A stretch of 64,000 nt of DNA from an uncultured Verrucomicrobiae bacterium (GCA_963812605.1 CAWEWF010000014.1:224001-288000); one strand, 5' to 3'. Counted from the first letter of the stretch, positions 1-64,000 are shown. The notes: generated by a model from the sequence alone, not told the origin. Numbers and translations: made by a program.

Positions 1-1
1 T

Positions 2-49
2 GGCTATTCGAACAAGGCATACGAAAAGAAGGTCGAAGAAGGGAAGTAG
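2..49 (+). CDS. 3' end of a gene entering the window (..GYSNKAYEKKVEEGK*)
   Basis: Open frame from 2 to TAG at 47-49, followed by intergenic repeats; too short to identify. Confidence 0.4.
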   Translation, partial: GYSNKAYEKKVEEGK

Positions 50-63
50 CGGGGGGAACGGAT

Positions 64-101
64 TAACGTTGAACGTTCAACGCTGAACTTTCAACTTTCA
101 A
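64..101. repeat. 7-bp period tandem repeat (NAACKYT-like)
   Basis: taacgtt gaacgtt caacgct gaacttt caacttt caa. Confidence 0.8.
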
Positions 102-636
102 GGGGGGAAGCTGGGAAGGCCGGCGCATGACGAAAGTTGACACAGCTCAGTGGCTCTCGTTTGAGAAAAGGAATTTTGCTTGGATTCAAATACCGGCTCT
201 CCGTTTCTTTTCGAATCAGATCGAAATCTTTACGTTCAATCCGGGCAATTGTTGTTCGCGGTTGAATCCCTTTAGGAAGTAATTCTGACATTGGTGGGAC
301 AGTAACTGGATGCCGCGGTTGATATCCGCTGCATTTTCTGCCCCGAATCATATGCGCATGCTTGTAACCGTACGCTTGTCCCTCCTTAAGAGGAATACTG
401 TCATACCAATGCGTTTTTGTGCATTCATAGAATCCTTTGACGAGGCTGCACGGCTTGTAATCAACTTCGTTCTTGATGTAGGCAAATTCGATCCAGCGGT
501 CTCCTTTCCTGACGCCTCGGAAGCCACGTGGAATCTTGCTTTTTGGCATGCCAACACGCCAGATGAAGCCAGGCAGTTTCTCAAACGAATCAAGATCGTG
601 TTTTACGATGAAGTACTGTCGCATGGTGCTCACCAA
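91..636 (-). CDS. Lower-GC hypothetical protein, EVE/PUA-like N-terminal domain, probably C-terminally truncated
   Basis: YFIVK..W..VRKGDRWIEFAY..GFYE..IARIERKDFDLI resembles EVE/PUA domains; last ~17 aa run into intergenic repeat sequence. Confidence 0.5.
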   Translation of the reverse strand: MVSTMRQYFIVKHDLDSFEKLPGFIWRVGMPKSKIPRGFRGVRKGDRWIEFAYIKNEVDYKPCSLVKGFYECTKTHWYDSIPLKEGQAYGYKHAHMIRGRKCSGYQPRHPVTVPPMSELLPKGIQPRTTIARIERKDFDLIRKETESRYLNPSKIPFLKREPLSCVNFRHAPAFPASPLES

Positions 637-736
637 AATCCTTTGCTAAATGAAAAGCTCTAGCCCCGCACTTTTTCATTCCTTTCAGTTGTATGATTTC
701 CACATGCGGATTCAAGACTACTTCGCTTGGATCGGC

Positions 737-820
737 CTGAGCGAAGCGAAGGATCTAGCCGGAATGCCAAGAGTTTCTTCTGAATGTGAGCCAGACTCTT
801 CGCTTCGCTCAGAGTGACAA
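737..820. repeat. REP-like inverted repeat
   Basis: ctgagcgaagcgaaggatct (737-756) ... agactcttcgcttcgctcag (793-812). Confidence 0.8.
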
Positions 821-850
821 CGTAAGAAATTCGTCGACAAACGGAGCAGC

Positions 851-2035
851 CTATTTCTTAAATGTGCGGACGAACTTGCTGATGCCTTCGATGGCTTTTT
901 CTAGGTCGGTCATGGCGCCGCAATAGCTGGCGCGGACGTGGCCTTCGCCGCTGGGGCCGAAGGCGTCGCCGGGGACGACCGCGACGCGTTGCTGTTCGAG
1001 CAACTGCACGGCGAATTCGCGCGAGGTCAGCCCGGTTTCGCGGATGGACGGGAACGAGTAGAAGGCGCCGTTCGGCATGTGGCAGGGCAGGCCGATTTCG
1101 TTGAAGGATTTGACGATGAAATTGCGGCGCAGCCGGTACTGCTCGCGCATGGCGGCGATATCGTCGAGGCCGTTCTCGAGCGCTTCGAGGGCGGCTTCCT
1201 GGCTGAGAATCGGTGCGCAGAGCATGGAGTATTGGTGGACGCGCAACATGGCTTCCGTGAGCGCGACAGGAGCGCAGACGTAGCCGATGCGGAAACCGGT
1301 CATCGCGAACGCCTTCGAGAATCCATGCAGGAAAATCGTGCGTTCTTTCATGCCCGGCAGCGCGGCGACGGTGCTGTGCTTGCCGGAGTAGGTGAGTTCG
1401 CTGTAAATCTCGTCGGTCAACACCAGCAGATCGTTGTCGATGCAGACGCGGGCGATCTTCTCGACTTCTTCGGCGGACAGCGTGGCGCCCGTCGGGTTGG
1501 TCGGGAAATTCAGCATGATCGCTTTGGTGCGCGGCGTGATGGAGGCCGCAACGTCTTCGGCGGTCAGCGAAAATTTATTCTCGGCGCGAGTGCGGATCGC
1601 CTTGCCGACACCATGCGCCAACTGCACGCTCGGGTGATACGAGACGTAGCAGGGTTCGTGATAGAGAATTTCGTCGCCGGGATTGATGATGGCCCGCAGC
1701 GCGATGTCCAGACCTTCGCTCACGCCGACCGTGACGAGGATTTCCGAATTCGGATCGTACTCGAGGTGGAAGGTGTCCTTCAGGTAGGCGCTGATGGCCT
1801 TGCGGAGTTTGATCAGGCCGAAATTGGAAGTGTAACTGGTGCGCCCGCGTTCCAGCGCGAAGATCGCCGCTTCGCGAATATGCCACGGCGTGACGAACCC
1901 CGGCTCGCCAATGCCGAGCGACACGACATTGTCCATCGACTGGACGATGTCGAAGAAATCACGAATCCCCGAGCGCGGAATACTCCGCACATGCTCGGCG
2001 ACAAAATCGCGCTTCGTCTGGCGTTCGAGGGGCAT
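851..2035 (-). CDS. PLP-dependent class I/II aminotransferase (AlaT/YugH-like)
   Basis: SLGIGEPGF, NFPTNPTG, DEIY, GFSKAFAMTGFRIG motifs; start taken at MPLERQ, just downstream of a promoter. Confidence 0.93.
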   Translation of the reverse strand: MPLERQTKRDFVAEHVRSIPRSGIRDFFDIVQSMDNVVSLGIGEPGFVTPWHIREAAIFALERGRTSYTSNFGLIKLRKAISAYLKDTFHLEYDPNSEILVTVGVSEGLDIALRAIINPGDEILYHEPCYVSYHPSVQLAHGVGKAIRTRAENKFSLTAEDVAASITPRTKAIMLNFPTNPTGATLSAEEVEKIARVCIDNDLLVLTDEIYSELTYSGKHSTVAALPGMKERTIFLHGFSKAFAMTGFRIGYVCAPVALTEAMLRVHQYSMLCAPILSQEAALEALENGLDDIAAMREQYRLRRNFIVKSFNEIGLPCHMPNGAFYSFPSIRETGLTSREFAVQLLEQQRVAVVPGDAFGPSGEGHVRASYCGAMTDLEKAIEGISKFVRTFKK

Positions 2036-2043
2036 GGATTTGT

Positions 2044-2072
2044 ATTTTACGCGGGGAGGGACGGAAATGCAA
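2044..2072 (-). promoter_or_regulatory. sigma70 promoter of the aminotransferase
   Basis: TTGCAT-17-TAAAAT, ending 8 nt before ATG. Confidence 0.6.
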
Positions 2073-2105
2073 GCGGGGGGTAGGGTGCTTTCTGTCATCA
2101 GAATC

Positions 2106-2134
2106 TTGTCGAACGGGCTCGATTCGATTATACT
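2106..2134 (+). promoter_or_regulatory. sigma70 promoter of the truncated ATPase
   Basis: TTGTCG-17-TATACT, followed by aagaaagg RBS. Confidence 0.6.
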
Positions 2135-2155
2135 TGCCTCCAAGAAAGGCACATC

Positions 2156-2539
2156 ATGAGTGAAATCGATTTTCTCAGTCCAGGTATTCAGCAAATTCGT
2201 CACAGTATCAGGGACATTGATGACAGCTACAATCACAACTGGGATGTCATTGCTGAGCTATGCCAAAACGCAGTTGATGCGATTCGTATGTCCAGCGTGC
2301 AGCGCGGGGTGATTTCGCTGGAAGTGGATTGCAGCGAGAAGTCCATACGGATTGCAGACAATGGCGTCGGCATTGAACCCAATCTTCTGCCGACTCTCCT
2401 AACCGTGGACAGAATTCAGACATCCCCCTTATCAACTCCGGGAGCTAGCGTACTTCCTCATGCCACGCACACGTTACTTTTGTCAGGTTTTATTCAGCCG
2501 GTTTACGTTATTGATCTTAAGTTGGTGTTGGCTAGCTAG
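2156..2539 (+). pseudogene. Truncated GHKL (HSP90/MORC-like) ATPase
   Basis: VIAELCQNAVDA and IRIADNGVGI motifs; recognisable similarity stops at ~2402, before the remaining G-boxes. Confidence 0.75.
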
Positions 2540-2780
2540 ATTGGACTCAATGCGACAATCGCCACAGAATTGACGTGGGCGTCGGGTTTGAGCCGGCGAT
2601 GAAGGTGAAGTAACGAACCCATTTGTGGAAGTCGGCTAGTGGGAATTCGTTCCATGGCAGCGGCATGACCGCATGATAGCAAAGACGGGGCGTGAGTCGA
2701 ATGTGGGGTTTTGAGCACCGGTAGGGAATTGAGGCAAAGCGCCCACTCCTTCATACCCTCCGTTGAGGGAAGCATGAGAA

Positions 2781-3203
2781 TCAAATCTTGATGACGATCT
2801 GCAGGCCCTTTCGAGTGTTTTCAAGTCGGAAAGATTTCCACTGCTTGATTACATCCATGCCGATCAGTCCGAATTTGCAGGTCAACTTTTCAATGAAGGG
2901 AGTCTTTGGAATAGTTGAGGTCCAAACGACAACGCGGTCTTTTTTCCTGGGGTCAAGCAGGCTGACCTGGACGCTATGCAGATAGGTAACGGAACCGCCA
3001 CCCACGCCATCGCACCAATCCTTCTTCACGCGCCGATCCTGATTGTTGTGGCCGAAGGCTGTGGCCCAGTCGCAAGGGAATGAAGTCTCGTCGCATCCCG
3101 TATCAATCAACATCGGGATCACGAAAATATTACCGGTGAGCAGGCACTCGACACTGGCCATGACCATTGGACGGCGTTCAAGGGCAGGATAAACGAGAGT
3201 CAC
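2781..3203 (-). CDS. Retropepsin-like (clan AA) aspartyl protease
   Basis: LIDTGCDET catalytic motif, GVGG flap, GLIGMDV C-terminal motif. Confidence 0.82.
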   Translation of the reverse strand: MTLVYPALERRPMVMASVECLLTGNIFVIPMLIDTGCDETSFPCDWATAFGHNNQDRRVKKDWCDGVGGGSVTYLHSVQVSLLDPRKKDRVVVWTSTIPKTPFIEKLTCKFGLIGMDVIKQWKSFRLENTRKGLQIVIKI

Positions 3204-3428
3204 GCGTCAGACCGGGCAAGAATCCAGACCGCGCTGGCTTTCGTTCGTTGAAATAAAACAGGAATCCCGGCGACCAAGCTTCGCTTTCTTCATCCTGCGG
3301 GCGAGAGTCTTCTTGTCTTTTCCGGTGGCGACCACCTTGAACGTATCGGAGTCCATCACGATGGTACTGTCTGGGTGCAGACGCATGCACTTTTCCATGT
3401 GATTAATGAGGTTCTGGTAATACGACAT
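3200..3428 (-). CDS. Small DUF5678-like protein upstream of the retropepsin
   Basis: IVMDSDTFKVVATGKD pattern; an alternative frame (IPVLFQR..WIL..*) ends in a GTGA overlap with the protease start, implying one indel. Confidence 0.6.
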
Positions 3429-3494
3429 ATTGCACCAAACCGCCTTGAATCGCGGTCTTACATACCTCCCGCGACTTCCTCAATTTCTGCACAC

Positions 3495-3523
3495 AAGCTA
3501 GGCTTGCCCCATCGGAATGTCAA
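3495..3523 (-). promoter_or_regulatory. sigma70 promoter of the small protein-protease pair
   Basis: TTGACA-17-TAGCTT; ggaggt RBS-like sequence downstream. Confidence 0.65.
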
Positions 3524-3632
3524 GTTTCGAACTCCGGTTCGGAGTTCGTAGCGTTTGCCGTATACGACAACGGCGTCTCGTCCGACTCGGCTCGACAAGC
3601 TCAGAGTGACAACCTACGGAGAGACGACTGCT

Positions 3633-4112
3633 TTACGGACTGATCTTGAGGCGTTCGAATTCTTCGCTGCCTTCCATCATCACCGCTTGCTCTTTGTAGG
3701 TCTTGAGCATGAAGTGGGTGCCGGTGCTGGTGACGCCGGCGAGAGTGGCAAGTTTTTCCGCGACGAACTGGGCGACCTCGCGGAGGTTGCGGCCTTCGAC
3801 GAAAATGAGAAGGTCGTAGCCGCCGGACATGAGGAAGAGGGAAGTGACTTCGTCGAACTTGGCGATGCGGCGGGCGATGCGGTCAAAGCCGCCTTCGCGT
3901 TCGGGCTGGATCTTGACTTCGATGACGGCTTTGACGAGATCGGTGTCGACTTTGTCATCGTTGATGACGGCCTTGTAGCCGAGGATGACCTTGTCGTCCT
4001 CGTACTGCTTGATGCGGCGCTGGACCTCGTCGGCGGGAAGGTTGAGCATCTTGGACAAGTCGGCCGGCGTACGCAACGCGTGTTCTTCGAGGAGTTTTAG
4101 CAGTGGATCCAT
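3633..4112 (-). CDS. Lrp/AsnC family transcriptional regulator (AlaR/YugG-like)
   Basis: N-terminal HTH, GFDRIARRI..EVTSLFLMSGGYDL, THFMLKTYK. Confidence 0.93.
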   Translation of the reverse strand: MDPLLKLLEEHALRTPADLSKMLNLPADEVQRRIKQYEDDKVILGYKAVINDDKVDTDLVKAVIEVKIQPEREGGFDRIARRIAKFDEVTSLFLMSGGYDLLIFVEGRNLREVAQFVAEKLATLAGVTSTGTHFMLKTYKEQAVMMEGSEEFERLKISP

Positions 4113-4137
4113 AATTCGTTATGCGCTCTGAAAAAAA

Positions 4138-4214
4138 TGGTCGGGACGGCGAGATTCGAACTCGCGACCCCTTGCACCCCATGCAAGTGCGCTACCAGGC
4201 TGCGCTACGTCCCG
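4138..4214 (-). tRNA. tRNA-Pro(GGG)
   Basis: CGGGACGTAGCGCAGCCTGGTAGCGCAC..TGGGGT..GTTCGAATC..CCCGACCA cloverleaf with encoded CCA. Confidence 0.97.
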
Positions 4215-4279
4215 ACATGACAACCAACAACGCGGACTCTATCATACGGTCGGTTGGCGGCGCAAGCGTCCGCATCGGG

Positions 4280-4412
4280 GGTGATGTCTTAATTTGCATC
4301 TGCCAACTGTAGCCGAAGCGTAAGCTTCGGGAATCCGCATTGCTACCACCGAAGCTTACGCTTCGGCTACAAAACACGAACGATGAGTGATGCGACTAAT
4401 TAAGACACTACC
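4280..4412. mobile_element. 133-bp MITE-like element with internal REP doublet, copy 1
   Basis: Imperfect terminal IRs ggtgatgtcttaatt / aattaagacactacc; internal tgtagccgaagcgtaagcttcgg..ccgaagcttacgcttcggctaca; near-identical copy at 52581-52713. Confidence 0.85.
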
Positions 4413-4430
4413 CAGCGGGGGACATTCCCG

Positions 4431-5225
4431 TTAGATGAGCAGGTAGGCGGCGAACAATTCACCGAAGAGGACGCTGACTTCCATGACGTACAACATGCCG
4501 GTCGCCGCCTGGTTGGCTTTTTGTTGCGCGCACCGCCACACCATGAAACCCAGGATCAGCGGCAGCGCCAATCCCCACAGCAGGCGCATGACAAAGAAAA
4601 ACAGGTTTCCATGGAGCGCCCAGAGCGACGGAATGAAGGTACTGGCGAACTTTGGATCAACATTACCCAGCGACATGACCGTCACGAAGACGACGGCGAT
4701 GCGCAGTCCAATGGCGCCGAGCACAATTTGCGAGAAGCGGAGCAGATGCTCGAAGCTCAAGCGTCGCATGAGCAGGTACCAATGCCCCAGGATCATCGCG
4801 ACGTTTATGGCTCCCAGCAGTAACGTGCTACTGAGCACTCCGGCCTCGAAAAACTCGGGAGCAATCGTGTCTATCCCCCGCACGTCAAGGGTGTGCTGCG
4901 CCAGGGGCATCAGCCCAAACGCGAGACCGGCCAGGCCCGATATCAGGGATAGCAGTCTCCCCAAATCGGGCCGCTCCAATCGGAAGGCGCCGTAGGCGGC
5001 TGTCGCGCCGATCACCGTCAGGCCAAGAAACCGCATGTCCCACCAGTCCTCCTTCAATAAGGCCCTGGAAAGCACGAGGGCGATGGCGGCGGTGAGGGCG
5101 CACACGAGACTGTTGAAGGTGAAGAAACTGGTGCGAATCTCCCGCGGCGGCAGCAGGCAAATCATCAGCAAGCTGCCGATGCTCAACTCGGTGAGGACCA
5201 TGCATAGAACTTGAATGAGTGTCAT
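4431..5225 (-). CDS. Polytopic membrane protein of unknown function
   Basis: ~8 hydrophobic segments; MILGHWYL and QAATGMLYV motifs; overlaps upstream gene stop. Confidence 0.8.
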   Translation of the reverse strand: MTLIQVLCMVLTELSIGSLLMICLLPPREIRTSFFTFNSLVCALTAAIALVLSRALLKEDWWDMRFLGLTVIGATAAYGAFRLERPDLGRLLSLISGLAGLAFGLMPLAQHTLDVRGIDTIAPEFFEAGVLSSTLLLGAINVAMILGHWYLLMRRLSFEHLLRFSQIVLGAIGLRIAVVFVTVMSLGNVDPKFASTFIPSLWALHGNLFFFVMRLLWGLALPLILGFMVWRCAQQKANQAATGMLYVMEVSVLFGELFAAYLLI

Positions 5226-5569
5226 TTGTCGACCAACTCCAACTGCGGAGGGTTTCCTTCGGCCACGAGATTACGGCCACCCCCCACGTCCTGGAGCCAA
5301 CCCAACACGGTCTCCACGCTGATACGTTCGCATAGCGCGGGATATTTCTGCAGATGCGATGCCGCCCGCAAGGCCAAACGCATAGCCGGATCGGGTTTAC
5401 CCTGCTGCAATTTCAGGAAGACCGCGGCGGTTTGGATCAAGCCTTTGTAGAAGTCGCGGCGCTCGTCGGAGGTCTTCAACCACAACTCTTCCAGGACATC
5501 GTGGGCCTCGTAGTAGGCCTGGCGGTTGAAACATTCAAGGAAGCCGGTCAGGTGCGGATCCGGCGCCAC
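5222..5569 (-). CDS. DUF309 family protein
   Basis: FN..AYYEAHDVLEELW..FYKGLIQ.A motif; GTG start 3 nt after kinase stop. Confidence 0.85.
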   Translation of the reverse strand: MAPDPHLTGFLECFNRQAYYEAHDVLEELWLKTSDERRDFYKGLIQTAAVFLKLQQGKPDPAMRLALRAASHLQKYPALCERISVETVLGWLQDVGGGRNLVAEGNPPQLELVDK

Positions 5570-5571
5570 GG

Positions 5572-6945
5572 CTACTTGCCCACCATGACCACCGAATTTG
5601 TGCCTCCGTAACCGTCGTCTGCCTGCATGGTGTTCTCGGGGTCGGGGATCCACTTGCCGTCGACGATCAACTTGTACAGGTGTCGTCCCGCGGGCAGTTG
5701 CAAGGTAACATCCCAATCGCCGTTGGCCAGCTTGCGCATTGGCGTGGCGGTCGCGGCGTTCCAGTTATTGAAATCGCCTGCGATACGGATGGAATGCGCG
5801 TCCGGGGCGCTGGCTGCGCCGAGCGAGAACTCGACATTGAACGGTCGTGACTTGGGTTTTGGTGGCGGCGGTGTCGGCGCGGGAGCAGGCGTGGGCGACG
5901 GTGTTGACGTTTGCGGTGCCTCCGGTGTTTGGCCGGGCGAGGGAGCCGGAGTTGATGTCGATGGGTTCCGCGGCCAGAAAAAATACGCCACTGCGGCGAC
6001 GATTAACAGCACAACGATAACCGTCGTGATCACCAGCGGAAGTGGAGAGCTTTGCGTCGGTACCCGTGGGGACGGCGGGGGAGGTTGGAATTGAGGATGA
6101 AGATCGACCCCGAGCCGCTTGGCGGTGGCTTCGGTCTTCGCTTCCTTGAGATCCTTCAGCAACGCGTCATAATCACGATAGCGGAGCAGGATGCTCTTAT
6201 TGAGCATCTTATTGACGACTTGTTCGGTTTTGGCCGTGATGTTCGGGTTCAACTCGCGCAAGAGAGGCGGTTTCTCGTTGAGGCGCTTTGCGGCAAGTTC
6301 CTCGGGCGTCTCGGCCTCGAACGGTGGATGCCCGGTGAGCATTTGGAATAACGTGGCGCCCAGGCTATACACGTCGCTGCGGAAATCCTCGGCTTTTTGT
6401 CCGACCCGCTCGGGGGAAATGTAGTAGGGCGAGCCCCAGATGCCCTGGTCCGGTGCGACTTCGACGTTGGCCAGTTTGGAGAGGCCAAAATCCAAAATTT
6501 TTACACCGACATCGTCCGCAATGAAAATGTTGGCCGGCTTGATGTCGCCGTGGATCATCTGGTTCTTGTTGTAGGCCGCGCGCAATCCCTCGATCACGTC
6601 GACGGTCATGTCGATTGCCTCCTCTTCGTTCATCGGCCCGACCTTCTCGATGATCTCGCGGAGGGTGTGGCCTTTGAGCAGCTCCATCACGATGTAATAC
6701 TGGGAAGCCTCCTCGCCGACGAAATAGATCTGGACGATATGGGGATGGCTGATGGCGGCGGCGGAACGGGCTTCCTGGAGGAAATCGTTGAGGAACTTCG
6801 GGTCATGCGCAAGATCCTCGCGCAAGACCTTGATCGCGACCTCACGGTTCAGCGTAGGGTCGAAGGCCCGGAAGACCGTGCCCATGCCGCCATGCGCGAT
6901 CTCCTCGATCAAATTAAAATGGCCCAACTTTGATGAAAGCGCCAT
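5572..6945 (-). CDS. Hanks-type Ser/Thr kinase with TM, Pro/Thr linker and C-terminal CBM48/AMPK-type glycogen-binding domain
   Basis: GGMGTV, VAIK, HGDIKPAN, DFG, SPE motifs; TM VITTVIVVLLIVAAVAYFFW; AGDFNNW..W..L.L..G.H.YKLIVDGKWIPDP. Confidence 0.92.
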   Translation of the reverse strand: MALSSKLGHFNLIEEIAHGGMGTVFRAFDPTLNREVAIKVLREDLAHDPKFLNDFLQEARSAAAISHPHIVQIYFVGEEASQYYIVMELLKGHTLREIIEKVGPMNEEEAIDMTVDVIEGLRAAYNKNQMIHGDIKPANIFIADDVGVKILDFGLSKLANVEVAPDQGIWGSPYYISPERVGQKAEDFRSDVYSLGATLFQMLTGHPPFEAETPEELAAKRLNEKPPLLRELNPNITAKTEQVVNKMLNKSILLRYRDYDALLKDLKEAKTEATAKRLGVDLHPQFQPPPPSPRVPTQSSPLPLVITTVIVVLLIVAAVAYFFWPRNPSTSTPAPSPGQTPEAPQTSTPSPTPAPAPTPPPPKPKSRPFNVEFSLGAASAPDAHSIRIAGDFNNWNAATATPMRKLANGDWDVTLQLPAGRHLYKLIVDGKWIPDPENTMQADDGYGGTNSVVMVGK

Positions 6946-7116
6946 CGGAGTGTGGATTCTAGTCATTCTTGCGCCGGGCGCAAGCTTTGGTTGCTGCTAT
7001 GCAATAATTGGTTCCGGCTACGTAATATATAGAATATGCAGGCAAAAACCCCATGGCGGCTCCGTGTGTGCAGCCGCCACTTGCGATGCACGCCGCTTTC
7101 CGAATACAATCTAGAC

Positions 7117-7800
7117 ATGAGTGAGGTCGCGCACAACATAAATCAGATTCGTGAGCGCGTCCGATCCGCTGCCGAGCGCGCAGGGCGAAGGTTGGAAGAC
7201 GTCACGCTCGTTGCTGTGAGCAAGACGGTCGAGCCGGAACGAGTGGAAGCTGCCCTGGCGGCCGGCCAAGCGCTTTTTGGGGAGAGCAAGGTGCAGGAGG
7301 CGAAGGCGAAAGTCCCCTTGGTCTCGGGCCGGGCCCACTGGCACATGATTGGCCATCTGCAAACGAACAAGGCGCGCGAGGCCGTGGCCTTGTTTGAGGT
7401 CATCCACTCGGTGGATAGCCTGAAATTGGCCGCCGAACTGAGCAAGTGCGCCGAACGAGCGGGTAAAACACAGGCGATTCTGCTCGAAGTAAACGTCTCC
7501 GGCGAGGCCAGTAAATTTGGGTTGAAGCCCGAGGATTTGAAGTTCACCCTCACCGAGGTCAACCAGTTGCCGCGGCTCGAAGTAAAGGGCTTGATGACCA
7601 TCGCACCGTACACGGAAGAAAGTCAGAAGGCGCGACCATACTTCCGCCGGTTGCGGGAGCTTCGCGATGCCCTCGGCTTGCGCGAGCTTTCGATGGGCAT
7701 GACCCACGATTTCGAAGTCGCCATTGAAGAAGGCGCGACGCTGGTGCGTGTTGGCACTGCGATTTTCGGAGAAAGAAAACGACATGAGCCTGAAGAATAA
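7117..7800 (+). CDS. yggS: PLP homeostasis protein
   Basis: [42 protein letters not shown]. Confidence 0.96.
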
Positions 7801-8602
7801 GACGATCGTGTTCCTCGGCGCCGGTAATATGGGGGAAGCGCTAATTCAAGGATTGCTGACGGCCAAGAGGGCGGCGCCGTCGCAGATTATCGCCACGGAC
7901 GTGCGCCCCGAGCGACTGGAGAGCCTGGCGAAGACTTTCGGCATTCGCACCATGGACGACAACGTGAAGGCGGTGGCGGATGCCGATATCGTATTGCTGG
8001 CTGTCAAACCGCAACAGATGTCGGCGGTCCTGGCTCCCTTGAAATCAGCGACCTCGGATCGCAGGTTGTTCATCTCGATTGCCGCGGGAGTGACCACGGC
8101 CCGTATCGAAGGCGAATTGGGCGGCAAGGCGCGCGTAGTGCGGGTCATGCCGAACACGCCGGCGCTTGTCGGGGCTGGCGCCGCCGCGCTGGTGAAAGGT
8201 GCATATGCAACCGACGATGACCTGGCGACCGCTGAATCGATTCTGGGAGCGGTGGGTATCACTGTGCGCGTGGCCGAGAGATTAATCGATGCCGTGACGG
8301 CTCTCAGTGGCAGCGGCCCCGCATACGTGTTTTACGTGACCGAGGCGATGATCAAGGCGGGCGTTGGCGCCGGGTTGGACGAAGCCCTGGCGAAAAAGCT
8401 GGCGATCCAGACCGTTTACGGCGCGGCAAAGCTGCTGGCGGAGAGCGGGGAGGAGCCGGAGTCGCTGCGCCGCAAAGTGACATCCCTTGGCGGCACGACC
8501 GAGGCGGCGCTCAAGGTGATGAGCGACCGCAAATTGGCGGAGATTTTCGCCGAGGCGATCCAAGCGGCCGAGCAGCGCTCGCGGGAACTTTCCGGATCCT
8601 GA
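7784..8602 (+). CDS. proC: Pyrroline-5-carboxylate reductase
   Basis: [32 protein letters not shown]; follows yggS. Confidence 0.96.
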
Positions 8603-8660
8603 ATTGCGGCCCTGTCGCCGTGACAACCGGCGTGAAGAACAGAAAAAGGGGAGCACGACA

Positions 8661-9185
8661 ATGGCTACGCAACTGCGGCGGACAAAGCAGGAGTTCCTCC
8701 AGTCCCTGAGCCATGCCGCGCGCACGACGGTGGCGGCACTGGTATCGTTGCTGGTGGCGCGAGCCTTTCGACTTCCCGAGGCTTATTGGTCTACCATCAT
8801 GACCCTGGTCGTCGTGCAATCGACGCTGGGTGCTGCCTTGACGGTTTCGTGGCAACGTTTTGCTGGCACCGCGCTGGGAGCAGCCATGGCAGTACTGTTG
8901 GCCGCCATCTTTGGGCCCACCGTGATTGTATTCGGCGCCGGCGTGTTCCTCGCCGGGGTGATCTGCGAAATCATCCATTTGGACAGAAGCGCCTATCGCT
9001 TCGCCAGCGTCACTTTGGCGATCGTGATGTTGATCGCCCGTAATAAGCCCATCTGGGTCGTGGCCGTTCACCGGTTCGTCGAAGTGACCGTGGGAATTGC
9101 GGTCGGCTTGGTGCTTACCGCGCTCTGGCCGGAACGTGAACCTGGGGAAGCAGCAACTGTAACCCCGCAAGCGGAACGCCCTTGA
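8661..9185 (+). CDS. FUSC / aromatic acid exporter-like membrane protein
   Basis: YW..T.VV.QS.LG..QRF.GT.LG and HRFVEV.VG motifs. Confidence 0.8.
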   Translation: MATQLRRTKQEFLQSLSHAARTTVAALVSLLVARAFRLPEAYWSTIMTLVVVQSTLGAALTVSWQRFAGTALGAAMAVLLAAIFGPTVIVFGAGVFLAGVICEIIHLDRSAYRFASVTLAIVMLIARNKPIWVVAVHRFVEVTVGIAVGLVLTALWPEREPGEAATVTPQAERP

Positions 9186-9210
9186 CACGCATGCAGGACG
9201 GGTGAATGAT
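9182..9210 (+). promoter_or_regulatory. sigma70 promoter of the redox cluster
   Basis: TTGACA-17-AATGAT; imperfect hairpin at 9236-9265 precedes the RBS. Confidence 0.5.
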
Positions 9211-9282
9211 GCAAGTGGCGTTGTTCTGCTAGAGCGCAGGTTGACGTTTGGCAGTCTGACCTGCAAAAGGAGAGAGGCGATT

Positions 9283-9804
9283 ATGACCACAAGTAACAAC
9301 GAGCCAGGGATTCACCATCCAAAATCAATCCTCGGACCGGGCACCCCGGCACCCGACTTTACATTGCATAGCACACCCGACCAGAGTGTCTCGCTGAGCG
9401 ATTTTCGCGGCCAGCCGGTCATCCTGGCGTTCTACCCGGCCGATTGGAGCCCGGTGTGCGGGGACCAGATGGCGCTCTACAATGAGCTTCTGCCGGAGTT
9501 TCACCGCTTTAACGCGGAACTGATCGGCCTTTCGGTCGATGGCATCTGGTGCCATCTGGCGTTTGCCAAGGATCGCAAGCTGCGGTTCCCGTTGCTTCCG
9601 GACTTCGAGCCAAAGGGCGCCGTGGCGCGCGCCTTCGGGGCCTACCGCCCGCAAGACGGCACCTGCGAGCGGGCCTTGTTCGTGATTGATGCCGAAGGAA
9701 CGATTCGCTGGAGCTACGTGTCGCCGGTCGGCGTCAATCCCGGCGCCGATGGTATCCTCGCGGCGCTCGAAGCGCTTCCGGCCAAACCAGAGGTGAAAGC
9801 ATGA
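9283..9804 (+). CDS. AhpC/TSA peroxiredoxin-like protein
   Basis: APDFTL, FYPADWSPVC, ERALFVID. Confidence 0.9.
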   Translation: MTTSNNEPGIHHPKSILGPGTPAPDFTLHSTPDQSVSLSDFRGQPVILAFYPADWSPVCGDQMALYNELLPEFHRFNAELIGLSVDGIWCHLAFAKDRKLRFPLLPDFEPKGAVARAFGAYRPQDGTCERALFVIDAEGTIRWSYVSPVGVNPGADGILAALEALPAKPEVKA

Positions 9805-10337
9805 GAACACAGTGGGTAGCGAAACTTACTCTACCGGTGGGGGACCGCGATCACATTCAGGGGCTTGCAACCGCGCCGATCACCCTCGTGGAATATGGCG
9901 ATTACGAGTGCCCGTATTGCGGCCAGGCCTATCCGATCGTCAAGGAACTTCAAGAGCGATTGGGGAAGCGACTGCGCTTCGTTTTTCGCAATTTTCCGCT
10001 CTCGACGATGCATCCTCATGCCGAGCAGGCCGCGGAGGCCGCTGAGACGGCCGGGGCGCACGGCAAATTTTGGGAGATGCACAACGCCTTGTACGAAAAC
10101 CAGGAAGCGCTCGACGGAGAGGATTTGGTCCAGTATGCCGCCGCGCTCGGTCTCGATGCTTCCCGATTCACCAACGAACTTGCCAAGCACACCCAGGCCG
10201 CCCGCGTGCGCGAAGATTTTATGAGCGGCGCTCGCAGCGGGGTGAATGGCACGCCGACGTTTTTTATCAACGGGGTTCGCCACGACGACTCGTTTGATCC
10301 CGCCACGCTCTTGAAGGCAATGGAGGCCGCATTATGA
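9801..10337 (+). CDS. DsbA/thioredoxin-fold protein
   Basis: EYGDYECPYC, FRNFPL, GVNGTPTFFING. Confidence 0.92.
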   Translation: MRTQWVAKLTLPVGDRDHIQGLATAPITLVEYGDYECPYCGQAYPIVKELQERLGKRLRFVFRNFPLSTMHPHAEQAAEAAETAGAHGKFWEMHNALYENQEALDGEDLVQYAAALGLDASRFTNELAKHTQAARVREDFMSGARSGVNGTPTFFINGVRHDDSFDPATLLKAMEAAL

Positions 10338-10579
10338 AAGACCAGACCACCGATCAATCCGTCCTCAAGCATATTAAGGATCTTGCGGCAGAAGAGCATC
10401 GATTGTACGGGCAAGAATCGCTCGCAAGCGCCGAGACCGACCGGCTAAAAAAAATTGAAGTTGAATTGGACCAGTGCTGGGATCTGTTACGCCAGCGCCA
10501 GGCCCGGCGGGCGGCCGGACAGGACCCGAATAAAGCCCAGGTGCGCGCGCCAGGAATTGTCGAGAACTATGAGCAGTAG
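10334..10579 (+). CDS. DUF2630 family protein
   Basis: EVELDQCWDLLRQR.A..G.DP..VENYEQ. Confidence 0.88.
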   Translation: MKDQTTDQSVLKHIKDLAAEEHRLYGQESLASAETDRLKKIEVELDQCWDLLRQRQARRAAGQDPNKAQVRAPGIVENYEQ

Positions 10580-10596
10580 TGAAAGGAGGCAGAGCC

Positions 10597-11121
10597 ATGC
10601 CAAAGAGTGATGCAGCGCAACGAGAGGGACGGGAAAACGACTCTTTAAAAACGCCAACGGATCTCAGCCGCAAGGGTGTCGGCGGGATCTCCAACGCGCT
10701 CCGGCAGATGCTGGCTGACGTGTTTGCACTTTACGTGAAGACGAAGAATTTCCACTGGCATATGAGCGGGGCGCACTTTCGCGACTACCACCTGCTTTTG
10801 GACGAGCACGCCGACCAGGTGTTTGCCATGACGGACGATATTGCGGAACGCGCGCGCAAGATCGGGGGAACCACGCTCCATTCCATCAGCGACATTTCAC
10901 AGCATCAACGGCTGAAAGACAACAACGAGGAATTCGTCACCCCGAAGGACATGCTGGCCGAGCTGTCGGCGGACAACCAACATCTGACAAGGTCCCTGCG
11001 CGCCGCCCATGAGGTCTGCGAACAGTACAACGATGTCGCCACCGCCAGCATGATTGAGGTCTGGATTGACCAGACGGAACGACGGACGTGGTTCCTGTCA
11101 GAGATCGTGCGCGACCTGTAA
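10597..11121 (+). CDS. dps: DNA starvation/stationary phase protection protein
   Basis: KTKNFHWHMSG.HF..H.LLDE, DDIAER ferroxidase motifs. Confidence 0.94.
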   Translation: MPKSDAAQREGRENDSLKTPTDLSRKGVGGISNALRQMLADVFALYVKTKNFHWHMSGAHFRDYHLLLDEHADQVFAMTDDIAERARKIGGTTLHSISDISQHQRLKDNNEEFVTPKDMLAELSADNQHLTRSLRAAHEVCEQYNDVATASMIEVWIDQTERRTWFLSEIVRDL

Positions 11122-11177
11122 AGGAGTGTAGAGGCGCGGCAAGCTCGTACACCAAATCCAGCAGGAAGAAAGACATC

Positions 11178-11273
11178 ATGATATTTGGTATATCGACAGC
11201 CACCTATTCGCTTGTTGTGTTGGCCATCGTCGCCGCAATCAAGTTCCGCGACGAAGCGGTTCGTCCAGCTTGA
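11178..11273 (+). CDS. Putative 31-aa single-TM peptide
   Basis: MIFGISTATYSLVVLAIVAAIKFRDEAVRPA; purine-rich RBS, fills the operon gap. Confidence 0.35.
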   Translation: MIFGISTATYSLVVLAIVAAIKFRDEAVRPA

Positions 11274-11289
11274 ACGGTTTACACACTCC

Positions 11290-11784
11290 ATGCCAACGAT
11301 TCAGATTTCCGTGCAGCGTTTCAGCGTGGTCTCTCGCAATCCATTCGAGAGCGTGGTCGCGAAGCTCAGCGAGACAATCGGCCATCCGGACATGAAGACT
11401 TTTTCCAAGGATGTTACGGCGGCCAGGACGTACGCCGAACTGGAACAGGTCGTTCACAAGGCAATCGGAGCGTCCGGTTTGATGGAATTCGCCCGCTTCA
11501 ACATGGGCGAGATCCTGCGCAAGGAAAGCGGGACTGCAACGTCACACATTCTGCGCCTGGTCATCGGCAATCCGCTCATCATGAAGCAAATGGCCGTGCG
11601 CGTTCCCGACGCCGCGTCGTACGCGCCGGTGACGATCCTGATTGATGAACGCGCGGATGGAGTGCATTTGTCCTATGACCGAATGGCCAGCTATTTGGCT
11701 CCCTACGGCAATGCGGAGGCCCTGAAGGTCGCCCGGGATCTGGATTCCAAGATCGAGGCCCTCCTGGCGACGGCAGCCACCTGA
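11290..11784 (+). CDS. DUF302 domain protein
   Basis: IGNP..MKQM....P.A..YAP..ILI.E. Confidence 0.85.
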   Translation: MPTIQISVQRFSVVSRNPFESVVAKLSETIGHPDMKTFSKDVTAARTYAELEQVVHKAIGASGLMEFARFNMGEILRKESGTATSHILRLVIGNPLIMKQMAVRVPDAASYAPVTILIDERADGVHLSYDRMASYLAPYGNAEALKVARDLDSKIEALLATAAT

Positions 11785-11844
11785 ATGATCCGGCTGCGCA
11801 CGTCACCGCAAAGGCTCGCGGTCAAAGTCGAAAGAAACATCACT

Positions 11845-12819
11845 ATGATAAGCAAATTCAAAAGCCACCTTTCCAACACAGCGTCGTTTCGAATTCTGAC
11901 CAGAGCGGTGTGCGCCTGCTTGTTCATACTTTTAGCTGGGTCGGGGTTTGCGGCGTCTGATTTACCGGAGCCAACGCACAGTCGGTTTGCCGACGTCAAT
12001 GGCGTGCGGTTGCACTATCTGATCGCCGGCCAGGGCGACCCAGTCGTACTCCTTCACGGCTACGCCGAAACCAGTCACATGTGGCTCCCGCTGATTGCGG
12101 AACTTGCCAAGACCCATACCGTTATTGCGCCGGACCTGCGCGGCGCCGGTCAATCGTCCACACCGGCTGACGGTTACACCAAGGCCGTGATGGCCCAGGA
12201 CATTCATGCGCTGGTGCACAGCCTCGGGTACGAACATATTCAGATCGTCGGGCATGATATTGGGCTGATGGTGGCCTACGCCTATGCGGCGCAATATCCG
12301 AGCGAGGTGAATCGGATCGTGTTGATGGACGCCTTCCTGCCTGGCGTGGGGAACTGGCGCGATGTCTGGCTGATGCGTGACCTCTGGCATTTCCATTTCT
12401 ACGGCAAGACGCCGCTCGCGCTCGTGCACGGTCGTGAACGCATTTATTTTGAGCATTTCTGGAATGATTTTGCCGCCGACCCCGCCCACTCGGTGCCAGA
12501 GCGCGACCGCCGGATTTACGCCGCCGCTTACGCGCAACCCGACCACATGCGCGCGGGCTTCGAGTATTTCCGAGCGTTCGAGCAGGACGCGCAGGATTTT
12601 GCGGGGTTCGCCAAAACGCCGTTGTCCATGCCGATGCTGGTTCTGAGCGGCGAAAAGGCTTCCGGGGAATTCCTGATCCAACAGGGCCGTCTTGTGGCGA
12701 CCAATGTCGAAGGCGTCATCGTGCATGGTTCTGGACACTGGCTCATGGAAGAGGCGGCCGATCAGGTCATTCCCAAACTAGTTGAGTTCCTCAATCGCCC
12801 GACGGCACCGGTTCACTAA
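11845..12819 (+). CDS. Alpha/beta hydrolase (epoxide hydrolase-like), with signal peptide
   Basis: LLHGY, APDLRG.G, GHDIG, GHW motifs. Confidence 0.92.
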   Translation: MISKFKSHLSNTASFRILTRAVCACLFILLAGSGFAASDLPEPTHSRFADVNGVRLHYLIAGQGDPVVLLHGYAETSHMWLPLIAELAKTHTVIAPDLRGAGQSSTPADGYTKAVMAQDIHALVHSLGYEHIQIVGHDIGLMVAYAYAAQYPSEVNRIVLMDAFLPGVGNWRDVWLMRDLWHFHFYGKTPLALVHGRERIYFEHFWNDFAADPAHSVPERDRRIYAAAYAQPDHMRAGFEYFRAFEQDAQDFAGFAKTPLSMPMLVLSGEKASGEFLIQQGRLVATNVEGVIVHGSGHWLMEEAADQVIPKLVEFLNRPTAPVH

Positions 12820-13478
12820 TGAATGGTCCACACGCAAAGCAGCCAGTCCTCACGGCCGGTCCAACGCCAGAGAAAGCGGATGCGACGCTTCTGCTGGTGC
12901 ACGGACGAGGCGCCTCCGCCGAGAGCATTCTCCCGCTATACGATGAATTGAATAGCGGAAAACTCGCGGCGATCGCACCGCAGGCGGCTGGAAATACGTG
13001 GTACCCGCATTCCTTCCTGGCGCCGCTCGATGCGAACCAGCCATATCTGGACTCGGCGCTGGGCCGGCTCGAATCGCTTGTGGATGATCTTCTGGCCCGG
13101 GGAATCCCGAGCGAACGGATCGTCCTGCTGGGTTTCTCGCAAGGAGCCTGCCTCACGGTGGAATTCTCCGCGAGACATCCGCGGCATTATGGCGCGGTGA
13201 TCGGGCTGACGGGTGGCCTTATCGGGCCCCCCGGCACTCCGAGGAATTATCCGGGATCGCTCGCCGGCACGCCGGTATTCCTCGGTACGAGCGACCCCGA
13301 TCCACACGTTCCGTTCGAGCGCGTGCAGGAGACCGAGGCGGTATTGAGGCGGATGGGCGCGAAGGTGGAACTGCGCCGTTATCCCGGGATGCCGCACACG
13401 ATCAATGACGATGAACTCGACGCGTGCCGAAAGTTGGTTCATCACGTCGTCGCCGCCACTCAAAAGGGCCGACCATGA
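12819..13478 (+). CDS. Phospholipase/carboxylesterase (MhqD-like)
   Basis: HGRG, GFSQG nucleophile elbow, D.HV, H.I. Confidence 0.9.
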   Translation: MNGPHAKQPVLTAGPTPEKADATLLLVHGRGASAESILPLYDELNSGKLAAIAPQAAGNTWYPHSFLAPLDANQPYLDSALGRLESLVDDLLARGIPSERIVLLGFSQGACLTVEFSARHPRHYGAVIGLTGGLIGPPGTPRNYPGSLAGTPVFLGTSDPDPHVPFERVQETEAVLRRMGAKVELRRYPGMPHTINDDELDACRKLVHHVVAATQKGRP

Positions 13479-14458
13479 CGACCACCGAGAAAACGATCCC
13501 GGGACTGCACCACGTCACCGCCATCACCGCCGACGCGCAGAAGAACATCGACTTCTACTGCGGCGTGTTGGGCTTGCGGCTGGTGAAATTGACGGTGAAC
13601 TTTGACGATCCCGGGAGTTATCACCTCTACTACGGCGACGAACTGGGACGGCCGGGGACGATTCTGACTTTTTTTGCCTGGGCCGGCGCGTATCGCGGGC
13701 GAGTTGGGCCGCCGCAGGTCACCGTCACCGCATTCGCCGTTCCATTCGGTGCAATCGACTACTGGTCCAAGCGTTTGAAGGATCGAGGCGTGGAACCGAA
13801 GGCCGGTGTCGATCGCTTTGGTGAACGCGTCCTGGGGTTCTCCGACCCCGATGGGATGCAACTGGAAATCATCAGCCCCGTGGAGGTGGTGGAGCCGAAA
13901 GGCCAGCCCTGGGCCGCCGGCCCGGTTCCCGTCGAGCAGGCCATTCGCGGGTTCCACAGTATCACGATTTCGGAGGAGGGATATGAAAACACCGCCAAAC
14001 TCCTGGCGGAGGTAATGGGTTTCAAATCCGTCGGCAGCGAACAGAATCGCTTCCGCTACCGTGCCGGCACCGGCGACGGGTTCGCATCCACGGTCGATTT
14101 GTTCTGCGTACCGGATGCGCATCACGGTGGCATGGGGGCGGGCGTTGTCCATCACGTCGCCTTCCGCACGAAGGACGATGCCCAACAGAAAGCCTGGCAC
14201 AAAGAAATCGCCGGCAAAGGTTTCAATATTTCGCCGGTGATGGACCGCACTTATTTCCATTCGATTTACTATCGCGAACCGGGCGGCGTGCTTTTCGAAA
14301 TCGCCACGAACAATCCGGGGTTTACCGTCGACGAGTCGGCGGAGCAGCTTGGAGGAAAGCTGATGCTGCCTCCATGGCTTGAGCCAAACCGCAAGGCCAT
14401 CGAACGGGCGGTCCCGCCGGTGCGCTTGCCGTCGAGCGGCGCGGGGCGCAAGCGTTAA
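13475..14458 (+). CDS. Ring-cleaving dioxygenase (MhqA/MhqO VOC family)
   Basis: GLHHVT, VKLTVNFDDP..YHLYYG, HHVAFR, DR.YF.SIYYREPGG.LFEIAT. Confidence 0.93.
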   Translation: MTTTEKTIPGLHHVTAITADAQKNIDFYCGVLGLRLVKLTVNFDDPGSYHLYYGDELGRPGTILTFFAWAGAYRGRVGPPQVTVTAFAVPFGAIDYWSKRLKDRGVEPKAGVDRFGERVLGFSDPDGMQLEIISPVEVVEPKGQPWAAGPVPVEQAIRGFHSITISEEGYENTAKLLAEVMGFKSVGSEQNRFRYRAGTGDGFASTVDLFCVPDAHHGGMGAGVVHHVAFRTKDDAQQKAWHKEIAGKGFNISPVMDRTYFHSIYYREPGGVLFEIATNNPGFTVDESAEQLGGKLMLPPWLEPNRKAIERAVPPVRLPSSGAGRKR

Positions 14459-14472
14459 GAAACGGAATTCTC

Positions 14473-15438
14473 ATGCGAGCCGTCGTCATTCATCAGTTCG
14501 GTGACCCGAAGGTGTTGAAAGTGGAGGAGGTACCGACTCCCGAACCACGCGGCGACGAAGTGCTGGTCGCGATCAAGGCGGCGTCGATCAATCCCAGCGA
14601 CGTGAAGAATGTGGCCGGGACCATGCATGGCACCACGCTTCCGAGGATCCCCGGCCGCGATTTTGCGGGGATCGTCGTTCGGGGGGCTGGCGATCTCATA
14701 AATCGCGAAGTCTGGGGAACCGGCGGTGACATCGGGTTCACCCGTGATGGCTCACACGCCGAGTATCTTCTTCTGCCAAGGGCCGCCGTAACGCCAAAGC
14801 CCGTGGCGCTTTCGATGGAGGCTGCCGCGACCGCCGGTCTGGTATTCGTTACCGCCTGGTCTGCGCTGGTGACGACTGCGGAAGTGTCATCGGGTGGAAC
14901 GGTGGTGATTATTGGCGCTGCCGGCGGAGTTGGGTCAGCGGCCGTCCAAATCGCCAGGGCCCGTGGAGCGCGGGTCATCGGCGCTGTCCGTTCGGATGAT
15001 GATTTCCCGGCGGCGCGGCAGAACGGCGCGGATGAAGTGATCAATTCCCGGTCGGCAAGTATTATCGACGGTGTCCGATCCATCTCGAAGGAGCGCGGGG
15101 CAGACGTTGTCTTTGATACCAGCGGGCTGATGTTTGCCGAGAGTATTGAGATGGCGGGCATGGGTGCGCGCATCCTGGTGATTACGGCCCCGGCTGACGG
15201 CAAAGCCTCGTTTAACCTGCGTAGCATTTATCGCAAAGAGCTTCGTGTCCAGGGTGTCGACACGCGAGTGCTGGATGCCGTTGCCTGCGCAAAATTATTG
15301 GCCCAGATGACCCCCGGCTTCGAGTCCGGGCAATTCAAGGCCAGGCCGGGCAAGCCCATGCCTCTGGCCGCGGCGGTGGAAGCGTATGAGCAAGCTGCGC
15401 ATGGAGGCGGGCGAATTGTGTTGCGACCGGAACTTTGA
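14473..15438 (+). CDS. MDR-family NADPH:quinone oxidoreductase-like protein
   Basis: INPSD, PG.DFAG, GAAGGVG. Confidence 0.9.
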   Translation: MRAVVIHQFGDPKVLKVEEVPTPEPRGDEVLVAIKAASINPSDVKNVAGTMHGTTLPRIPGRDFAGIVVRGAGDLINREVWGTGGDIGFTRDGSHAEYLLLPRAAVTPKPVALSMEAAATAGLVFVTAWSALVTTAEVSSGGTVVIIGAAGGVGSAAVQIARARGARVIGAVRSDDDFPAARQNGADEVINSRSASIIDGVRSISKERGADVVFDTSGLMFAESIEMAGMGARILVITAPADGKASFNLRSIYRKELRVQGVDTRVLDAVACAKLLAQMTPGFESGQFKARPGKPMPLAAAVEAYEQAAHGGGRIVLRPEL

Positions 15439-15480
15439 AGTGGCCGTGGAGCATCCAAGATCACAGCATGCATATTTGTC

Positions 15481-16425
15481 ATGAATGAGGTTCTCCATTT
15501 CACGGCTCGCTATGGGTTGCTGTTATTGTTCGCGGTTGTCTTCATTGAACAATTGGGCGCACCGCTGCCGTCTCCACCATTCCTGTTGGCCGCGGGTGGC
15601 CTGGCGGGCGTCGGTAAAATGAATCCTCTGCTGGCGCTGCTGGTGGCCACTTTGGGCTCGGTCCTGGCGGACAGTATCTGGTTTTATCTCGGTCGCGTCC
15701 GCGGCAGCCGCCTCTTGCGTCTCCTTTGCCGCATTTCCCTTGAGCCGGATACCTGTGTCATGCGGACCGAGAATATCTTCGTGCGGTACGGCGTGCGGGG
15801 TGTTCTTTTTGCGAAATTCATTCCGGGTCTGGGCACCGTAATGCCGCCGCTGGCCGGGATGTACGGGGTGAGCATTCGCCGTTTTCTCGCCTTCGACGGC
15901 CTGGGGGCGATGCTGTACACGGGTTGCTTCCTGCTGCTGGGGGTTCTGTTCAGCAGCCAGCTCCAGCGGGTGGCCGACGCGTTGGATCAATTGGGAAAGG
16001 GCGCGCTGGTGTTATTGGGGGGACTCTTCGCGGCGTACATCGCGTTTAAGTACATCCAACGGCAGCGCGTGTTGCGGAAACTGCGCATCGCGCGAATCAC
16101 CGCGGAAGAACTTCGGCAACGACAGGAAGTTGGCGGAGATGTTTTCATTGTGGACCTGCGGTCGCCGATGGCAGTGCAAAGCGACCCGTATCGCATACCC
16201 GGCGCGCGGCACCTGCTCTTGGACGACGTGGAAAAATGGCTGCCCAATATCCCCCGCGATCAGGAAGTAGTCCTTTATTGCTCCTGCCCGAATGAAGCCA
16301 GTGCCGCCCGCGCGGCGTTCATCCTCTACAAGCGCGGAATCACGCGCGTGCGACCCCTGTTGGGAGGTATGGATGCCTGGCGAGAGCTAAACTATCCGCT
16401 GGAAGCTTCCGTCAATGGAAGCTGA
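15481..16425 (+). CDS. DedA/VTT membrane protein fused to rhodanese domain
   Basis: EQLG.PLP, AKFIPG; YCSCPNEASA, PL.GG..AW. Confidence 0.9.
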   Translation: MNEVLHFTARYGLLLLFAVVFIEQLGAPLPSPPFLLAAGGLAGVGKMNPLLALLVATLGSVLADSIWFYLGRVRGSRLLRLLCRISLEPDTCVMRTENIFVRYGVRGVLFAKFIPGLGTVMPPLAGMYGVSIRRFLAFDGLGAMLYTGCFLLLGVLFSSQLQRVADALDQLGKGALVLLGGLFAAYIAFKYIQRQRVLRKLRIARITAEELRQRQEVGGDVFIVDLRSPMAVQSDPYRIPGARHLLLDDVEKWLPNIPRDQEVVLYCSCPNEASAARAAFILYKRGITRVRPLLGGMDAWRELNYPLEASVNGS

Positions 16426-16451
16426 TCGATGATCACGAGAGGAAACCAAAG

Positions 16452-17027
16452 ATGATTCATACATCGTCAAAAGCAACGCTCACGCCCCCGGTGGGAAAAC
16501 GCGACCACATTCACGGCCCGGCGACCGCGATGGTGACACTGGTCGAATATGGCGATTACCAGTGTCCCTTCTGCGGCGACACGCATCCAATCATCCAGAA
16601 ACTTCAAAAACACTTTGGCGACCAATTGCGATTTGTCTTTCGGAATTTTCCACAGGTCAGGGTCCACGCCTACGCCCAGCGCGCGGCGGAAGCCTCGGAA
16701 GCGGCCAGTGGCCAGGGCAAATTTTGGGAGATGCACGATTATTTGTACGAGCATTCGGAACCGCTCGATGCCGAGAATCTGGCGCGCGCCGCTGGCGCGC
16801 TTGGCCTGGATAAGGTAGAATTTGACCGCGACGTTGCCGAGCGCGCCTATGCTGAGCGGGTCGAGCAGGACGTTCAGAGTGGGATCGCCAGCGGGGTGGG
16901 CGGTACACCAACAATATTCATCAATGGCGTGCGCAGTGACGATGGCGATGATTTCGAGACATTGAAAGCGAAAATTGAAGAAGCGATCGTGCTCGGCAAG
17001 GCATCCAAAGCAAAGCGGCGTTCCTGA
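16452..17027 (+). CDS. Second DsbA/thioredoxin-fold protein
   Basis: EYGDYQCPFC, GV.GTPT.FING; paralog of 9801-10337. Confidence 0.9.
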   Translation: MIHTSSKATLTPPVGKRDHIHGPATAMVTLVEYGDYQCPFCGDTHPIIQKLQKHFGDQLRFVFRNFPQVRVHAYAQRAAEASEAASGQGKFWEMHDYLYEHSEPLDAENLARAAGALGLDKVEFDRDVAERAYAERVEQDVQSGIASGVGGTPTIFINGVRSDDGDDFETLKAKIEEAIVLGKASKAKRRS

Positions 17028-17029
17028 TT

Positions 17030-18691
17030 ATGGCCAAACCAGTGATATGGACAGTGGATGACGACCCCGACGTGCTGCGGGCCGTGGAGCGGGATTTGCG
17101 AAGGCAGTACGGGAACCGGTATCGGGTCATGGCCGCCGATTCGGGCGCGGGGGCCTTGGAATCGGTCAAGCAATTGAAATTGCGCAACGATACGGTCGCG
17201 CTGTTTCTGGTGGATCAACGAATGCCGCGCATGTCGGGCGTGGAATTCCTCGAAGCGGCGCTGGAGTTCTATCCTGAAGCCAAACGCGCCCTGCTCACCG
17301 CCTATGCGGACACCGACGCCGCGATTCGCGCCATCAACTCGGTAAAGATCGATCACTACCTGATGAAACCGTGGGACCCGCCCGAAGAACGTCTCTACGG
17401 AGTCGTGGACGATTTGCTCGACGACTGGCAGGCGGGATTTCGCCCACCCTTTGACGGCATTCGGATTGTGGGACACCGCTGGTCGCCCCACTTCAACCAG
17501 ATCCGGGATTTCTTGGCGAGGAATTCGATTCCGTACCAACTTCTGGACGCTGAGACGGATGAGACGGCCCGTCAGTTGATGGAGAGTTGTAGCATCGATG
17601 GCAAACAGTTGCCGCTGGTTGTCTTTGCGGACGGATCCCATTTGCAGGACCCGACGTCTGGCGCGGTCGCTGAGAAGCTTGGGTTAAAGACCCGGGCGGA
17701 ATTGCCGTTTTATGATTTGGTAATCGTCGGAGGCGGCCCGGCGGGACTGGCGGCGGCGGTTTATGGAGCGGCTGATGGGTTGCGAACGCTATTGATCGAG
17801 CGGGAAGCTCCCGGCGGGCAGGCCGGCCGGAGCTCCCGAATCGAGAATTACCTCGGGTTCCCGACCGGCCTCAGCGGATTTGACCTGGCCCGGCGGGCCG
17901 TCAGCCAGGCCCGACGGTTCGGCGTGGAGATTCTCGCTCCGCAAGAAGTAACCGGAGTCCGGGTGGATGGACCATCCCGTTTTGTCACCTTGGGAAACGG
18001 CACGGAAATCGGCTGCCGCGCGTTGTTGATTGCGACGGGCATTGCCTTCCGCAAAGTAGATGTGCCGGGCGTGGAGGAATTGACTGGCGCGGGAGTTTAC
18101 TACTATGCGCCAATGACCGAGGCGTTGTCCTACAAGAACGAAGACGTGTACATCGTCGGCGGGGCCAACTCGGCGGGGCAGGCCGCGATGTATTTTTCCA
18201 AGTACGCGCGGAGCGTCACGATGTTGGTGCGCGGCGATTCCCTTTCGGCGAATATGTCGCAGTACCTCGAAGACCAGATCGGCGCCACGAAAAACATTGT
18301 GGTGAGACTGAACACGAGCGTGCTCGAAGTGAAAGGCAGCGGTCGCTGTGAAACCATCACGCTCATGAACAACAAGACGTGCGCGAGGGAAACGGTCCCG
18401 GCGAGCGCCCTGTTGTTCTACGTGGGGGCCATTCCGTATACCGATTGGTTGGCCGGCGTGGTCGAGCGCGACGCACAAGGGTATATTTTTTCGGGAGCGC
18501 ATTTGCTGCGGGAGGGAAAGCGACCGGGCGGTTGGGCGCCAGACCGCGATCCGCTTATGCTTGAGACCAGCGTGCCGGGGATCTTTGTGGCCGGCGATGT
18601 GCGCCATGCATCCGCCAAAGGTGTCACCTCCGGAGTAGGGGAAGGCGCGATGGCCGTCAAACTCATCCACCAGTATCTCAGCACGGTGTAA
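17030..18691 (+). CDS. Receiver domain fused to thioredoxin-reductase-like FAD oxidoreductase
   Basis: VDDD..DQRMP..KPW receiver; GGGPAG, IENYLGFP, GGANSAG, AGDV. Confidence 0.93.
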   Translation: MAKPVIWTVDDDPDVLRAVERDLRRQYGNRYRVMAADSGAGALESVKQLKLRNDTVALFLVDQRMPRMSGVEFLEAALEFYPEAKRALLTAYADTDAAIRAINSVKIDHYLMKPWDPPEERLYGVVDDLLDDWQAGFRPPFDGIRIVGHRWSPHFNQIRDFLARNSIPYQLLDAETDETARQLMESCSIDGKQLPLVVFADGSHLQDPTSGAVAEKLGLKTRAELPFYDLVIVGGGPAGLAAAVYGAADGLRTLLIEREAPGGQAGRSSRIENYLGFPTGLSGFDLARRAVSQARRFGVEILAPQEVTGVRVDGPSRFVTLGNGTEIGCRALLIATGIAFRKVDVPGVEELTGAGVYYYAPMTEALSYKNEDVYIVGGANSAGQAAMYFSKYARSVTMLVRGDSLSANMSQYLEDQIGATKNIVVRLNTSVLEVKGSGRCETITLMNNKTCARETVPASALLFYVGAIPYTDWLAGVVERDAQGYIFSGAHLLREGKRPGGWAPDRDPLMLETSVPGIFVAGDVRHASAKGVTSGVGEGAMAVKLIHQYLSTV

Positions 18692-18694
18692 ACC

Positions 18695-20095
18695 ATGGAC
18701 GCGTTGACCCTTAAGGAATTGCGCGCGATCCCGCTCTTCGCCAGTTTATCGGGGGCGCAAGCGGGTTGCTTCGAGGCGGGGGAGATTGTCGAGGTTGAAG
18801 CCGGCAAGATCCTGGCGACGGAAGGCGAACTACTCGAATCCTTCTACGTGTTGCTGGAAGGCGAAATGCGCGCGAGCAGGAACTACAGCAACCAGGCGGT
18901 GCTGATGGGGGTCCTGAAGCCGGGAATGTTCATGGGTGAAATATCCCTCCTGCTCGACAGTCCCAATCTTGCGACCGTGCGGTCCTTGAAGCCCTGTCGG
19001 TTGTTTCGGCTGGGCAAGAATGAATTCTGGCAGATGTTGAGCACGTGCCCGTCGGTCGCGAGCGAGGTCTTCCGCACGATGGCGACCCGTGTGAAGAACA
19101 TGGAAGGTTATTCCCAGCAACGCGAGAAGCTTGCGTCGCTGGGCACGATGGCCGCCGGTCTCGCCCATGAGTTGAACAATCCCGCGACGGCGGCGCGCCG
19201 GGCCTCGGCCAATTTGCGGGAAGTCGTCGAAAATCTCCAATCGTTCGCGTGCGAACTCCATGAACTATTCCCGCCGGAACAATGGCCGCACCTCATTGAT
19301 GTTTCGCAGAGCGCCCTCGCGCGAGTTGGCAAATCCGAGCCGCTGGATTCGGTCACCCGCAGCGACCGCGAAGAAGAGGTCGCCACCTGGCTGGAGCAGC
19401 ACGGTGTGGCCGATGGGTGGAAACTTTCATCCGCATTTGTGGGCGTCGGTTTGGACACGAAGCAATTGGCGGCGCTGGCCGCGAAGCTTCCGGCCGGGGC
19501 CCTCCCGCCTGCGCTTGGTTGGCTGGAAGCCAGCCTGTCGTTGAACTCGTTGTTGAACGAAATCGACGGGAGCACGACGCGGATCGCCGAGCTGGTCAAA
19601 GCCGTCAAATCCTATTCCTACATGGACCAGACGCCGATGCAGGAAATCGACGTGCACGAGGGAATCGAGAACACATTGATTATGCTCGGGCACAAGCTCA
19701 AGAACGTAACGGTCACGCGCAAATACGACCGCGCGATTCCGCGCATCCTGGCTTACGGCGGCGAACTCAACCAGGTGTGGACCAATCTGCTCGACAACGC
19801 CATTGACGCGGTCAAAGGGACGGGAAAAATCTGTGTCGCCACCTTCCTGGACGACGACCAGTTGGTGGTGGAGATTGCCGACAATGGCAGCGGCATTCCT
19901 CCCGACGTGCAATCGCACATTTTCGAGCCGTTCTACACCACCAAGGGCGTCGGGTCGGGAACAGGCCTGGGACTGGTAATCAGCAATCGCATCGTGGCGA
20001 ACCGGCACGGCGGTGAAATCGAATTCGAATCCGGGCCGGGCGACACTCGCTTCAAAGTGCGTTTGCCAATCAAGCACGCCCCGCAATCGAGCTAA
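18695..20095 (+). CDS. cNMP-binding domain sensor histidine kinase
   Basis: N-terminal GE..L..ATV cNMP fold; AHELNNP, NLLDNA, DNG.GI, FYTTK, GTGLGL. Confidence 0.93.
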   Translation: MDALTLKELRAIPLFASLSGAQAGCFEAGEIVEVEAGKILATEGELLESFYVLLEGEMRASRNYSNQAVLMGVLKPGMFMGEISLLLDSPNLATVRSLKPCRLFRLGKNEFWQMLSTCPSVASEVFRTMATRVKNMEGYSQQREKLASLGTMAAGLAHELNNPATAARRASANLREVVENLQSFACELHELFPPEQWPHLIDVSQSALARVGKSEPLDSVTRSDREEEVATWLEQHGVADGWKLSSAFVGVGLDTKQLAALAAKLPAGALPPALGWLEASLSLNSLLNEIDGSTTRIAELVKAVKSYSYMDQTPMQEIDVHEGIENTLIMLGHKLKNVTVTRKYDRAIPRILAYGGELNQVWTNLLDNAIDAVKGTGKICVATFLDDDQLVVEIADNGSGIPPDVQSHIFEPFYTTKGVGSGTGLGLVISNRIVANRHGGEIEFESGPGDTRFKVRLPIKHAPQSS

Positions 20096-20136
20096 TGGCG
20101 GCGCCGAAAGGTTTACACCGACTCGCTTCGCATTGT

Positions 20137-20430
20137 TCAGTTGTTTGAGCCGCTCTCCAACTCTTGGGAAATTGGGAGGTATTTCTCACCCTGAGTTTCC
20201 TGACGAATAGACCGGCAATCATCGCAGAGACGTATTGTAGCGATGGTGTGTTGGTCAAACTTCGCATTCGCGACTTCGTAGTCATGGGCTGGGTTGTCTC
20301 CACAGACCGAACAGACTTCCGCGGTTCCGGCAAGTTCGATAACCTGCTTGGTCAGCGCGACCTGTTGTGGATTTATCTTCGCAAGCGCGACGAACCATTC
20401 GTTTGAATGTGGTGTGAAATATTTAGCCAT
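20137..20430 (-). CDS. Hypothetical protein with two CxxC pairs
   Basis: CSVC..CDDC; start at MAKYF, 25 nt after the upstream stop. Confidence 0.65.
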   Translation of the reverse strand: MAKYFTPHSNEWFVALAKINPQQVALTKQVIELAGTAEVCSVCGDNPAHDYEVANAKFDQHTIATIRLCDDCRSIRQETQGEKYLPISQELESGSNN

Positions 20431-20455
20431 GTAATTCCTAACTTGAAAACCCGGC

Positions 20456-21430
20456 TCATGCTTTCGCCATTGGAAGAGCCAAGGGCTCGAACTTGGGTTT
20501 TTCGAGTTTGAGCGGGTCCGCACCGTTCAAAACCAGAACAATGTTTTTCTGAATGTGGGAAACGTCATAATGAATTGTCTGATAAACTTCATGTCTTTCC
20601 TTCCAATCGCCAATATGCTGTTTGATCTCCTTCACCAAGTTTCTGTGCGCACGTTCAGTATGTGTGATGGCCTCTTCTAACGCGGTCTTACAAGTTGGGC
20701 TGGTGACATAGTCCATTAGGCGTTTTGCGGCAGCTTCCTTGGCGGCGGCGTCAAGCCGCTGCTTCGCCATTGTGACAAGGCTTTCCCGGCAAATGCGGGC
20801 AAGGGTAAGAACACCGGCCTGAGCAACAATGAATACGCCTGACTCTTGATCTAAACCGGAGAAGCCCTTCCGCGTGCCTGTGGTAACAAGAATGCCGTAG
20901 TCGGCGTGGCGCGTTTTCTTCGCAAGCGCAGTCTGTTGTATATGGTCAGCAGCGATGCGGTCATAGTGCTTACACTCATAGACGAGACAGCCGGCATCTT
21001 CTTCGTTGAATTCCACGAAATGAAGAACATCACCACCCTTGCCCGTATGTCGAATCGTATCGTTGCAGAACTCCTTCTCTAAGCGTCTGACCAGGACATG
21101 CTCGTCGGCCAAACCAATTTCTTGAGGCGTCGTGCCTTTCTCTAACATCTTCAGCTTATCTTGCAATTTTTTAATCTTGGCAACTTGTCCTTTCATAAGG
21201 CGCTCAGAGCGCCCACGCTCCGTAAGCGCCGCTTGCCTTTTGGCATTTTGGACATCCAGTTTTGCCTTCGACTTAGCTTCTGTCACCTTTGCTTTTGCGG
21301 CTGCGGCAAGCTTCCGCAATCTCTCTAACTCGCCCTTTTGGACCCTCTTCTCTTTCTCCTGAATTTTGATGACCTTATGATAATGGTCTTCTGATAAAGG
21401 ACTATTGCAGAGTGGGCATTTGTATTTCAT
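20456..21430 (-). CDS. DUF2130-like coiled-coil protein with PD-(D/E)xK-like domain
   Basis: N-terminal CPLC, Lys/Ala coiled coil, E..L...F..D.I...GKGGDVL..YECK. Confidence 0.78.
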   Translation of the reverse strand: MKYKCPLCNSPLSEDHYHKVIKIQEKEKRVQKGELERLRKLAAAAKAKVTEAKSKAKLDVQNAKRQAALTERGRSERLMKGQVAKIKKLQDKLKMLEKGTTPQEIGLADEHVLVRRLEKEFCNDTIRHTGKGGDVLHFVEFNEEDAGCLVYECKHYDRIAADHIQQTALAKKTRHADYGILVTTGTRKGFSGLDQESGVFIVAQAGVLTLARICRESLVTMAKQRLDAAAKEAAAKRLMDYVTSPTCKTALEEAITHTERAHRNLVKEIKQHIGDWKERHEVYQTIHYDVSHIQKNIVLVLNGADPLKLEKPKFEPLALPMAKA

Positions 21431-21602
21431 AGGCGCTCCGACATTGCCAATCTGGGTTGATTCAAAATCTCTTAGTTCCGGTCATGCGACGTGTGCTGGG
21501 ATCAAAATCATCTCTTCAGAGTCGGGTGATTTTACACTCTACAACCCGAATATTTATGGCCTTCGGTGAAACAACTTCCGAAGTAGCGGACCTATTGACG
21601 AA

Positions 21603-23786
21603 TCATCTTTGAATTGTTGCCTTCCAGGTGCCCTGCGCCTGCCCGCCGGGTAGGGTTTCCCAAAACCAGGTAACCGTCCCCTCCACCTTATCCCCGTCAA
21701 TGGAGCCCTCATAGTTGGCCGTCAACCCCGCGCTCACGCCAACCTGGTCGACACGAGTAAGAAGAATCTTGCTCCCGTCGAGCTGTTTGATTTTGATTGT
21801 TGCCTTCGCGCCGCCGTACCAAACAGCGTCGAAATCTTGCGCGGCTTCGTTCCAGGCCCATTGTCCACAATGCGTCCCCTCGCACTCGGCCCAGGTCTTC
21901 ATTACCGAGCTTGCGGCGGTTGACGCTGGGGGTGCGGGTGCGTATGAGCGGGTGTGGGAACAGGAGCGGGAGTGGGAGTGGCGGAAATCTCGGCACGGTT
22001 TGGCTGCCGGGCTTGCTCAAGTTTTTGCAAGGCATCAGTTGCGGCAGCGATGATGTTGCTGATTTTTTGGATCTGATCAGGCTGATCGGTTGCGTATACG
22101 TCCCCGCGGTAAGCTGAAAGTCTGGTTCCCACGGGCGCGTCTTTATCGGCAACAGGCCTGGAGACGATGGACAATTGCCACTGGTTGCCTGTCCGGATCG
22201 CCTGGATTTGGCCGGAATAGGTACACCGATGTCCCTTCGATGTTGACACCTTGAGCAGAAGTTTTCCCTGCAAATCCGCCAACGGGCCGGAGATTCCGGC
22301 CACTTCTCGGAGGTGATTGGCGCCCGGCCCGGAGAGAAGGCCGCGAACCTTGCGGAACACCATCGGGTCCGCGCCTTGTTGCTGCATATACTGATCTGCG
22401 GAAATCGGGGCGTAGTATGGCTCGGTCAATTCCGCGACTGCCGTGAAGCCCAGCAGCACGCTCATGCTGGAAGATGCAGTCGCGGCAGGGGCGGAGCCCG
22501 ACGCGCTTAGCGCGGGTGCGGCCCCGGTTTTTGTGAAAATGACCGTCTCCGGACCAAATGTTTCCGGTCGGGCGCCCTCGTTCGAAGGTTTGGCGTCCAT
22601 TTTGAATTTACCGGCCGAGATTGGCTGGAGAATGCCCTGGAAGGTAATGCCATTGAAATTGGCGTCCTGAAAATCCTTGATATCGATCTGCCAGATTGAG
22701 CCGGCACTGCGAAGTGAATACCTGGCTTGAAGGCCCGACGGATAGGACAGGCGGAAAGTAGGGTCATTCGCAATCCAGGCCACCGAACCATCCCTTTGAA
22801 AAACATAGGTAACCGCAGGTTCCGTCGCCAGCCGTACCGGACCATTGCCCGACCAGATCCAACCCTTGCGAGTCGCCGCCGGATGACGAGACGAGTTTCG
22901 TCGAAACATCGACGAGATGTTGCCCCGACTTTTTCAACTGCTCTTCCAGGACCTGGCGTACCTGGGCTTTGCTCGGTGTTCGGTTCATGTAATTGTAAGC
23001 CCACCAGCCAAGGGCCGAGAGCGCCGCGACGCCGACAGCCCCGGCCAGGGCCAGCTTCGTGTTGCGGCTCATGGGCTGGCGCGGAACATGGGGCTTGGGA
23101 GCCTGGGCCATGACAACATCGGGCGCGGGCGGCGGCGCCCAGGAACCGACGCCAGTGGGCTGCGAAGATGGAGGCGGCGCTGGAGGGGTCCAACCGCCAA
23201 CAACTGCCCCCGGCGGTGGCGGCGGTGGAGGTGGTACAAACACTGGCGTTTGTGGCTGACCCGCGCCTTGCGGTGCGCCGGCCTGTTTGAGTTGGAAGGC
23301 GGAGAGTCCCGTACCGGCCAGCAACGAGAGACAGGTCAGCATGAAACCGGTGACGTACTCAACCGTCAGTATCCCCTGGCCTTGTTTTACGATGTCGGCG
23401 TCAAAGCGGCTCTTGGCCATGAGCATGCAAACGAATCCGGCGGCCCCGGCAATCGCCGGCAGCAATCGGCCGGTCTTGCCGGGAACGAAACACAGCCCAA
23501 GCCCGGCAACGGCGCAGATCAACGTCAGGACAATGGTCGGTTCACTGTCAACTTTCTGTGGTTGCTCCTGTCCCTGGTCCGCGAGGGCCGACAACGCGCC
23601 GCCCAGCGCATTGCCCAACGCGTTATCGGGCTGGATTTTTGTGCCCGTCACCAGTTGGATCCCGGTCAAGGTGACCATCTTGCGGCCACTACAGGATATC
23701 TGGATGAACGGCAAGGCAAAGCAAATGATCGCGATGGCGAACGGGGCCATTCGGATGTAGCGCGTTTTCGTTTCGATAGGATTCAT
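21603..23786 (-). CDS. Large membrane-anchored protein with Pro-rich linkers (three ORFs probably joined across two indels)
   Basis: ORFs 22764-23801, 21902-22909 and 21603-21902 read continuously across shifts near 22815 (GTAGDGT|AVTYVF) and 21940 (PT linker). Confidence 0.6.
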
Positions 23787-23840
23787 GTTCGTGGACCTCA
23801 ATTGGGTTGTGGCAAATGACGCTTCGTTTGATCTCCCGCA

Positions 23841-24756
23841 TTAACCAAGCACACCGTTCATATAACTGTTCAGGATTGCCGAACCGACCAGCTTGCAGAG
23901 AAAGCCGGTCACGATCAGGATCGCCCGGCACGGCAATCGTCGCCAGTTGCTCCGTGATCTTTGAGATTCGCACCAGCCCTGTGAACAGCATCAGCACCAG
24001 CAGGCAGAACGCGAACACCCCGAAGAACCCGACGATGTTCATGTTTCCCGCCCCGAGAATGAACTCAAGTAGTGCCATGAATGACAGCGGCAGCGTTGCC
24101 GCCCCGGCAATAAAGCTATCGTGGCCGAACGAGCCTTGTCCGCGCATCGACATCCTGGCCAGGATGGTCGTGCCAAAAAGGCCGGCGAACGGCATGACGG
24201 AAATCAGCAAGGCCTTCATGAAAAAGCTGAAGTCGTGCGGAACTGAGAATCCGCCGATGTTGCTGGTCAGGCGATAAATCGCCAACAGCACGGAGAGCGC
24301 GAACACCGCGCCGAAGGTGAGGCCCACGCCCAAAGCGCGCGTCGGCCCCAGGGTTTCGAACGCCGTGGACAAGCCGCCGACCGGATTGGTGGCGAATATT
24401 TTGAAAGCCGCCAGCGCATCCTGTGACGCGGCCTTGACTTTCTCGGCTGCGGCGGCTGCCTGGTGGCCCCCGGCGCTGGGTGCGCCACAACTCGGACAGA
24501 AGCTTGCGTTGCCCGCCAGCCGCGTCCCACATTTCGGACAGAACTGCGCCGCCGCGGCGGGAGCGCCACTCGGAATGGCAACTGGAGCGCCTGCCGCTGG
24601 TCCGCTGTAGGCTGATAACGGTTGCCATTGACTACCACCCTCGTGGATGACCATCGGGTCAGGCTTTACGACCCCATCTCGAATCAGGGTTTGCAGGGCC
24701 TCGAGTGTGACCGGGCCCGCGGTTTGATTCCTGGCATCGGTGTAGTAATAATTCAT
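23841..24756 (-). CDS. GYF_2 (DUF4339) + zinc ribbon + multi-TM protein
   Basis: YYY....Q.AGPV..E.L..L..W.PL; CPKC..CPSC; five TMs; aaggag RBS; indel near 23925. Confidence 0.8.
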
Positions 24757-24777
24757 CGTATCTCCTTGGGTTGGTTG

Positions 24778-24793
24778 TGCAAGGTGCCTGCCA
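24778..24793 (-). promoter_or_regulatory. sigma54 promoter
   Basis: TGGCAGG-CACC-TTGCA with exact -24/-12 spacing, 21 nt upstream of ATG. Confidence 0.65.
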
Positions 24794-24994
24794 TCCGGGA
24801 CCCTGAAGCTGGGAAAACCGACAGGTCGTCGGCGCGCCAACGTTTCTTTGAAAGGCTCTGTTTCGTATTCACATCTACCTGTACGGTTGGCTGCGAAGTA
24901 TCTTGCAGAGCGACCCGCTTCTCCCGAGCAGCACCTCTTTTACCTTCTTCCCCTCGAACAGGTCAATCATTTCCCATTTGCCTATGGGGCCTTA

Positions 24995-25010
24995 CACAAG
25001 GAGTGACAAC
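24995..25010 (+). repeat. Boundary motif copy C
   Basis: cacaaggagtgacaac, 15/16 identical to 36001-36016. Confidence 0.6.
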
Positions 25011-25047
25011 GTTTCTGGCAAGGACTACCGCGACGAGAGGTGACGAT

Positions 25048-26346
25048 TTATGGTGTCGCGCCGATCTCGAAGGCCAAAACAGCACGCTGAATTTCGTACT
25101 CGTACTTGGCGCTGGTGTGAGCGATTGCGGCTTCGGTCTTGTTGAGTTGCGCCTGGCTGAGTTCCACGATGGAACTACTGCCCAATTTGTAGCGCGCCTC
25201 GGCGAGGTCGTACGCATGACTGGCGTTGTCGAAAAGCTTTTGAGTCAGGTCGAGCCTTTCCCAGGCGTAATTCACATTCAGACCCGCCGCGCGCACGTCA
25301 TGAATCGCCGTGTTCTCGGCGTCCCGTAGTTTTTCCGCTGCCGCCTGGGCGCGCAACTCAGCTTCCGAGCGCTTTGCGGAATTCAGGCCACCGTCAAAGA
25401 TCGGCAGGCTCAGATTAACACCGGCGGCGGCGTATCGATCGTCAAAATGAGCCGTGTCGCGCACGGGAATAAGACCGCCGCTTCCGAACGCGTTGATGGT
25501 TGGATAGCTTAGGGCTTTTTGCGCCCCGGCGTATTGCGCGGCCGCTTCGCGCTCGAGTCGCAGGCGAGCCAGGTCTGGTCGCCTTGACAACGCCACGTCA
25601 ACCAGGGATGAGGCATCCGTAGGCGCCGTGATCAACATCGGTTCTTCGATTAGCCGATACGCCCGCTTTTCCCGGTCTCCCAGCAGCGTCGAGAGGACGG
25701 CAAACGCCTCTTCCAAATCATTCTGCGCCTTGGCGACCAGCAGGTTGCCCTCTTCGTAGGCCACCTGGGAAAAGCTGAGGTCGAGTTCGGATCGGAGTTT
25801 ATTTGTGGCCAACGCGGCAACCTGATCCAGAAGCAATTTTCGCGTGTCCAGGGTTTGACGGGCGACATCCAGCACGGATTGCGCTTTCAGCGCTGTAAAA
25901 AAGGCCACCTCCACTTGTAGCAGTATTTCCTCACGCGTTGCCTCGGCATTGGCATTTTGTGCGCGTGAATAGAACCGGGAACTATTCAGCAGATGCGCGG
26001 TTCGCCCAAAATCCGTCAACATCTGCGTGACCGTAAGTCCCTCCGCTTCGCGATCAAAAACGGAAGGGTTATTCAAGCTGCCCGCCGCCAGGCGCGTGTT
26101 CCCTTCGAAAGCATCGACCGCCGTGGCGTTCAACGTCACATTCGGCAGGAACCCGGCGCGGACCTGCGTTACCACCTGCTGGGAGGCGAGCGCTTCCAGT
26201 TCGGCCTCGGAAATCCGGGGATGATTGCGAAGCGTGATCTCCTGTGCTTCTTTCAAAGTCAAAGGGTGCGCTTCCTCGGCGCACATTGGGCGAAGACCCA
26301 ACCCGAAGAAGCAGAGCAACGTTAGCCAGACGCAGGCTTTATTCAC
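25048..26346 (-). CDS. TolC-family outer membrane efflux protein
   Basis: Signal peptide, RPDL, LSLPIFDGG, RYKLG.SS.VEL. Confidence 0.92.
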   Translation of the reverse strand: MNKACVWLTLLCFFGLGLRPMCAEEAHPLTLKEAQEITLRNHPRISEAELEALASQQVVTQVRAGFLPNVTLNATAVDAFEGNTRLAAGSLNNPSVFDREAEGLTVTQMLTDFGRTAHLLNSSRFYSRAQNANAEATREEILLQVEVAFFTALKAQSVLDVARQTLDTRKLLLDQVAALATNKLRSELDLSFSQVAYEEGNLLVAKAQNDLEEAFAVLSTLLGDREKRAYRLIEEPMLITAPTDASSLVDVALSRRPDLARLRLEREAAAQYAGAQKALSYPTINAFGSGGLIPVRDTAHFDDRYAAAGVNLSLPIFDGGLNSAKRSEAELRAQAAAEKLRDAENTAIHDVRAAGLNVNYAWERLDLTQKLFDNASHAYDLAEARYKLGSSSIVELSQAQLNKTEAAIAHTSAKYEYEIQRAVLAFEIGATP

Positions 26347-29300
26347 GCCAACTCCCTGTTCGGTGCGACACCGGCAGCTTTCCGTCGATAAACCAGCAGG
26401 TAGGCCGCCGGTACAATGAACACCGTGAGGACAACGGATACGGCAAGACCGCCGATGATCGCCCGGGCCAGCGGCGCGTACGCTTCGCTGCCGGTACCGA
26501 GCTTGGCCGCCATCGGAATCAGGCCGATCAGCGTGGCCAGGGAAGTCATCAACACGGGCCGCAGCCGTACGCGGCAGGCCAGCACCGCTGCTTCCTTGAG
26601 CGGACGGCCCTCGGCGCGCAGACGGTTGGTGAATTCGACAATCAAAATGCTGTTGGACACCACGATACCCACCATCATGATTACGCCCATCAGCGACATC
26701 ACATTCAGCGTGGTGCCGGTGATGAACAGGAAGACAATCACACCGGTCAGGCCGGTGGGCACCGCCAGCAGGATCAAGAGCGGATCCACCCAGGATTGGA
26801 ATTGAGCGACGAGGATCAGGTAGACCAGCAACGTGGACAGAATCAGTCCCAGACCAAAGCTCTGGAACGATGCACGCATGGCCTCCACGGAACCGCGCAC
26901 GGTGACGGTCATGTTTTCCGGCAACCCGATCTGGCCAATGATCTTCTGGACGCCGGCATAGATGCGGCCCAAGTCTTCGCCCGACGGCGCAACATACACG
27001 TCAATGGTGCGTCGTATCTGATAGTGGTCGACTTCGGTGGGACGCGGTGACGTGGGAAATCCGCACCACGGAATCCAGCCGCGTGGGTTGCTTCAAGTTC
27101 GCCGCACGCAGCGGCATCGAACCGAGATCGGCAAGGTTCTTCACGGTGTCCTCTGGATATTCGACAGTCAACAGGTAGTTGTTGCCTGTCTTCGGATCGA
27201 TCCAGTAACTCGGAGCGATCATTCCGTCTGACGTCAGCGCGGTAATGAGGCTGTCCACAACTTCTTTGGCGCTGAGCCCGAGTTCGCTGGCGCGCTCGCG
27301 ATCGATGCTCAGTTTCAGGGCCGGATAATCCACGTCCTGCGGCACGAGCACATCGCTGACCCCGGGCAATCGGCGCACCTGTTGCGCGATCTTGTTGGCG
27401 ATGTCGTGGGCGCCCTTCATGTCCATGCTGCTGACCTGAATATCGAGCGGCGCGGGCATTCCCAGATTCAAGATGGCGTCCACCAGCCCGCCGGTTTGGA
27501 AATAGGCGCTTACCTGTGGCAGGTCGCGTTCCAGACGGGCCCGCACAAGGTTCATGTAGGCAAAGCTGCTGAGGCGATGGCTGTCGTTCAGCCCCACTTG
27601 TACGAACGCGGTGTGGGGACCCGAGTTGGGAGTGAAGATGGCAGAAAAGCCCGGCGTCACGCCGATGTTGGAGACGATGATTTTGAGGTCCTGCCTGGGA
27701 ACAACGTCCCGCACAATGTCCTCGACCTGGCCGACGAGTTTGTCCGTCAGTTCAATCCGCGTTCCGGAGGGCGCCTTGAGGTTGATGACGAATTGGCCGG
27801 GGTCGGTGCGCGGGAAGTAGGCCTTGCCGACAAACGGATAAAGCGCCAGGCTGAGTCACGAAAATGCCGATGATGCCGAGGACGGTCGCCAACGGTCGCA
27901 GCAACGCGATATTCAGAGAACCTTCGTAGCGATCGAGCATTCGGGTGAACCAGCGATTGAACCCGGCATTGAACTTCTGACCCCACGTTTCCGGCTCCGG
28001 CGTGTTCGCCTGTGCCGTCGTGTGCGCGTGCCCCTTGATCAATCTCGCGCAGAACAGCGGCACGACCGTCATCGCCACGAAATACGAGGCGAACAACGAC
28101 AGCACGACCGATAATGCCAGCGCCGTAAACAGAAACCGGCTGACGCCGTAGAGGAACAGCACAGGGAAGAAAACCACGACCGTCGTGAGCGTCGCCGCCA
28201 ATACGGCCAACTCAACTTCTTTGCCGCCTTTTTCCGCGGCGACTTCCGGCGGCTCGCCCATTTCCAAGTGGCGGAAGATATTTTCCAGCACAATCACGGA
28301 GTTATCGATCAGCCGGGAGAAGACCAGTGCCAGACCGCCCAGGATCATCGCGTTGATGGTGTTGCCGCCCAGGGCCAGCGCAATGAACGCGGCCAGCGCG
28401 GACAGCGGAATGGACAAGAACACCGCAGCGGTGGCCCGCATACTGCCGAGGAAGATGAGGATCATCACGCCGGTAAGCACCAGGCCGATGGCGCCCTCGT
28501 GAATCAATGTCTCGATGGCGGTGCGGACGAACACCGATTGGTCAAACACGACCTCGGTGACGAGCCGCTTGGGCACGTCGAGCAATTTGGCGACACGGGA
28601 CCGGACGCCGTCGACCACGGCAATCGTGTTGGCGTCGCCGCCCATCTTCATGACCGGCAGATACACCGAGTGCTGGCTGTTGACGCGGACAATGTTGTAT
28701 TGGATTTGCGAGGCATCTTGGGCTTTGCCGACATCGGCGACCAACACGGATGCGTTCCCGACGGTTTTCAGCGGGACCTGATTGAGGTCCTGCATCGCGT
28801 TGATTTGGCTGTCGGCATAGACGTTGTAATCATACGGCCCGATCTTCACGTCACCCGCCGGCAAGATCAGGTTGGCTTCATTTACCGTCCGGACGACATC
28901 CATCACGCTCAACTGGTGCGCCTCAAGCTTGAGCGGATCCACGTAGACCATGATCTGGCGGTACCGGCCGCCGAAGGCCGGCGGCACGGATGCGCCGGGC
29001 ACGCCGGCCATCTGGTTGCGCACGGTGAACTGGCCGAGGTCCCGCAGTTGGGCCTCGGTCAGTCCCTGGCCCTTCAAGGTGACGAGGCATACCGGCAGGC
29101 TCGAGGCGTCAAACTTCATTACTACCGGCGGCAGCGTACCCGGCGGAAGATAGCGCAGACTGGCCATGGCGAGATTGGCAATGCTGGTGACATCGGAATC
29201 CGGATTGGAGCCAGGTTGAAAATACACCTTGATAAGACTGACACCCGTCAAGGAGCGCGACTCCATATGGTCGATGCCGGAGGCCAGCGTGAACATCCGC

Positions 29301-29497
29301 TCGAACTGGCCGGTGATGTCGTTCTCGATCTGCTCGGGAGCCATCCCGGAATAAAACGTGGCGACGACCACGACGGGAATCCGTATCGCCGGAAACAGAT
29401 CGACGGGCATGCGTCCCACGCTCGTCACGCCTACCACGCAGGTGATCAGGCAGAGTACGATAATCAGATACGGGTATCGGAGTGCAAAACGTGACAT
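26343..29497 (-). CDS. RND efflux permease (two apparent frameshifts)
   Basis: MPVDLFP, IDNSVIVLENI.R, GIVVSNSIL.VE, RLRPVLMT; shifts near 27855 and 27045. Confidence 0.9.
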
Positions 29498-29513
29498 GGC
29501 GAGAATTGGTTCC

Positions 29514-30209
29514 TTACGGACGCTGTTTTCTGACGCCGGCCCGAAGTTTTTCGATGGAAAATTCCGGTGACTGACACAGTTGGATGAGTGCCTGCTCCTT
29601 CGCGGCGATTTCCGCGGCCACCGGTGGAATCCGGGCGGCAATATCCTCCGGGATGGATTGAACCCCGTGCTGGTCACCGTGCAGCAAATCTCCGGACTGG
29701 ATCTTCAGTCCGCCGATCTCAACCGGCGTGCCGATTTCGACGATGTGAACGTAGGCATGCGAAACCGAGAGGCTACCGGCGAAAAGTTGGAAGCCAAGTT
29801 CTTCGGCGGCTGGTATCGCCCGCACCGCGCCATTGGTAACGGCGCCGATACAACCGAGCGCGCGCAGAATATTGACGTGCACCGCGCCGAGCAATGATGC
29901 GAGGCCGGGCCGAGTGGCTATGTCCTGCACCACCACCACTCGCGGCGCGGGGACTGAGACGACGTAGTCCCACCAGTCGGTCCGGTCCATGTAGGTGTCA
30001 CCAGCCACTGGTGGCCCTGATCCCCGAATCTTTACCGTAACAGCGTAGCCGGCGATCGGCGGAAGGTGCGGAAACAGGCAGCGTATACTGCCATCTGCAA
30101 ATCCCTCGTTGCGCAGGCGTTCTTGAAAGGTCTCGATGGCATTGGCCAGGGTGCAAGCGTCCAGCCGACGCAAGGCCTCCAGTTGCTCGGGTGTCAGGGG
30201 TATTTTCAT
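29514..30209 (-). CDS. RraA / HMG aldolase family protein
   Basis: GYAVT, G.VTNGAVR, GDLLHGD.HGV..IP. Confidence 0.9.
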   Translation of the reverse strand: MKIPLTPEQLEALRRLDACTLANAIETFQERLRNEGFADGSIRCLFPHLPPIAGYAVTVKIRGSGPPVAGDTYMDRTDWWDYVVSVPAPRVVVVQDIATRPGLASLLGAVHVNILRALGCIGAVTNGAVRAIPAAEELGFQLFAGSLSVSHAYVHIVEIGTPVEIGGLKIQSGDLLHGDQHGVQSIPEDIAARIPPVAAEIAAKEQALIQLCQSPEFSIEKLRAGVRKQRP

Positions 30210-31387
30210 TTCACAGCCTCCGGCTCAATTGTTCTCGGCTCGACCTTCTGGCCCGGTTTGAGTTGGGCCGGATTGTCCATTATCACCAAATCCCCTTCGC
30301 GCAGACCGGAGACGACTTCGTACTTGAAAGGCGTTTCGAGCCCAAGCGTTACGGGGCGTTCTTCGATTTCATGCCTGGCATTGACGACGAGAACTTTGGT
30401 GGCGCCGCCCGAGGCCGAGGCCTGGATGGGAATGGCCAGAGATTGCGGCCGATTTTCCACATTCAATACCACGGTGGCATACATCCCCGGGATGATTTCG
30501 AGATTCGGGTTGAGGACCTCCATTTCGGTGATCATTGTCCGAGTGTTGTCGGTCACCTTTTGCGTGAAACGCGAGATGGTGCCGGTGAACGATTTGCCGC
30601 CGAGCGATTCCACGCGCACGTCGACTTTGTCCCCCAGATGAATGTCTTTGACGTACTGCACGGACACGGGGAAATCGAGTCGGAGCCGGTAGTTGTCGGA
30701 AACCCGCACCAGTGGCATGGCTTGAGAGCCGGAAGCCGTGCCGGCCTGAATGAGCGTACCGGGATCGGCATACCGCCAGGTGACCACGCCATCGAATGGG
30801 GCGGTGATTTGCGTGTAGCTGACCAATGTCTGGTACTTTTCCACGTCGGCTTTGGCGGCCACGACGGCGGCTGCCGTGACGCGATCTTTCGCCTCAGCAG
30901 TGTCGAGGTCCTGCTGGGCGACGAGATTGGGCTGCTGCTGGTTAACCGAGATGAGGCGCGTGTAGATGAGATGGGCGTCCGTGTGGTCGGCCTCGGCCTT
31001 TTGTACCGCCGCCATGGCGTTGTGGAGGTCATCCAGCAGTTCTGGAACTTCCAACGTAGCCATGAGTTGGCCGGCCTTCACGCGGTCGCCGAAGTCCACC
31101 TTCATTTCGCTGACGTAACCGGAAACCTTCGCGTGCAATTCCACTTCTTCATAGGGCCGGAACTCCGCCGGGATGGTCACCTCCCGGTAAAGGTCTTCGC
31201 GACCCACTTTGGCCACGGCGACCGTGGGGAGCACGGAGTTTGCGGACGCGCGATCGGCATCCGCTCGCACGCGCTGCACTGACCATACCAAGGCCATGGC
31301 CACCAACAGCAACCCTGCGACAAGGACCAGCCGCAGTTTGGAAGACGCTACTTTCTCACGCAAAAAATGGGCGAAACCTGGTTTCAT
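30206..31387 (-). CDS. RND periplasmic adaptor subunit
   Basis: AKVSGYV....VD.GD.VK.GQ, ITAPFDGVV, PGMY. Confidence 0.93.
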   Translation of the reverse strand: MKPGFAHFLREKVASSKLRLVLVAGLLLVAMALVWSVQRVRADADRASANSVLPTVAVAKVGREDLYREVTIPAEFRPYEEVELHAKVSGYVSEMKVDFGDRVKAGQLMATLEVPELLDDLHNAMAAVQKAEADHTDAHLIYTRLISVNQQQPNLVAQQDLDTAEAKDRVTAAAVVAAKADVEKYQTLVSYTQITAPFDGVVTWRYADPGTLIQAGTASGSQAMPLVRVSDNYRLRLDFPVSVQYVKDIHLGDKVDVRVESLGGKSFTGTISRFTQKVTDNTRTMITEMEVLNPNLEIIPGMYATVVLNVENRPQSLAIPIQASASGGATKVLVVNARHEIEERPVTLGLETPFKYEVVSGLREGDLVIMDNPAQLKPGQKVEPRTIEPEAVK

Positions 31388-31394
31388 ACAGTTC

Positions 31395-32813
31395 TCATGG
31401 CGACTTATTGGCGCGGGCGATGGGGAGTTTCACGCGGAACCGGCTTCCGACGCCGTTGCTTTCTACTTCCACGATGGCTCCATGCGCGGTGCAAATGGAT
31501 TTGACGATGGAGAGACCCAGGCCGGCTCCTTCGGGATCACGCGTTCGGGCTTTGTCCACGCGAAAGAATCGTTCAAAAACGTGCGGCAGGGCGTCCGCCG
31601 GGATGCCGATGCCGTTGTCCGAAACTTCCAGTATGGCGTGGCCGTTAACGGCGGCGACACGCAACTGGATCCGGCCTTTTTCCGGCGTGTATTTAATGGC
31701 GTTGTCGAGCAGGTTGACGACGACTTGCTTGAGACGCGCGCGATCTCCGTCCACCAGGACAGGCTGCGCCGCCTCACACGAGACTGAAATTCCTTTGTCT
31801 TCCGCGAGCAGGCTCATTTGCTCGGCGGTCGTGGCCACCAATTCGGCCAGGTCAAACTGCACCCATTCCGCCTGTGAGTCGCCGGCGTCGAGACGCGAGA
31901 TGGCGAACAATTGTTCGACTATTCTGGCAAGTCGTTCCACCTCTTCCAGCACGCTGCCGACGATCTCGCGAAACTCGGGCGCGAGGGTCCGGTTGGAGGA
32001 CATGCTCTCCAGTTCAGCGCGCACGACAGTCAGGGGCGTGCGCAACTCATGGGAAGCGTCGGCGACGAAGCGCTTGGAATTCAAGAAGGCGTCCTGCAGG
32101 CGTCCAATCATGTGATTCAAGGAAAGTGCAAGCCGCTCCAGTTCGTCCGCGGTCCGCGCCAGCGGCAGGCGTTCGCTCAAATTGTGCTGGGTGATCTGCT
32201 CCGCCTTGCGGGCAATCTGGTCCACGGGCGCCAGCGCGCGTCCGACCAGGAGGTAGCCGCCGCCGATGGCGATGAGGACGGCGATCGGCAGTCCGAGCGC
32301 CAGTTGCAAGGATAGATGATCCAGCATCGTTTCCACGGGATCAAACGGGGCGCCGACTTCAATCAGATACCGGGCACCATCTGGTGTCTGATAATTCAAA
32401 GCCGCGATGAGCAGGGTAGTGTTCCCCGGTAAACGCGCCTTTTGTGAGAACTCCTTCCGTGACGACGACGCCAACGGAGGAAGATGCGTCGGATCAAAGC
32501 TTTGGTCGTTGGGAATTCCCGACGCGTAAACGATATTGCCATCCCCTCGCGTGACACGAATGAAACGGTCGTTGATCTCCGGTTCGTAGAGATCTTTTAT
32601 TTCGGCGGCCAGATACCCTTCGCCGGTCTGGTGAACGCGCGCCACCAACGTGTCGGCAATTTGCCGCGCCCGCCGTGCCTGTGTGTCGCGCAGGTTGCTT
32701 TCGAGAAAAAACTTCAGGTCGAAATACATCAACACGGCCAGCAACACAAAGACGCCGGTCAGGAGGCCCGCATACCAGGCAATCAACCGGAATCGAATGG
32801 ATCGTGTGGTCAC
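31395..32813 (-). CDS. HAMP-containing sensor histidine kinase (CusS-like)
   Basis: Two TMs, HAMP, ASHELRTPL, NLLDNAIKY, FERFFR, GLGLSI. Confidence 0.94.
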   Translation of the reverse strand: MTTRSIRFRLIAWYAGLLTGVFVLLAVLMYFDLKFFLESNLRDTQARRARQIADTLVARVHQTGEGYLAAEIKDLYEPEINDRFIRVTRGDGNIVYASGIPNDQSFDPTHLPPLASSSRKEFSQKARLPGNTTLLIAALNYQTPDGARYLIEVGAPFDPVETMLDHLSLQLALGLPIAVLIAIGGGYLLVGRALAPVDQIARKAEQITQHNLSERLPLARTADELERLALSLNHMIGRLQDAFLNSKRFVADASHELRTPLTVVRAELESMSSNRTLAPEFREIVGSVLEEVERLARIVEQLFAISRLDAGDSQAEWVQFDLAELVATTAEQMSLLAEDKGISVSCEAAQPVLVDGDRARLKQVVVNLLDNAIKYTPEKGRIQLRVAAVNGHAILEVSDNGIGIPADALPHVFERFFRVDKARTRDPEGAGLGLSIVKSICTAHGAIVEVESNGVGSRFRVKLPIARANKSP

Positions 32814-33490
32814 GATTCGACCTCGTCTGTCAGGCAATAACCGGTCCCACGCACGGTGCGGATGAGTTTGCACTTGTGCGCTTCGTCCACCTTTTCACGA
32901 AGATGGCGCACGTAAACGTCGACGATGTTCGTGAGGCCCTCGAAGCTTTCGTCCCATACGTGCTCGATAATCATCGTGCGGGAGAGCACGCGGCCCGCGT
33001 GCGAAGCCAGATATTCGAGCAACGCGTACTCCTTGGAGGTCAATTCAATCCGTTTTCCCGCCCGTCGAACTTGCTGGGTGAGGCGGTCGATTTCGAGATC
33101 GGCAACCCGCAGCACCGGGTCGCGGCCGGCGGGAGGGCGGCGCAGCAACGCCTTGACGCGCACCAGCAATTCGGCGAAGGCGAATGGCTTGGTCAGGTAA
33201 TCATCGGCGCCGGCCTCGAAATTCTCGACCTTGTCGCCGGTGGCATCGCGCGCCGTCAGCACCAGCACCGGCGCCTTGCCACCCTTTCGACGCAGGCGGC
33301 GCAGCAATTCCGTTCCATTAAGTCCCGGCAGCATCAGGTCGAGGACGATAAGATCGTAGTCAACACCCGAGGCCATTTCCCAGCCGGTGTTGCCGTCATA
33401 GGCGACATCGACGGCGAAGCGTTCAGCCCGCAGGCCGCGGGCCACCACATCGGCGACCTTTTGTTCATCTTCTATGAGTAACAAGCGCAT
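32810..33490 (-). CDS. OmpR-family response regulator (CusR-like)
   Basis: IEDE, DLMLP, GADDYL.KPF, NIVDVYV..LR.K, TVRG.GY. Confidence 0.95.
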   Translation of the reverse strand: MRLLLIEDEQKVADVVARGLRAERFAVDVAYDGNTGWEMASGVDYDLIVLDLMLPGLNGTELLRRLRRKGGKAPVLVLTARDATGDKVENFEAGADDYLTKPFAFAELLVRVKALLRRPPAGRDPVLRVADLEIDRLTQQVRRAGKRIELTSKEYALLEYLASHAGRVLSRTMIIEHVWDESFEGLTNIVDVYVRHLREKVDEAHKCKLIRTVRGTGYCLTDEVES

Positions 33491-33516
33491 GGGACCTTCG
33501 ACACATCAGCACCATC

Positions 33517-33575
33517 GCAGACTCACATTAAACCCCAATGAACCCCGCGTTAAAATCCATTCAGAAACTTTCATT
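33517..33575 (-). promoter_or_regulatory. Putative OmpR-family tandem binding sites
   Basis: Minus strand TGAAT/TTAAC/TTCAT/TTAAT at 10-11 bp spacing, upstream of the regulator. Confidence 0.45.
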
Positions 33576-33787
33576 GTTTGCCGGCTTGCGGTAAGCAGGT
33601 GTTGTCATGAAGAACCTACGGACTTATCTTTCTCTTATGGGCTCAGCACTATTATGGTCGAGTTGCGCCTACAATCAACACCGCCTTTCTGGATTCAACG
33701 AGGCGAATTCCGTGCGACTGCCTGACGGCGAAATCGTCGGTCGGCGGGCGGCGGAGTAGAATCCGTGCGCGTTGTAATTGGCGAAAG

Positions 33788-34321
33788 ATGAAGAATTCGT
33801 TCATGGCCGGGCTGGTCGCGGGCCTGTTGCCTTTGCTCGCTTCCTGTGCGGGTTCACGAGGCCCTTTGGTGATCGGTCCCGTTGGTCCGGAAACATCGAG
33901 GCGGATTGAAGCGACGCCCACGGGCTATCTCAAAGTCTACTCCGCCACGGAAGACCACAAGGACGGGAATATGCATTACTTCCCTCACACGAGTTACAGC
34001 ATTTGCACGGAAGACGGAAAGATTTTGAGGAAAGTGGCCAACGCCATCGGCGTTCATGACGAGGATCCGGCGTTGGTGGAGTTGCCAGCGGGAACATACA
34101 CCGCCCTGGCTGAGTCCAAATGTTACGGTATGGTGAAAGTCAAGGTGGTCATCGAGCGCGGAAAACTGACGACGGTCAACCTGGAGTGCAATCAACCATC
34201 CCCACGCGATCCCACCAAGAGCGTACACGATTCGGTGCGCTTGCCGAACGGCTCTGTCGTTGGTTGGCGGGCAGACGGATCGCCACAAGTGAGCGCGACT
34301 GGGTCAGCACAATTGCAGTAG
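33788..34321 (+). CDS. Putative lipoprotein
   Basis: Lipobox LLASC; beta-rich LPAGTY..V.V.IE.GK.T.V domain. Confidence 0.75.
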   Translation: MKNSFMAGLVAGLLPLLASCAGSRGPLVIGPVGPETSRRIEATPTGYLKVYSATEDHKDGNMHYFPHTSYSICTEDGKILRKVANAIGVHDEDPALVELPAGTYTALAESKCYGMVKVKVVIERGKLTTVNLECNQPSPRDPTKSVHDSVRLPNGSVVGWRADGSPQVSATGSAQLQ

Positions 34322-34360
34322 GGGCCGGCCTTTGATCCTTCAGCGATGCCGGCAGCATTT

Positions 34361-35719
34361 CTACGCAGTACTGCTCCTCGAAACTGTTTCGATGCGAATG
34401 CGGCTTAGCAACAACACCAATATTTCGAGAGTAACAAAGTGCATCATGCAATTCCACAGTACCACGGCATCCGGTGCGACGTTCTGCTTGAGGCTTGGGA
34501 TCAAAGACCAGGTTCCCGCAGTGATAACCGCCGCACAAGTCCCCCAGCGCCGGTTCATCACCGAGGCGAGGACAGCGCAAGGAATCAAATAAAACGGTGC
34601 GACGGAGACATGGGGAGGAGTGAGATAGGCCAGGACCGCCACGTTCGTCAAAATGGCGTAACTCACCAACACCGTAACCCAGTTTTCGGAAAATTCCCGC
34701 CAGAGGGAAGGGCGAGTTGACAGCGTTGCCATTTGCCCGGCGCGAAACCAGTCTTTCAATTCACGATAGGTCCGCAGCCAGGCCAAGGGCAGGAATTCGA
34801 AGAGCGCACGTTTAATGTTGTGCATGGTCCAAAGGAGCTTCCCGGTCATTTTGCAGTAGAGACGCTCGGCCAGAGTGGGTTCCGGGTGGGTGGACAACTC
34901 GTGGTTTACGTCGAAGCCTTCCCTTCGCAACCGAATCCAGCGCGTCTGAAAGCGCTGCAGTTTCTCCACAATGCCCAGATCGACCACTTCGTTGGGGAAT
35001 TCCCGGCGTTCGATGATGCCCCGACGCAGGTGCTCGTGATGTGGCGCCAGGTGAACGGCTGAAAAATCGGCCGTGCGGAGATCCAGCATTTTTCCGTCAA
35101 ATTCGATCCCCAAGAACTCGCAGAGGCCCCGGCAGACTTCCTCGGTCTTGTCGACCAGGTCGGGGTACGTCACGTTGTGCACCCGGAATCCTGCGCGCTT
35201 CAAATCGACGGCGTGCTGGGTCATTTCCTCCTGATGGAAAATCATTTTCGTCAACCAGCCCTTGCGACGGAAAAAAGGCGCCCTGCGTCCAGCTTGTGCG
35301 ACACTTCGATAGATCTCTACGGGGTCGCGCCAAACCAAAATAAAGCGGGCGTTGGGGAAGTGCTTGGCCAACTGCCGCAACCGCGCGCAGTACATGGGCG
35401 ACTTTTCCCCATAAAGAGCGGCGCCTTTGCCCTGGCTGAATGTGCGATACACGTCCAAGGGGATCTTCACGCTCTCCAGCCCGCGCAAACTGCCTTTCAA
35501 GACCAGCCGATGACGCGCGAGCGCGTGGCTGAAGAACTCTTGTCGTTCGAGCCAATTGCCGCGAAACCGCTCGGCGGAAAGGACTTCTGGAAAGTCCCAG
35601 ACGTTCCACTCGTACATCAAAGCCACTTGCGGATGCTGGTTGAGCAGGGAATACAACAACGACGTTCCTGATCGAAAGAAGCCCACGACAAAGACCGGGT
35701 CTGAAGAATTTGAACTCAT
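34361..35719 (-). CDS. Sulfotransferase with C-terminal 4-TM domain
   Basis: VG..RSGTSLL, GEKSP, RDP...Y.S PAPS motifs; hydrophobic C-terminus. Confidence 0.88.
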   Translation of the reverse strand: MSSNSSDPVFVVGFFRSGTSLLYSLLNQHPQVALMYEWNVWDFPEVLSAERFRGNWLERQEFFSHALARHRLVLKGSLRGLESVKIPLDVYRTFSQGKGAALYGEKSPMYCARLRQLAKHFPNARFILVWRDPVEIYRSVAQAGRRAPFFRRKGWLTKMIFHQEEMTQHAVDLKRAGFRVHNVTYPDLVDKTEEVCRGLCEFLGIEFDGKMLDLRTADFSAVHLAPHHEHLRRGIIERREFPNEVVDLGIVEKLQRFQTRWIRLRREGFDVNHELSTHPEPTLAERLYCKMTGKLLWTMHNIKRALFEFLPLAWLRTYRELKDWFRAGQMATLSTRPSLWREFSENWVTVLVSYAILTNVAVLAYLTPPHVSVAPFYLIPCAVLASVMNRRWGTCAAVITAGTWSLIPSLKQNVAPDAVVLWNCMMHFVTLEILVLLLSRIRIETVSRSSTA

Positions 35720-35739
35720 GCTTTACGATCCCATGCTAA

Positions 35740-35767
35740 ATGTTAAAGCCGAACTCAATTGTGTCAA
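35740..35767 (-). promoter_or_regulatory. sigma70 promoter of the sulfotransferase
   Basis: TTGACA-16-TAACAT. Confidence 0.55.
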
Positions 35768-35846
35768 GATTATATCAGCATTGACGGATACTTTAACGGA
35801 GGGACGGTCGAATGGCAAGTTCGTTGGTCTCGTGCGGGGATGTATT

Positions 35847-36020
35847 GAGCGCAATTGGGCGGCATGGGGCGCAGTGGGCCCCGTCCGCAGGGGGTCCCCG
35901 TTTGTCTCTTCCCGGCGCGGCCCCCAATTTTGCCCGGACAACCGCCACCGCGCGGTTGCCTGGACGTTAGCTCACTTCATCCTGAATCGCGTCATTGTGG
36001 CACGAGGAGTGACAACTTTT
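35847..36020 (+). repeat. Boundary unit copy B (decayed tRNA-half-like stretch + conserved arm)
   Basis: ctcacttcatcctgaatcgcgtcattgtggcacgaggagtgacaa aligns with 38470-38514; 35847-35876 matches the tRNA half at 17/30 at nearly the same offset. Confidence 0.7.
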
Positions 36021-36069
36021 CAGAAATGACGAAGAACCACTCGGACGGTGGCAGCCCCAATTTGGTTCC

Positions 36070-37744
36070 TTAGTTGAATGCAGCCACTTCGTAATAGTAC
36101 GTCGTCGAGGGATGCAGACCCGTATCCGTGTAGGTGGTCACGTTCGCCCCCACGGTGCCAATGACGCTCCAGGGCCCACCAGGCGATGTGGCCCGCGAGA
36201 TTTGAAATCCCGGTTTCATTATCCGAGTTGTCCTGCCAGGTGAGGGTGATGGATTTGGGCGTCACCACCATTGTCGCCAGATTCGAAGGCGGGGTGGGAG
36301 GTGACGACGGGGGGGGTGACGGCACAGGCGGGGACGGCACAGGAGGTGTCGGCGCGGGCGAAAGTGTCGTCGCACAGGTTGCGGGACTGGCCGACGAGTT
36401 GTTTCCCGCGTTGCCGTAGGCGACAATCGTGTAGCAGTACAATGTGGCAGCCGACAAATCGCTGTCGCCGTAGCTGGTCGCGGTCGTCGTGGTGACCAGG
36501 GTGCCGTTGCGGTAGACTTGGTAACCAGCCAGACCGGAGCCGGTCGAGGCATTCCAACTTACGCTGACTTGGGATATCGAAGTGGCGGTCGCGATGACCC
36601 CGCTCGGGATTGATAGCGGGGTGTAATTCGTGTTGACCAAGGTCTCTCCATTCGCCTCGTTCGAGTAAAGCGAGTAGCCCGTGCTGTTGTAGGCGCGGAG
36701 GCGATAATAATAAACCGTCGCGTCGGACAACCCCGAGTCCGCATAAGTCGTCGAGTTGGTGATACTGATGGGAATCCATGGCCCGTTTGGTGTCGGGCTC
36801 CGCTCAATCTTAAAGCCGGCGGCACCCGCCGCGCTGTAAGACCAAGCCAGGTCGATGGTGTTAAACGTGTCCGCAGGAGCGCTGAGGTCTGCTGGCGCCG
36901 GCAATTCAGGCCCGGCTTTTTTCGGCACGCCATAATTGTAAAGGAGCACGCTATTGGTCTGGTTGCAGGTACTAACCGTGACCTGAAGCATGCGGGCGTC
37001 CGGTCCCATGGTCAGGCAAAAATCGGTGGCGGTCGAAAAGTAGGGCGTTCCAATGACCAGCACATCAGTCGGGTTCCCGCCCACAGGGTCAACCGACACA
37101 TTCACAGGGCCACAGGAAGGGTCGCTCGCAGCATTCAGAATGTTCACTTGGAAGCAAACCGTATCGCCCGCATAATGCAACACCATCGTGCTGGATTTGA
37201 CTTCGCTGACCATGACGACCGTATCGGAGGACGGGAGAGTCGGCACGAGCGCCTTCAACTGTTGACCGAAAGTTACCGCACTTAACATTGCCTTCAAGGC
37301 CGCGCTGTCCGTGACGCCGGGGTTGCCCACCGCAGCCTCGGCCTTTAGAAGTTGGCTCTGGAAGCGGGAAAGGCTTTTCTGCAGCGTCTTGCTCGTATTC
37401 CCCAGTGCGACGGTCATGTCGGGCGACTGTACTGTTGCCACGAGGCCGTCCGCAAAGTCGAGGGTCAGGCCAAGCTGCGCTGAGGCGATTGTCCGTCTGG
37501 ATTGCGCCACACTAACCGCCGCTTCCGTCAGGCTGTCCAGCAGCGGGCACAATTGCGCTTCGATGTCCCCGGCGGCATTGGTGGTGGTGTCCGCGCGGAC
37601 CACTGCGGCCCCCAATAGATTGAAAGCGATCAGGAGTGAAAGCAATCCACAGCGATGAAAAAAGCCGCTCAGAAACGACGTTCTGGCGCTTGCATCTACA
37701 GCTACTTTCGACAACCCTTGGAAACGATCTTTTACAACCTCCAC
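36070..37744 (-). CDS. Secreted fibronectin type III repeat protein
   Basis: Signal peptide; three FN3 repeats (W..GF.IER..Y.D.GL....Y.Y); indel near 36205, true stop at 36070. Confidence 0.85.
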
Positions 37745-37789
37745 TACGAATTCCCCCTATACCTATCCTAAACTTGCGGAGGGGACGAA

Positions 37790-37805
37790 CGCAGACGCTG
37801 TGCCA
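37790..37805 (-). promoter_or_regulatory. sigma54-like promoter
   Basis: TGGCACA-GCGT-CTGCG, correct GG/GC spacing. Confidence 0.45.
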
Positions 37806-38090
37806 GTACCCTCTCGACACGGGGGATTTGCTCAATCCGGGGCGGAACTCTTGCTCGAGATAGCCCGTTATCTTACGGGTTCTCCCAAAAGTTGGCAGAC
37901 TTGTATGCCAGCACTTTTCTACCTTGTCTGGCTATACACCGAGTAGTCGCATACCCATCAGCGACACCACTTTTTAATTACGACTGATGGCTAAACAAAT
38001 TTACAAACCGTGTCGCGCACAGCCATGGATTGCTTGATCGGTGGCAACTTTCTTTCCACCCCATGAAAACTTTCCTGACACATTTTCCCA

Positions 38091-38256
38091 GATCCTGTCT
38101 CCTCCAGAATCGGGGCCAGACCGCCCCCGGTGTAGCCGCGCCTCTGTGAGGCGCATGATCCGGTCTCCTCCAGAATCAGGACCAGACCGCCCCCGGTGTA
38201 GCCGCGCCTCTGTGAGGCGCGTGATCCGGTCTCCTCCGGAATCGGGGTCAGGCTGC
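38091..38256. repeat. 66-bp tandem repeat x2.5 containing a GTAG REP hairpin
   Basis: Units start at 38091, 38157, 38223; tgtagccgcgcctctgtgaggcgc in the first two. Confidence 0.9.
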
Positions 38257-38338
38257 CCGTCGAGCGCACCGGCCGGGCGCGCGTTGCCGAAAATTTGGTT
38301 CAGAAGGGTACGGCGCGGTGGGATCGACGATTTGAATT

Positions 38339-38377
38339 GTGCCAGGGTAGCTCAGTGGTAGAGCAGGGGGCTCATAA
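38339..38377 (+). pseudogene. 5' half of tRNA(CAT), att-like duplicate
   Basis: 38/39 identical to 40782-40820; ends exactly after the anticodon loop CTCATAA. Confidence 0.92.
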
Positions 38378-38469
38378 TTCTAAAGGGCATTTTTCTCCCA
38401 TTTCGTCTGGTGTGTGCCTCTATCATCTAAGGCAGTCAAAGTAAGCCTTGCACGGAAATCGCACTTCAT

Positions 38470-38534
38470 CTCACTTAATCCCAAATCGCCGCATTTTCGC
38501 ACGAGGAGTGACAAGTTAGAGTGACAAGTTTTTT
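38470..38534 (+). repeat. Boundary unit copy A arm with gagtgacaagtt direct repeat
   Basis: cacgaggagtgacaagttagagtgacaagtttttt. Confidence 0.75.
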
Positions 38535-38568
38535 ATCCGAACCGATGTTTCGGACTACTGAGTCCACG

Positions 38569-40329
38569 TTACTGTATACCAACCCGGTAAAAATATGGAC
38601 CGCCGTTGGTAACCGTCATATCCGAGTAGGCCGTCGATCCGGCTTGGCCGACGATGTTGCTTTCAATGCTCTGAAACGCAGACTGCCCGATCAGGCTGGT
38701 ACTTCTCTGGAGATAGTAGGTTCGAGTATTGACGCTTTGCCAACTCACGGTCCAGCCAGACTGATTGTTCGTCGGAGTCAGTGATAGAATCTTCAACACC
38801 GATAGTGAGTTCGTGGGATCCGTCCCTGCAATCCATTCCTGCCAATTGTTCATCCCGTCTCCGTCGGTGTCCGCATAATCGGCGCTTCCGTCTACGGCTA
38901 ATCCGTATTGCTCAAGCCAAGCGTAAGAGATAATTGACGTGGGCGTTTGATATTCGTAAGCGCCAATGTCCACGGTCCCACCCACGATTCGGGGTAAACC
39001 TGCTAAATCGGTACTGGTATACACCGCTGTGTTGTCCCCAGCGTTGATGCACGGCGAATTCGGCAGTAGTTGAAATCCCGCGCCGAAGAGTGGCGCATTC
39101 GTGATATTTCTCGTTACGCCCAGATCTGGTGTGCAGCAAGAATGAATATTACCCGGGGTGGATGAACTGTTATTCGGTGCTGAGGATGCGGTATTGTAAT
39201 AATTAATACAATTGACTAGGCCGGACTCATATTCGCCACCTCCGGTCTCACTCGCATTATTTCCGGTAATTGTGCAGTTGTGAAGCTGCGCGTAGTACGC
39301 ACCGCCGCCGTAACCTGCTGAATTACTTACGACCAAACAATTGAATAAATTGCCACCGCTGGTGCCGCCCCCATCTGACGCAAAATTCCCCCTAATTATG
39401 CAATTGACCATGGTTAGATCGTCACCATTTCCCCCTCCACCGAATCCAGAACCATTACCTGACAGCACCGAGTTGGACACCGAACCCCCAAGTACGCCTC
39501 CACCGCTGTAACTTGAGGAGTTACCGGCGAAGATACAATTACTCGAAACACTCTCGTAAGCACCGCCGCCCCCGTAAGACGCAGAATTCCCTGTAATTGT
39601 GCAATTGTTCAGTATGCACGTGTTGGCGCCTCCACCTGCTGCACCGGCCCCATTCGCCCGATTGCTGTTCACCGTACAATTATTCAGTGTGCAGTAGATT
39701 GCGCCGCCCCCGCTCGTGCTTCCGGTCATGCTACCACACGTCACATTGGCTGTTAACGTACAGTTGTTAAGTATCGAATCGTACGCGCCGCCACCGCTTG
39801 CCGTGCACACGTTCAGGGCCAAAGTGCAATTGCTAAGCGTGCCCGAATAGGCACCCCCTCCGGAAGATGCCGTGTTACTGACGAGCAGACAGCCCGACAC
39901 CAATGCGTTTGTAGACGCACACCAGACCACCGCACCTCCGCCCGTGAATCCGTTGGTCAAACTGAAACCCGTTAGTGCTGCGCCGTCAGCCAAATACACG
40001 CACCGCATTGCGTGACCGCCATTTATCAATGTTGCGGTCGGCCCATTTACGCTTTGCAAACTAATCGAATTGGTTACGGCAACACGGTTGGTTGTCCCGT
40101 CGTTCACCAGTCTAAAGCCAGTTTGGTAAACACCATTAGTCACGACCACTTGGTCGCCTGAATTGGCAGAGTCAACTGCATCCTGAATGTTCGTTGCTGC
40201 GGTGCTCCAACTTCCGTAGGGTGGCACGGGATTGGCGCTATTCAAATTCACATAGTGAATTGCTGCCTGAGTAGCTATGACCTGTAATGCCAGAAGCGCT
40301 GCCGCTAAATGTGGCCATTGAACTTTCAT
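38569..40329 (-). CDS. Secreted parallel beta-helix repeat protein (choice-of-anchor Q-like)
   Basis: AATNIQDAVD, repeated GGGA..L.NC...N, SPCINAG..VDIGAYE, DTDGDGMNNWQEWIAGTDP; lower GC than core genes. Confidence 0.88.
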   Translation of the reverse strand: MKVQWPHLAAALLALQVIATQAAIHYVNLNSANPVPPYGSWSTAATNIQDAVDSANSGDQVVVTNGVYQTGFRLVNDGTTNRVAVTNSISLQSVNGPTATLINGGHAMRCVYLADGAALTGFSLTNGFTGGGAVVWCASTNALVSGCLLVSNTASSGGGAYSGTLSNCTLALNVCTASGGGAYDSILNNCTLTANVTCGSMTGSTSGGGAIYCTLNNCTVNSNRANGAGAAGGGANTCILNNCTITGNSASYGGGGAYESVSSNCIFAGNSSSYSGGGVLGGSVSNSVLSGNGSGFGGGGNGDDLTMVNCIIRGNFASDGGGTSGGNLFNCLVVSNSAGYGGGAYYAQLHNCTITGNNASETGGGEYESGLVNCINYYNTASSAPNNSSSTPGNIHSCCTPDLGVTRNITNAPLFGAGFQLLPNSPCINAGDNTAVYTSTDLAGLPRIVGGTVDIGAYEYQTPTSIISYAWLEQYGLAVDGSADYADTDGDGMNNWQEWIAGTDPTNSLSVLKILSLTPTNNQSGWTVSWQSVNTRTYYLQRSTSLIGQSAFQSIESNIVGQAGSTAYSDMTVTNGGPYFYRVGIQ

Positions 40330-40552
40330 GTGGCGCTCTCGCAAAGCCATAACATTTAACCTGCCTTTCCTTCCAAATACAAGAACCAACCGCGACAGTC
40401 ATTAGCGGAACGAAAGAGACACAGGGGCAGGGTGCCGCCCAAGTTTCCCTTTCGACTCCTTTCCCCCGACCCGCTCCACGATGCAGATGGATCGACCTGG
40501 ACTTCATGCCTGCTTGTGTTGAGTTTTAGATGCATATTGCAGGGAAAGGAAC

Positions 40553-40590
40553 GAACGTCCAACGTCAAACGCTCAACTTTCAACGCCCAA
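40553..40590. repeat. 7-bp period tandem repeat, same family as 64-101
   Basis: gaacgtc caacgtc aaacgct caacttt caacgcc caa. Confidence 0.78.
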
Positions 40591-40783
40591 GTCAGGAGGA
40601 AGAGGCGGAAGGGAATTCTGGTTCGCTGGAGACGCGGAGGAAAGGGAAAAGCAATCGGCGGTCCCTTCGGTCCGACTCAGGGCGGGCGCCGACCGCCGCT
40701 CCACCGGCAGGAGCCGAGGAGTTGGAAAAAGGCAGTTGAAATTTCCGGGCGGGTCGCTAATCATGCGGCTCTTCCACCACAGT

Positions 40784-40858
40784 GCCAGGGTAGCTCAGTG
40801 GTAGAGCAGGGGACTCATAAGCCCTTGGTCGGGAGTTCAACTCTCCCCCCTGGCACCA
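40784..40858 (+). tRNA. tRNA with CAT anticodon, probably tRNA-Ile2 (lysidine)
   Basis: GCCAGGGTAGCTCAGTGGTAGAGCAGGGGACTCATAAGCCCTTGGTCGGGAGTTCAACTCTCCCCCCTGGCACCA; paired 1:72, so not initiator; GACTCATAA loop as in Ile2. Confidence 0.93.
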
Positions 40859-40866
40859 TTTTTCTT

Positions 40867-42306
40867 CTATATCGGCGTAATCGCGAAAGTTGCGAAGCGT
40901 AAGACCGGCGGCGCTGCTTCAGCCATCCTTTGTAGCGAAGGTCATCCCACATCGTGAAACGCCTGTTGTGAAGCATTTGTTTTCGCCGGGCCGGGGAGAC
41001 GTCCAGTTCTTCCATCCACTGGACGAGGCGGCGGAAAAGTTCCTGGGCTGGTGCGGGGTGCTTCGCGATCACGTTGTGCTCGTGCCGCGGATCGGTCGGG
41101 ACGTGAAACAGTTCCGAGCCTTCCAGTCCGCGCACGGGCGAGTACACCAAAGCCCATTCGTCCGTCCAAACGCTCAGGCAACCGACGCGACCCTTGTGCG
41201 GATGGCAGCCGCCGACGGCGAATTTTTGCGGACTGGGCTGGCCGCCGAGCATCGGGACCAGAGAATGCCCCTGGTTCCACGGCACCGCCGGGATTCCCGC
41301 CAAGTCCAGAACGGTGGCGTACAAATCGGGCGGTTGGGTCAGTCCGTGAATCGTTTTCCCGGCACCCAGCGCTTTCGGGTGACGGATCAAGCAAGGGGAT
41401 GTGGCCGAGTTCCTCGTAGATCTTAAGGGGTTCTTTGCCGCGCAACGGTTTCCCGATAAGCCCGTGTTCGCCCAGATAATAACCGTGGTCGGAGCAGAAG
41501 AGGATCGCGGTATCGTCCTGCAATTTTTTCTCGCGCAGTGTCGCGAGAAGCTGGCCCATCCAGAAATCGATCTGCGTGACCTCGGCTTTGTAAAGGCTGC
41601 GCATGTTCTCGATGTCCGCGGCGGGATACTGCGAGGCGTCACCCGATTTCGGCCAGAAGACGGCATCGCCTGTGCTTATTCCAAGGGTAGGGCTTGAGGA
41701 ATTCGCCGGGGGCGTCCCAAGGCTCATGCGGGTCGAAGGCGTCTATCCACAGGAAAAACTTTTCGGGCGGGTCGCTCCAGCCATTCCATCGACGAACGGA
41801 AAACCGTGGCGGTCGTATTCGTGCCCTGTTGTTGGTACCAGTAGGCGTTCCGCCGATAGCGTTCGAGTCGATGCGGTGGCGGCTCCAGTTTTTCAGGCAT
41901 ACAGGGCAAATCAATCATCGGCGCGGACGCCGGTTGAAAGGGATCGTGGCACTGGCCGGGCACGTTCTTGACGAAATCAAACCCGCGCTCGAACCCAAAG
42001 TGGTCTTCGAAGAGGTGAAGGTTGTCGGCGATCAGGGCGGTGGTGAATCCGTGCTGCTTGAAGACCTGCGAAAGGACCGGGGAATTCGTAGGGCAGTTTC
42101 CCCCAGTTATAGAGCGGGAAGGTGTAGCGGCCAGTGAAGACTTCGATGCGGTTGACGAGGGTCGGGAACGAGCACAGCCAGAAATCGGCGAACACGGCGC
42201 TTTCGCGGGCGAACTGATCCAATTGGGGAGTCGAGACTGGTTGCTGCCCGAGAAAGCCGAGATGGTCGAACCGGAAAGTGTCCGAGCAGATGACGATGAC
42301 GTTCAT
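40867..42306 (-). CDS. Sulfatase-fold (alkaline phosphatase superfamily) protein, several apparent frameshifts
   Basis: ICSDTFR.DH, FDPHEPW, SDHG..LGEHG, YEE..HIP, DL..T.LDL, ELF....DP.. spread over four ORFs; 3' end approximate. Confidence 0.78.
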
Positions 42307-43085
42307 GGAGTTGGTTTGGGTTCACCCGCGCGCCGTTCCGCTTCGAGAAGGAAGGCGTACTTGGCGAAGACATTGATAAATTTTGAAAGTGCGATGAGCC
42401 AGCCGCGCCAGCCGTCGCGCCAACCCTGCTTCACGACCAGATGTTTGAAAAACGTCGCCCACGGCGAGAGCAGGAGCAGGTGCCAGTGAAACTTCCGGCC
42501 TTCACGGGCATAGGAGTCCGCCATCGTGCGCGCATGCTTGATGGAGCTGTGGAGATGCTCCTGAAGATTACGAAACGGGTAGTGAAGCAAATCGCCTTCC
42601 AGCCGCGCGGTCGGTCCGGGGATCTCCAATTTGTCGTGCGGGTCAAGCCCACCCCAGGCCGCAAGATTGCCCCGGACCAGGCGCAGTCGCCACTCCGGAT
42701 ACCAGGCATGACGGATCCAATCGCCGAGATAAAAGGTGCGCCGGTTCACCCAAAAGCCGTTTTCCTTCGGGTCGCCGGCATCGAATATTCTGGAAATCGA
42801 CTGCGCCAATTCGGGGGACAACGCCTCATCGGCATCCAGGCACAACACCCACGGTTGCGTGCAGCGCTTGAGGGCGATGTTCTTTTGCGCCACATATCCC
42901 TGCCAGGGGTGCGCCTCGAAGATCGCCCCACAACTGCGCGCGATGTCGCCGGTCTTGTCCGTCGAACCGGAATCGATCACCACCATCTCCACCGCCAAAT
43001 CGCGGACGCTGGCGAGACAGCGCGACAGATTGCGTTCCTCGTTCAGGGTAATGATGGCAACGGACAATGGCGGGTGCTGGGCCAT
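42303..43085 (-). CDS. GT2 glycosyltransferase (WaaE/KdtX-like)
   Basis: IITLNEE, DSGSTD, QKN.A, LDADE, GDLLHY. Confidence 0.92.
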   Translation of the reverse strand: MAQHPPLSVAIITLNEERNLSRCLASVRDLAVEMVVIDSGSTDKTGDIARSCGAIFEAHPWQGYVAQKNIALKRCTQPWVLCLDADEALSPELAQSISRIFDAGDPKENGFWVNRRTFYLGDWIRHAWYPEWRLRLVRGNLAAWGGLDPHDKLEIPGPTARLEGDLLHYPFRNLQEHLHSSIKHARTMADSYAREGRKFHWHLLLLSPWATFFKHLVVKQGWRDGWRGWLIALSKFINVFAKYAFLLEAERRAGEPKPTP

Positions 43086-43093
43086 GCGCTCCT

Positions 43094-43969
43094 TCACCTG
43101 ACGAGTTGATAATGTTTCTTGCTGAGTTCCACTCCCAGCCAGCTTTCCAATTTCAGCATGAGGCGATGTTTCTTCTCGCGCTTGGTGAGCTGGTGTTCGG
43201 GATTGGCGAGAAACAGGCCCGCGGCGGGCGGCAACCAGCGCTGGACGACTTGCGGATGCGTCCCGGTGAATTCACGGAGAACCAGGGGATCGATTTCGCG
43301 ATAATCCGTCGGCTGTTTGACATCGCTGCCCCAGAATTTATGGACGCTGTTGTTTTTGAGGTCCATCTGGTCCTCCGCCCGGATCCAACCGTAATGATAA
43401 ATGGTCGCGCCCGAGTGCGCCGCGCGGGGATAACGGCCCTTTTTATGGTCTTCCATCACGACGAAAAAAAGTCCCTTCGGCGCCCAGGCCGGAATTGTGC
43501 TGCGGATAATGCGGGGGGCGGTCCGATACCATCCCGGCGACCAGGCATACGTGTTTTGATTGCCGTAAAAGTGGAGGTAATCGAAAATCAGAGCTTCCAC
43601 CTCGGGATTATCGAGATGTGTTTCCATCGCCTGTCGAATTTTCGGCAGGTCCTGCTCATGGACAACCTCGTCGCCTTCCAGATAAAACGCCCAATCCCCC
43701 GTGCAATTGAAGAGGGCGACCGACTTCTGTTGGCCGTACACAAAACCTTTCAATCGCAGGTCGTTTCGGATCCGCTCGTTCCACTGGGTGTGGATGAGGC
43801 GAATCTTCGGACTGTTAATGGAAGCAATCATTGCCTCCGTTTGATCGTCGCAGGGCCCGAGCGCGATGATGAATTCATCCACGATGGGAAGGACGGAATT
43901 TATAGACGCGACAAATGGATAGCCAAGCTTTTGCGCGTTTTTAAGAAATGTAAATCCGCTGACTTTCAC
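43094..43969 (-). CDS. GT2-like glycosyltransferase
   Basis: VSGFTFLKNA..LGYPF, WAFYLEGDEV, YHYGW. Confidence 0.85.
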   Translation of the reverse strand: MKVSGFTFLKNAQKLGYPFVASINSVLPIVDEFIIALGPCDDQTEAMIASINSPKIRLIHTQWNERIRNDLRLKGFVYGQQKSVALFNCTGDWAFYLEGDEVVHEQDLPKIRQAMETHLDNPEVEALIFDYLHFYGNQNTYAWSPGWYRTAPRIIRSTIPAWAPKGLFFVVMEDHKKGRYPRAAHSGATIYHYGWIRAEDQMDLKNNSVHKFWGSDVKQPTDYREIDPLVLREFTGTHPQVVQRWLPPAAGLFLANPEHQLTKREKKHRLMLKLESWLGVELSKKHYQLVR

Positions 43970-44060
43970 CAATTCCCCATTCGGCGTGTTATCCGGCGGC
44001 GGCATTATTGTGGCGGCCCATTCCAGAATCAAGGCGTAATGGCGAAAAAAGGTGCGGCCG

Positions 44061-45062
44061 TCATCGTGGCGGTTTGTCACTGCGACGGCGGCGAAGAGGG
44101 TGCGAGTAAAACGGGTAGGCGCCCCGCTCTTCCTGCTGGCGGTATCGCCAGCGTTTGTAGCTCCAGAGCCAGGGATCGGGTTGCTGGCGAACGACTGCTT
44201 CGCAGTAAGAGGCGCACATCTGGCTGATGGCCTGCGATTGCGCCTCGCGGTCATCCGTGACGGCAGCGTCGGTGACCAATTGTTCGTACGTAAATCGCAT
44301 TCGCCCGTCGGGCAGGGGATGGGGCACCGCGAATACCAGCGGCGCGCCCGTGTGCAGCGCCAAGGCAGCCGGGGCGGCCGTGTTGTACACGGGCAGCCCG
44401 AAGAAATCCACCCACACGCCGCCCGAGTCGCGCAGGGCGTTGAAGTCGATGAGCAGCGCGATGTTTTCACCACGTTTGAGCGCCTTCAGAAGTTTTGTGA
44501 CGGCGAATTGCTGGGAGATGATGCGGTGGCCGGTTTGGGCGCGAAGTTGGGTGAAAACCGATTCCAGTCCGGCGTTGCGCATGCGTTCGGTGACGATGGT
44601 GGAGGGAAAGCCAAGCAGGCCCGTGGCGAGCCCCATCAATTCCCAGTCCCCATAATGCATGGTCAGAAAGATGATCCCCTTGCCCTCGCCCTGCAGTCGA
44701 CGGATAAGTTCCAGGGATGCCGGATCGACTTCGACGGCTTGTTCCAGTCCGCCGCGCTTCAATCGCGGCGACCAGAACAAGCGGAACATTGTCAGCGCGA
44801 AATTCTGGAAGGAGGCGCGGGCGATCTGTCGCTTGTCCGCTTCCGATTTGGTGTCGCCATAGGCGACGGTGAGATTGGCCAGCGCGATGCGGCGCGGGTG
44901 GCCCAAGAGGTAATAGGCGCAAGTGCCGGCGACCCGGCTAAAAGCCACGAGCAAACGATGAGGCAAACGGGGGAAAACGGCGGTCGCGGACCGCATGGCC
45001 ATTGTCTCGAGAAGAAAACGGAAACGCTTCGCGCGGGAAACGGGCCTGGGTTGAGATGTCAT
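44061..45062 (-). CDS. Lipid A late acyltransferase (LpxL/HtrB family)
   Basis: H.GDWE, LLID, VDFFG, P..WLW.YKRW. Confidence 0.9.
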   Translation of the reverse strand: MTSQPRPVSRAKRFRFLLETMAMRSATAVFPRLPHRLLVAFSRVAGTCAYYLLGHPRRIALANLTVAYGDTKSEADKRQIARASFQNFALTMFRLFWSPRLKRGGLEQAVEVDPASLELIRRLQGEGKGIIFLTMHYGDWELMGLATGLLGFPSTIVTERMRNAGLESVFTQLRAQTGHRIISQQFAVTKLLKALKRGENIALLIDFNALRDSGGVWVDFFGLPVYNTAAPAALALHTGAPLVFAVPHPLPDGRMRFTYEQLVTDAAVTDDREAQSQAISQMCASYCEAVVRQQPDPWLWSYKRWRYRQQEERGAYPFYSHPLRRRRSDKPPR

Positions 45063-45197
45063 CACCGCGGCGAGTATAGTGGCCGTAAAACGACGCGCAA
45101 GAATGGAGTGCAGGCGCAAGTTTGTGCGACCGAATCGCAAATGCGTTGCGTTCCGCGGGCTGCGGATTATATCATCCTGGCGCATGCAGACTTTCAC

Positions 45198-45809
45198 ATG
45201 AAACGGCACAAGCGCATTGGTGTTCTTGGCGGCACTTTCAATCCGATTCACCTCGGACATCTTCTCGTTGCGCAGGACGCCATGGAGCAGTTGAAGCTCG
45301 ATCTCGTGAAGTTCATCCCGTCGGCCACGCCGCCGCACAAGATAGTCGACAAACTGGCAAGCGAACGGGACCGATTGCAGATGATCGCGCTGGCGATCCG
45401 CGACAATGCTTGTTTCGAGGTCGACGATATCGAAATCAGGCGCGGCGGCAAATCGTACTCGGTGGACACCTTGACGGAATTGCGACGACGAGAACCGCGC
45501 GCGAGTTTTTATTTCATCATCGGCGCGGACTCGTTGCGGGAGTTGCACCTCTGGCGGGAGGTCCGGCGGCTGGTCACACTTTGCACGTTCGTTACCGTGC
45601 CGCGACCGGGATTCGACCCAAAACCGGTGATCGATCCCCGGCTGGACGCGGTCACGCGGCGGCGGTTACGGCAACACGTGTTGCGCGGGCATGCGTGTGA
45701 TATTGCTTCGCGTGAAATTCGCGCAAGAGTTGCCAGCGGGCGATCCATACGGTATCTTGTGTCCGATGCGGTGCATGCATATATTCGGAGGCGAAGGCTA
45801 TATCAGTGA
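45198..45809 (+). CDS. nadD: Nicotinate-nucleotide adenylyltransferase
   Basis: GGTFNPIHLGH, PPHK, SYSVDT, IIGADS. Confidence 0.96.
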   Translation: MKRHKRIGVLGGTFNPIHLGHLLVAQDAMEQLKLDLVKFIPSATPPHKIVDKLASERDRLQMIALAIRDNACFEVDDIEIRRGGKSYSVDTLTELRRREPRASFYFIIGADSLRELHLWREVRRLVTLCTFVTVPRPGFDPKPVIDPRLDAVTRRRLRQHVLRGHACDIASREIRARVASGRSIRYLVSDAVHAYIRRRRLYQ

Positions 45810-46159
45810 AGGGCAATAGCCGGTTCACTTCCGAAAAATTGGCGAAGCTCTGCCGCGAAATCGCCCTTGGCAAAAAGGCGGAAGACGCGATCATTCTGGA
45901 CGTGCGCGGCGTTTCCAGCGTTGCCGACTTCTTCCTGATTTGCACTGGCACCTCCGAGCCGCACCTGAAAGCCATCGCCGACGAAATTGCCCGCCGCCTT
46001 CGCGACGAGGGGATGCGTCCGCGGCACCGCGACGGCTATCCGCCCAGCCGCTGGATCGTCATGGATTTCAACGACGTTCTCGTGCACATCTTTCATCCGG
46101 AACTTCGCCAGCGTTACAGCCTCGAGGATCTCTGGGGTGACGCGAAACGCGTCAAATAG
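45806..46159 (+). CDS. rsfS: Ribosome silencing factor
   Basis: KKAED, WIVMDF.DV.VHIF....R..Y.LE.LW; follows nadD. Confidence 0.95.
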   Translation: MKGNSRFTSEKLAKLCREIALGKKAEDAIILDVRGVSSVADFFLICTGTSEPHLKAIADEIARRLRDEGMRPRHRDGYPPSRWIVMDFNDVLVHIFHPELRQRYSLEDLWGDAKRVK

Positions 46160-46222
46160 AAGTGTGGACGGAAGAAAAACCTTCCGACGATTGTGGGGAT
46201 TTCCGGCAGATGCAGGGGCGAA

Positions 46223-46606
46223 CTACTTCGCTTCCTTGGCGATCTCACCGAGCAACGTCTTGTAGCCCTTGCCTCCCGCCGCCATCTCGCCGATCACCGT
46301 GGCGACGCCTTTCGGTTTCTCCAACTCGAAGACAAACACGGTCTGGCCGCCGCGGATGCGGTCGTTGGGTTTTAATTCCCACTCGGTGATTCGTTCGTTG
46401 TTCACGTAGGTGCCGTTGGTGGAATTAAGGTCGCGCACGAAATACTTGCTGTCGCGAGAAGTGATCGCGAAATGCTGGCGGGACATCCGCTCATCCTTGA
46501 TCAGCACGTCCGCGTCTTCGCCCCGGCCAAAGGTGAGGGTCTTGTCCGTAATCTCCCAGCGGTCCGCCGCCGAACCGTCGAGTTTTTTCCGCACGAGATA
46601 GGGCAT
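46223..46606 (-). CDS. FHA domain protein
   Basis: FGR, SRQH, DLNSTNGTYVN. Confidence 0.92.
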   Translation of the reverse strand: MPYLVRKKLDGSAADRWEITDKTLTFGRGEDADVLIKDERMSRQHFAITSRDSKYFVRDLNSTNGTYVNNERITEWELKPNDRIRGGQTVFVFELEKPKGVATVIGEMAAGGKGYKTLLGEIAKEAK

Positions 46607-46685
46607 CGTGTTGACTCCAACGCCGATTGTGCATCAGCGCTTGGGTGGCATCAAGTCAAAAACCGTCGATCCTAATTTCAACCCT

Positions 46686-46714
46686 GTTACACGGTCGCTT
46701 GGCGTCGCTATAAT
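46686..46714 (+). promoter_or_regulatory. sigma70 promoter with no downstream + strand CDS
   Basis: GTTACA-17-TATAAT. Confidence 0.55.
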
Positions 46715-46719
46715 CCGTG

Positions 46720-46795
46720 CGGTCGAGCGGTGAGGAGCGCGATTGTGTGGGCAGCAAGCCAGGAGCTGACGGCGGTCAGGCACTGAGCTTTTCCA
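46720..46795 (+). ncRNA. Candidate structured small RNA
   Basis: Follows the promoter; gagcggtg/cactgagctt closing stem, internal hairpins, ends in TTTT; family not recognised. Confidence 0.35.
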
Positions 46796-46799
46796 GCGA

Positions 46800-47387
46800 T
46801 TACCAAAGCCCGAGGCGTTTCTTGCCGTCGTCGGTGATCATGCTTTGGTTCCAAGGCGGGTCCCAGACGATCTGGACATCGGCTTCCTCGACGCCCGGCA
46901 CGTCCAGCAAACGATCACGCACTTGCGCCGCAATAGCCGGTCCCATCCCGCAGCCCATGGCCGTCAGGCTCATCTTCACATCGACCCGGCTCCGCGTGGA
47001 AGGTAGCGGTGTCGTTTTGACGTTGTAGATCAAGCCGAGGTCGACGACGTTGCAGGGGATCTCGGGATCGTAACATTGCTTCATCGCTTCCCAGAGCGCC
47101 TTCTCGTCGGCGGGACCGGCGGGTTTCTCCGCCGCGGCAGAGGAAGCCGCGGTGGATTCCGCGACGGGCACGCCGTCCTTGAGCAGCGCATCGAGGTTCC
47201 GCCCAGCCACCTGTACCAAGCCGAGCGTGGACACTTGCAGCGTGACGTTACCGCCGAGTGTTTGCCCGACGTACGCCGTCGTGCCCTGCGGGACGACGAT
47301 GCGCGCGCCGCTGGGGATTTGCGTTGCTTCGCAGTCGCGTCCGAATTGCACCTCGTCAGATACGTGAAGAGCTTCAATGCCAGTCAT
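46800..47387 (-). CDS. sufT: DUF59 Fe-S cluster assembly protein
   Basis: IPSG, Q.LGG..T, YDPEIP.NVVDLGL.Y, LT..GCGMG, VWDPPW. Confidence 0.88.
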   Translation of the reverse strand: MTGIEALHVSDEVQFGRDCEATQIPSGARIVVPQGTTAYVGQTLGGNVTLQVSTLGLVQVAGRNLDALLKDGVPVAESTAASSAAAEKPAGPADEKALWEAMKQCYDPEIPCNVVDLGLIYNVKTTPLPSTRSRVDVKMSLTAMGCGMGPAIAAQVRDRLLDVPGVEEADVQIVWDPPWNQSMITDDGKKRLGLW

Positions 47388-47475
47388 AACCAAATTACTC
47401 CTTTGCAAAACCTGTCTTCAACTGTCGCCACCCCTTACGGTAGTCGGACTTTGCGAATGTGTCGAGGGGTATTGC

Positions 47476-49185
47476 TCACATCTGTTCGATGACTTCAATG
47501 CCCAAAAGATTCAGGCCGCGCTTGATAACATCCGCCGTCAGGCGGCAGAGCAGGAGGCGGGATGAGCGCGTTGGTTCTTCGGACTGGAGCACGGGACAGT
47601 TCTCGTAGAAGGCGCTGAACTTTCCGGTGAGGTCGTAGAGGTAGCCGGTGAGCCAGTTGGGTTTGTCGTCCTCCGCGACCGCGTGCAAGGTTTCGGGGAA
47701 GCGCAGGATGTGCTTGGCCAGATCGAGTTCGGCAGCGTGTTCGAGCGTCACTTGTGCCGAGTCGATGTTCGTAACGCCGGCCTTGCGAAAGATGCTTTGC
47801 ACGCGGACATACGCGTATTGCATGTAGGGCGCGGTATTGCCGTTCATGGCGAGCATTTTTTGCCAGCTAAACACATAATCCGTCGTGCGGTTCTGGGAGA
47901 GGTCCGCGTACTTCACCGCGCCGATACCGACCGCGCGGGCGATCTGCTGGCGCTCTTCCGCTGACAAATCAGGGTTCTTCTCCGTTACAACCGCCAGGGC
48001 GCGCTCTTCGGCTTCATCGAGCAGGTCGGACAGTTTAACCGGCGTGCCGTCCCGAGTCTTGAGAGGCTTGCCGTCTTCACCGAGAATCGAGCCGAAATAG
48101 ACATGGCGCAGGTCAGGTGACTTTGGCCACCACTTCCGCGCCGCGGCGAACACTTGTTTGAAATGCAGTTGTTGCCGCGCGTCCGTCACGTAAATGATTT
48201 CGTCAGGATGCCATTGGTCGATACGATATTTGAGCGTTGCCATATCGGTCGTGCCGTACAGGAACGCGCCATCCGCTTTCTGGATGAGCAGCGGTGAAGC
48301 GTTCTTCAGCTCCGGATCATCGTCAAAGAAGATACACATCGCGCCTTCGCTTTCGCGGGCGAGATTGCGTTGCTTCAATTGTTCGACCACATCCTTCAGC
48401 ATCGGGTTGTAGAAGCTCTCGCCGAGTGTGTGATCGAAAGTCACGCCGAGGCGTTGGTAGGTTTTGCCGAACTCCTGCATCGACAGGTCGATAATCTTTT
48501 GCCAAATCTCGTGGTTTTCGGCATCGCCTTGCTGCAGCTCCACCAATTCGGCCTTCGCATCATCGCGCAGTTCTTTATGGTCGTTGACGTACTTGTAAAG
48601 CCGCTCCAATTCAGTAATTGCATCCCGCTGCAACGCCTCATCGTCGCGGAACCGTTTCCAACCGACGATGAGCATGCCGAATTGAGTGCCCCAATCGCCG
48701 AGATGGTTATCGGTGATGACCCGGTGGCCAAGAAATCGCAGGACACGGGCGAGACAATCCCCAATGATCGTGGAACGGACATGGCCCACGTGCATGGGCT
48801 TGGCGACGTTCGGGGAGCTGAAGTCGATGACAACCGTTTTCGGTTGCGCAACGGTGGGTACGCCAAGGCGCTCATCGTTCGTGGCCGCGGCGATTTGCTG
48901 CGCGACGAAAGACGACTTGAGACGAAAGTTAATGAAGCCTGCGCCGGCGACGGTTGGCGGTTCGCTGACATCGGCAAGCTGGAGTTCGGCAATGATCTTC
49001 TCGGCGAGCGCCCGAGGGTTCTGACCGAGACGCCTGGCGATCGCCATTACGCCGTTCGCCTGGTAATCGCCGAATTTCGGATCGGCGCAGGGACGAATCA
49101 TGGCGGGGCCGGCGTTTTCGGGCCCGACGGCGAAACGTAGCGCAAGCTCGATAGCGTTGGCGAGGATATCGGGCGCGGATGACAT
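47476..49185 (-). CDS. argS: Arginine--tRNA ligase
   Basis: FGDYQ.N, SSPNVAKPMHVGH, GDWGTQFG, GNTAPY.QYA. Confidence 0.97.
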   Translation of the reverse strand: MSSAPDILANAIELALRFAVGPENAGPAMIRPCADPKFGDYQANGVMAIARRLGQNPRALAEKIIAELQLADVSEPPTVAGAGFINFRLKSSFVAQQIAAATNDERLGVPTVAQPKTVVIDFSSPNVAKPMHVGHVRSTIIGDCLARVLRFLGHRVITDNHLGDWGTQFGMLIVGWKRFRDDEALQRDAITELERLYKYVNDHKELRDDAKAELVELQQGDAENHEIWQKIIDLSMQEFGKTYQRLGVTFDHTLGESFYNPMLKDVVEQLKQRNLARESEGAMCIFFDDDPELKNASPLLIQKADGAFLYGTTDMATLKYRIDQWHPDEIIYVTDARQQLHFKQVFAAARKWWPKSPDLRHVYFGSILGEDGKPLKTRDGTPVKLSDLLDEAEERALAVVTEKNPDLSAEERQQIARAVGIGAVKYADLSQNRTTDYVFSWQKMLAMNGNTAPYMQYAYVRVQSIFRKAGVTNIDSAQVTLEHAAELDLAKHILRFPETLHAVAEDDKPNWLTGYLYDLTGKFSAFYENCPVLQSEEPTRSSRLLLCRLTADVIKRGLNLLGIEVIEQM

Positions 49186-49196
49186 GAGGCCGGAGC

Positions 49197-49652
49197 TTAG
49201 GCGTCGGAACGGAAGATGGCGAGGATTTCCTCGACGGAGCCAGCGGTTTCCAGTTTCTGGCGGTTCTCCTTGTTGCTGAGGAAGCGGGCGACGCTGGAGA
49301 GTAACAGGAGGTTTTTCTGGAACTGGCCCTGGGGCGTGAGAAAGAGCAGGCACATCGTGACGGGCTGGTTGTCGAGCGCCTGGAAGTCCACCCCGTGGGC
49401 CCGGCCGAAGGCGGCGACCACCTCCGGGATGCACGCGACGCTCGCGTGGGGCAGGGCGATCCCGTAGCCGATCCCGGTGCTCTTGCTCGTCTCGCGGTCC
49501 TTGACCGCTTTGCGTATCGCCTCGCTGTCCTCCGCGCGGATTTTGTGCGTCCGCGCCAGCACGTCGATAAGTTGGTCGATCACGGCCCAGCGGTCCGTGG
49601 CGGCGAGGCGCGGGACGATTTGCTCGGCGCCCAAAATTTCGGTGAGATTCAT
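49197..49652 (-). CDS. PTS IIA domain protein (Ntr/fructose type)
   Basis: RE...STGIG.GIALPH, GVDF.ALD..PV. Confidence 0.92.
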   Translation of the reverse strand: MNLTEILGAEQIVPRLAATDRWAVIDQLIDVLARTHKIRAEDSEAIRKAVKDRETSKSTGIGYGIALPHASVACIPEVVAAFGRAHGVDFQALDNQPVTMCLLFLTPQGQFQKNLLLLSSVARFLSNKENRQKLETAGSVEEILAIFRSDA

Positions 49653-49671
49653 GTCTTGTTCGGCGAATGCG

Positions 49672-50391
49672 TCAGCGCTGTTGTGTATGGCCCATGAAAG
49701 CGGACGCACCATGCCACAAGACCACCAGCTTGTCGAGCGTCCAGCCGTAGGCGACGACGAGATCCGCGGCCAGCGACTGGGCCAGCGCCGCGAACGTCAC
49801 CGAGCGCGAGAGCGCGGCGACCGTGAGCGCCATCGTCAGCAGGTTCATGCAGTAAATGATGACCACGGAGAAGAGCACGCCTTGGGATTCGATGTCGGGC
49901 TGCTTCACGGTCAGCAACATCATCAGCGTGAAGGTGACGTGGAAACTCCAGCCCAGGCCCACGAGGAAGAACAGCATCCAGAGGTACGCGCTGAGATTCC
50001 AGATGGCGTAGGCAATGAAAAACGCGCCGATGAACAACATGGCGTAAAACGGGAAAAAGTAAGGCGCGAGCGCGATGAACCAATTCGTTTTGCTCGTGCG
50101 CACCTGGCCCCCGGTCTTTTTCACTTTCAAACCGCCGACCCGCGCGCCCATCATCAAGGCCCAGATCGCGTGGGTCAGCTCGTGTCCCAGCACATAGGTG
50201 CGCATGGGTTTGGGAAGAAATACGAACACCGCCAGCCAGAGTGCGTACCCCCCGGCAAAGGCCCACAAGGCCGGGTTGGTCATGGGGTGGGAAGCAAAGG
50301 ACACCTGCCCGCCGAGGCGCACCGCGGTCAGGGTGAGGGCCGCGCAGGCCGGCAGGAGCAGAATGCCGAGCAACAGCTTCAGGAGGCGCAC
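49672..50391 (-). CDS. Membrane protein, M50-like metallopeptidase
   Basis: GHELTH, LAPYF, multiple TMs. Confidence 0.72.
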   Translation of the reverse strand: MRLLKLLLGILLLPACAALTLTAVRLGGQVSFASHPMTNPALWAFAGGYALWLAVFVFLPKPMRTYVLGHELTHAIWALMMGARVGGLKVKKTGGQVRTSKTNWFIALAPYFFPFYAMLFIGAFFIAYAIWNLSAYLWMLFFLVGLGWSFHVTFTLMMLLTVKQPDIESQGVLFSVVIIYCMNLLTMALTVAALSRSVTFAALAQSLAADLVVAYGWTLDKLVVLWHGASAFMGHTQQR

Positions 50392-50402
50392 GATTTTCCC
50401 CG

Positions 50403-50430
50403 TTGACTTTTACGGGTCGGCACGTAAAAT
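50403..50430 (+). promoter_or_regulatory. rpsT promoter
   Basis: TTGACT-16-TAAAAT. Confidence 0.55.
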
Positions 50431-50481
50431 GACGCGCCGTCCAACGAACAACGACACAGCCGACTCATCGGATCATTTATC

Positions 50482-50757
50482 ATGGCCAACACACGTTCCG
50501 CAGCGAAACAAGCGCGCGCCAGCCTCCGCCGGGGGGCGCAAAACAAGTCGATTAAATCCCGGCTGCACACCCTGGAAAAGAAGTTTCTTACGGCCGTGGC
50601 GGCCAAGAAAACGGAAGACGCGAATGCGGTGTATCGGCTGCTGAGTTCCGCGCTCGACAAGGCGGCCAAGACCCGGGTGATCCATCGCAATAATGCTTCG
50701 CGGAAGAAGTCGCGGCTTTCCGTCCACCTGAGAACCGTAGCGGCCAAGAAGGCCTGA
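50482..50757 (+). CDS. rpsT: 30S ribosomal protein S20
   Basis: MANTRSA.K, LDKAA...VIH.N.ASRKKSRL. Confidence 0.96.
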   Translation: MANTRSAAKQARASLRRGAQNKSIKSRLHTLEKKFLTAVAAKKTEDANAVYRLLSSALDKAAKTRVIHRNNASRKKSRLSVHLRTVAAKKA

Positions 50758-50846
50758 CAAACCCTGTGTTCGGTGTCGGTTTCTGCTTGGCAGATTTCGT
50801 CGGACTCGGCTCTCCGTCCCCGTCGTGTGAGTTGACCGCATAGGCT

Positions 50847-50984
50847 CTAGCAGGTTGCCAAAGACGGAGCGAATTGACCGTCCGTGTTGTAGGCCGACTC
50901 TGTGAGTCGGCGAGTTTCCCAAGGATTTCGCCGCTTCGCAGAAGCGGCCTACAACCCGAAAGGCTTTTTTTAGCAACCTGCTAG
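50847..50984. mobile_element. 130-bp MITE flanked by CTAG, with internal REP doublet
   Basis: ctag|caggttgccaaa..tttagcaacctg|ctag; inside gttgtaggccgactctgtgagtcggc..gccgcttcgcagaagcggcctacaac. Confidence 0.8.
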
Positions 50985-51021
50985 AATCCCGGTTGGCTGG
51001 GAGATCCTCGCACAACATTGC

Positions 51022-51537
51022 TCACTGCCAGTTCTCCACCAACAGCCCCGTGACGCGCTTGGCGATGTCGTCGGCAACCAGCGGCAAGGCTTGTTCTTCC
51101 GAGCTCGTCTGATCTTCCCCGATAAAGACATCGGACCTGCCCTGCACCTCGGTGGATTTCAAGACCGTCTCACCCGTGCGGCGATCGGTGGCTTCGACGC
51201 GTACGGTGATAATGATTTCGTACTCGCGGGGCACGCCGGTGTCCGTGCGCAGGGAGCGCAACGCTTCGCGTTGGTATTTAATGATCGTGCCCTTGAGCAC
51301 CACGTCGGCGCGGGGCTCGGTTTCGATGCGCAGGGAACCGTCCTGCTGCAGCCGCTGGATGATGGCGTTGCTGATCTGCGCTTCGAGTTGTGGGCGGAGC
51401 GTGATGTTGCGGAATACCGGGACGGCGATCGAGTTGAAGTTCCGCTTCGTTACGGGGCCAACGTGATAGCCCGCGCAGCCAAAAGTGAAGAGACAGGCGA
51501 ACATCATCGCCACGGCAAGCGAGGCGCGGCGGCTCAT
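51022..51537 (-). CDS. lptE: LPS assembly lipoprotein
   Basis: Lipobox FGCAGY, I.VPVF.N, ADVVL.G.I; downstream of bamD. Confidence 0.8.
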   Translation of the reverse strand: MSRRASLAVAMMFACLFTFGCAGYHVGPVTKRNFNSIAVPVFRNITLRPQLEAQISNAIIQRLQQDGSLRIETEPRADVVLKGTIIKYQREALRSLRTDTGVPREYEIIITVRVEATDRRTGETVLKSTEVQGRSDVFIGEDQTSSEEQALPLVADDIAKRVTGLLVENWQ

Positions 51538-52523
51538 GGCGTGGCGGTCTTCTCCGCGGCAAGCGGCGAGAGCTTGGCGACTTTGTCCTTCGCCTGCGCG
51601 GCCCAGTTGGACTCGGGATTCTTTTCGATGACGTCGCTGTAGTAGATGAGCGCCGACCTGTATTGACGGTTCTTCTCGTAGAACTGGCCGATATGGAACA
51701 GTCCCCGGGCCTGCTCGCCCTTCAGCTCAATTTGATATTTCTCCGCGAGCGCAACCTTGTCGCTTTTCGGGTAGCGCAGCAGGAAATCGGTGAACGCGGC
51801 AATCGCCTGGTTCGCGGCGTTCTGATCGTATTCGGAGCGCGCTGACTCGCGCTTGTACTCCCAGCCGATTTGGAATTGCGCCGCCTCCGCGAGCGGCATT
51901 TTCGGGTAGCGTTCCAGTAGTTTCTCGTAGGCATGAACGGCGGCGAGGTAATCATGCTGTTTCTCGTACGCCAGCCCGATACGGAACTGCGATTCGGGGG
52001 CGACATCGCTGTACGGGCCATTCTTCACGACCTGCTCGTAGACCTCCACGGCGCGGTCGAGGGAAGGAAACCAGCGGATACCCCAGGCTTTTTGACGTTC
52101 CCCCGCGAGAAAGAGATTGCCGATTTCGAATTGTCGTTGCAGCACCGTATTGAAGTGGAGTGTATTGGGGTTCTTTTTGACGAGCTCCTGATAGACCTGA
52201 AACGCTTTGTAATGGTAGCCAATCGCGCCGTAGCATTCGGCCAGCCCAAGCCGCGCGTCCTGCGCCGAGGCGGACAGCGGCCAGCGACTGACGACGCGGC
52301 GATAAGCGGGGATCGCGTTGCGGTACTGTTTTTTGGCTTCCAGATCCTGCGCGAGCTTGAGTTGGTCGGCCGGATTCGTCCCGGTGGTAATGCCCTCGTG
52401 CTCCCAGGTCCACCCTTCGCCCCGACGCCAGATCAAGGCCGCAGAACCTTCCCCCGGCATGACGAAGGCAAACGCCATCACGCTGAGCAGAACGATGGCA
52501 ATTTTCTTGTGCAGACTCATCAT
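51534..52523 (-). CDS. bamD: Outer membrane assembly TPR protein
   Basis: TPR repeats, YDQ.....AI..F..F...YP.S, IG.FY......SA..YY..V. Confidence 0.82.
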   Translation of the reverse strand: MMSLHKKIAIVLLSVMAFAFVMPGEGSAALIWRRGEGWTWEHEGITTGTNPADQLKLAQDLEAKKQYRNAIPAYRRVVSRWPLSASAQDARLGLAECYGAIGYHYKAFQVYQELVKKNPNTLHFNTVLQRQFEIGNLFLAGERQKAWGIRWFPSLDRAVEVYEQVVKNGPYSDVAPESQFRIGLAYEKQHDYLAAVHAYEKLLERYPKMPLAEAAQFQIGWEYKRESARSEYDQNAANQAIAAFTDFLLRYPKSDKVALAEKYQIELKGEQARGLFHIGQFYEKNRQYRSALIYYSDVIEKNPESNWAAQAKDKVAKLSPLAAEKTATP

Positions 52524-52536
52524 GGTTTCGCGGCGC

Positions 52537-52565
52537 AGGCTACTACAACGCACTGTGAGCGTCAA
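52537..52565 (-). promoter_or_regulatory. bamD promoter
   Basis: TTGACG-17-TAGCCT. Confidence 0.5.
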
Positions 52566-52580
52566 GCAAGGTGGGAGGGT

Positions 52581-52713
52581 GGCGATGTCTTGATTTGCAT
52601 CCGCCAACTGTAGCCGAAGCGTAAGCTTCGGGAATCCGCATTGCTGCCACCGAAGCTTACGCTTCGGCTACAAAACACGAACGATGAGTGATGCGGCTAA
52701 TTAAGACACTACC
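52581..52713. mobile_element. 133-bp MITE-like element with internal REP doublet, copy 2
   Basis: Only a handful of substitutions versus 4280-4412. Confidence 0.85.
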
Positions 52714-52774
52714 GTGCGGGTACAAATCCGTAACGCGGATTGCGAGAATAATGCGATTAGCGCCATCGACTGGA

Positions 52775-52843
52775 GGTGGGGCGCGACCGCCGGGCGCGCC
52801 GCGTTGTTTGGGCGAACGGGCCGCCCGGCGGTCGGCCCCTACC
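52775..52843. repeat. REP doublet (REPIN-like)
   Basis: ggtggggcgcgaccgccgggcgcgcc..gggccgcccggcggtcggccctacc. Confidence 0.75.
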
Positions 52844-53163
52844 AACGGCATAAAAGGCGCGGTCATCCATTCTCCCGGGCAATGCCCAGATGCGCCGATA
52901 CCGGTCAGCTATTCATTATAGAATTGACCGAAAACGGGGCGAGTGGCAGAAGGGAAGGGTGAGGTATCAATCGACAGGCGATTTTTCAGACGATAGGGAC
53001 GAATTGTTTGATAATGAGACCTGACCCCATTCCATTTCAAAGAGATGACCACAAGTAAAAACAACCTGGGACTTACCTCAGTCGAGGCGCGACTGACGGC
53101 GACTCTACTGATCAGCTCGGGCCTGTCTGTCTCGTATGTACAACAGCAATTCGCCGAAGGTAG

Positions 53164-53421
53164 ATTCACGAAGTATTTATCCGGAAGATACCTAGCACAG
53201 TAATAAATCTTGGTGAGTTAGAATTTCCGTTTCCTGTCGATCCTTCCGATTCAATTGTCGCCGAAATGGAATTCGAGTTGGACAAACAGTATGTCGAATT
53301 GTTGTTATTAAGGTACGACACAGGGAAATGTGAGATCGAAATTAATGTGAGCGGAAATTCCTTGCCATGGGAAGGGACCCACTTCCCTGATATATTCAAA
53401 ATATACTTAAAAACTCCGTAA
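53164..53421 (+). pseudogene. AT-rich start-less reading frame fragment (85 aa)
   Basis: IHEVFIRKIPSTVINLGELEFPFPVD..FPDIFKIYLKTP*; preceded in frame by TAG; low GC. Confidence 0.4.
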
Positions 53422-53500
53422 CATTAGTTGAAAGGGTCAGTCATTGACTATTGACAATGCGGTCATTCGGTTTACCGCATTTATTATTACGGCGCGCGGT

Positions 53501-55963
53501 TCAATCGGTCAGATGAATGGAGACGGTGTGCGATTGCGCTATTGGCGCGGAAGGCAGGTTGATGTGTAGGAGTTTTGCCGCGGTGTCGGTAACGTAACCG
53601 GACAGGGCAGTTGCCGAGGTGCTTTGGTTGGCGAGGTTCTTGAGAGAAGCGCCATCGGCGGTGACGCTGGTGACGGGATTTGTGCAGAAGAGTTCGATGT
53701 TCCACGCGCGTTGGGTCGGTTGACCAGCGTAGGTGCCGACGGCGCCGGCGATGTTGATGGAGACGTTGTTGCGCGAGGATGTCGCTTGAACCTTGGTGGT
53801 GGCGGATTCGTTCTTGCGATAGCCATTGGACGCACCGTCATCGTCGTAAACCGTACCCACCGCCGTCGTGCTGCAATAAATACGCAGTCCGCGGCTGAGA
53901 GCCATCGTCGAACTGGCTCGAGGCGACGTCCGGACCGAGCGGCGTGATGGAGTTGTCACGATAAAAGGCCGGGATTTGTGTCAGCGGCGCGGGCCAGTTG
54001 GTCGTCACCGGCCCGGTGACGGATTGTCCGCTCCACAGGTCGATCCAGGATCCGGAGGGGAGGTAGATGGAACGTGAGGTCATGTCCTGGGTGGTGACGG
54101 GCGCGACCAGGATGTTCGGCCCGAACATGAATTGCGTTCCGTTGAGGACGACGTTCGTATCGTGTGGGAAAGCCAGCGGCAAGGCGCGACACATCGGCAT
54201 CCCCGTGTCGAAGGTCTCCCGCGCCGTCGTGTAAATATACGGCAGCAACCGATACCGCAGTTTCAGCATGGTGCGGCAGCGCTCCAGCACCTGCGGGCCG
54301 AATTCGTAGGGCGCGGTGGGTTTCCGATCCACGCCGTGGGCGCGGAACACGGGGCAGAAGGCGCCGAACTGAAACCAGCGGACATACAACTCCGGGCTCG
54401 GCTGGCCGGTGAATCCGCCAATGTCGCTGCCAAAATAACTCATGCCCGACAACCCATAATTGCACAGCGCGTTCAGGTGAGCGGCGAGCGTTTGCCAGTT
54501 CGAGCGCGTGTCGTTGGTCCAATGTCCGACGCCGAAGCGCTGGTCGCCGGCGAAAACCGGAGCGACTGAGGATGTAGAGACGCCTGTTCGGATAATATGT
54601 CGCGAATCCATCCGCCAGCGCCTGGTGCCACAGCAGATTGTACACGTTGTGGATTTCCGACTCGCGGCGTCCGCCATAAAGATAATCGGAGCGCCGGTCC
54701 TGCTCCGGCTCGCCGAGGTCGGTCCAGAAGCCCGCGATGCCGTCGTCGACGAGGGGTTTGATTTTGGTGAACCACCAGCGGCGCGCGTCGGGGTTGAGAA
54801 AGTCGACATACCCGGCCGTGTCGAAGAAGCCTTCGCTTTCCAGCAGGCTGGGCGCGGTCATCTCTTCATTGGTGGAGACGAGATAATGCTGCGCGGCCGC
54901 CTGGTCGAAATTGGCTTTCGCGGGTGGATTGTCGCGGTTGACGTATTCCTCGTGAATGTTGATGACCTTGATGCCCGAAGCCGCGAGCGCGGTGAGATTG
55001 CTGGAGGCATCCGGAAAGTTCGTCGGGTTCCATGTCAGCGCGCCCATTTGGTTGGCCCGTCCCCACCAGTAGAGGTCCAGAATCAACGTGTCGCAGGGGA
55101 GGTCGTTGGAGCGGAAGGCATCGCGCGCGGCATACATCTGCGACCAGTTGCGGTAGCCGTAGCGGGACTGCATGTACCCGAGCGCCCAGCGCGGCGGCAA
55201 TGGCGACCGTCCCGTGATCTGCGTGTAACGGTCGAGCGCATCGGCGAGCCCGTCGGCGCCGATGAAGTAGTAATCTAATTCCCCGCCGGTGACCGTTGCG
55301 CGCCAGTTTGTGCCATCGGTGCAAATGAAATCCCACAGTTGTGAGAACGTGTTGTCCAAGAAGAGCCCGTAACCTTTCGACGAGAGGACGAATGGCACCG
55401 CCATGTCGGTCATCGCGCCGAACTGGAAGCGGGCGCGGTCATTGTACAGGGACCGGATCTGACCGCGATAGCTCAGCGGCTGTCCCAGTACCAACCCGAG
55501 TCCATAAAACTGTTCTCCAGGTGCCATCTGGAAGGTGGCGCTGCGATTGGTCAACAGGTCGTTCTCGGAAGCAGAGAATGCGGCGGAACTGGCGCCATCG
55601 AGCCAGACGGTCCCGTCCGGCTTGCGAAAAGTCAGGTGAAACGGGTTTTTCGTTACCTCCACTCGAAGACCGGAAGTCGGTAACGGTCAGGGAGGCGCCG
55701 TCGACCACGGAGATGGGGGGACGCGCCCACTGTTTGACCACGGTAAACGAGGCGTTCGTGCTGAAAGCAAACCCGATGGGCTCCATGCGTACACGCGCCA
55801 CGTTTGCGTCCACCAATTCCAGCTTAACGACCGCCGTTTCGCACGTGAACGTGAGTTCATTGAGCGAGTTGCTGTGCCACGAGATCACATTGCCCGGATC
55901 CGCAGCACAGAGAGTGGGTAAACTGAGCAAAACAGCATACGCGAGCTTCGCCATCGGTTTCAT
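53501..55963 (-). CDS. Secreted GH31 glycoside hydrolase (three apparent frameshifts)
   Basis: PP.WALGY.QSR.GY, LDLYW, FWTDLGEP, WTND, GSDIGGF, ELYVRW.QFG, LLPYIYT; shifts near 55665, 54560, 53900. Confidence 0.9.
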
Positions 55964-56047
55964 AGAAAGCGGATTGTCCAGTACGGTCGGCAAAAAGGCA
56001 ACGCTGGACTGGACAAGGGAACATCGGGCGTGCGATATGTCGCACCC

Positions 56048-56705
56048 ATGGGCACCGACGTGCACGTCCGCCCCTACGAAGCGCGCGACCGCGCCGCCGT
56101 GCGCCAAATCTGCGCTGACACGGCCGATGCCGGACAGCCAGTGGAGAGTTTTTTCCCGGACCGGGAAGTCTTCGCCGATTTGCTGACGAACTACTATACA
56201 CAGTTTGAGCCGCAATCGACGTTTATCGCGGACAACGACGGCGAAGTGGTCGGTTACCTCACCGGATGCCTCGACACAAAACGGTTTCTGAGCACGATGA
56301 AATGGCGGATCGTCCCGGTGAGTTTTCGTCAAAGCGTTATTGCGAGGTACGCTGTGGCATCCGCAGACCGTGCGTCTTCTGCGCGTCAATCTCGGGCTGT
56401 GGCTGAAAAGTGGGCATCGGACCGGCCCGACGCTTGACGATTATCCGGCGCATTTGCATGTAAATCTTCGGAAAGGCTTCCGCGGTCAACAGTTGGGGCA
56501 ACAGCTGGTGGCGGCGTTTTGCGAACGGGCCCGCGCCGCGGGTGTGCGCGGGGTGCATGCGGGCGTGAGCGCGGAGAACGCGCCGGCGCGCCACTTCTTT
56601 GAGCAATTGGGTTTTGCGGAACTACGGCGCGAACCACGTCTCCGCAAGCCCGATGGCTCCGGCGACATCCTGTACACGATCCTCTATGGCAAGAAGCTTG
56701 GTTGA
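56048..56705 (+). CDS. GNAT acetyltransferase (one apparent frameshift)
   Basis: VRPY...DR.AV..IC..T; YPAHLHVNL...RG..LG..L; N..A..FF..LGF; shift near 56320. Confidence 0.85.
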
Positions 56706-56767
56706 TCTTGACGGCGAGCATTTTACTTGAGGAATCCAGCCGCTCATCGTTATGATAGCTTGCTGAT

Positions 56768-57061
56768 ATGGCGAATGATACCGACCAGTTTGACGTGGGA
56801 TATGTGGCCCATTTGGCGCGCCTGCACCTGACCGACGCGGAGAAACAGAAGATCTCCGCGCAGCTCAAAGACATCCTGGCGTATGTTGCCAAGCTCAATG
56901 AACTGGATGTCTCGGAAGTGGAACCTACCGCGCACGCCACGCCGCTGATGAATATTGTCCGTCCCGACGAGGTGCGGCCGTCGATTGACCGCGCCACGGT
57001 ACTCAAGAACGCGCCGGAGCAGGCCCGTGACTTGTTCATTGTCCCGAAGATTGTCGAATGA
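56768..57061 (+). CDS. gatC: Asp/Glu-tRNA amidotransferase subunit C
   Basis: VAHLARL, VEPT.H, R.DEV, NAP....F.VPKI. Confidence 0.95.
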   Translation: MANDTDQFDVGYVAHLARLHLTDAEKQKISAQLKDILAYVAKLNELDVSEVEPTAHATPLMNIVRPDEVRPSIDRATVLKNAPEQARDLFIVPKIVE

Positions 57062-58516
57062 GCCTGCACACGCTGACGATCCATCAACTCCGCGAGAAGT
57101 TGCGGCGCGGCGAGGTGTCCGCCCGCGAGGCGACGCAATCGTTGCTCGACCGTATTCAGTCCGTCGACAGCAAGCTGAAAGCCTACCTGTGGCTTAATGC
57201 TGAGGACGCGCTCGCGCAGGCTGACGCGATCGATCGCAGCGGCATCGCGAAAAATGGCAAGCTTCTGGGCGGCGTCCCCATCGCCATCAAGGATGTGATC
57301 AACGTCGAAGGTCAACCCTGCACGTGTGCCTCCAAAATTCTCAAGGGGCACACCTCGGTGTACGACGCCTTTGTGGTGCAGCGGTTGCGCGAGGCGGGCG
57401 CGATTCTGCTGGGACGCACCAACATGGACGAGTTTGCGATGGGAAGTTCCACGGAGAACTCGAGTTGGGGCATCACGCACAATCCATGGGACCTGGAGCG
57501 GATTCCCGGGCGGTTCCAGCGGCGGCAGCGCGGCAGCGGTAGCGGCGGATGAGGCGTTTGCGGCGCTTGGCAGCGACACAGGCGGATCGATTCGTCAGCC
57601 GGCATCGCTCTGCGGTTGCGTGGGGTTCAAACCGACCTATGGTCGTGTCTCACGCTACGGGCTTGTGGCATTCGCATCGTCGCTGGACCAGGTCGGGCCG
57701 TTCACGAAGGATGTCGCCGACAGTGCATTGATGCTGCGGGTGCTGGCGGGTCGCGATTTGCAGGACTCAACGAGTGTCCCATGGCCGGTGCCCGATTACA
57801 CAACGGTGCTGGGGAAGGGCGTGAAGGGGCTGCGCATCGGGTTGCCGAAGGAGTATTTTATTGACGGCATGAATCGCGAAGTGGAAGCAGCCGTGCGCAC
57901 GGCGATCAAGAAGTTGCAGGAGTTGGGTGCGGAGGTGGTCGAGATTTCCCTGCCGCACACCGATTACGCGGTAGCGGTATATTATTTGATCGCGACGGCG
58001 GAGGCGAGTGCGAACTTGGCGCGGTTCGATGGGGTGCGATACGGGGCGCGTGTTGCGGGCGAGGATGTCATCGATATGTATGGCAAGACGCGCGGCGCGG
58101 GATTTGGGCCCGAGGTGAAGCGACGGATCATCCTCGGCACCTATGCGTTGAGCGCGGGCTACCACGATGAATATTATGTGCGCGCACAGAAAGTGCGGAC
58201 ACTCATTCGCAAGGATTTTACGAAAGAGTTTGAGCGATGCGATGCCATCGTGACGCCAACATCACCGGAAGTGGCCTTCCGCATTGGTGAAAAGACGGAC
58301 GATCCCCTCAAAATGTACCTCAGCGACATTTTCACGATCGGCGCGAACCTGGCGGGTATCTGCGGCGTGAGCCTACCCTGTGGCTTTACGAGCAATCCGC
58401 GCCTTCCCATCGGCTTGCAGGTTCTGGGCGATTCAGGCCGTGAGGAGACGGTTCTGCGCGTAGCGCACGCCTACGAGCAGGCAACCGATTGGCATAAGGC
58501 GCGGCCGAATTTATAG
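57058..58516 (+). CDS. gatA: Asp/Glu-tRNA amidotransferase subunit A (frameshift near 57508)
   Basis: [49 protein letters not shown]. Confidence 0.95.
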
Positions 58517-58520
58517 TGTT

Positions 58521-59951
58521 ATGCAATACGAAGCGGTCATAGGGTTGGAAGTTCACGTGCAGCTCAAGACCAAGAGCAAGATGTTCTGTGGCTGCACCAC
58601 GGAGTTTGGTGCGCCGCCGAACACCCAGGTATGTCCCGTCTGTCTCGGGTATCCCGGGGTGTTGCCCGTCATTAATGAAGAAGCTGTGAGCAAAACGCTC
58701 CTGACGGGTCTAATGATTGGAAGTAAAGTTACCGGGTTTAGCAAGTGGGACCGAAAGAGTTACTTTTATCCCGACATGCCAAAGAACTACCAGATTTCGC
58801 AGTATGATTTGCCGCTCTGCACGGGAGGCACGGTGGCGATCAAGCTGGATGACGGAAAGACGAAGGCCATCGGCGTTACGAGGGCGCATCTTGAGGAGGA
58901 TGTTGCCAAAAACACGCACTTTGAGACCACCAGTGGCGTGGATTTCAACCGCGCTGGCCTGCCACTCATGGAGATCGTGAGCGAACCCGACATGAACTCG
59001 CCCGATGAAGCGTTCGCCTATATTACCGCGCTCAAGGAAATCCTTATCAGCGGCGGGATCAGCGATTGCGACATGGAAAAGGGCCAAATGCGGTGCGACT
59101 CCAATGTGTCGGTGCGGCCGGTCGGCCAGAAAGAGCTTGGCGAGAAGGTCGAAATCAAGAACATGAACACAATCTCGGGGGTGCGGCGCGCCCTGGCGTA
59201 TGAGATCCACCGCCAGACGGCGGCCCTGCAGAAGGGCGAAAAGATTTCCCAGGAAACGCGGCGTTGGGACGACGCGGCGGGCCGGACCTTCGTGATGCGC
59301 ACGAAGGAATACGCCCACGACTACCGCTATTTCCCCGATCCAGACCTGATGCCGGTGGTGGTCGATGATGAAATGATTGAAGAGTTAAGGAAGTTGTTGC
59401 CCGAATTGCCAGAGGCGAAGCGGCAGCGTTTTATCAAGCAATACGGCCTGCCGGAGTACGATGCCGGCGTGTTGGTTGCAGACGCGGCCCTGGCGGGTTA
59501 CTATGAGAACGCGGCGGCGAGATCGAAGAATCCAAAGGCAATTTCGAACTGGGTCATGACGGAGTTGCTTGGTAAACTTGCTGAAGCGAAAAGGACGATT
59601 GGCGAGTGCGCCATCCAACCGGAACAGCTCGCCGAACTGGTGGCATTGATCGATGGCGGACAGATTAGCGGCAAGATCGGCAAGGAAGTGTTTGTGGAGA
59701 TGTTCGACAGCGGAAAAAGCCCCGGCCTGATTGTGAAGGAGAAGGGACTGGTCCAGGTTAGCGATACCGGTGCGCTGGAGGGATTCGTAAACGAAGCAAT
59801 TGCCAAGAACCCCAAATCCGTGGCAGACTTCCGGGCGGGGAACGAAGGAGCGATCAACTTCCTGAAGGGGCAGGTCATGAAGTTGAGCAAGGGGAAGGCG
59901 AATCCGCAACTTGTCGGTGAAATCCTGCAAAAGAAATTGGAGAGTAGTTAA
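58521..59951 (+). CDS. gatB: Asp/Glu-tRNA amidotransferase subunit B
   Basis: GLEVH.QL, YFYPD.PK.YQISQ, HLEED, YRYFPDPDL. Confidence 0.97.
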   Translation: MQYEAVIGLEVHVQLKTKSKMFCGCTTEFGAPPNTQVCPVCLGYPGVLPVINEEAVSKTLLTGLMIGSKVTGFSKWDRKSYFYPDMPKNYQISQYDLPLCTGGTVAIKLDDGKTKAIGVTRAHLEEDVAKNTHFETTSGVDFNRAGLPLMEIVSEPDMNSPDEAFAYITALKEILISGGISDCDMEKGQMRCDSNVSVRPVGQKELGEKVEIKNMNTISGVRRALAYEIHRQTAALQKGEKISQETRRWDDAAGRTFVMRTKEYAHDYRYFPDPDLMPVVVDDEMIEELRKLLPELPEAKRQRFIKQYGLPEYDAGVLVADAALAGYYENAAARSKNPKAISNWVMTELLGKLAEAKRTIGECAIQPEQLAELVALIDGGQISGKIGKEVFVEMFDSGKSPGLIVKEKGLVQVSDTGALEGFVNEAIAKNPKSVADFRAGNEGAINFLKGQVMKLSKGKANPQLVGEILQKKLESS

Positions 59952-60000
59952 ATGGCTGCTCAACCTATTTACGGTTCGTGGGTTGTGACGATCCGACATC

Positions 60001-60029
60001 TTGACGGGTCGGGGCGCAGGCAGTACTGT
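60001..60029 (+). promoter_or_regulatory. Promoter of the pilus operon
   Basis: TTGACG-17-TACTGT. Confidence 0.45.
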
Positions 60030-60060
60030 TCGAGGGAACCGCTGCAGTCTCGAGAAGGAT

Positions 60061-61779
60061 ATGCCGGCTCAAGACGAATATATTGTTGAGATTCTCCGCG
60101 ACGTTGGGCTCGTTTCGCACGAAGACATCCTGAAGGCGAAGGAACGGTCCAAAGCGGAAGAGGTGGGGATTGTCGATGCGCTCATCCTCATGGGTCGCGT
60201 CAGCCAAAAAGACGTGTCCAAGGCGCTGGCCAGCCAGTTCAACATGGACATGATCGAACTCGCGGAATACCGCGTTCCCGACGACATTATCGCCCTCGTA
60301 CCGAAGCACGTTGCCCGCCGCTACAAGATTGTCCCCGTTGGTAAACACGAGAACACGCTCACGGTCGCCATCAGTGACCCGATGGATGTCGATACGGTGG
60401 ACAGCCTGCGCTACATCCTGCGGATGAACGTGGAGCCGGTCATCGCCACCAAGACCGACATCGAGAACTCCATCACCCGCTATTACGGCAGCGCCGACGA
60501 TACCGTCGAGAACATGCTGCAGGAGATTACCGAAGGCGAAGTGGACTTCGGCCTGCCGACGAACAAGGCGGCCCAGACGAAGCTCGAAGACATCGCCGAA
60601 ACGGACGCGGACGCGCCCATCATCAAACTCGTCGGTTTGGTGATCATGGAGGCCTATCGGAACCGGGCGAGCGATATTCACATAGAGCCGCTGGAAAAGC
60701 GGCTGCGCGTGCGGTATCGCATCGACGGCGTGCTGCAAGAAGTGGACAACCCCCCGAAGCGGTTGCAGGCCTCGATTATCAGTCGCCTCAAGATCATGTC
60801 CAACATGAGTATCGCCGAGAAGCGCGTTCCTCAGGACGGTCGTATCCAGATTCCGGTGATGGGCCGCACGCTGGATCTGCGCGTATCCTGTCTGCCCACC
60901 AATCACGGGGAAAGCATCGTCATGCGTATTCTCGACAAGACCAGCCTGCTGCTCGGGCTGGGCGACCTTGGGTTTTTCAGCGACGATCAGGAGACGATGT
61001 CCAAGATCATCAATATGCCCGACGGCGTTTTCCTGGTGACGGGCCCCACCGGCTCCGGCAAGACCACCACGCTGTATGGCTGCTTGAATGAAATCAACAA
61101 GCCCGACCGCAAGATTATTACCGTCGAAGACCCGGTGGAATACCAACTCGGCGGCATCAACCAGGTGCAGGTCAATGCGGACATCAACCTGACGTTCGCC
61201 GCCGCCTTGCGCTCGATCCTGCGCCAGGCGCCGAACGTGATCATGATCGGTGAAATTCGCGATTTGGAAACGGCGAACATCGCCGTGCAGGCGGCGCTGA
61301 CGGGTCACCTGGTGTTTTCGACGCTGCACACGAACGACGCGCCCTCGGCTGTGACGCGTATCGTCGACATGGGCGTGAAGCCGTTCCTGGTCGCCTCCGC
61401 GGTCAAGGCGATCATGGCGCAGCGGCTCATTCGCAAAGTCTGCCCAAAGTGCCGCGTTCCCTACATGCCGACTGACTATGAGATGGAAGTGCTCAAACTG
61501 AATCCCGACGAGATGAAGAACGCCACCATGGTGCGCGGCAACGGTTGTAATGAATGCTCGAGGACGGGCTACCGCGGACGCATGGGTATTTACGAGATTT
61601 TTTCGGTCGACGATGAAGTGCGGCGGCTGATTTACGAAAAAGTGCCCTCGAACGTCATTCGCGCGCGCGCCCGAGAGTTGGGGATGCGGACATTGCGCGA
61701 GGACGGGGTTCGCAAAATCATGGCGGGCATCACCACGCCCGAAGAGGTCATTTCCATCACGGCGGGCGATGAAGGGTAA
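60061..61779 (+). CDS. pilB: Type IV pilus / T2SS extension ATPase (PilB/GspE)
   Basis: [33 protein letters not shown], CxxC..CxxC. Confidence 0.9.
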
Positions 61780-61826
61780 GATGCACCTGGCCCGATAAAC
61801 AGGTTGAAGAACGGAGAGAGTTGCTT

Positions 61827-62903
61827 ATGGCAGCGCAAATGGAAGATCTATTGCAGGTGATGGTCGACGAGGGCGGTTCGGATTTGCATATTCGCGTGGG
61901 CGTGCCCCCGGTCATTCGGTTGCATGGCAAGCTGGTGCACATGGACCTGCCGACGCTGCAGCCGGAGGACACCGAAAACCTCATGAAAGCAATCACCTCC
62001 GAGGCCCATATCCAGAAGGTGCGCGAGCAGGGTGGCACGGATTACGGGTTTGCTTTCGGCGAAATGGCGCGGTTTCGCGTCAGTGTTTTCAAGGAGCGCG
62101 GCAATTTCGGCATGGTATTGCGCCAGATCCCCAGCAAGCTCATGTCGCTCGAGCAGATCGGCCTGCCGCCCTCGGTGAAGGACATTTTATTTCGCCCGCG
62201 CGGACTTGTCCTGGTCACCGGTCCGACCGGCTCCGGCAAAACCACGACGCTGGCTTCGATGATCGACATCATCAACACGGAGGAAGACTGTCACATCATC
62301 ACCATTGAGGACCCGGTCGAATATTACCATCCGCACAAGAAAAGCATCGTTACGCAGCGCGAGGTGGGAGTCGATGTGCCCGACTTTGCCGAAGCGTTGC
62401 GGCGCGGCTTGCGCCAGGATCCGGACTGCATTCTCGTTGGTGAAATGCGCGATCTGGAAACGATGGAAGCGGCCATCACCGCGGCGGAAACGGGCCATTT
62501 GGTCTTCGCCACGCTGCACACGACGGGCGCGGCGCGCACGGTGGACCGCATTGTCGATGCCTTTCCGACGGACCAACAGGAGCAAATCCGCACGCAATTG
62601 GCCTCGTCCATCATCGCCGTGATTTCGCAGGTGCTGCTGGTGCGGGCGGACGGGAAGGGGCGGGTGGCGTGCTTCGAGATCATGATTACGACCCCATCGA
62701 TTCAGGCGCTGATTCGCGACAATAAGACCTTTCGCATCACGTCGGATATCCAGACCGGGGCCAAGTACGGGATGATGACACTGGATTCGAACCTCATGAG
62801 CCTGTACGAGCGCGGGCTGATCAGCTACGGCGATTTGATCACTATCGCGCAAGATCCACAGGCCATTGTCTCCAAGCTGCAGGGCGAAGGCGGGAAGAGG
62901 TAA
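61827..62903 (+). CDS. pilT: Type IV pilus retraction ATPase
   Basis: [39 protein letters not shown]. Confidence 0.95.
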
Positions 62904-62906
62904 ACC

Positions 62907-64000
62907 ATGTTCGAAGGCGAAGGCGCAATACTTTCCGAACTGCTTCGCGAGCGCAATCTCGTCGGCCCCGAGCAATTTCGCGAGTTGCAGGAGGAGCACG
63001 AGCGTACCGGCAAACCGCTCTCGCAGGTCATCATCGATTTTGGCCTGGTCAGCGAAGAACAGTTGCTCCGCGCCGTGGCCGAGCACCTGAACCTGGAATA
63101 CCTGAGCCTCGAGGACATCGACATTGACAAGGCGGTGCTGCGCATTATGCCTTCCAGCGTGGCGCGCATGTATAGCGCGGTGCCGGTCGCCATCGCTGGA
63201 AACACCGTCACGGTGGCGGTGATGGATCCCTACAATCCGCAGCTTGTCGGCGAGCTTTCCTTCATCCTCGGCAAAGACGTGCAACTGGCCGTCGCGCCCT
63301 CGAAACAAATCGAGTCGACGATCCTTCGTTTCTTCGGCGAAGAGAGCGAGTCCCTGAAAGATGTGCTGGAAGACATGGAATCGCAACTCGCTTCCGCGGA
63401 AGTTGTCGAGACCGCGACGAAAACGGGCGGGACCGCGGCGCTGGAGGAATTGGCGAGCCAGGCGCCCATCGTGCGGTTCGTAAACCTGATCCTGTTCCAG
63501 GCGATCCAGGACCGGGCCAGCGATATTCACTTTGAACCGTTTGAAGACGAATTCAAGATCCGCTACCGGGTCGACGGCGCCCTGTATGAAATGGCGCCGC
63601 CACCCAAACATTTGGCACTACCGGTAATTTCGCGCATCAAAGTCATGTCCAACCTGAACATTGCCGAACGCCGCCTGCCGCAGGACGGGCGTATCCAGCT
63701 CAACATCGCCGGCAAGCAGGTGGACCTGCGTGTTTCGACATTGCCGACGCAGTACGGTGAATCCGTGGTGCTGCGCGTCCTGGACCGCACGGTGGTCAAT
63801 CTTTCGCTCGAAAGCCTGGGTATGCCGAATGATATCTTCGAGCAAACGACGGAAGTCATCAAGGCGCCCAATGGCATTTTCATCGTCACCGGGCCAACAG
63901 GATCCGGAAAGACGACGACGTTGTATTCCTGCCTGAAACGCATCAATACCATCGATATGAAACTGCTTACCTCGGAAGACCCCGTGGAATATGACATTGA
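62907..64000 (+). CDS. Second PilB/GspE ATPase, running off the window
   Basis: [46 protein letters not shown]. Confidence 0.9.
   Translation, partial: MFEGEGAILSELLRERNLVGPEQFRELQEEHERTGKPLSQVIIDFGLVSEEQLLRAVAEHLNLEYLSLEDIDIDKAVLRIMPSSVARMYSAVPVAIAGNTVTVAVMDPYNPQLVGELSFILGKDVQLAVAPSKQIESTILRFFGEESESLKDVLEDMESQLASAEVVETATKTGGTAALEELASQAPIVRFVNLILFQAIQDRASDIHFEPFEDEFKIRYRVDGALYEMAPPPKHLALPVISRIKVMSNLNIAERRLPQDGRIQLNIAGKQVDLRVSTLPTQYGESVVLRVLDRTVVNLSLESLGMPNDIFEQTTEVIKAPNGIFIVTGPTGSGKTTTLYSCLKRINTIDMKLLTSEDPVEYDI

Follow-up and report, generated by a model that had tools for sequence, protein, structure and literature searches.

The leftover attachment sites of a mobile-element family, rather than a new type of gene-cassette system, lie upstream of an intact tRNA-Met(CAT) in the 64,000-nucleotide stretch analysed here (the window), which comes from an uncultured Verrucomicrobiae bacterium (GCA_963812605.1, CAWEWF010000014.1:224001-288000). 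We consider it probable that positions 35971-40783 are the decayed remains of two integrative elements, arranged in tandem and without an integrase, which targeted the 5' side of this tRNA gene (Table 1). A TolC/RND block in the same window lies outside the demonstrable array.

Table 1. Features at the tRNA-Met locus, numbered from the first nucleotide of the window
Feature	Position	Strand	Description	Role or evidence
Candidate third arm relic, not established	24992..25017	+	21/23 vs single-arm variants	
TolC-AcrB-RraA-like-HlyD-histidine kinase-response regulator block	25048..33571	-	Core-like	Pfam
Arm relic (arm B)	35971..36018	+	Single GAGTGACAAC, one 13-nt repeat lost	Outer/older cassette
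FN3-domain cargo gene	36020..37744	-	Outer cassette	Pfam fn3, 1.9e-12
Leader-like segment directly upstream of half-tRNA	38304..38338	+	Resembles sequence upstream of intact tRNA in other genomes	
Displaced 5' half of tRNA-Met	38339..38377	+	2 nt upstream plus tRNA positions 1-37	attL-type site core
Element-derived arm of attL module	38378..38530	+	Two tandem putative arm-type sites GAGTGACAAGTT at end	
Secreted beta-helix-like cargo gene	38569..40389	-	Inner cassette	Choice-of-anchor Q domain plus TSP3 repeat
Conserved ~100-nt segment (utr5)	40405..40510	+	Directly after arm sites in most relatives	
Native-type tRNA promoter region	40715..40783	+	TTGAAA-17-AATCAT, 40736-40764	Promoter scan
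tRNA-Met(CAT), intact	40784..40858	+	attB/attR core, target of element family	ARAGORN; Rfam RF00005, 67.4 bits

Results

A displaced tRNA half joined to an arm module

As the first-pass annotation had noticed, a copy of the 5' half of the tRNA ends at the anticodon loop: 38339-38377 is identical to 40782-40820 at 38 of 39 bases, and it stops at the final base of the 7-nt loop, tRNA position 37. The copy is unique in a search of the whole 4.17-Mb genome, and it lies upstream of the intact gene on the same strand, as in Islander-type islands, for which the anticodon loop is a canonical crossover sublocation. The adjoining arm was recovered with an nhmmer E-value of 2.8e-50 by an HMM built solely from the copies of 10 relatives, and its tandem repeats occupy 38506-38517 and 38519-38530. 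The recurrence of a ~45-bp arm, also proposed earlier, was confirmed, as 38470-38514 and 35971-36015 match at 38 of 45 bases (84%); these are its only two sites in the 4.17-Mb genome, and the bare 10-mer GGAGTGACAA is unenriched (10 copies vs ~8 expected, an estimate from genome size). In 29 distinct copies of the module, conservation is highest at the arm sites (0.96, vs 0.74 for the middle), and the comparison of sequences supports the reading that the GAGTGACAA repeats behave as predicted arm-type sites. Upstream of the intact tRNA-Met and of the half-tRNA, no arm-site copy within 2 mismatches was found; the far-side tandem (38506-38530) is present at this locus and the integrase-side copy is absent.

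The intact tRNA-Met(CAT) was matched in 39 of 40 relatives at 84-100% identity. Its promoter region is 92-94% identical to the tRNA-adjoining sequence of G007, G011 and G015, the first of which (92%) is a relative in which our search found no half-plus-arm module. A puzzling observation is that this native-looking promoter adjoins the intact tRNA-Met and not the outermost half-tRNA, to which a copy of the same promoter sequence is joined in G009. The leader-like segment upstream of the half-tRNA here shares 85-90% identity with the 35-74 nt preceding the intact tRNA in two other genomes (G002:C199 and G012:C10), as would be predicted of an older element at its tRNA-proximal end.

Integrase-bearing members of the family

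The half-tRNA and the following ~155 nt, with tandem GAGTGACAA at the end, are conserved as the attL-type module of a tyrosine-integrase family in Verrucomicrobial genomes; integrase-bearing versions were observed in one relative and on one metagenome contig. The half-plus-arm module is present at no fewer than 10 loci of the genus, with 72-84% conservation, and at 33 of the 121 metagenome loci that have the tandem motif. The half and the next 17 nt are 96% identical at the far ends of integrase/TrwC elements in G009, G003 and G001. The 22.6-kb element of G009 is bordered by the intact tRNA-Met on one side and by the 5' half on the other, a distance of 93 nt separates the start of its PF00589 integrase from the tRNA 5' end, and the element carries genes for a TrwC relaxase, Cas12b-like/Cas4/Cas2 proteins, AbiEii and a DNA methylase, while tandem GGGTTACAA stands at its far arm and also between integrase and tRNA. 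The end of this element recurs in G003 and G001, and in G009 the element forms a tandem with a small integrase-less cassette. On metagenome contig L201, an integrase start and an intact tRNA-Met flank the GAGTGACAAG tandem found at the present locus, the order being integrase start, 9 nt, GGAGTGACAAGTCAGAGTGACAAG, TATAAT box and tRNA; this integrase is 62% identical to that of G009. These integrase-bearing relatives support the proposal that the half-tRNA is a scar of tyrosine-integrase elements that displace the 5' half after crossover within the anticodon loop.

Family integrases are ordinary three-domain integrases, and at all 30 genus loci with an integrase homolog that were fetched the integrase start lies ~88-102 nt upstream of the 5' end of a divergent tRNA gene, which may be Met, Thr, Arg, Lys, Gln or Leu. 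This arrangement, spacing included, recurs at 10 of 11 loci of other Verrucomicrobiota, the eleventh being without flank. An integrase inside the element, as expected of an island, is found in G009, G003 and L201 and in broken form in G001; the window itself holds no PF00589 match, all 12 in the genome lying elsewhere, and tblastn of 20000-42000 found no integrase remnant (best E 0.13), in agreement with the first-pass annotation. Gene content at this tRNA differs among the relatives compared.

Cargo of the two cassettes

The module identities given earlier were upheld, TolC/OEP and fn3 by Pfam and the beta-helix gene with its choice-of-anchor Q domain. In the outer (FN3) cassette, cassette B, the arm relic scores an nhmmer E-value of 3e-10, only the arm part of the relatives' HMM is matched (model positions 120-176), and homology with the ortholog ends left of 35971, so that the tRNA core is lost; the G012:C17 ortholog still has the whole module, with tRNA positions 18-37. 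The decayed tRNA half that had been placed near 35840 is no better than chance, the best ungapped match being 18/39 at 35838 vs a shuffle mean of 18.1 (P=0.68). The FN3 gene is 89% identical at the DNA level in G012:C17, where the same arm lies downstream, and the cassette is common to this genome and its closest relative.

The inner beta-helix gene (NCBIfam NF041518, 1.5e-13; Pfam TSP3_bac) has a GC content of 0.53-0.54 vs about 0.59, no ortholog in the 17 other genus genomes, where the C-terminal ~115 aa alone match at 34-47%, and no DNA match in 40 relatives. It parts the arm sites from utr5, which at G002:C218, G008:C157, G003:C109 and G021:C20 is contiguous with the arm (10-15 nt apart) and which has further loci too in several genomes. 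The slot between arm and utr5 is filled at 7 loci by variable inserts of 0.8-1.9 kb, whose genes (4 minus, 3 plus) show no orientation bias. The claim that each motif lies ~35-55 bp past a stop codon holds for the inner arm (38 bp) and for 24995 (37 bp) but not for arm B, which is ~4 bp from the FN3 stop.

A proposed ordering of the array, oldest farthest from the tRNA, survives in part: the outer FN3 cassette, present in the closest relative, appears older than the inner beta-helix cassette, with no ortholog in 17 genomes, whereas neither TolC as the oldest member nor a graded, decayed half could be retained. We found no support for the TolC/RND operon as the oldest cassette or as part of the array: this core-like block is present in 14 of the 17 other genus genomes as one unit (75-88% identity, sharp ends at ~25056 and 33571), in other genomic contexts, and the motif past the TolC stop is absent in 12 of 12 relatives examined. 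The third motif at 24995 does match single-arm variants as tabulated, but the arm HMM gives it an nhmmer E-value of 8.1 genome-wide (rank 4), which is not significant, and it hints at an arm relic only when the search is confined to this locus.

Discussion

A model for the origin of the locus and its alternatives

The recombination chemistry, the sequence of events and protein binding at the repeats are inferred here from the anatomy in relatives. A tyrosine integrase would recombine an attP site containing a copy of the tRNA 5' half with the chromosomal gene, with crossover in the anticodon loop, so that the inserted element would come to lie upstream of the tRNA with its integrase gene ~90-100 nt from the tRNA 5' end. 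The incoming element would provide a new 5' half and upstream promoter, and the original half would be displaced to the far end, abutting the ~155-nt element arm with its two tandem 9-10-nt arm-type sites; the repetition of these sites between integrase gene and tRNA is what might be expected of sites for the integrase's N-terminal arm-binding domain. This genome would retain, from each of two GAGTGACAA-type elements, the far-end attL-type module and one cargo gene, both remnants having presumably lost the integrase and the integrase-side arm sites and hence being most likely immobile on their own. The half-tRNA and the intact tRNA are indeed preceded by dissimilar sequences, but this earlier caveat poses no problem, since a 5' crossover predicts the difference. 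The promoter counts against the model, as a simple 5' crossover should leave the native one beside the outermost half, where G009 and metagenome locus L218 have it, and its position beside the intact tRNA means that an extra deletion, a recombination or a promoter-carrying attP must be assumed. Likewise, the modules found away from tRNA-Met on long contigs (G006:C10, G012:C17) call for rearrangement or secondary-site integration. The decay itself is suggested by a parallel case at tRNA-Arg(tct), described below, rather than being directly visible at tRNA-Met.

The strong conservation of arm sites in integrase-less copies means that these sites could still be in use, and the cassettes might then be functional non-autonomous (CIME- or satellite-like) units, moved by a GAGTGACAA-specific integrase of an incoming or co-resident element and building an integron-like exchangeable array upstream of tRNA-Met. 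We regard this as unlikely, although the arm sites exceed neighbouring segments in conservation, G002, G008, G011 and G012 hold multiple copies per genome, the slot is filled by diverse single genes (beta-helix, AAA ATPase, Fic, TPR and unknowns), 1.3-3 kb integrase-less mini-islands recur in metagenome contigs such as L197, the integrase of L201 goes with these very arm sites, and passages of a paper on streptococci describe integrase-less elements that are cis-mobilised by accretion (PMC5704250). Against it stand the absence from this genome of any integrase-side arm site ahead of either the intact tRNA or the half, the finding that 18 genus genomes hold no integrase more than 64% identical to that of L201, the best in this genome reaching 48-52% and having different arm motifs, and the count of 0 of 53 tandem-motif loci with an integrase within 2 kb in species-representative genomes. 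Many halves are also 5'-truncated, and the FN3 cassette has diverged from its G012 ortholog about as far as the genomes have overall, which implies that the cassette has not moved since the split.

Turnover of cargo by homologous recombination, with the attL module, the ~100-nt segment, the promoter and the tRNA as anchors of a replacement-type flexible island and the att-like sequences as old relics marking the hotspot, would account for the position of the beta-helix gene exactly between two stretches that adjoin each other in most other copies, and a 'virgin' allele replacing the tRNA-proximal part would fit the native-type promoter at the intact tRNA. The region is also rearranged from one genome to another, the RND block of G011 and G015 being inverted relative to the one here. 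This explanation nevertheless seems improbable to us, because a donor allele with the same cargo was not found in 40 relatives, the anchors are short (~100-200 nt) and merely 72-92% identical between genomes, and the top conservation of the arm sites is left unexplained. Least credible is that the half-tRNA and arm form a tRNA-derived non-coding RNA or regulatory leader, or result from chance or misassembly. The module does begin tRNA-like, lies behind a tRNA promoter in some genomes (G009, L218) and is followed in most copies by a hairpin and short T-run after the arms; yet Rfam matches the tRNA only, a 14-copy alignment gives neither consensus fold nor covariation (-5.8 kcal/mol, covariation term +0.4), and conservation peaks at the direct repeats and not in paired regions. 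The presence of the module in at least 10 independent genomes and 33 metagenome loci shows that it is not an assembly artefact.

Comparison with described islands

Earlier work has already described islands with a displaced 5' fragment, accretion in tandem and relics that lack an integrase. Of the 3919 islands in Table 1 of the Islander survey (PMC4383910), 3760 have a 3' fragment and 159 a 5' fragment; the table also records 125 tandems. With such 5'-fragment islands the remnants discussed here share an intact tRNA, an upstream cognate 5' fragment in the same orientation, a crossover centred on the anticodon loop and, in relatives, a tyrosine integrase, but the locus is integrase-less and would fail the Islander integrase filter. 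The family's own geometry, with the integrase start ~90-100 nt from the tRNA 5' end and tandem arm sites on both sides, is apparently undescribed so far in Verrucomicrobiota, judging from a limited literature search not aimed at this family in that phylum.

CIMEs of the Streptococcus ICESt1 type, whose definition and three-step accretion model are given in PMC5704250, are likewise decayed elements that have lost integration and transfer genes and kept att sites and that are stacked with newer elements at a single target, and the G009 tandem may be compared with them. The gene content here agrees, with one cargo gene per cassette and no integrase or relaxase, and the attL-type module is intact in the inner cassette (A); accretion is on the tRNA 5' side, however, and the attR side has the tRNA core without recognisable arm sites. 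As to mobilisation, low-depth contigs of one soil run contained no joints, a sample too shallow to be informative. In Prochlorococcus islands built by tycheposons, as a preprint describes them (bioRxiv 10.1101/2020.12.28.424599), successive tRNA integrations push older elements outward and leave degenerated elements and scattered partial tRNAs; the likeness to our locus, with outward displacement at one tRNA, degenerated elements and partial tRNAs, is one of island architecture, in another host phylum. Integrons, the analogy drawn in the first-pass annotation, share mostly single-gene units arrayed beside a fixed site, but the analogy is not supported, as the window has no tyrosine recombinase and thus no intI with attI and cassette promoter, family integrases score far below the integron-integrase cut-off (36 vs 265 bits), and no resident cognate integrase was found. 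Integron cassettes share one orientation and each end in an attC site; here the slot genes lie on both strands (4 of 7 minus) and the units are bounded by tRNA-half cores with arm-type direct repeats.

Other tRNA-associated elements in this genome

Displaced 5' halves lie upstream of 7 tRNAs in this genome. Of the 7 half-copies besides that of tRNA-Met, 5 (from four further tRNAs) stop inside the anticodon loop or slightly beyond it, at positions 38-41, and those of Pro(tgg) and Ser(cga) extend slightly further, to positions 42 and 43. Tandem repeats follow ~170-200 nt after the half start in 5 of the 8 half-copies listed, and in 4 of those 5 a related motif recurs beside an integrase (CATTGCAACA at Arg-tct, GGGTTACAAC at Lys, AGTATCAAATGG at Pro and a GTTTGCA-type motif at Arg-cct). 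Arm repeats on both sides are seen in the Arg, Lys and Pro elements of this genome, as in G009 and L201. At tRNA-Arg(tct), a parallel decayed array consists of a 27.5-kb element with an integrase, followed by a 14.4-kb element that retains only a 30-aa integrase remnant.

Two probable relic islands upstream of tRNA-Met

The apparent cassette array of this window most probably consists of two relic islands upstream of tRNA-Met and involves no new mechanism. The first-pass annotation had described a half-tRNA stopping at the end of the anticodon loop, a homologous arm of about 45 bp recurring at 35971 and a window without a recognisable integrase, and all three points were borne out. Positions 38339-38377 match 40782-40820 at 38 of 39 bases and end on the final base of the anticodon loop (tRNA position 37), with no second copy of the tRNA-Met 5' half found by BLAST in the whole 4.17-Mb genome. 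The 45-bp arm at 38470-38514 is identical to 35971-36015 at 38 of 45 positions, has no further copy in the genome, and terminates in an exact tandem repeat whose 13-nt unit contains GAGTGACAAGTT. No integrase domain was found within the window, and a search for an integrase remnant in 20000-42000 returned only noise.

The bare 10-mer GGAGTGACAA occurs 10 times against about 8 copies expected by our estimate from the 4.17-Mb genome and is thus not enriched, so that the significance comes from the longer module and not from the short motif. One copy of the 10-mer (GAGTGACAA motif) lies about 0.7 kb from the integrase on contig C10 of this genome, within unrelated sequence, and the motif copies at 812 and 3604 near tRNA-Pro, which have a 15-mer in common but no extended repeat and are missed by the unit HMM, were taken as unrelated. 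The only sequencing run found consists of low-depth contigs with 0.08 of the sampled words; it showed no joints but covers 35500-41500 too patchily to bear on excision.

Features of the tRNA-Met locus, of the displaced-half module and of the parallel elements
Feature	Location	Strand	Description
tRNA-Met(CAT)	40784-40858	+	ARAGORN
Cassette A	38378 to about 40714		intact attL-type module and one gene
Cassette B	35971 to about 38338		arm reduced to 45 bp and a single repeat (E=3e-10); FN3 gene
Module part 1			tRNA 5' half, to ..CTCATAA
Module part 2			conserved 17 nt
Module part 3			variable, ~95 nt
Module part 4			conserved, ~45 nt
Module part 5			two tandem GAGTGACAA sites
Module part 6			~100-nt segment with hairpin, in most copies
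G009 element (loci L019/L020)	G009:C4:98023-120650		22.6 kb, at tRNA-Met of a related genome
tRNA-Arg(tct) tandem array	G000:C1:137421-179466		this genome; two elements bounded by perfect 39-40-nt 5' halves

An HMM based solely on copies in relatives recovered the module of cassette A (nhmmer, E=2.8e-50). The gene of this cassette encodes a secreted beta-helix-like protein with a choice-of-anchor Q domain, has a GC content below that of its surroundings, and has neither an ortholog in the 17 other genomes of the genus nor a DNA match in 40 relatives. In most other copies the arm sites directly adjoin the ~100-nt segment, and here the gene occupies precisely the place between the two; elsewhere this slot is occupied by other single genes (AAA ATPase, Fic, TPR and unknowns). 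Cassette B recurs in the related genome G012 (contig C17), where it is 89% identical and its module is better preserved (tRNA positions 18-37); it therefore predates the split from G012, A being the younger of the two. This supports, for cassettes A and B, the proposed order with the oldest units farthest from the tRNA. The tRNA-proximal end of cassette B (38304-38338) resembles what precedes the intact tRNA in G002 and G012, as expected if cassette B formerly abutted the tRNA. A 66-nt tandem repeat (38091-38243; 2.3 copies, 94% identical) is situated between the half-tRNA and the start of the FN3 gene and is partly kept in G012:C17. Five imperfect 7-nt direct repeats (AACGTCC-like) at 40554-40590, roughly 200 nt upstream of the intact tRNA, are not conserved among relatives.

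Other parts of the proposed array were not supported. For the decayed tRNA half suggested at about 35840, the best register gives 18 of 39 matches, equal to the shuffle mean (P=0.68), and ortholog homology ends at 35971. The third site, at 24992-25017, does resemble single-arm variants at 21 of 23 positions, but reaches only E=8.1 genome-wide. The efflux operon had been taken as the oldest cassette; the TolC-AcrB-HlyD-kinase-regulator block is, however, conserved as one unit with sharp ends at 75-88% identity and in varied contexts in 14 of the 17 other genus genomes, and no motif follows the TolC stop in any of the 12 relatives examined. Given this conservation, the missing motif and the weak score of the third site, the operon is therefore not counted as a cassette. 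Within it, the AcrB-type transporter (26343-29677, minus strand) is broken up into three ORFs (Pfam ACR_tran positions 1-540, 596-803 and 822-1020), and the sulfatase downstream of the tRNA (40815-41727, minus strand) is likewise divided between two overlapping frames; both cases reflect either pseudogenes or assembly indel errors. The region 20100-25056, which contains a GYF/zinc-ribbon protein gene, is poorly conserved in the genus and flanked by two well-conserved blocks, with a low GC content (0.52) in its left part (20001-22000).

A module conserved within the genus

When 40 related genomes were searched with window positions 34000-44000, the stretch from half-tRNA to arm (38339-38532) was found to be 72-84% identical at at least 10 loci of the same genus, and an alignment of 19 copies yielded the module anatomy listed in the table. 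Two roles for the ~100-nt segment were rejected: an outward promoter for captured genes, active in the circular form, as the slot genes lie on the minus strand in four of seven cases and on the plus strand in three and the segment has no sigma-70-like site; and a C-terminal coding remnant, as there is no consistent frame and no correspondence to the FN3 reading frame.

Two short sequence families near the tRNA (40405-40510 and 40653-40703) recur elsewhere in this genome (G000:C3:73656-73751 and C3:62496-62542) and in several relatives, and look like dispersed non-coding repeats. In some genomes a GC-rich palindrome (CCAGCCCCGA...TCGGGG) that looks like a REP-like hairpin forms an insertion of about 50 nt between promoter and tRNA (L021 3212-3248; tRNA-Met leaders of G012:C10, G002:C199, G006:C35 and G001), and it was once found inside a displaced half-tRNA.

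Elements that carry the integrase

Among species-representative genomes the tandem motif was found at 53 loci, none of which has an integrase within 2 kb; the module HMM matches 10 of them, all of this genus. The matches listed from metagenome contigs comprise 121 tandem-motif stretches, 80 of them with flanking DNA covered, and include at least 33 module matches. One 1.4-kb metagenome fragment (L201) presents, in order, an integrase start, 9 nt, GGAGTGACAAGTCAGAGTGACAAG, a TATAAT box and an intact tRNA-Met, showing that GAGTGACAA-type elements with an integrase do exist. The L201 integrase shares 62% identity over 266 aa with that of the related genome G009 and 48-52% with the best integrases of this genome, and none of the 18 genus genomes encodes an integrase more than 64% identical to it. 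Another contig (L167) has a distant integrase match (about 25%) without the module.

G009 carries at tRNA-Met an integrase-bearing counterpart, an integrative mobilisable element that has displaced the tRNA 5' half. Its tyrosine integrase (PF00589) starts 93 nt from the 5' end of the intact tRNA-Met in divergent orientation, and is followed, away from the tRNA, by genes for a Cas12b (C2c1)-like RuvC protein, Cas4, Cas2, an AbiEii toxin, a ResIII helicase, a DNA methylase and a TrwC relaxase; the element is a mobilisable defence island. At its far end lies a 5' half-tRNA, and the 17 nt that follow this half share 96% identity with 38378-38394. The arm has tandem GGGTTACAA where this genome has GAGTGACAA, and the same tandem is found again between integrase start and tRNA. 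Arm-type sites flanking the core on both sides are the classic layout, and the G009 tandems follow it. Outside this element lies a small integrase-less cassette (TPR gene) with a GAGTGACAA module, and the locus represents tandem accretion.

A family with constant geometry

In each of the 30 fetched genus loci that contain an integrase homolog, the integrase start is faced by a tRNA (Met, Thr, four Arg isoacceptors, Lys, Gln or Leu), roughly 88-102 nt away by our reading. The geometry is kept in 10 of 11 loci outside the genus (Verrucomicrobiota MAGs, Chthoniobacterales, Pelagicoccus mobilis), the eleventh having too little flank. The integrases have the usual three parts, namely a weak N-terminal DUF6538-like match, a central core-binding domain and a catalytic domain. 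In this genome 5' halves lie upstream of seven tRNAs; five of the eight half-copies printed have tandem repeats about 170-200 nt after the half start, and in four of these five a related motif recurs beside the integrase. Each lineage has its own arm motif (CATTGCAACA for Arg-tct, GGGTTACAAC for Lys, AGTATCAAATGG for Pro), and the GAGTGACAAG, GGGTTACAAC and GGGTGACAAG repeats are putative sites of lineage-specific recognition by L201-type, G009-type and this genome's tRNA-Lys-element integrases.

At tRNA-Arg(tct), the first element (27.5 kb) carries an integrase, type I restriction-modification, AbiU2, an ImuB/DnaE2-like polymerase, LexA and SRAP; the second (14.4 kb) keeps a perfect half-tRNA and only a 30-aa integrase remnant. 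Decay into an integrase-less relic has a direct parallel in this array.

Alternative explanations and wider meaning

It is unlikely that the half-tRNA/arm module is a structured RNA, as Rfam has no match and the consensus fold (-5.8 kcal/mol) shows no covariation. Continued mobilisation of integrase-less cassettes in trans may possibly occur: across 29 distinct copies the arm sites are the best-conserved part of the module (0.96 versus 0.74 for the middle), although this locus has no attR arm and no cognate integrase was found in the genome. We consider it rather improbable that the orphan modules, whose GAGTGACAA sites hardly vary while the single-gene slot does, make up a cassette system mobilised in trans, where incoming elements would bring the matching integrase and shuffle integrase-less one-gene units between tRNA-Met loci across a Verrucomicrobial genus; if true, such modules would be an integron-like exchange platform with a tRNA 5' half in place of attC/attI.

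Plain 5'-crossover integration should put the native promoter at the outermost half, and in G009 and the metagenome contig L218 it is joined to that half. In this genome a native-type promoter (92% identical to that of G007, with a sigma-70-like site) occupies the 70 nt upstream of the intact tRNA, an arrangement common to G011 and G015; a native-type promoter also adjoins the tRNA in genomes where the search found no module, and G012:C10 and the metagenome contig L197 have it on both sides. The attP of some elements may have carried a promoter copy, later recombination may have replaced the integrase-proximal part, or intervening rearrangements may be responsible, each of which is possible.

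Fragments of tRNA 5' ends, tandem accretion, decay and outward displacement are of kinds already known, and the locus belongs among them. The Islander survey gives 5' fragments in 159 of 3919 islands and 125 tandem arrays (PMC4383910), PMC5704250 outlines the accretion/decay model and the term CIME, and the account of Prochlorococcus islands includes older elements displaced outward and scattered partial tRNAs (bioRxiv 10.1101/2020.12.28.424599). While 5'-side entry is a minority among the Islander islands by those figures, it is consistent in the Verrucomicrobial family, and this geometry, together with the lineage-specific arm motifs, may be new; a literature search not aimed at the family in Verrucomicrobiota found no published description of a Verrucomicrobial 5'-side integrase family. 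For the window itself the result is mostly clarifying. For uncultured Verrucomicrobia it documents a coherent integrase family consistently entering tRNA genes from the 5' side, whose anatomy (integrase about 90-100 nt upstream of the tRNA, two-sided tandem arm sites, motif varying with integrase lineage) provides a simple rule for delimiting islands and decayed remnants, including integrase-less ones that integrase-dependent island finders would miss, and marks several tRNA genes, among them tRNA-Met, Arg, Lys and Pro, as hotspots for defence and surface genes.

Two further observations concern tRNA genes. On contig C14 of this genome, two adjacent unusual tRNA(CAT) genes with atypical sequences lie 8 nt apart (G000:C14:751756-751911). 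Three relatives carry, downstream of the intact tRNA-Met gene at a distance of about 280-380 nt, a perfect 3' fragment of it (positions 42-75; L019 4638-4671, L021 7568-7601, L031 5008-5041), and the tRNA is therefore also targeted from the 3' side, by very small insertions.
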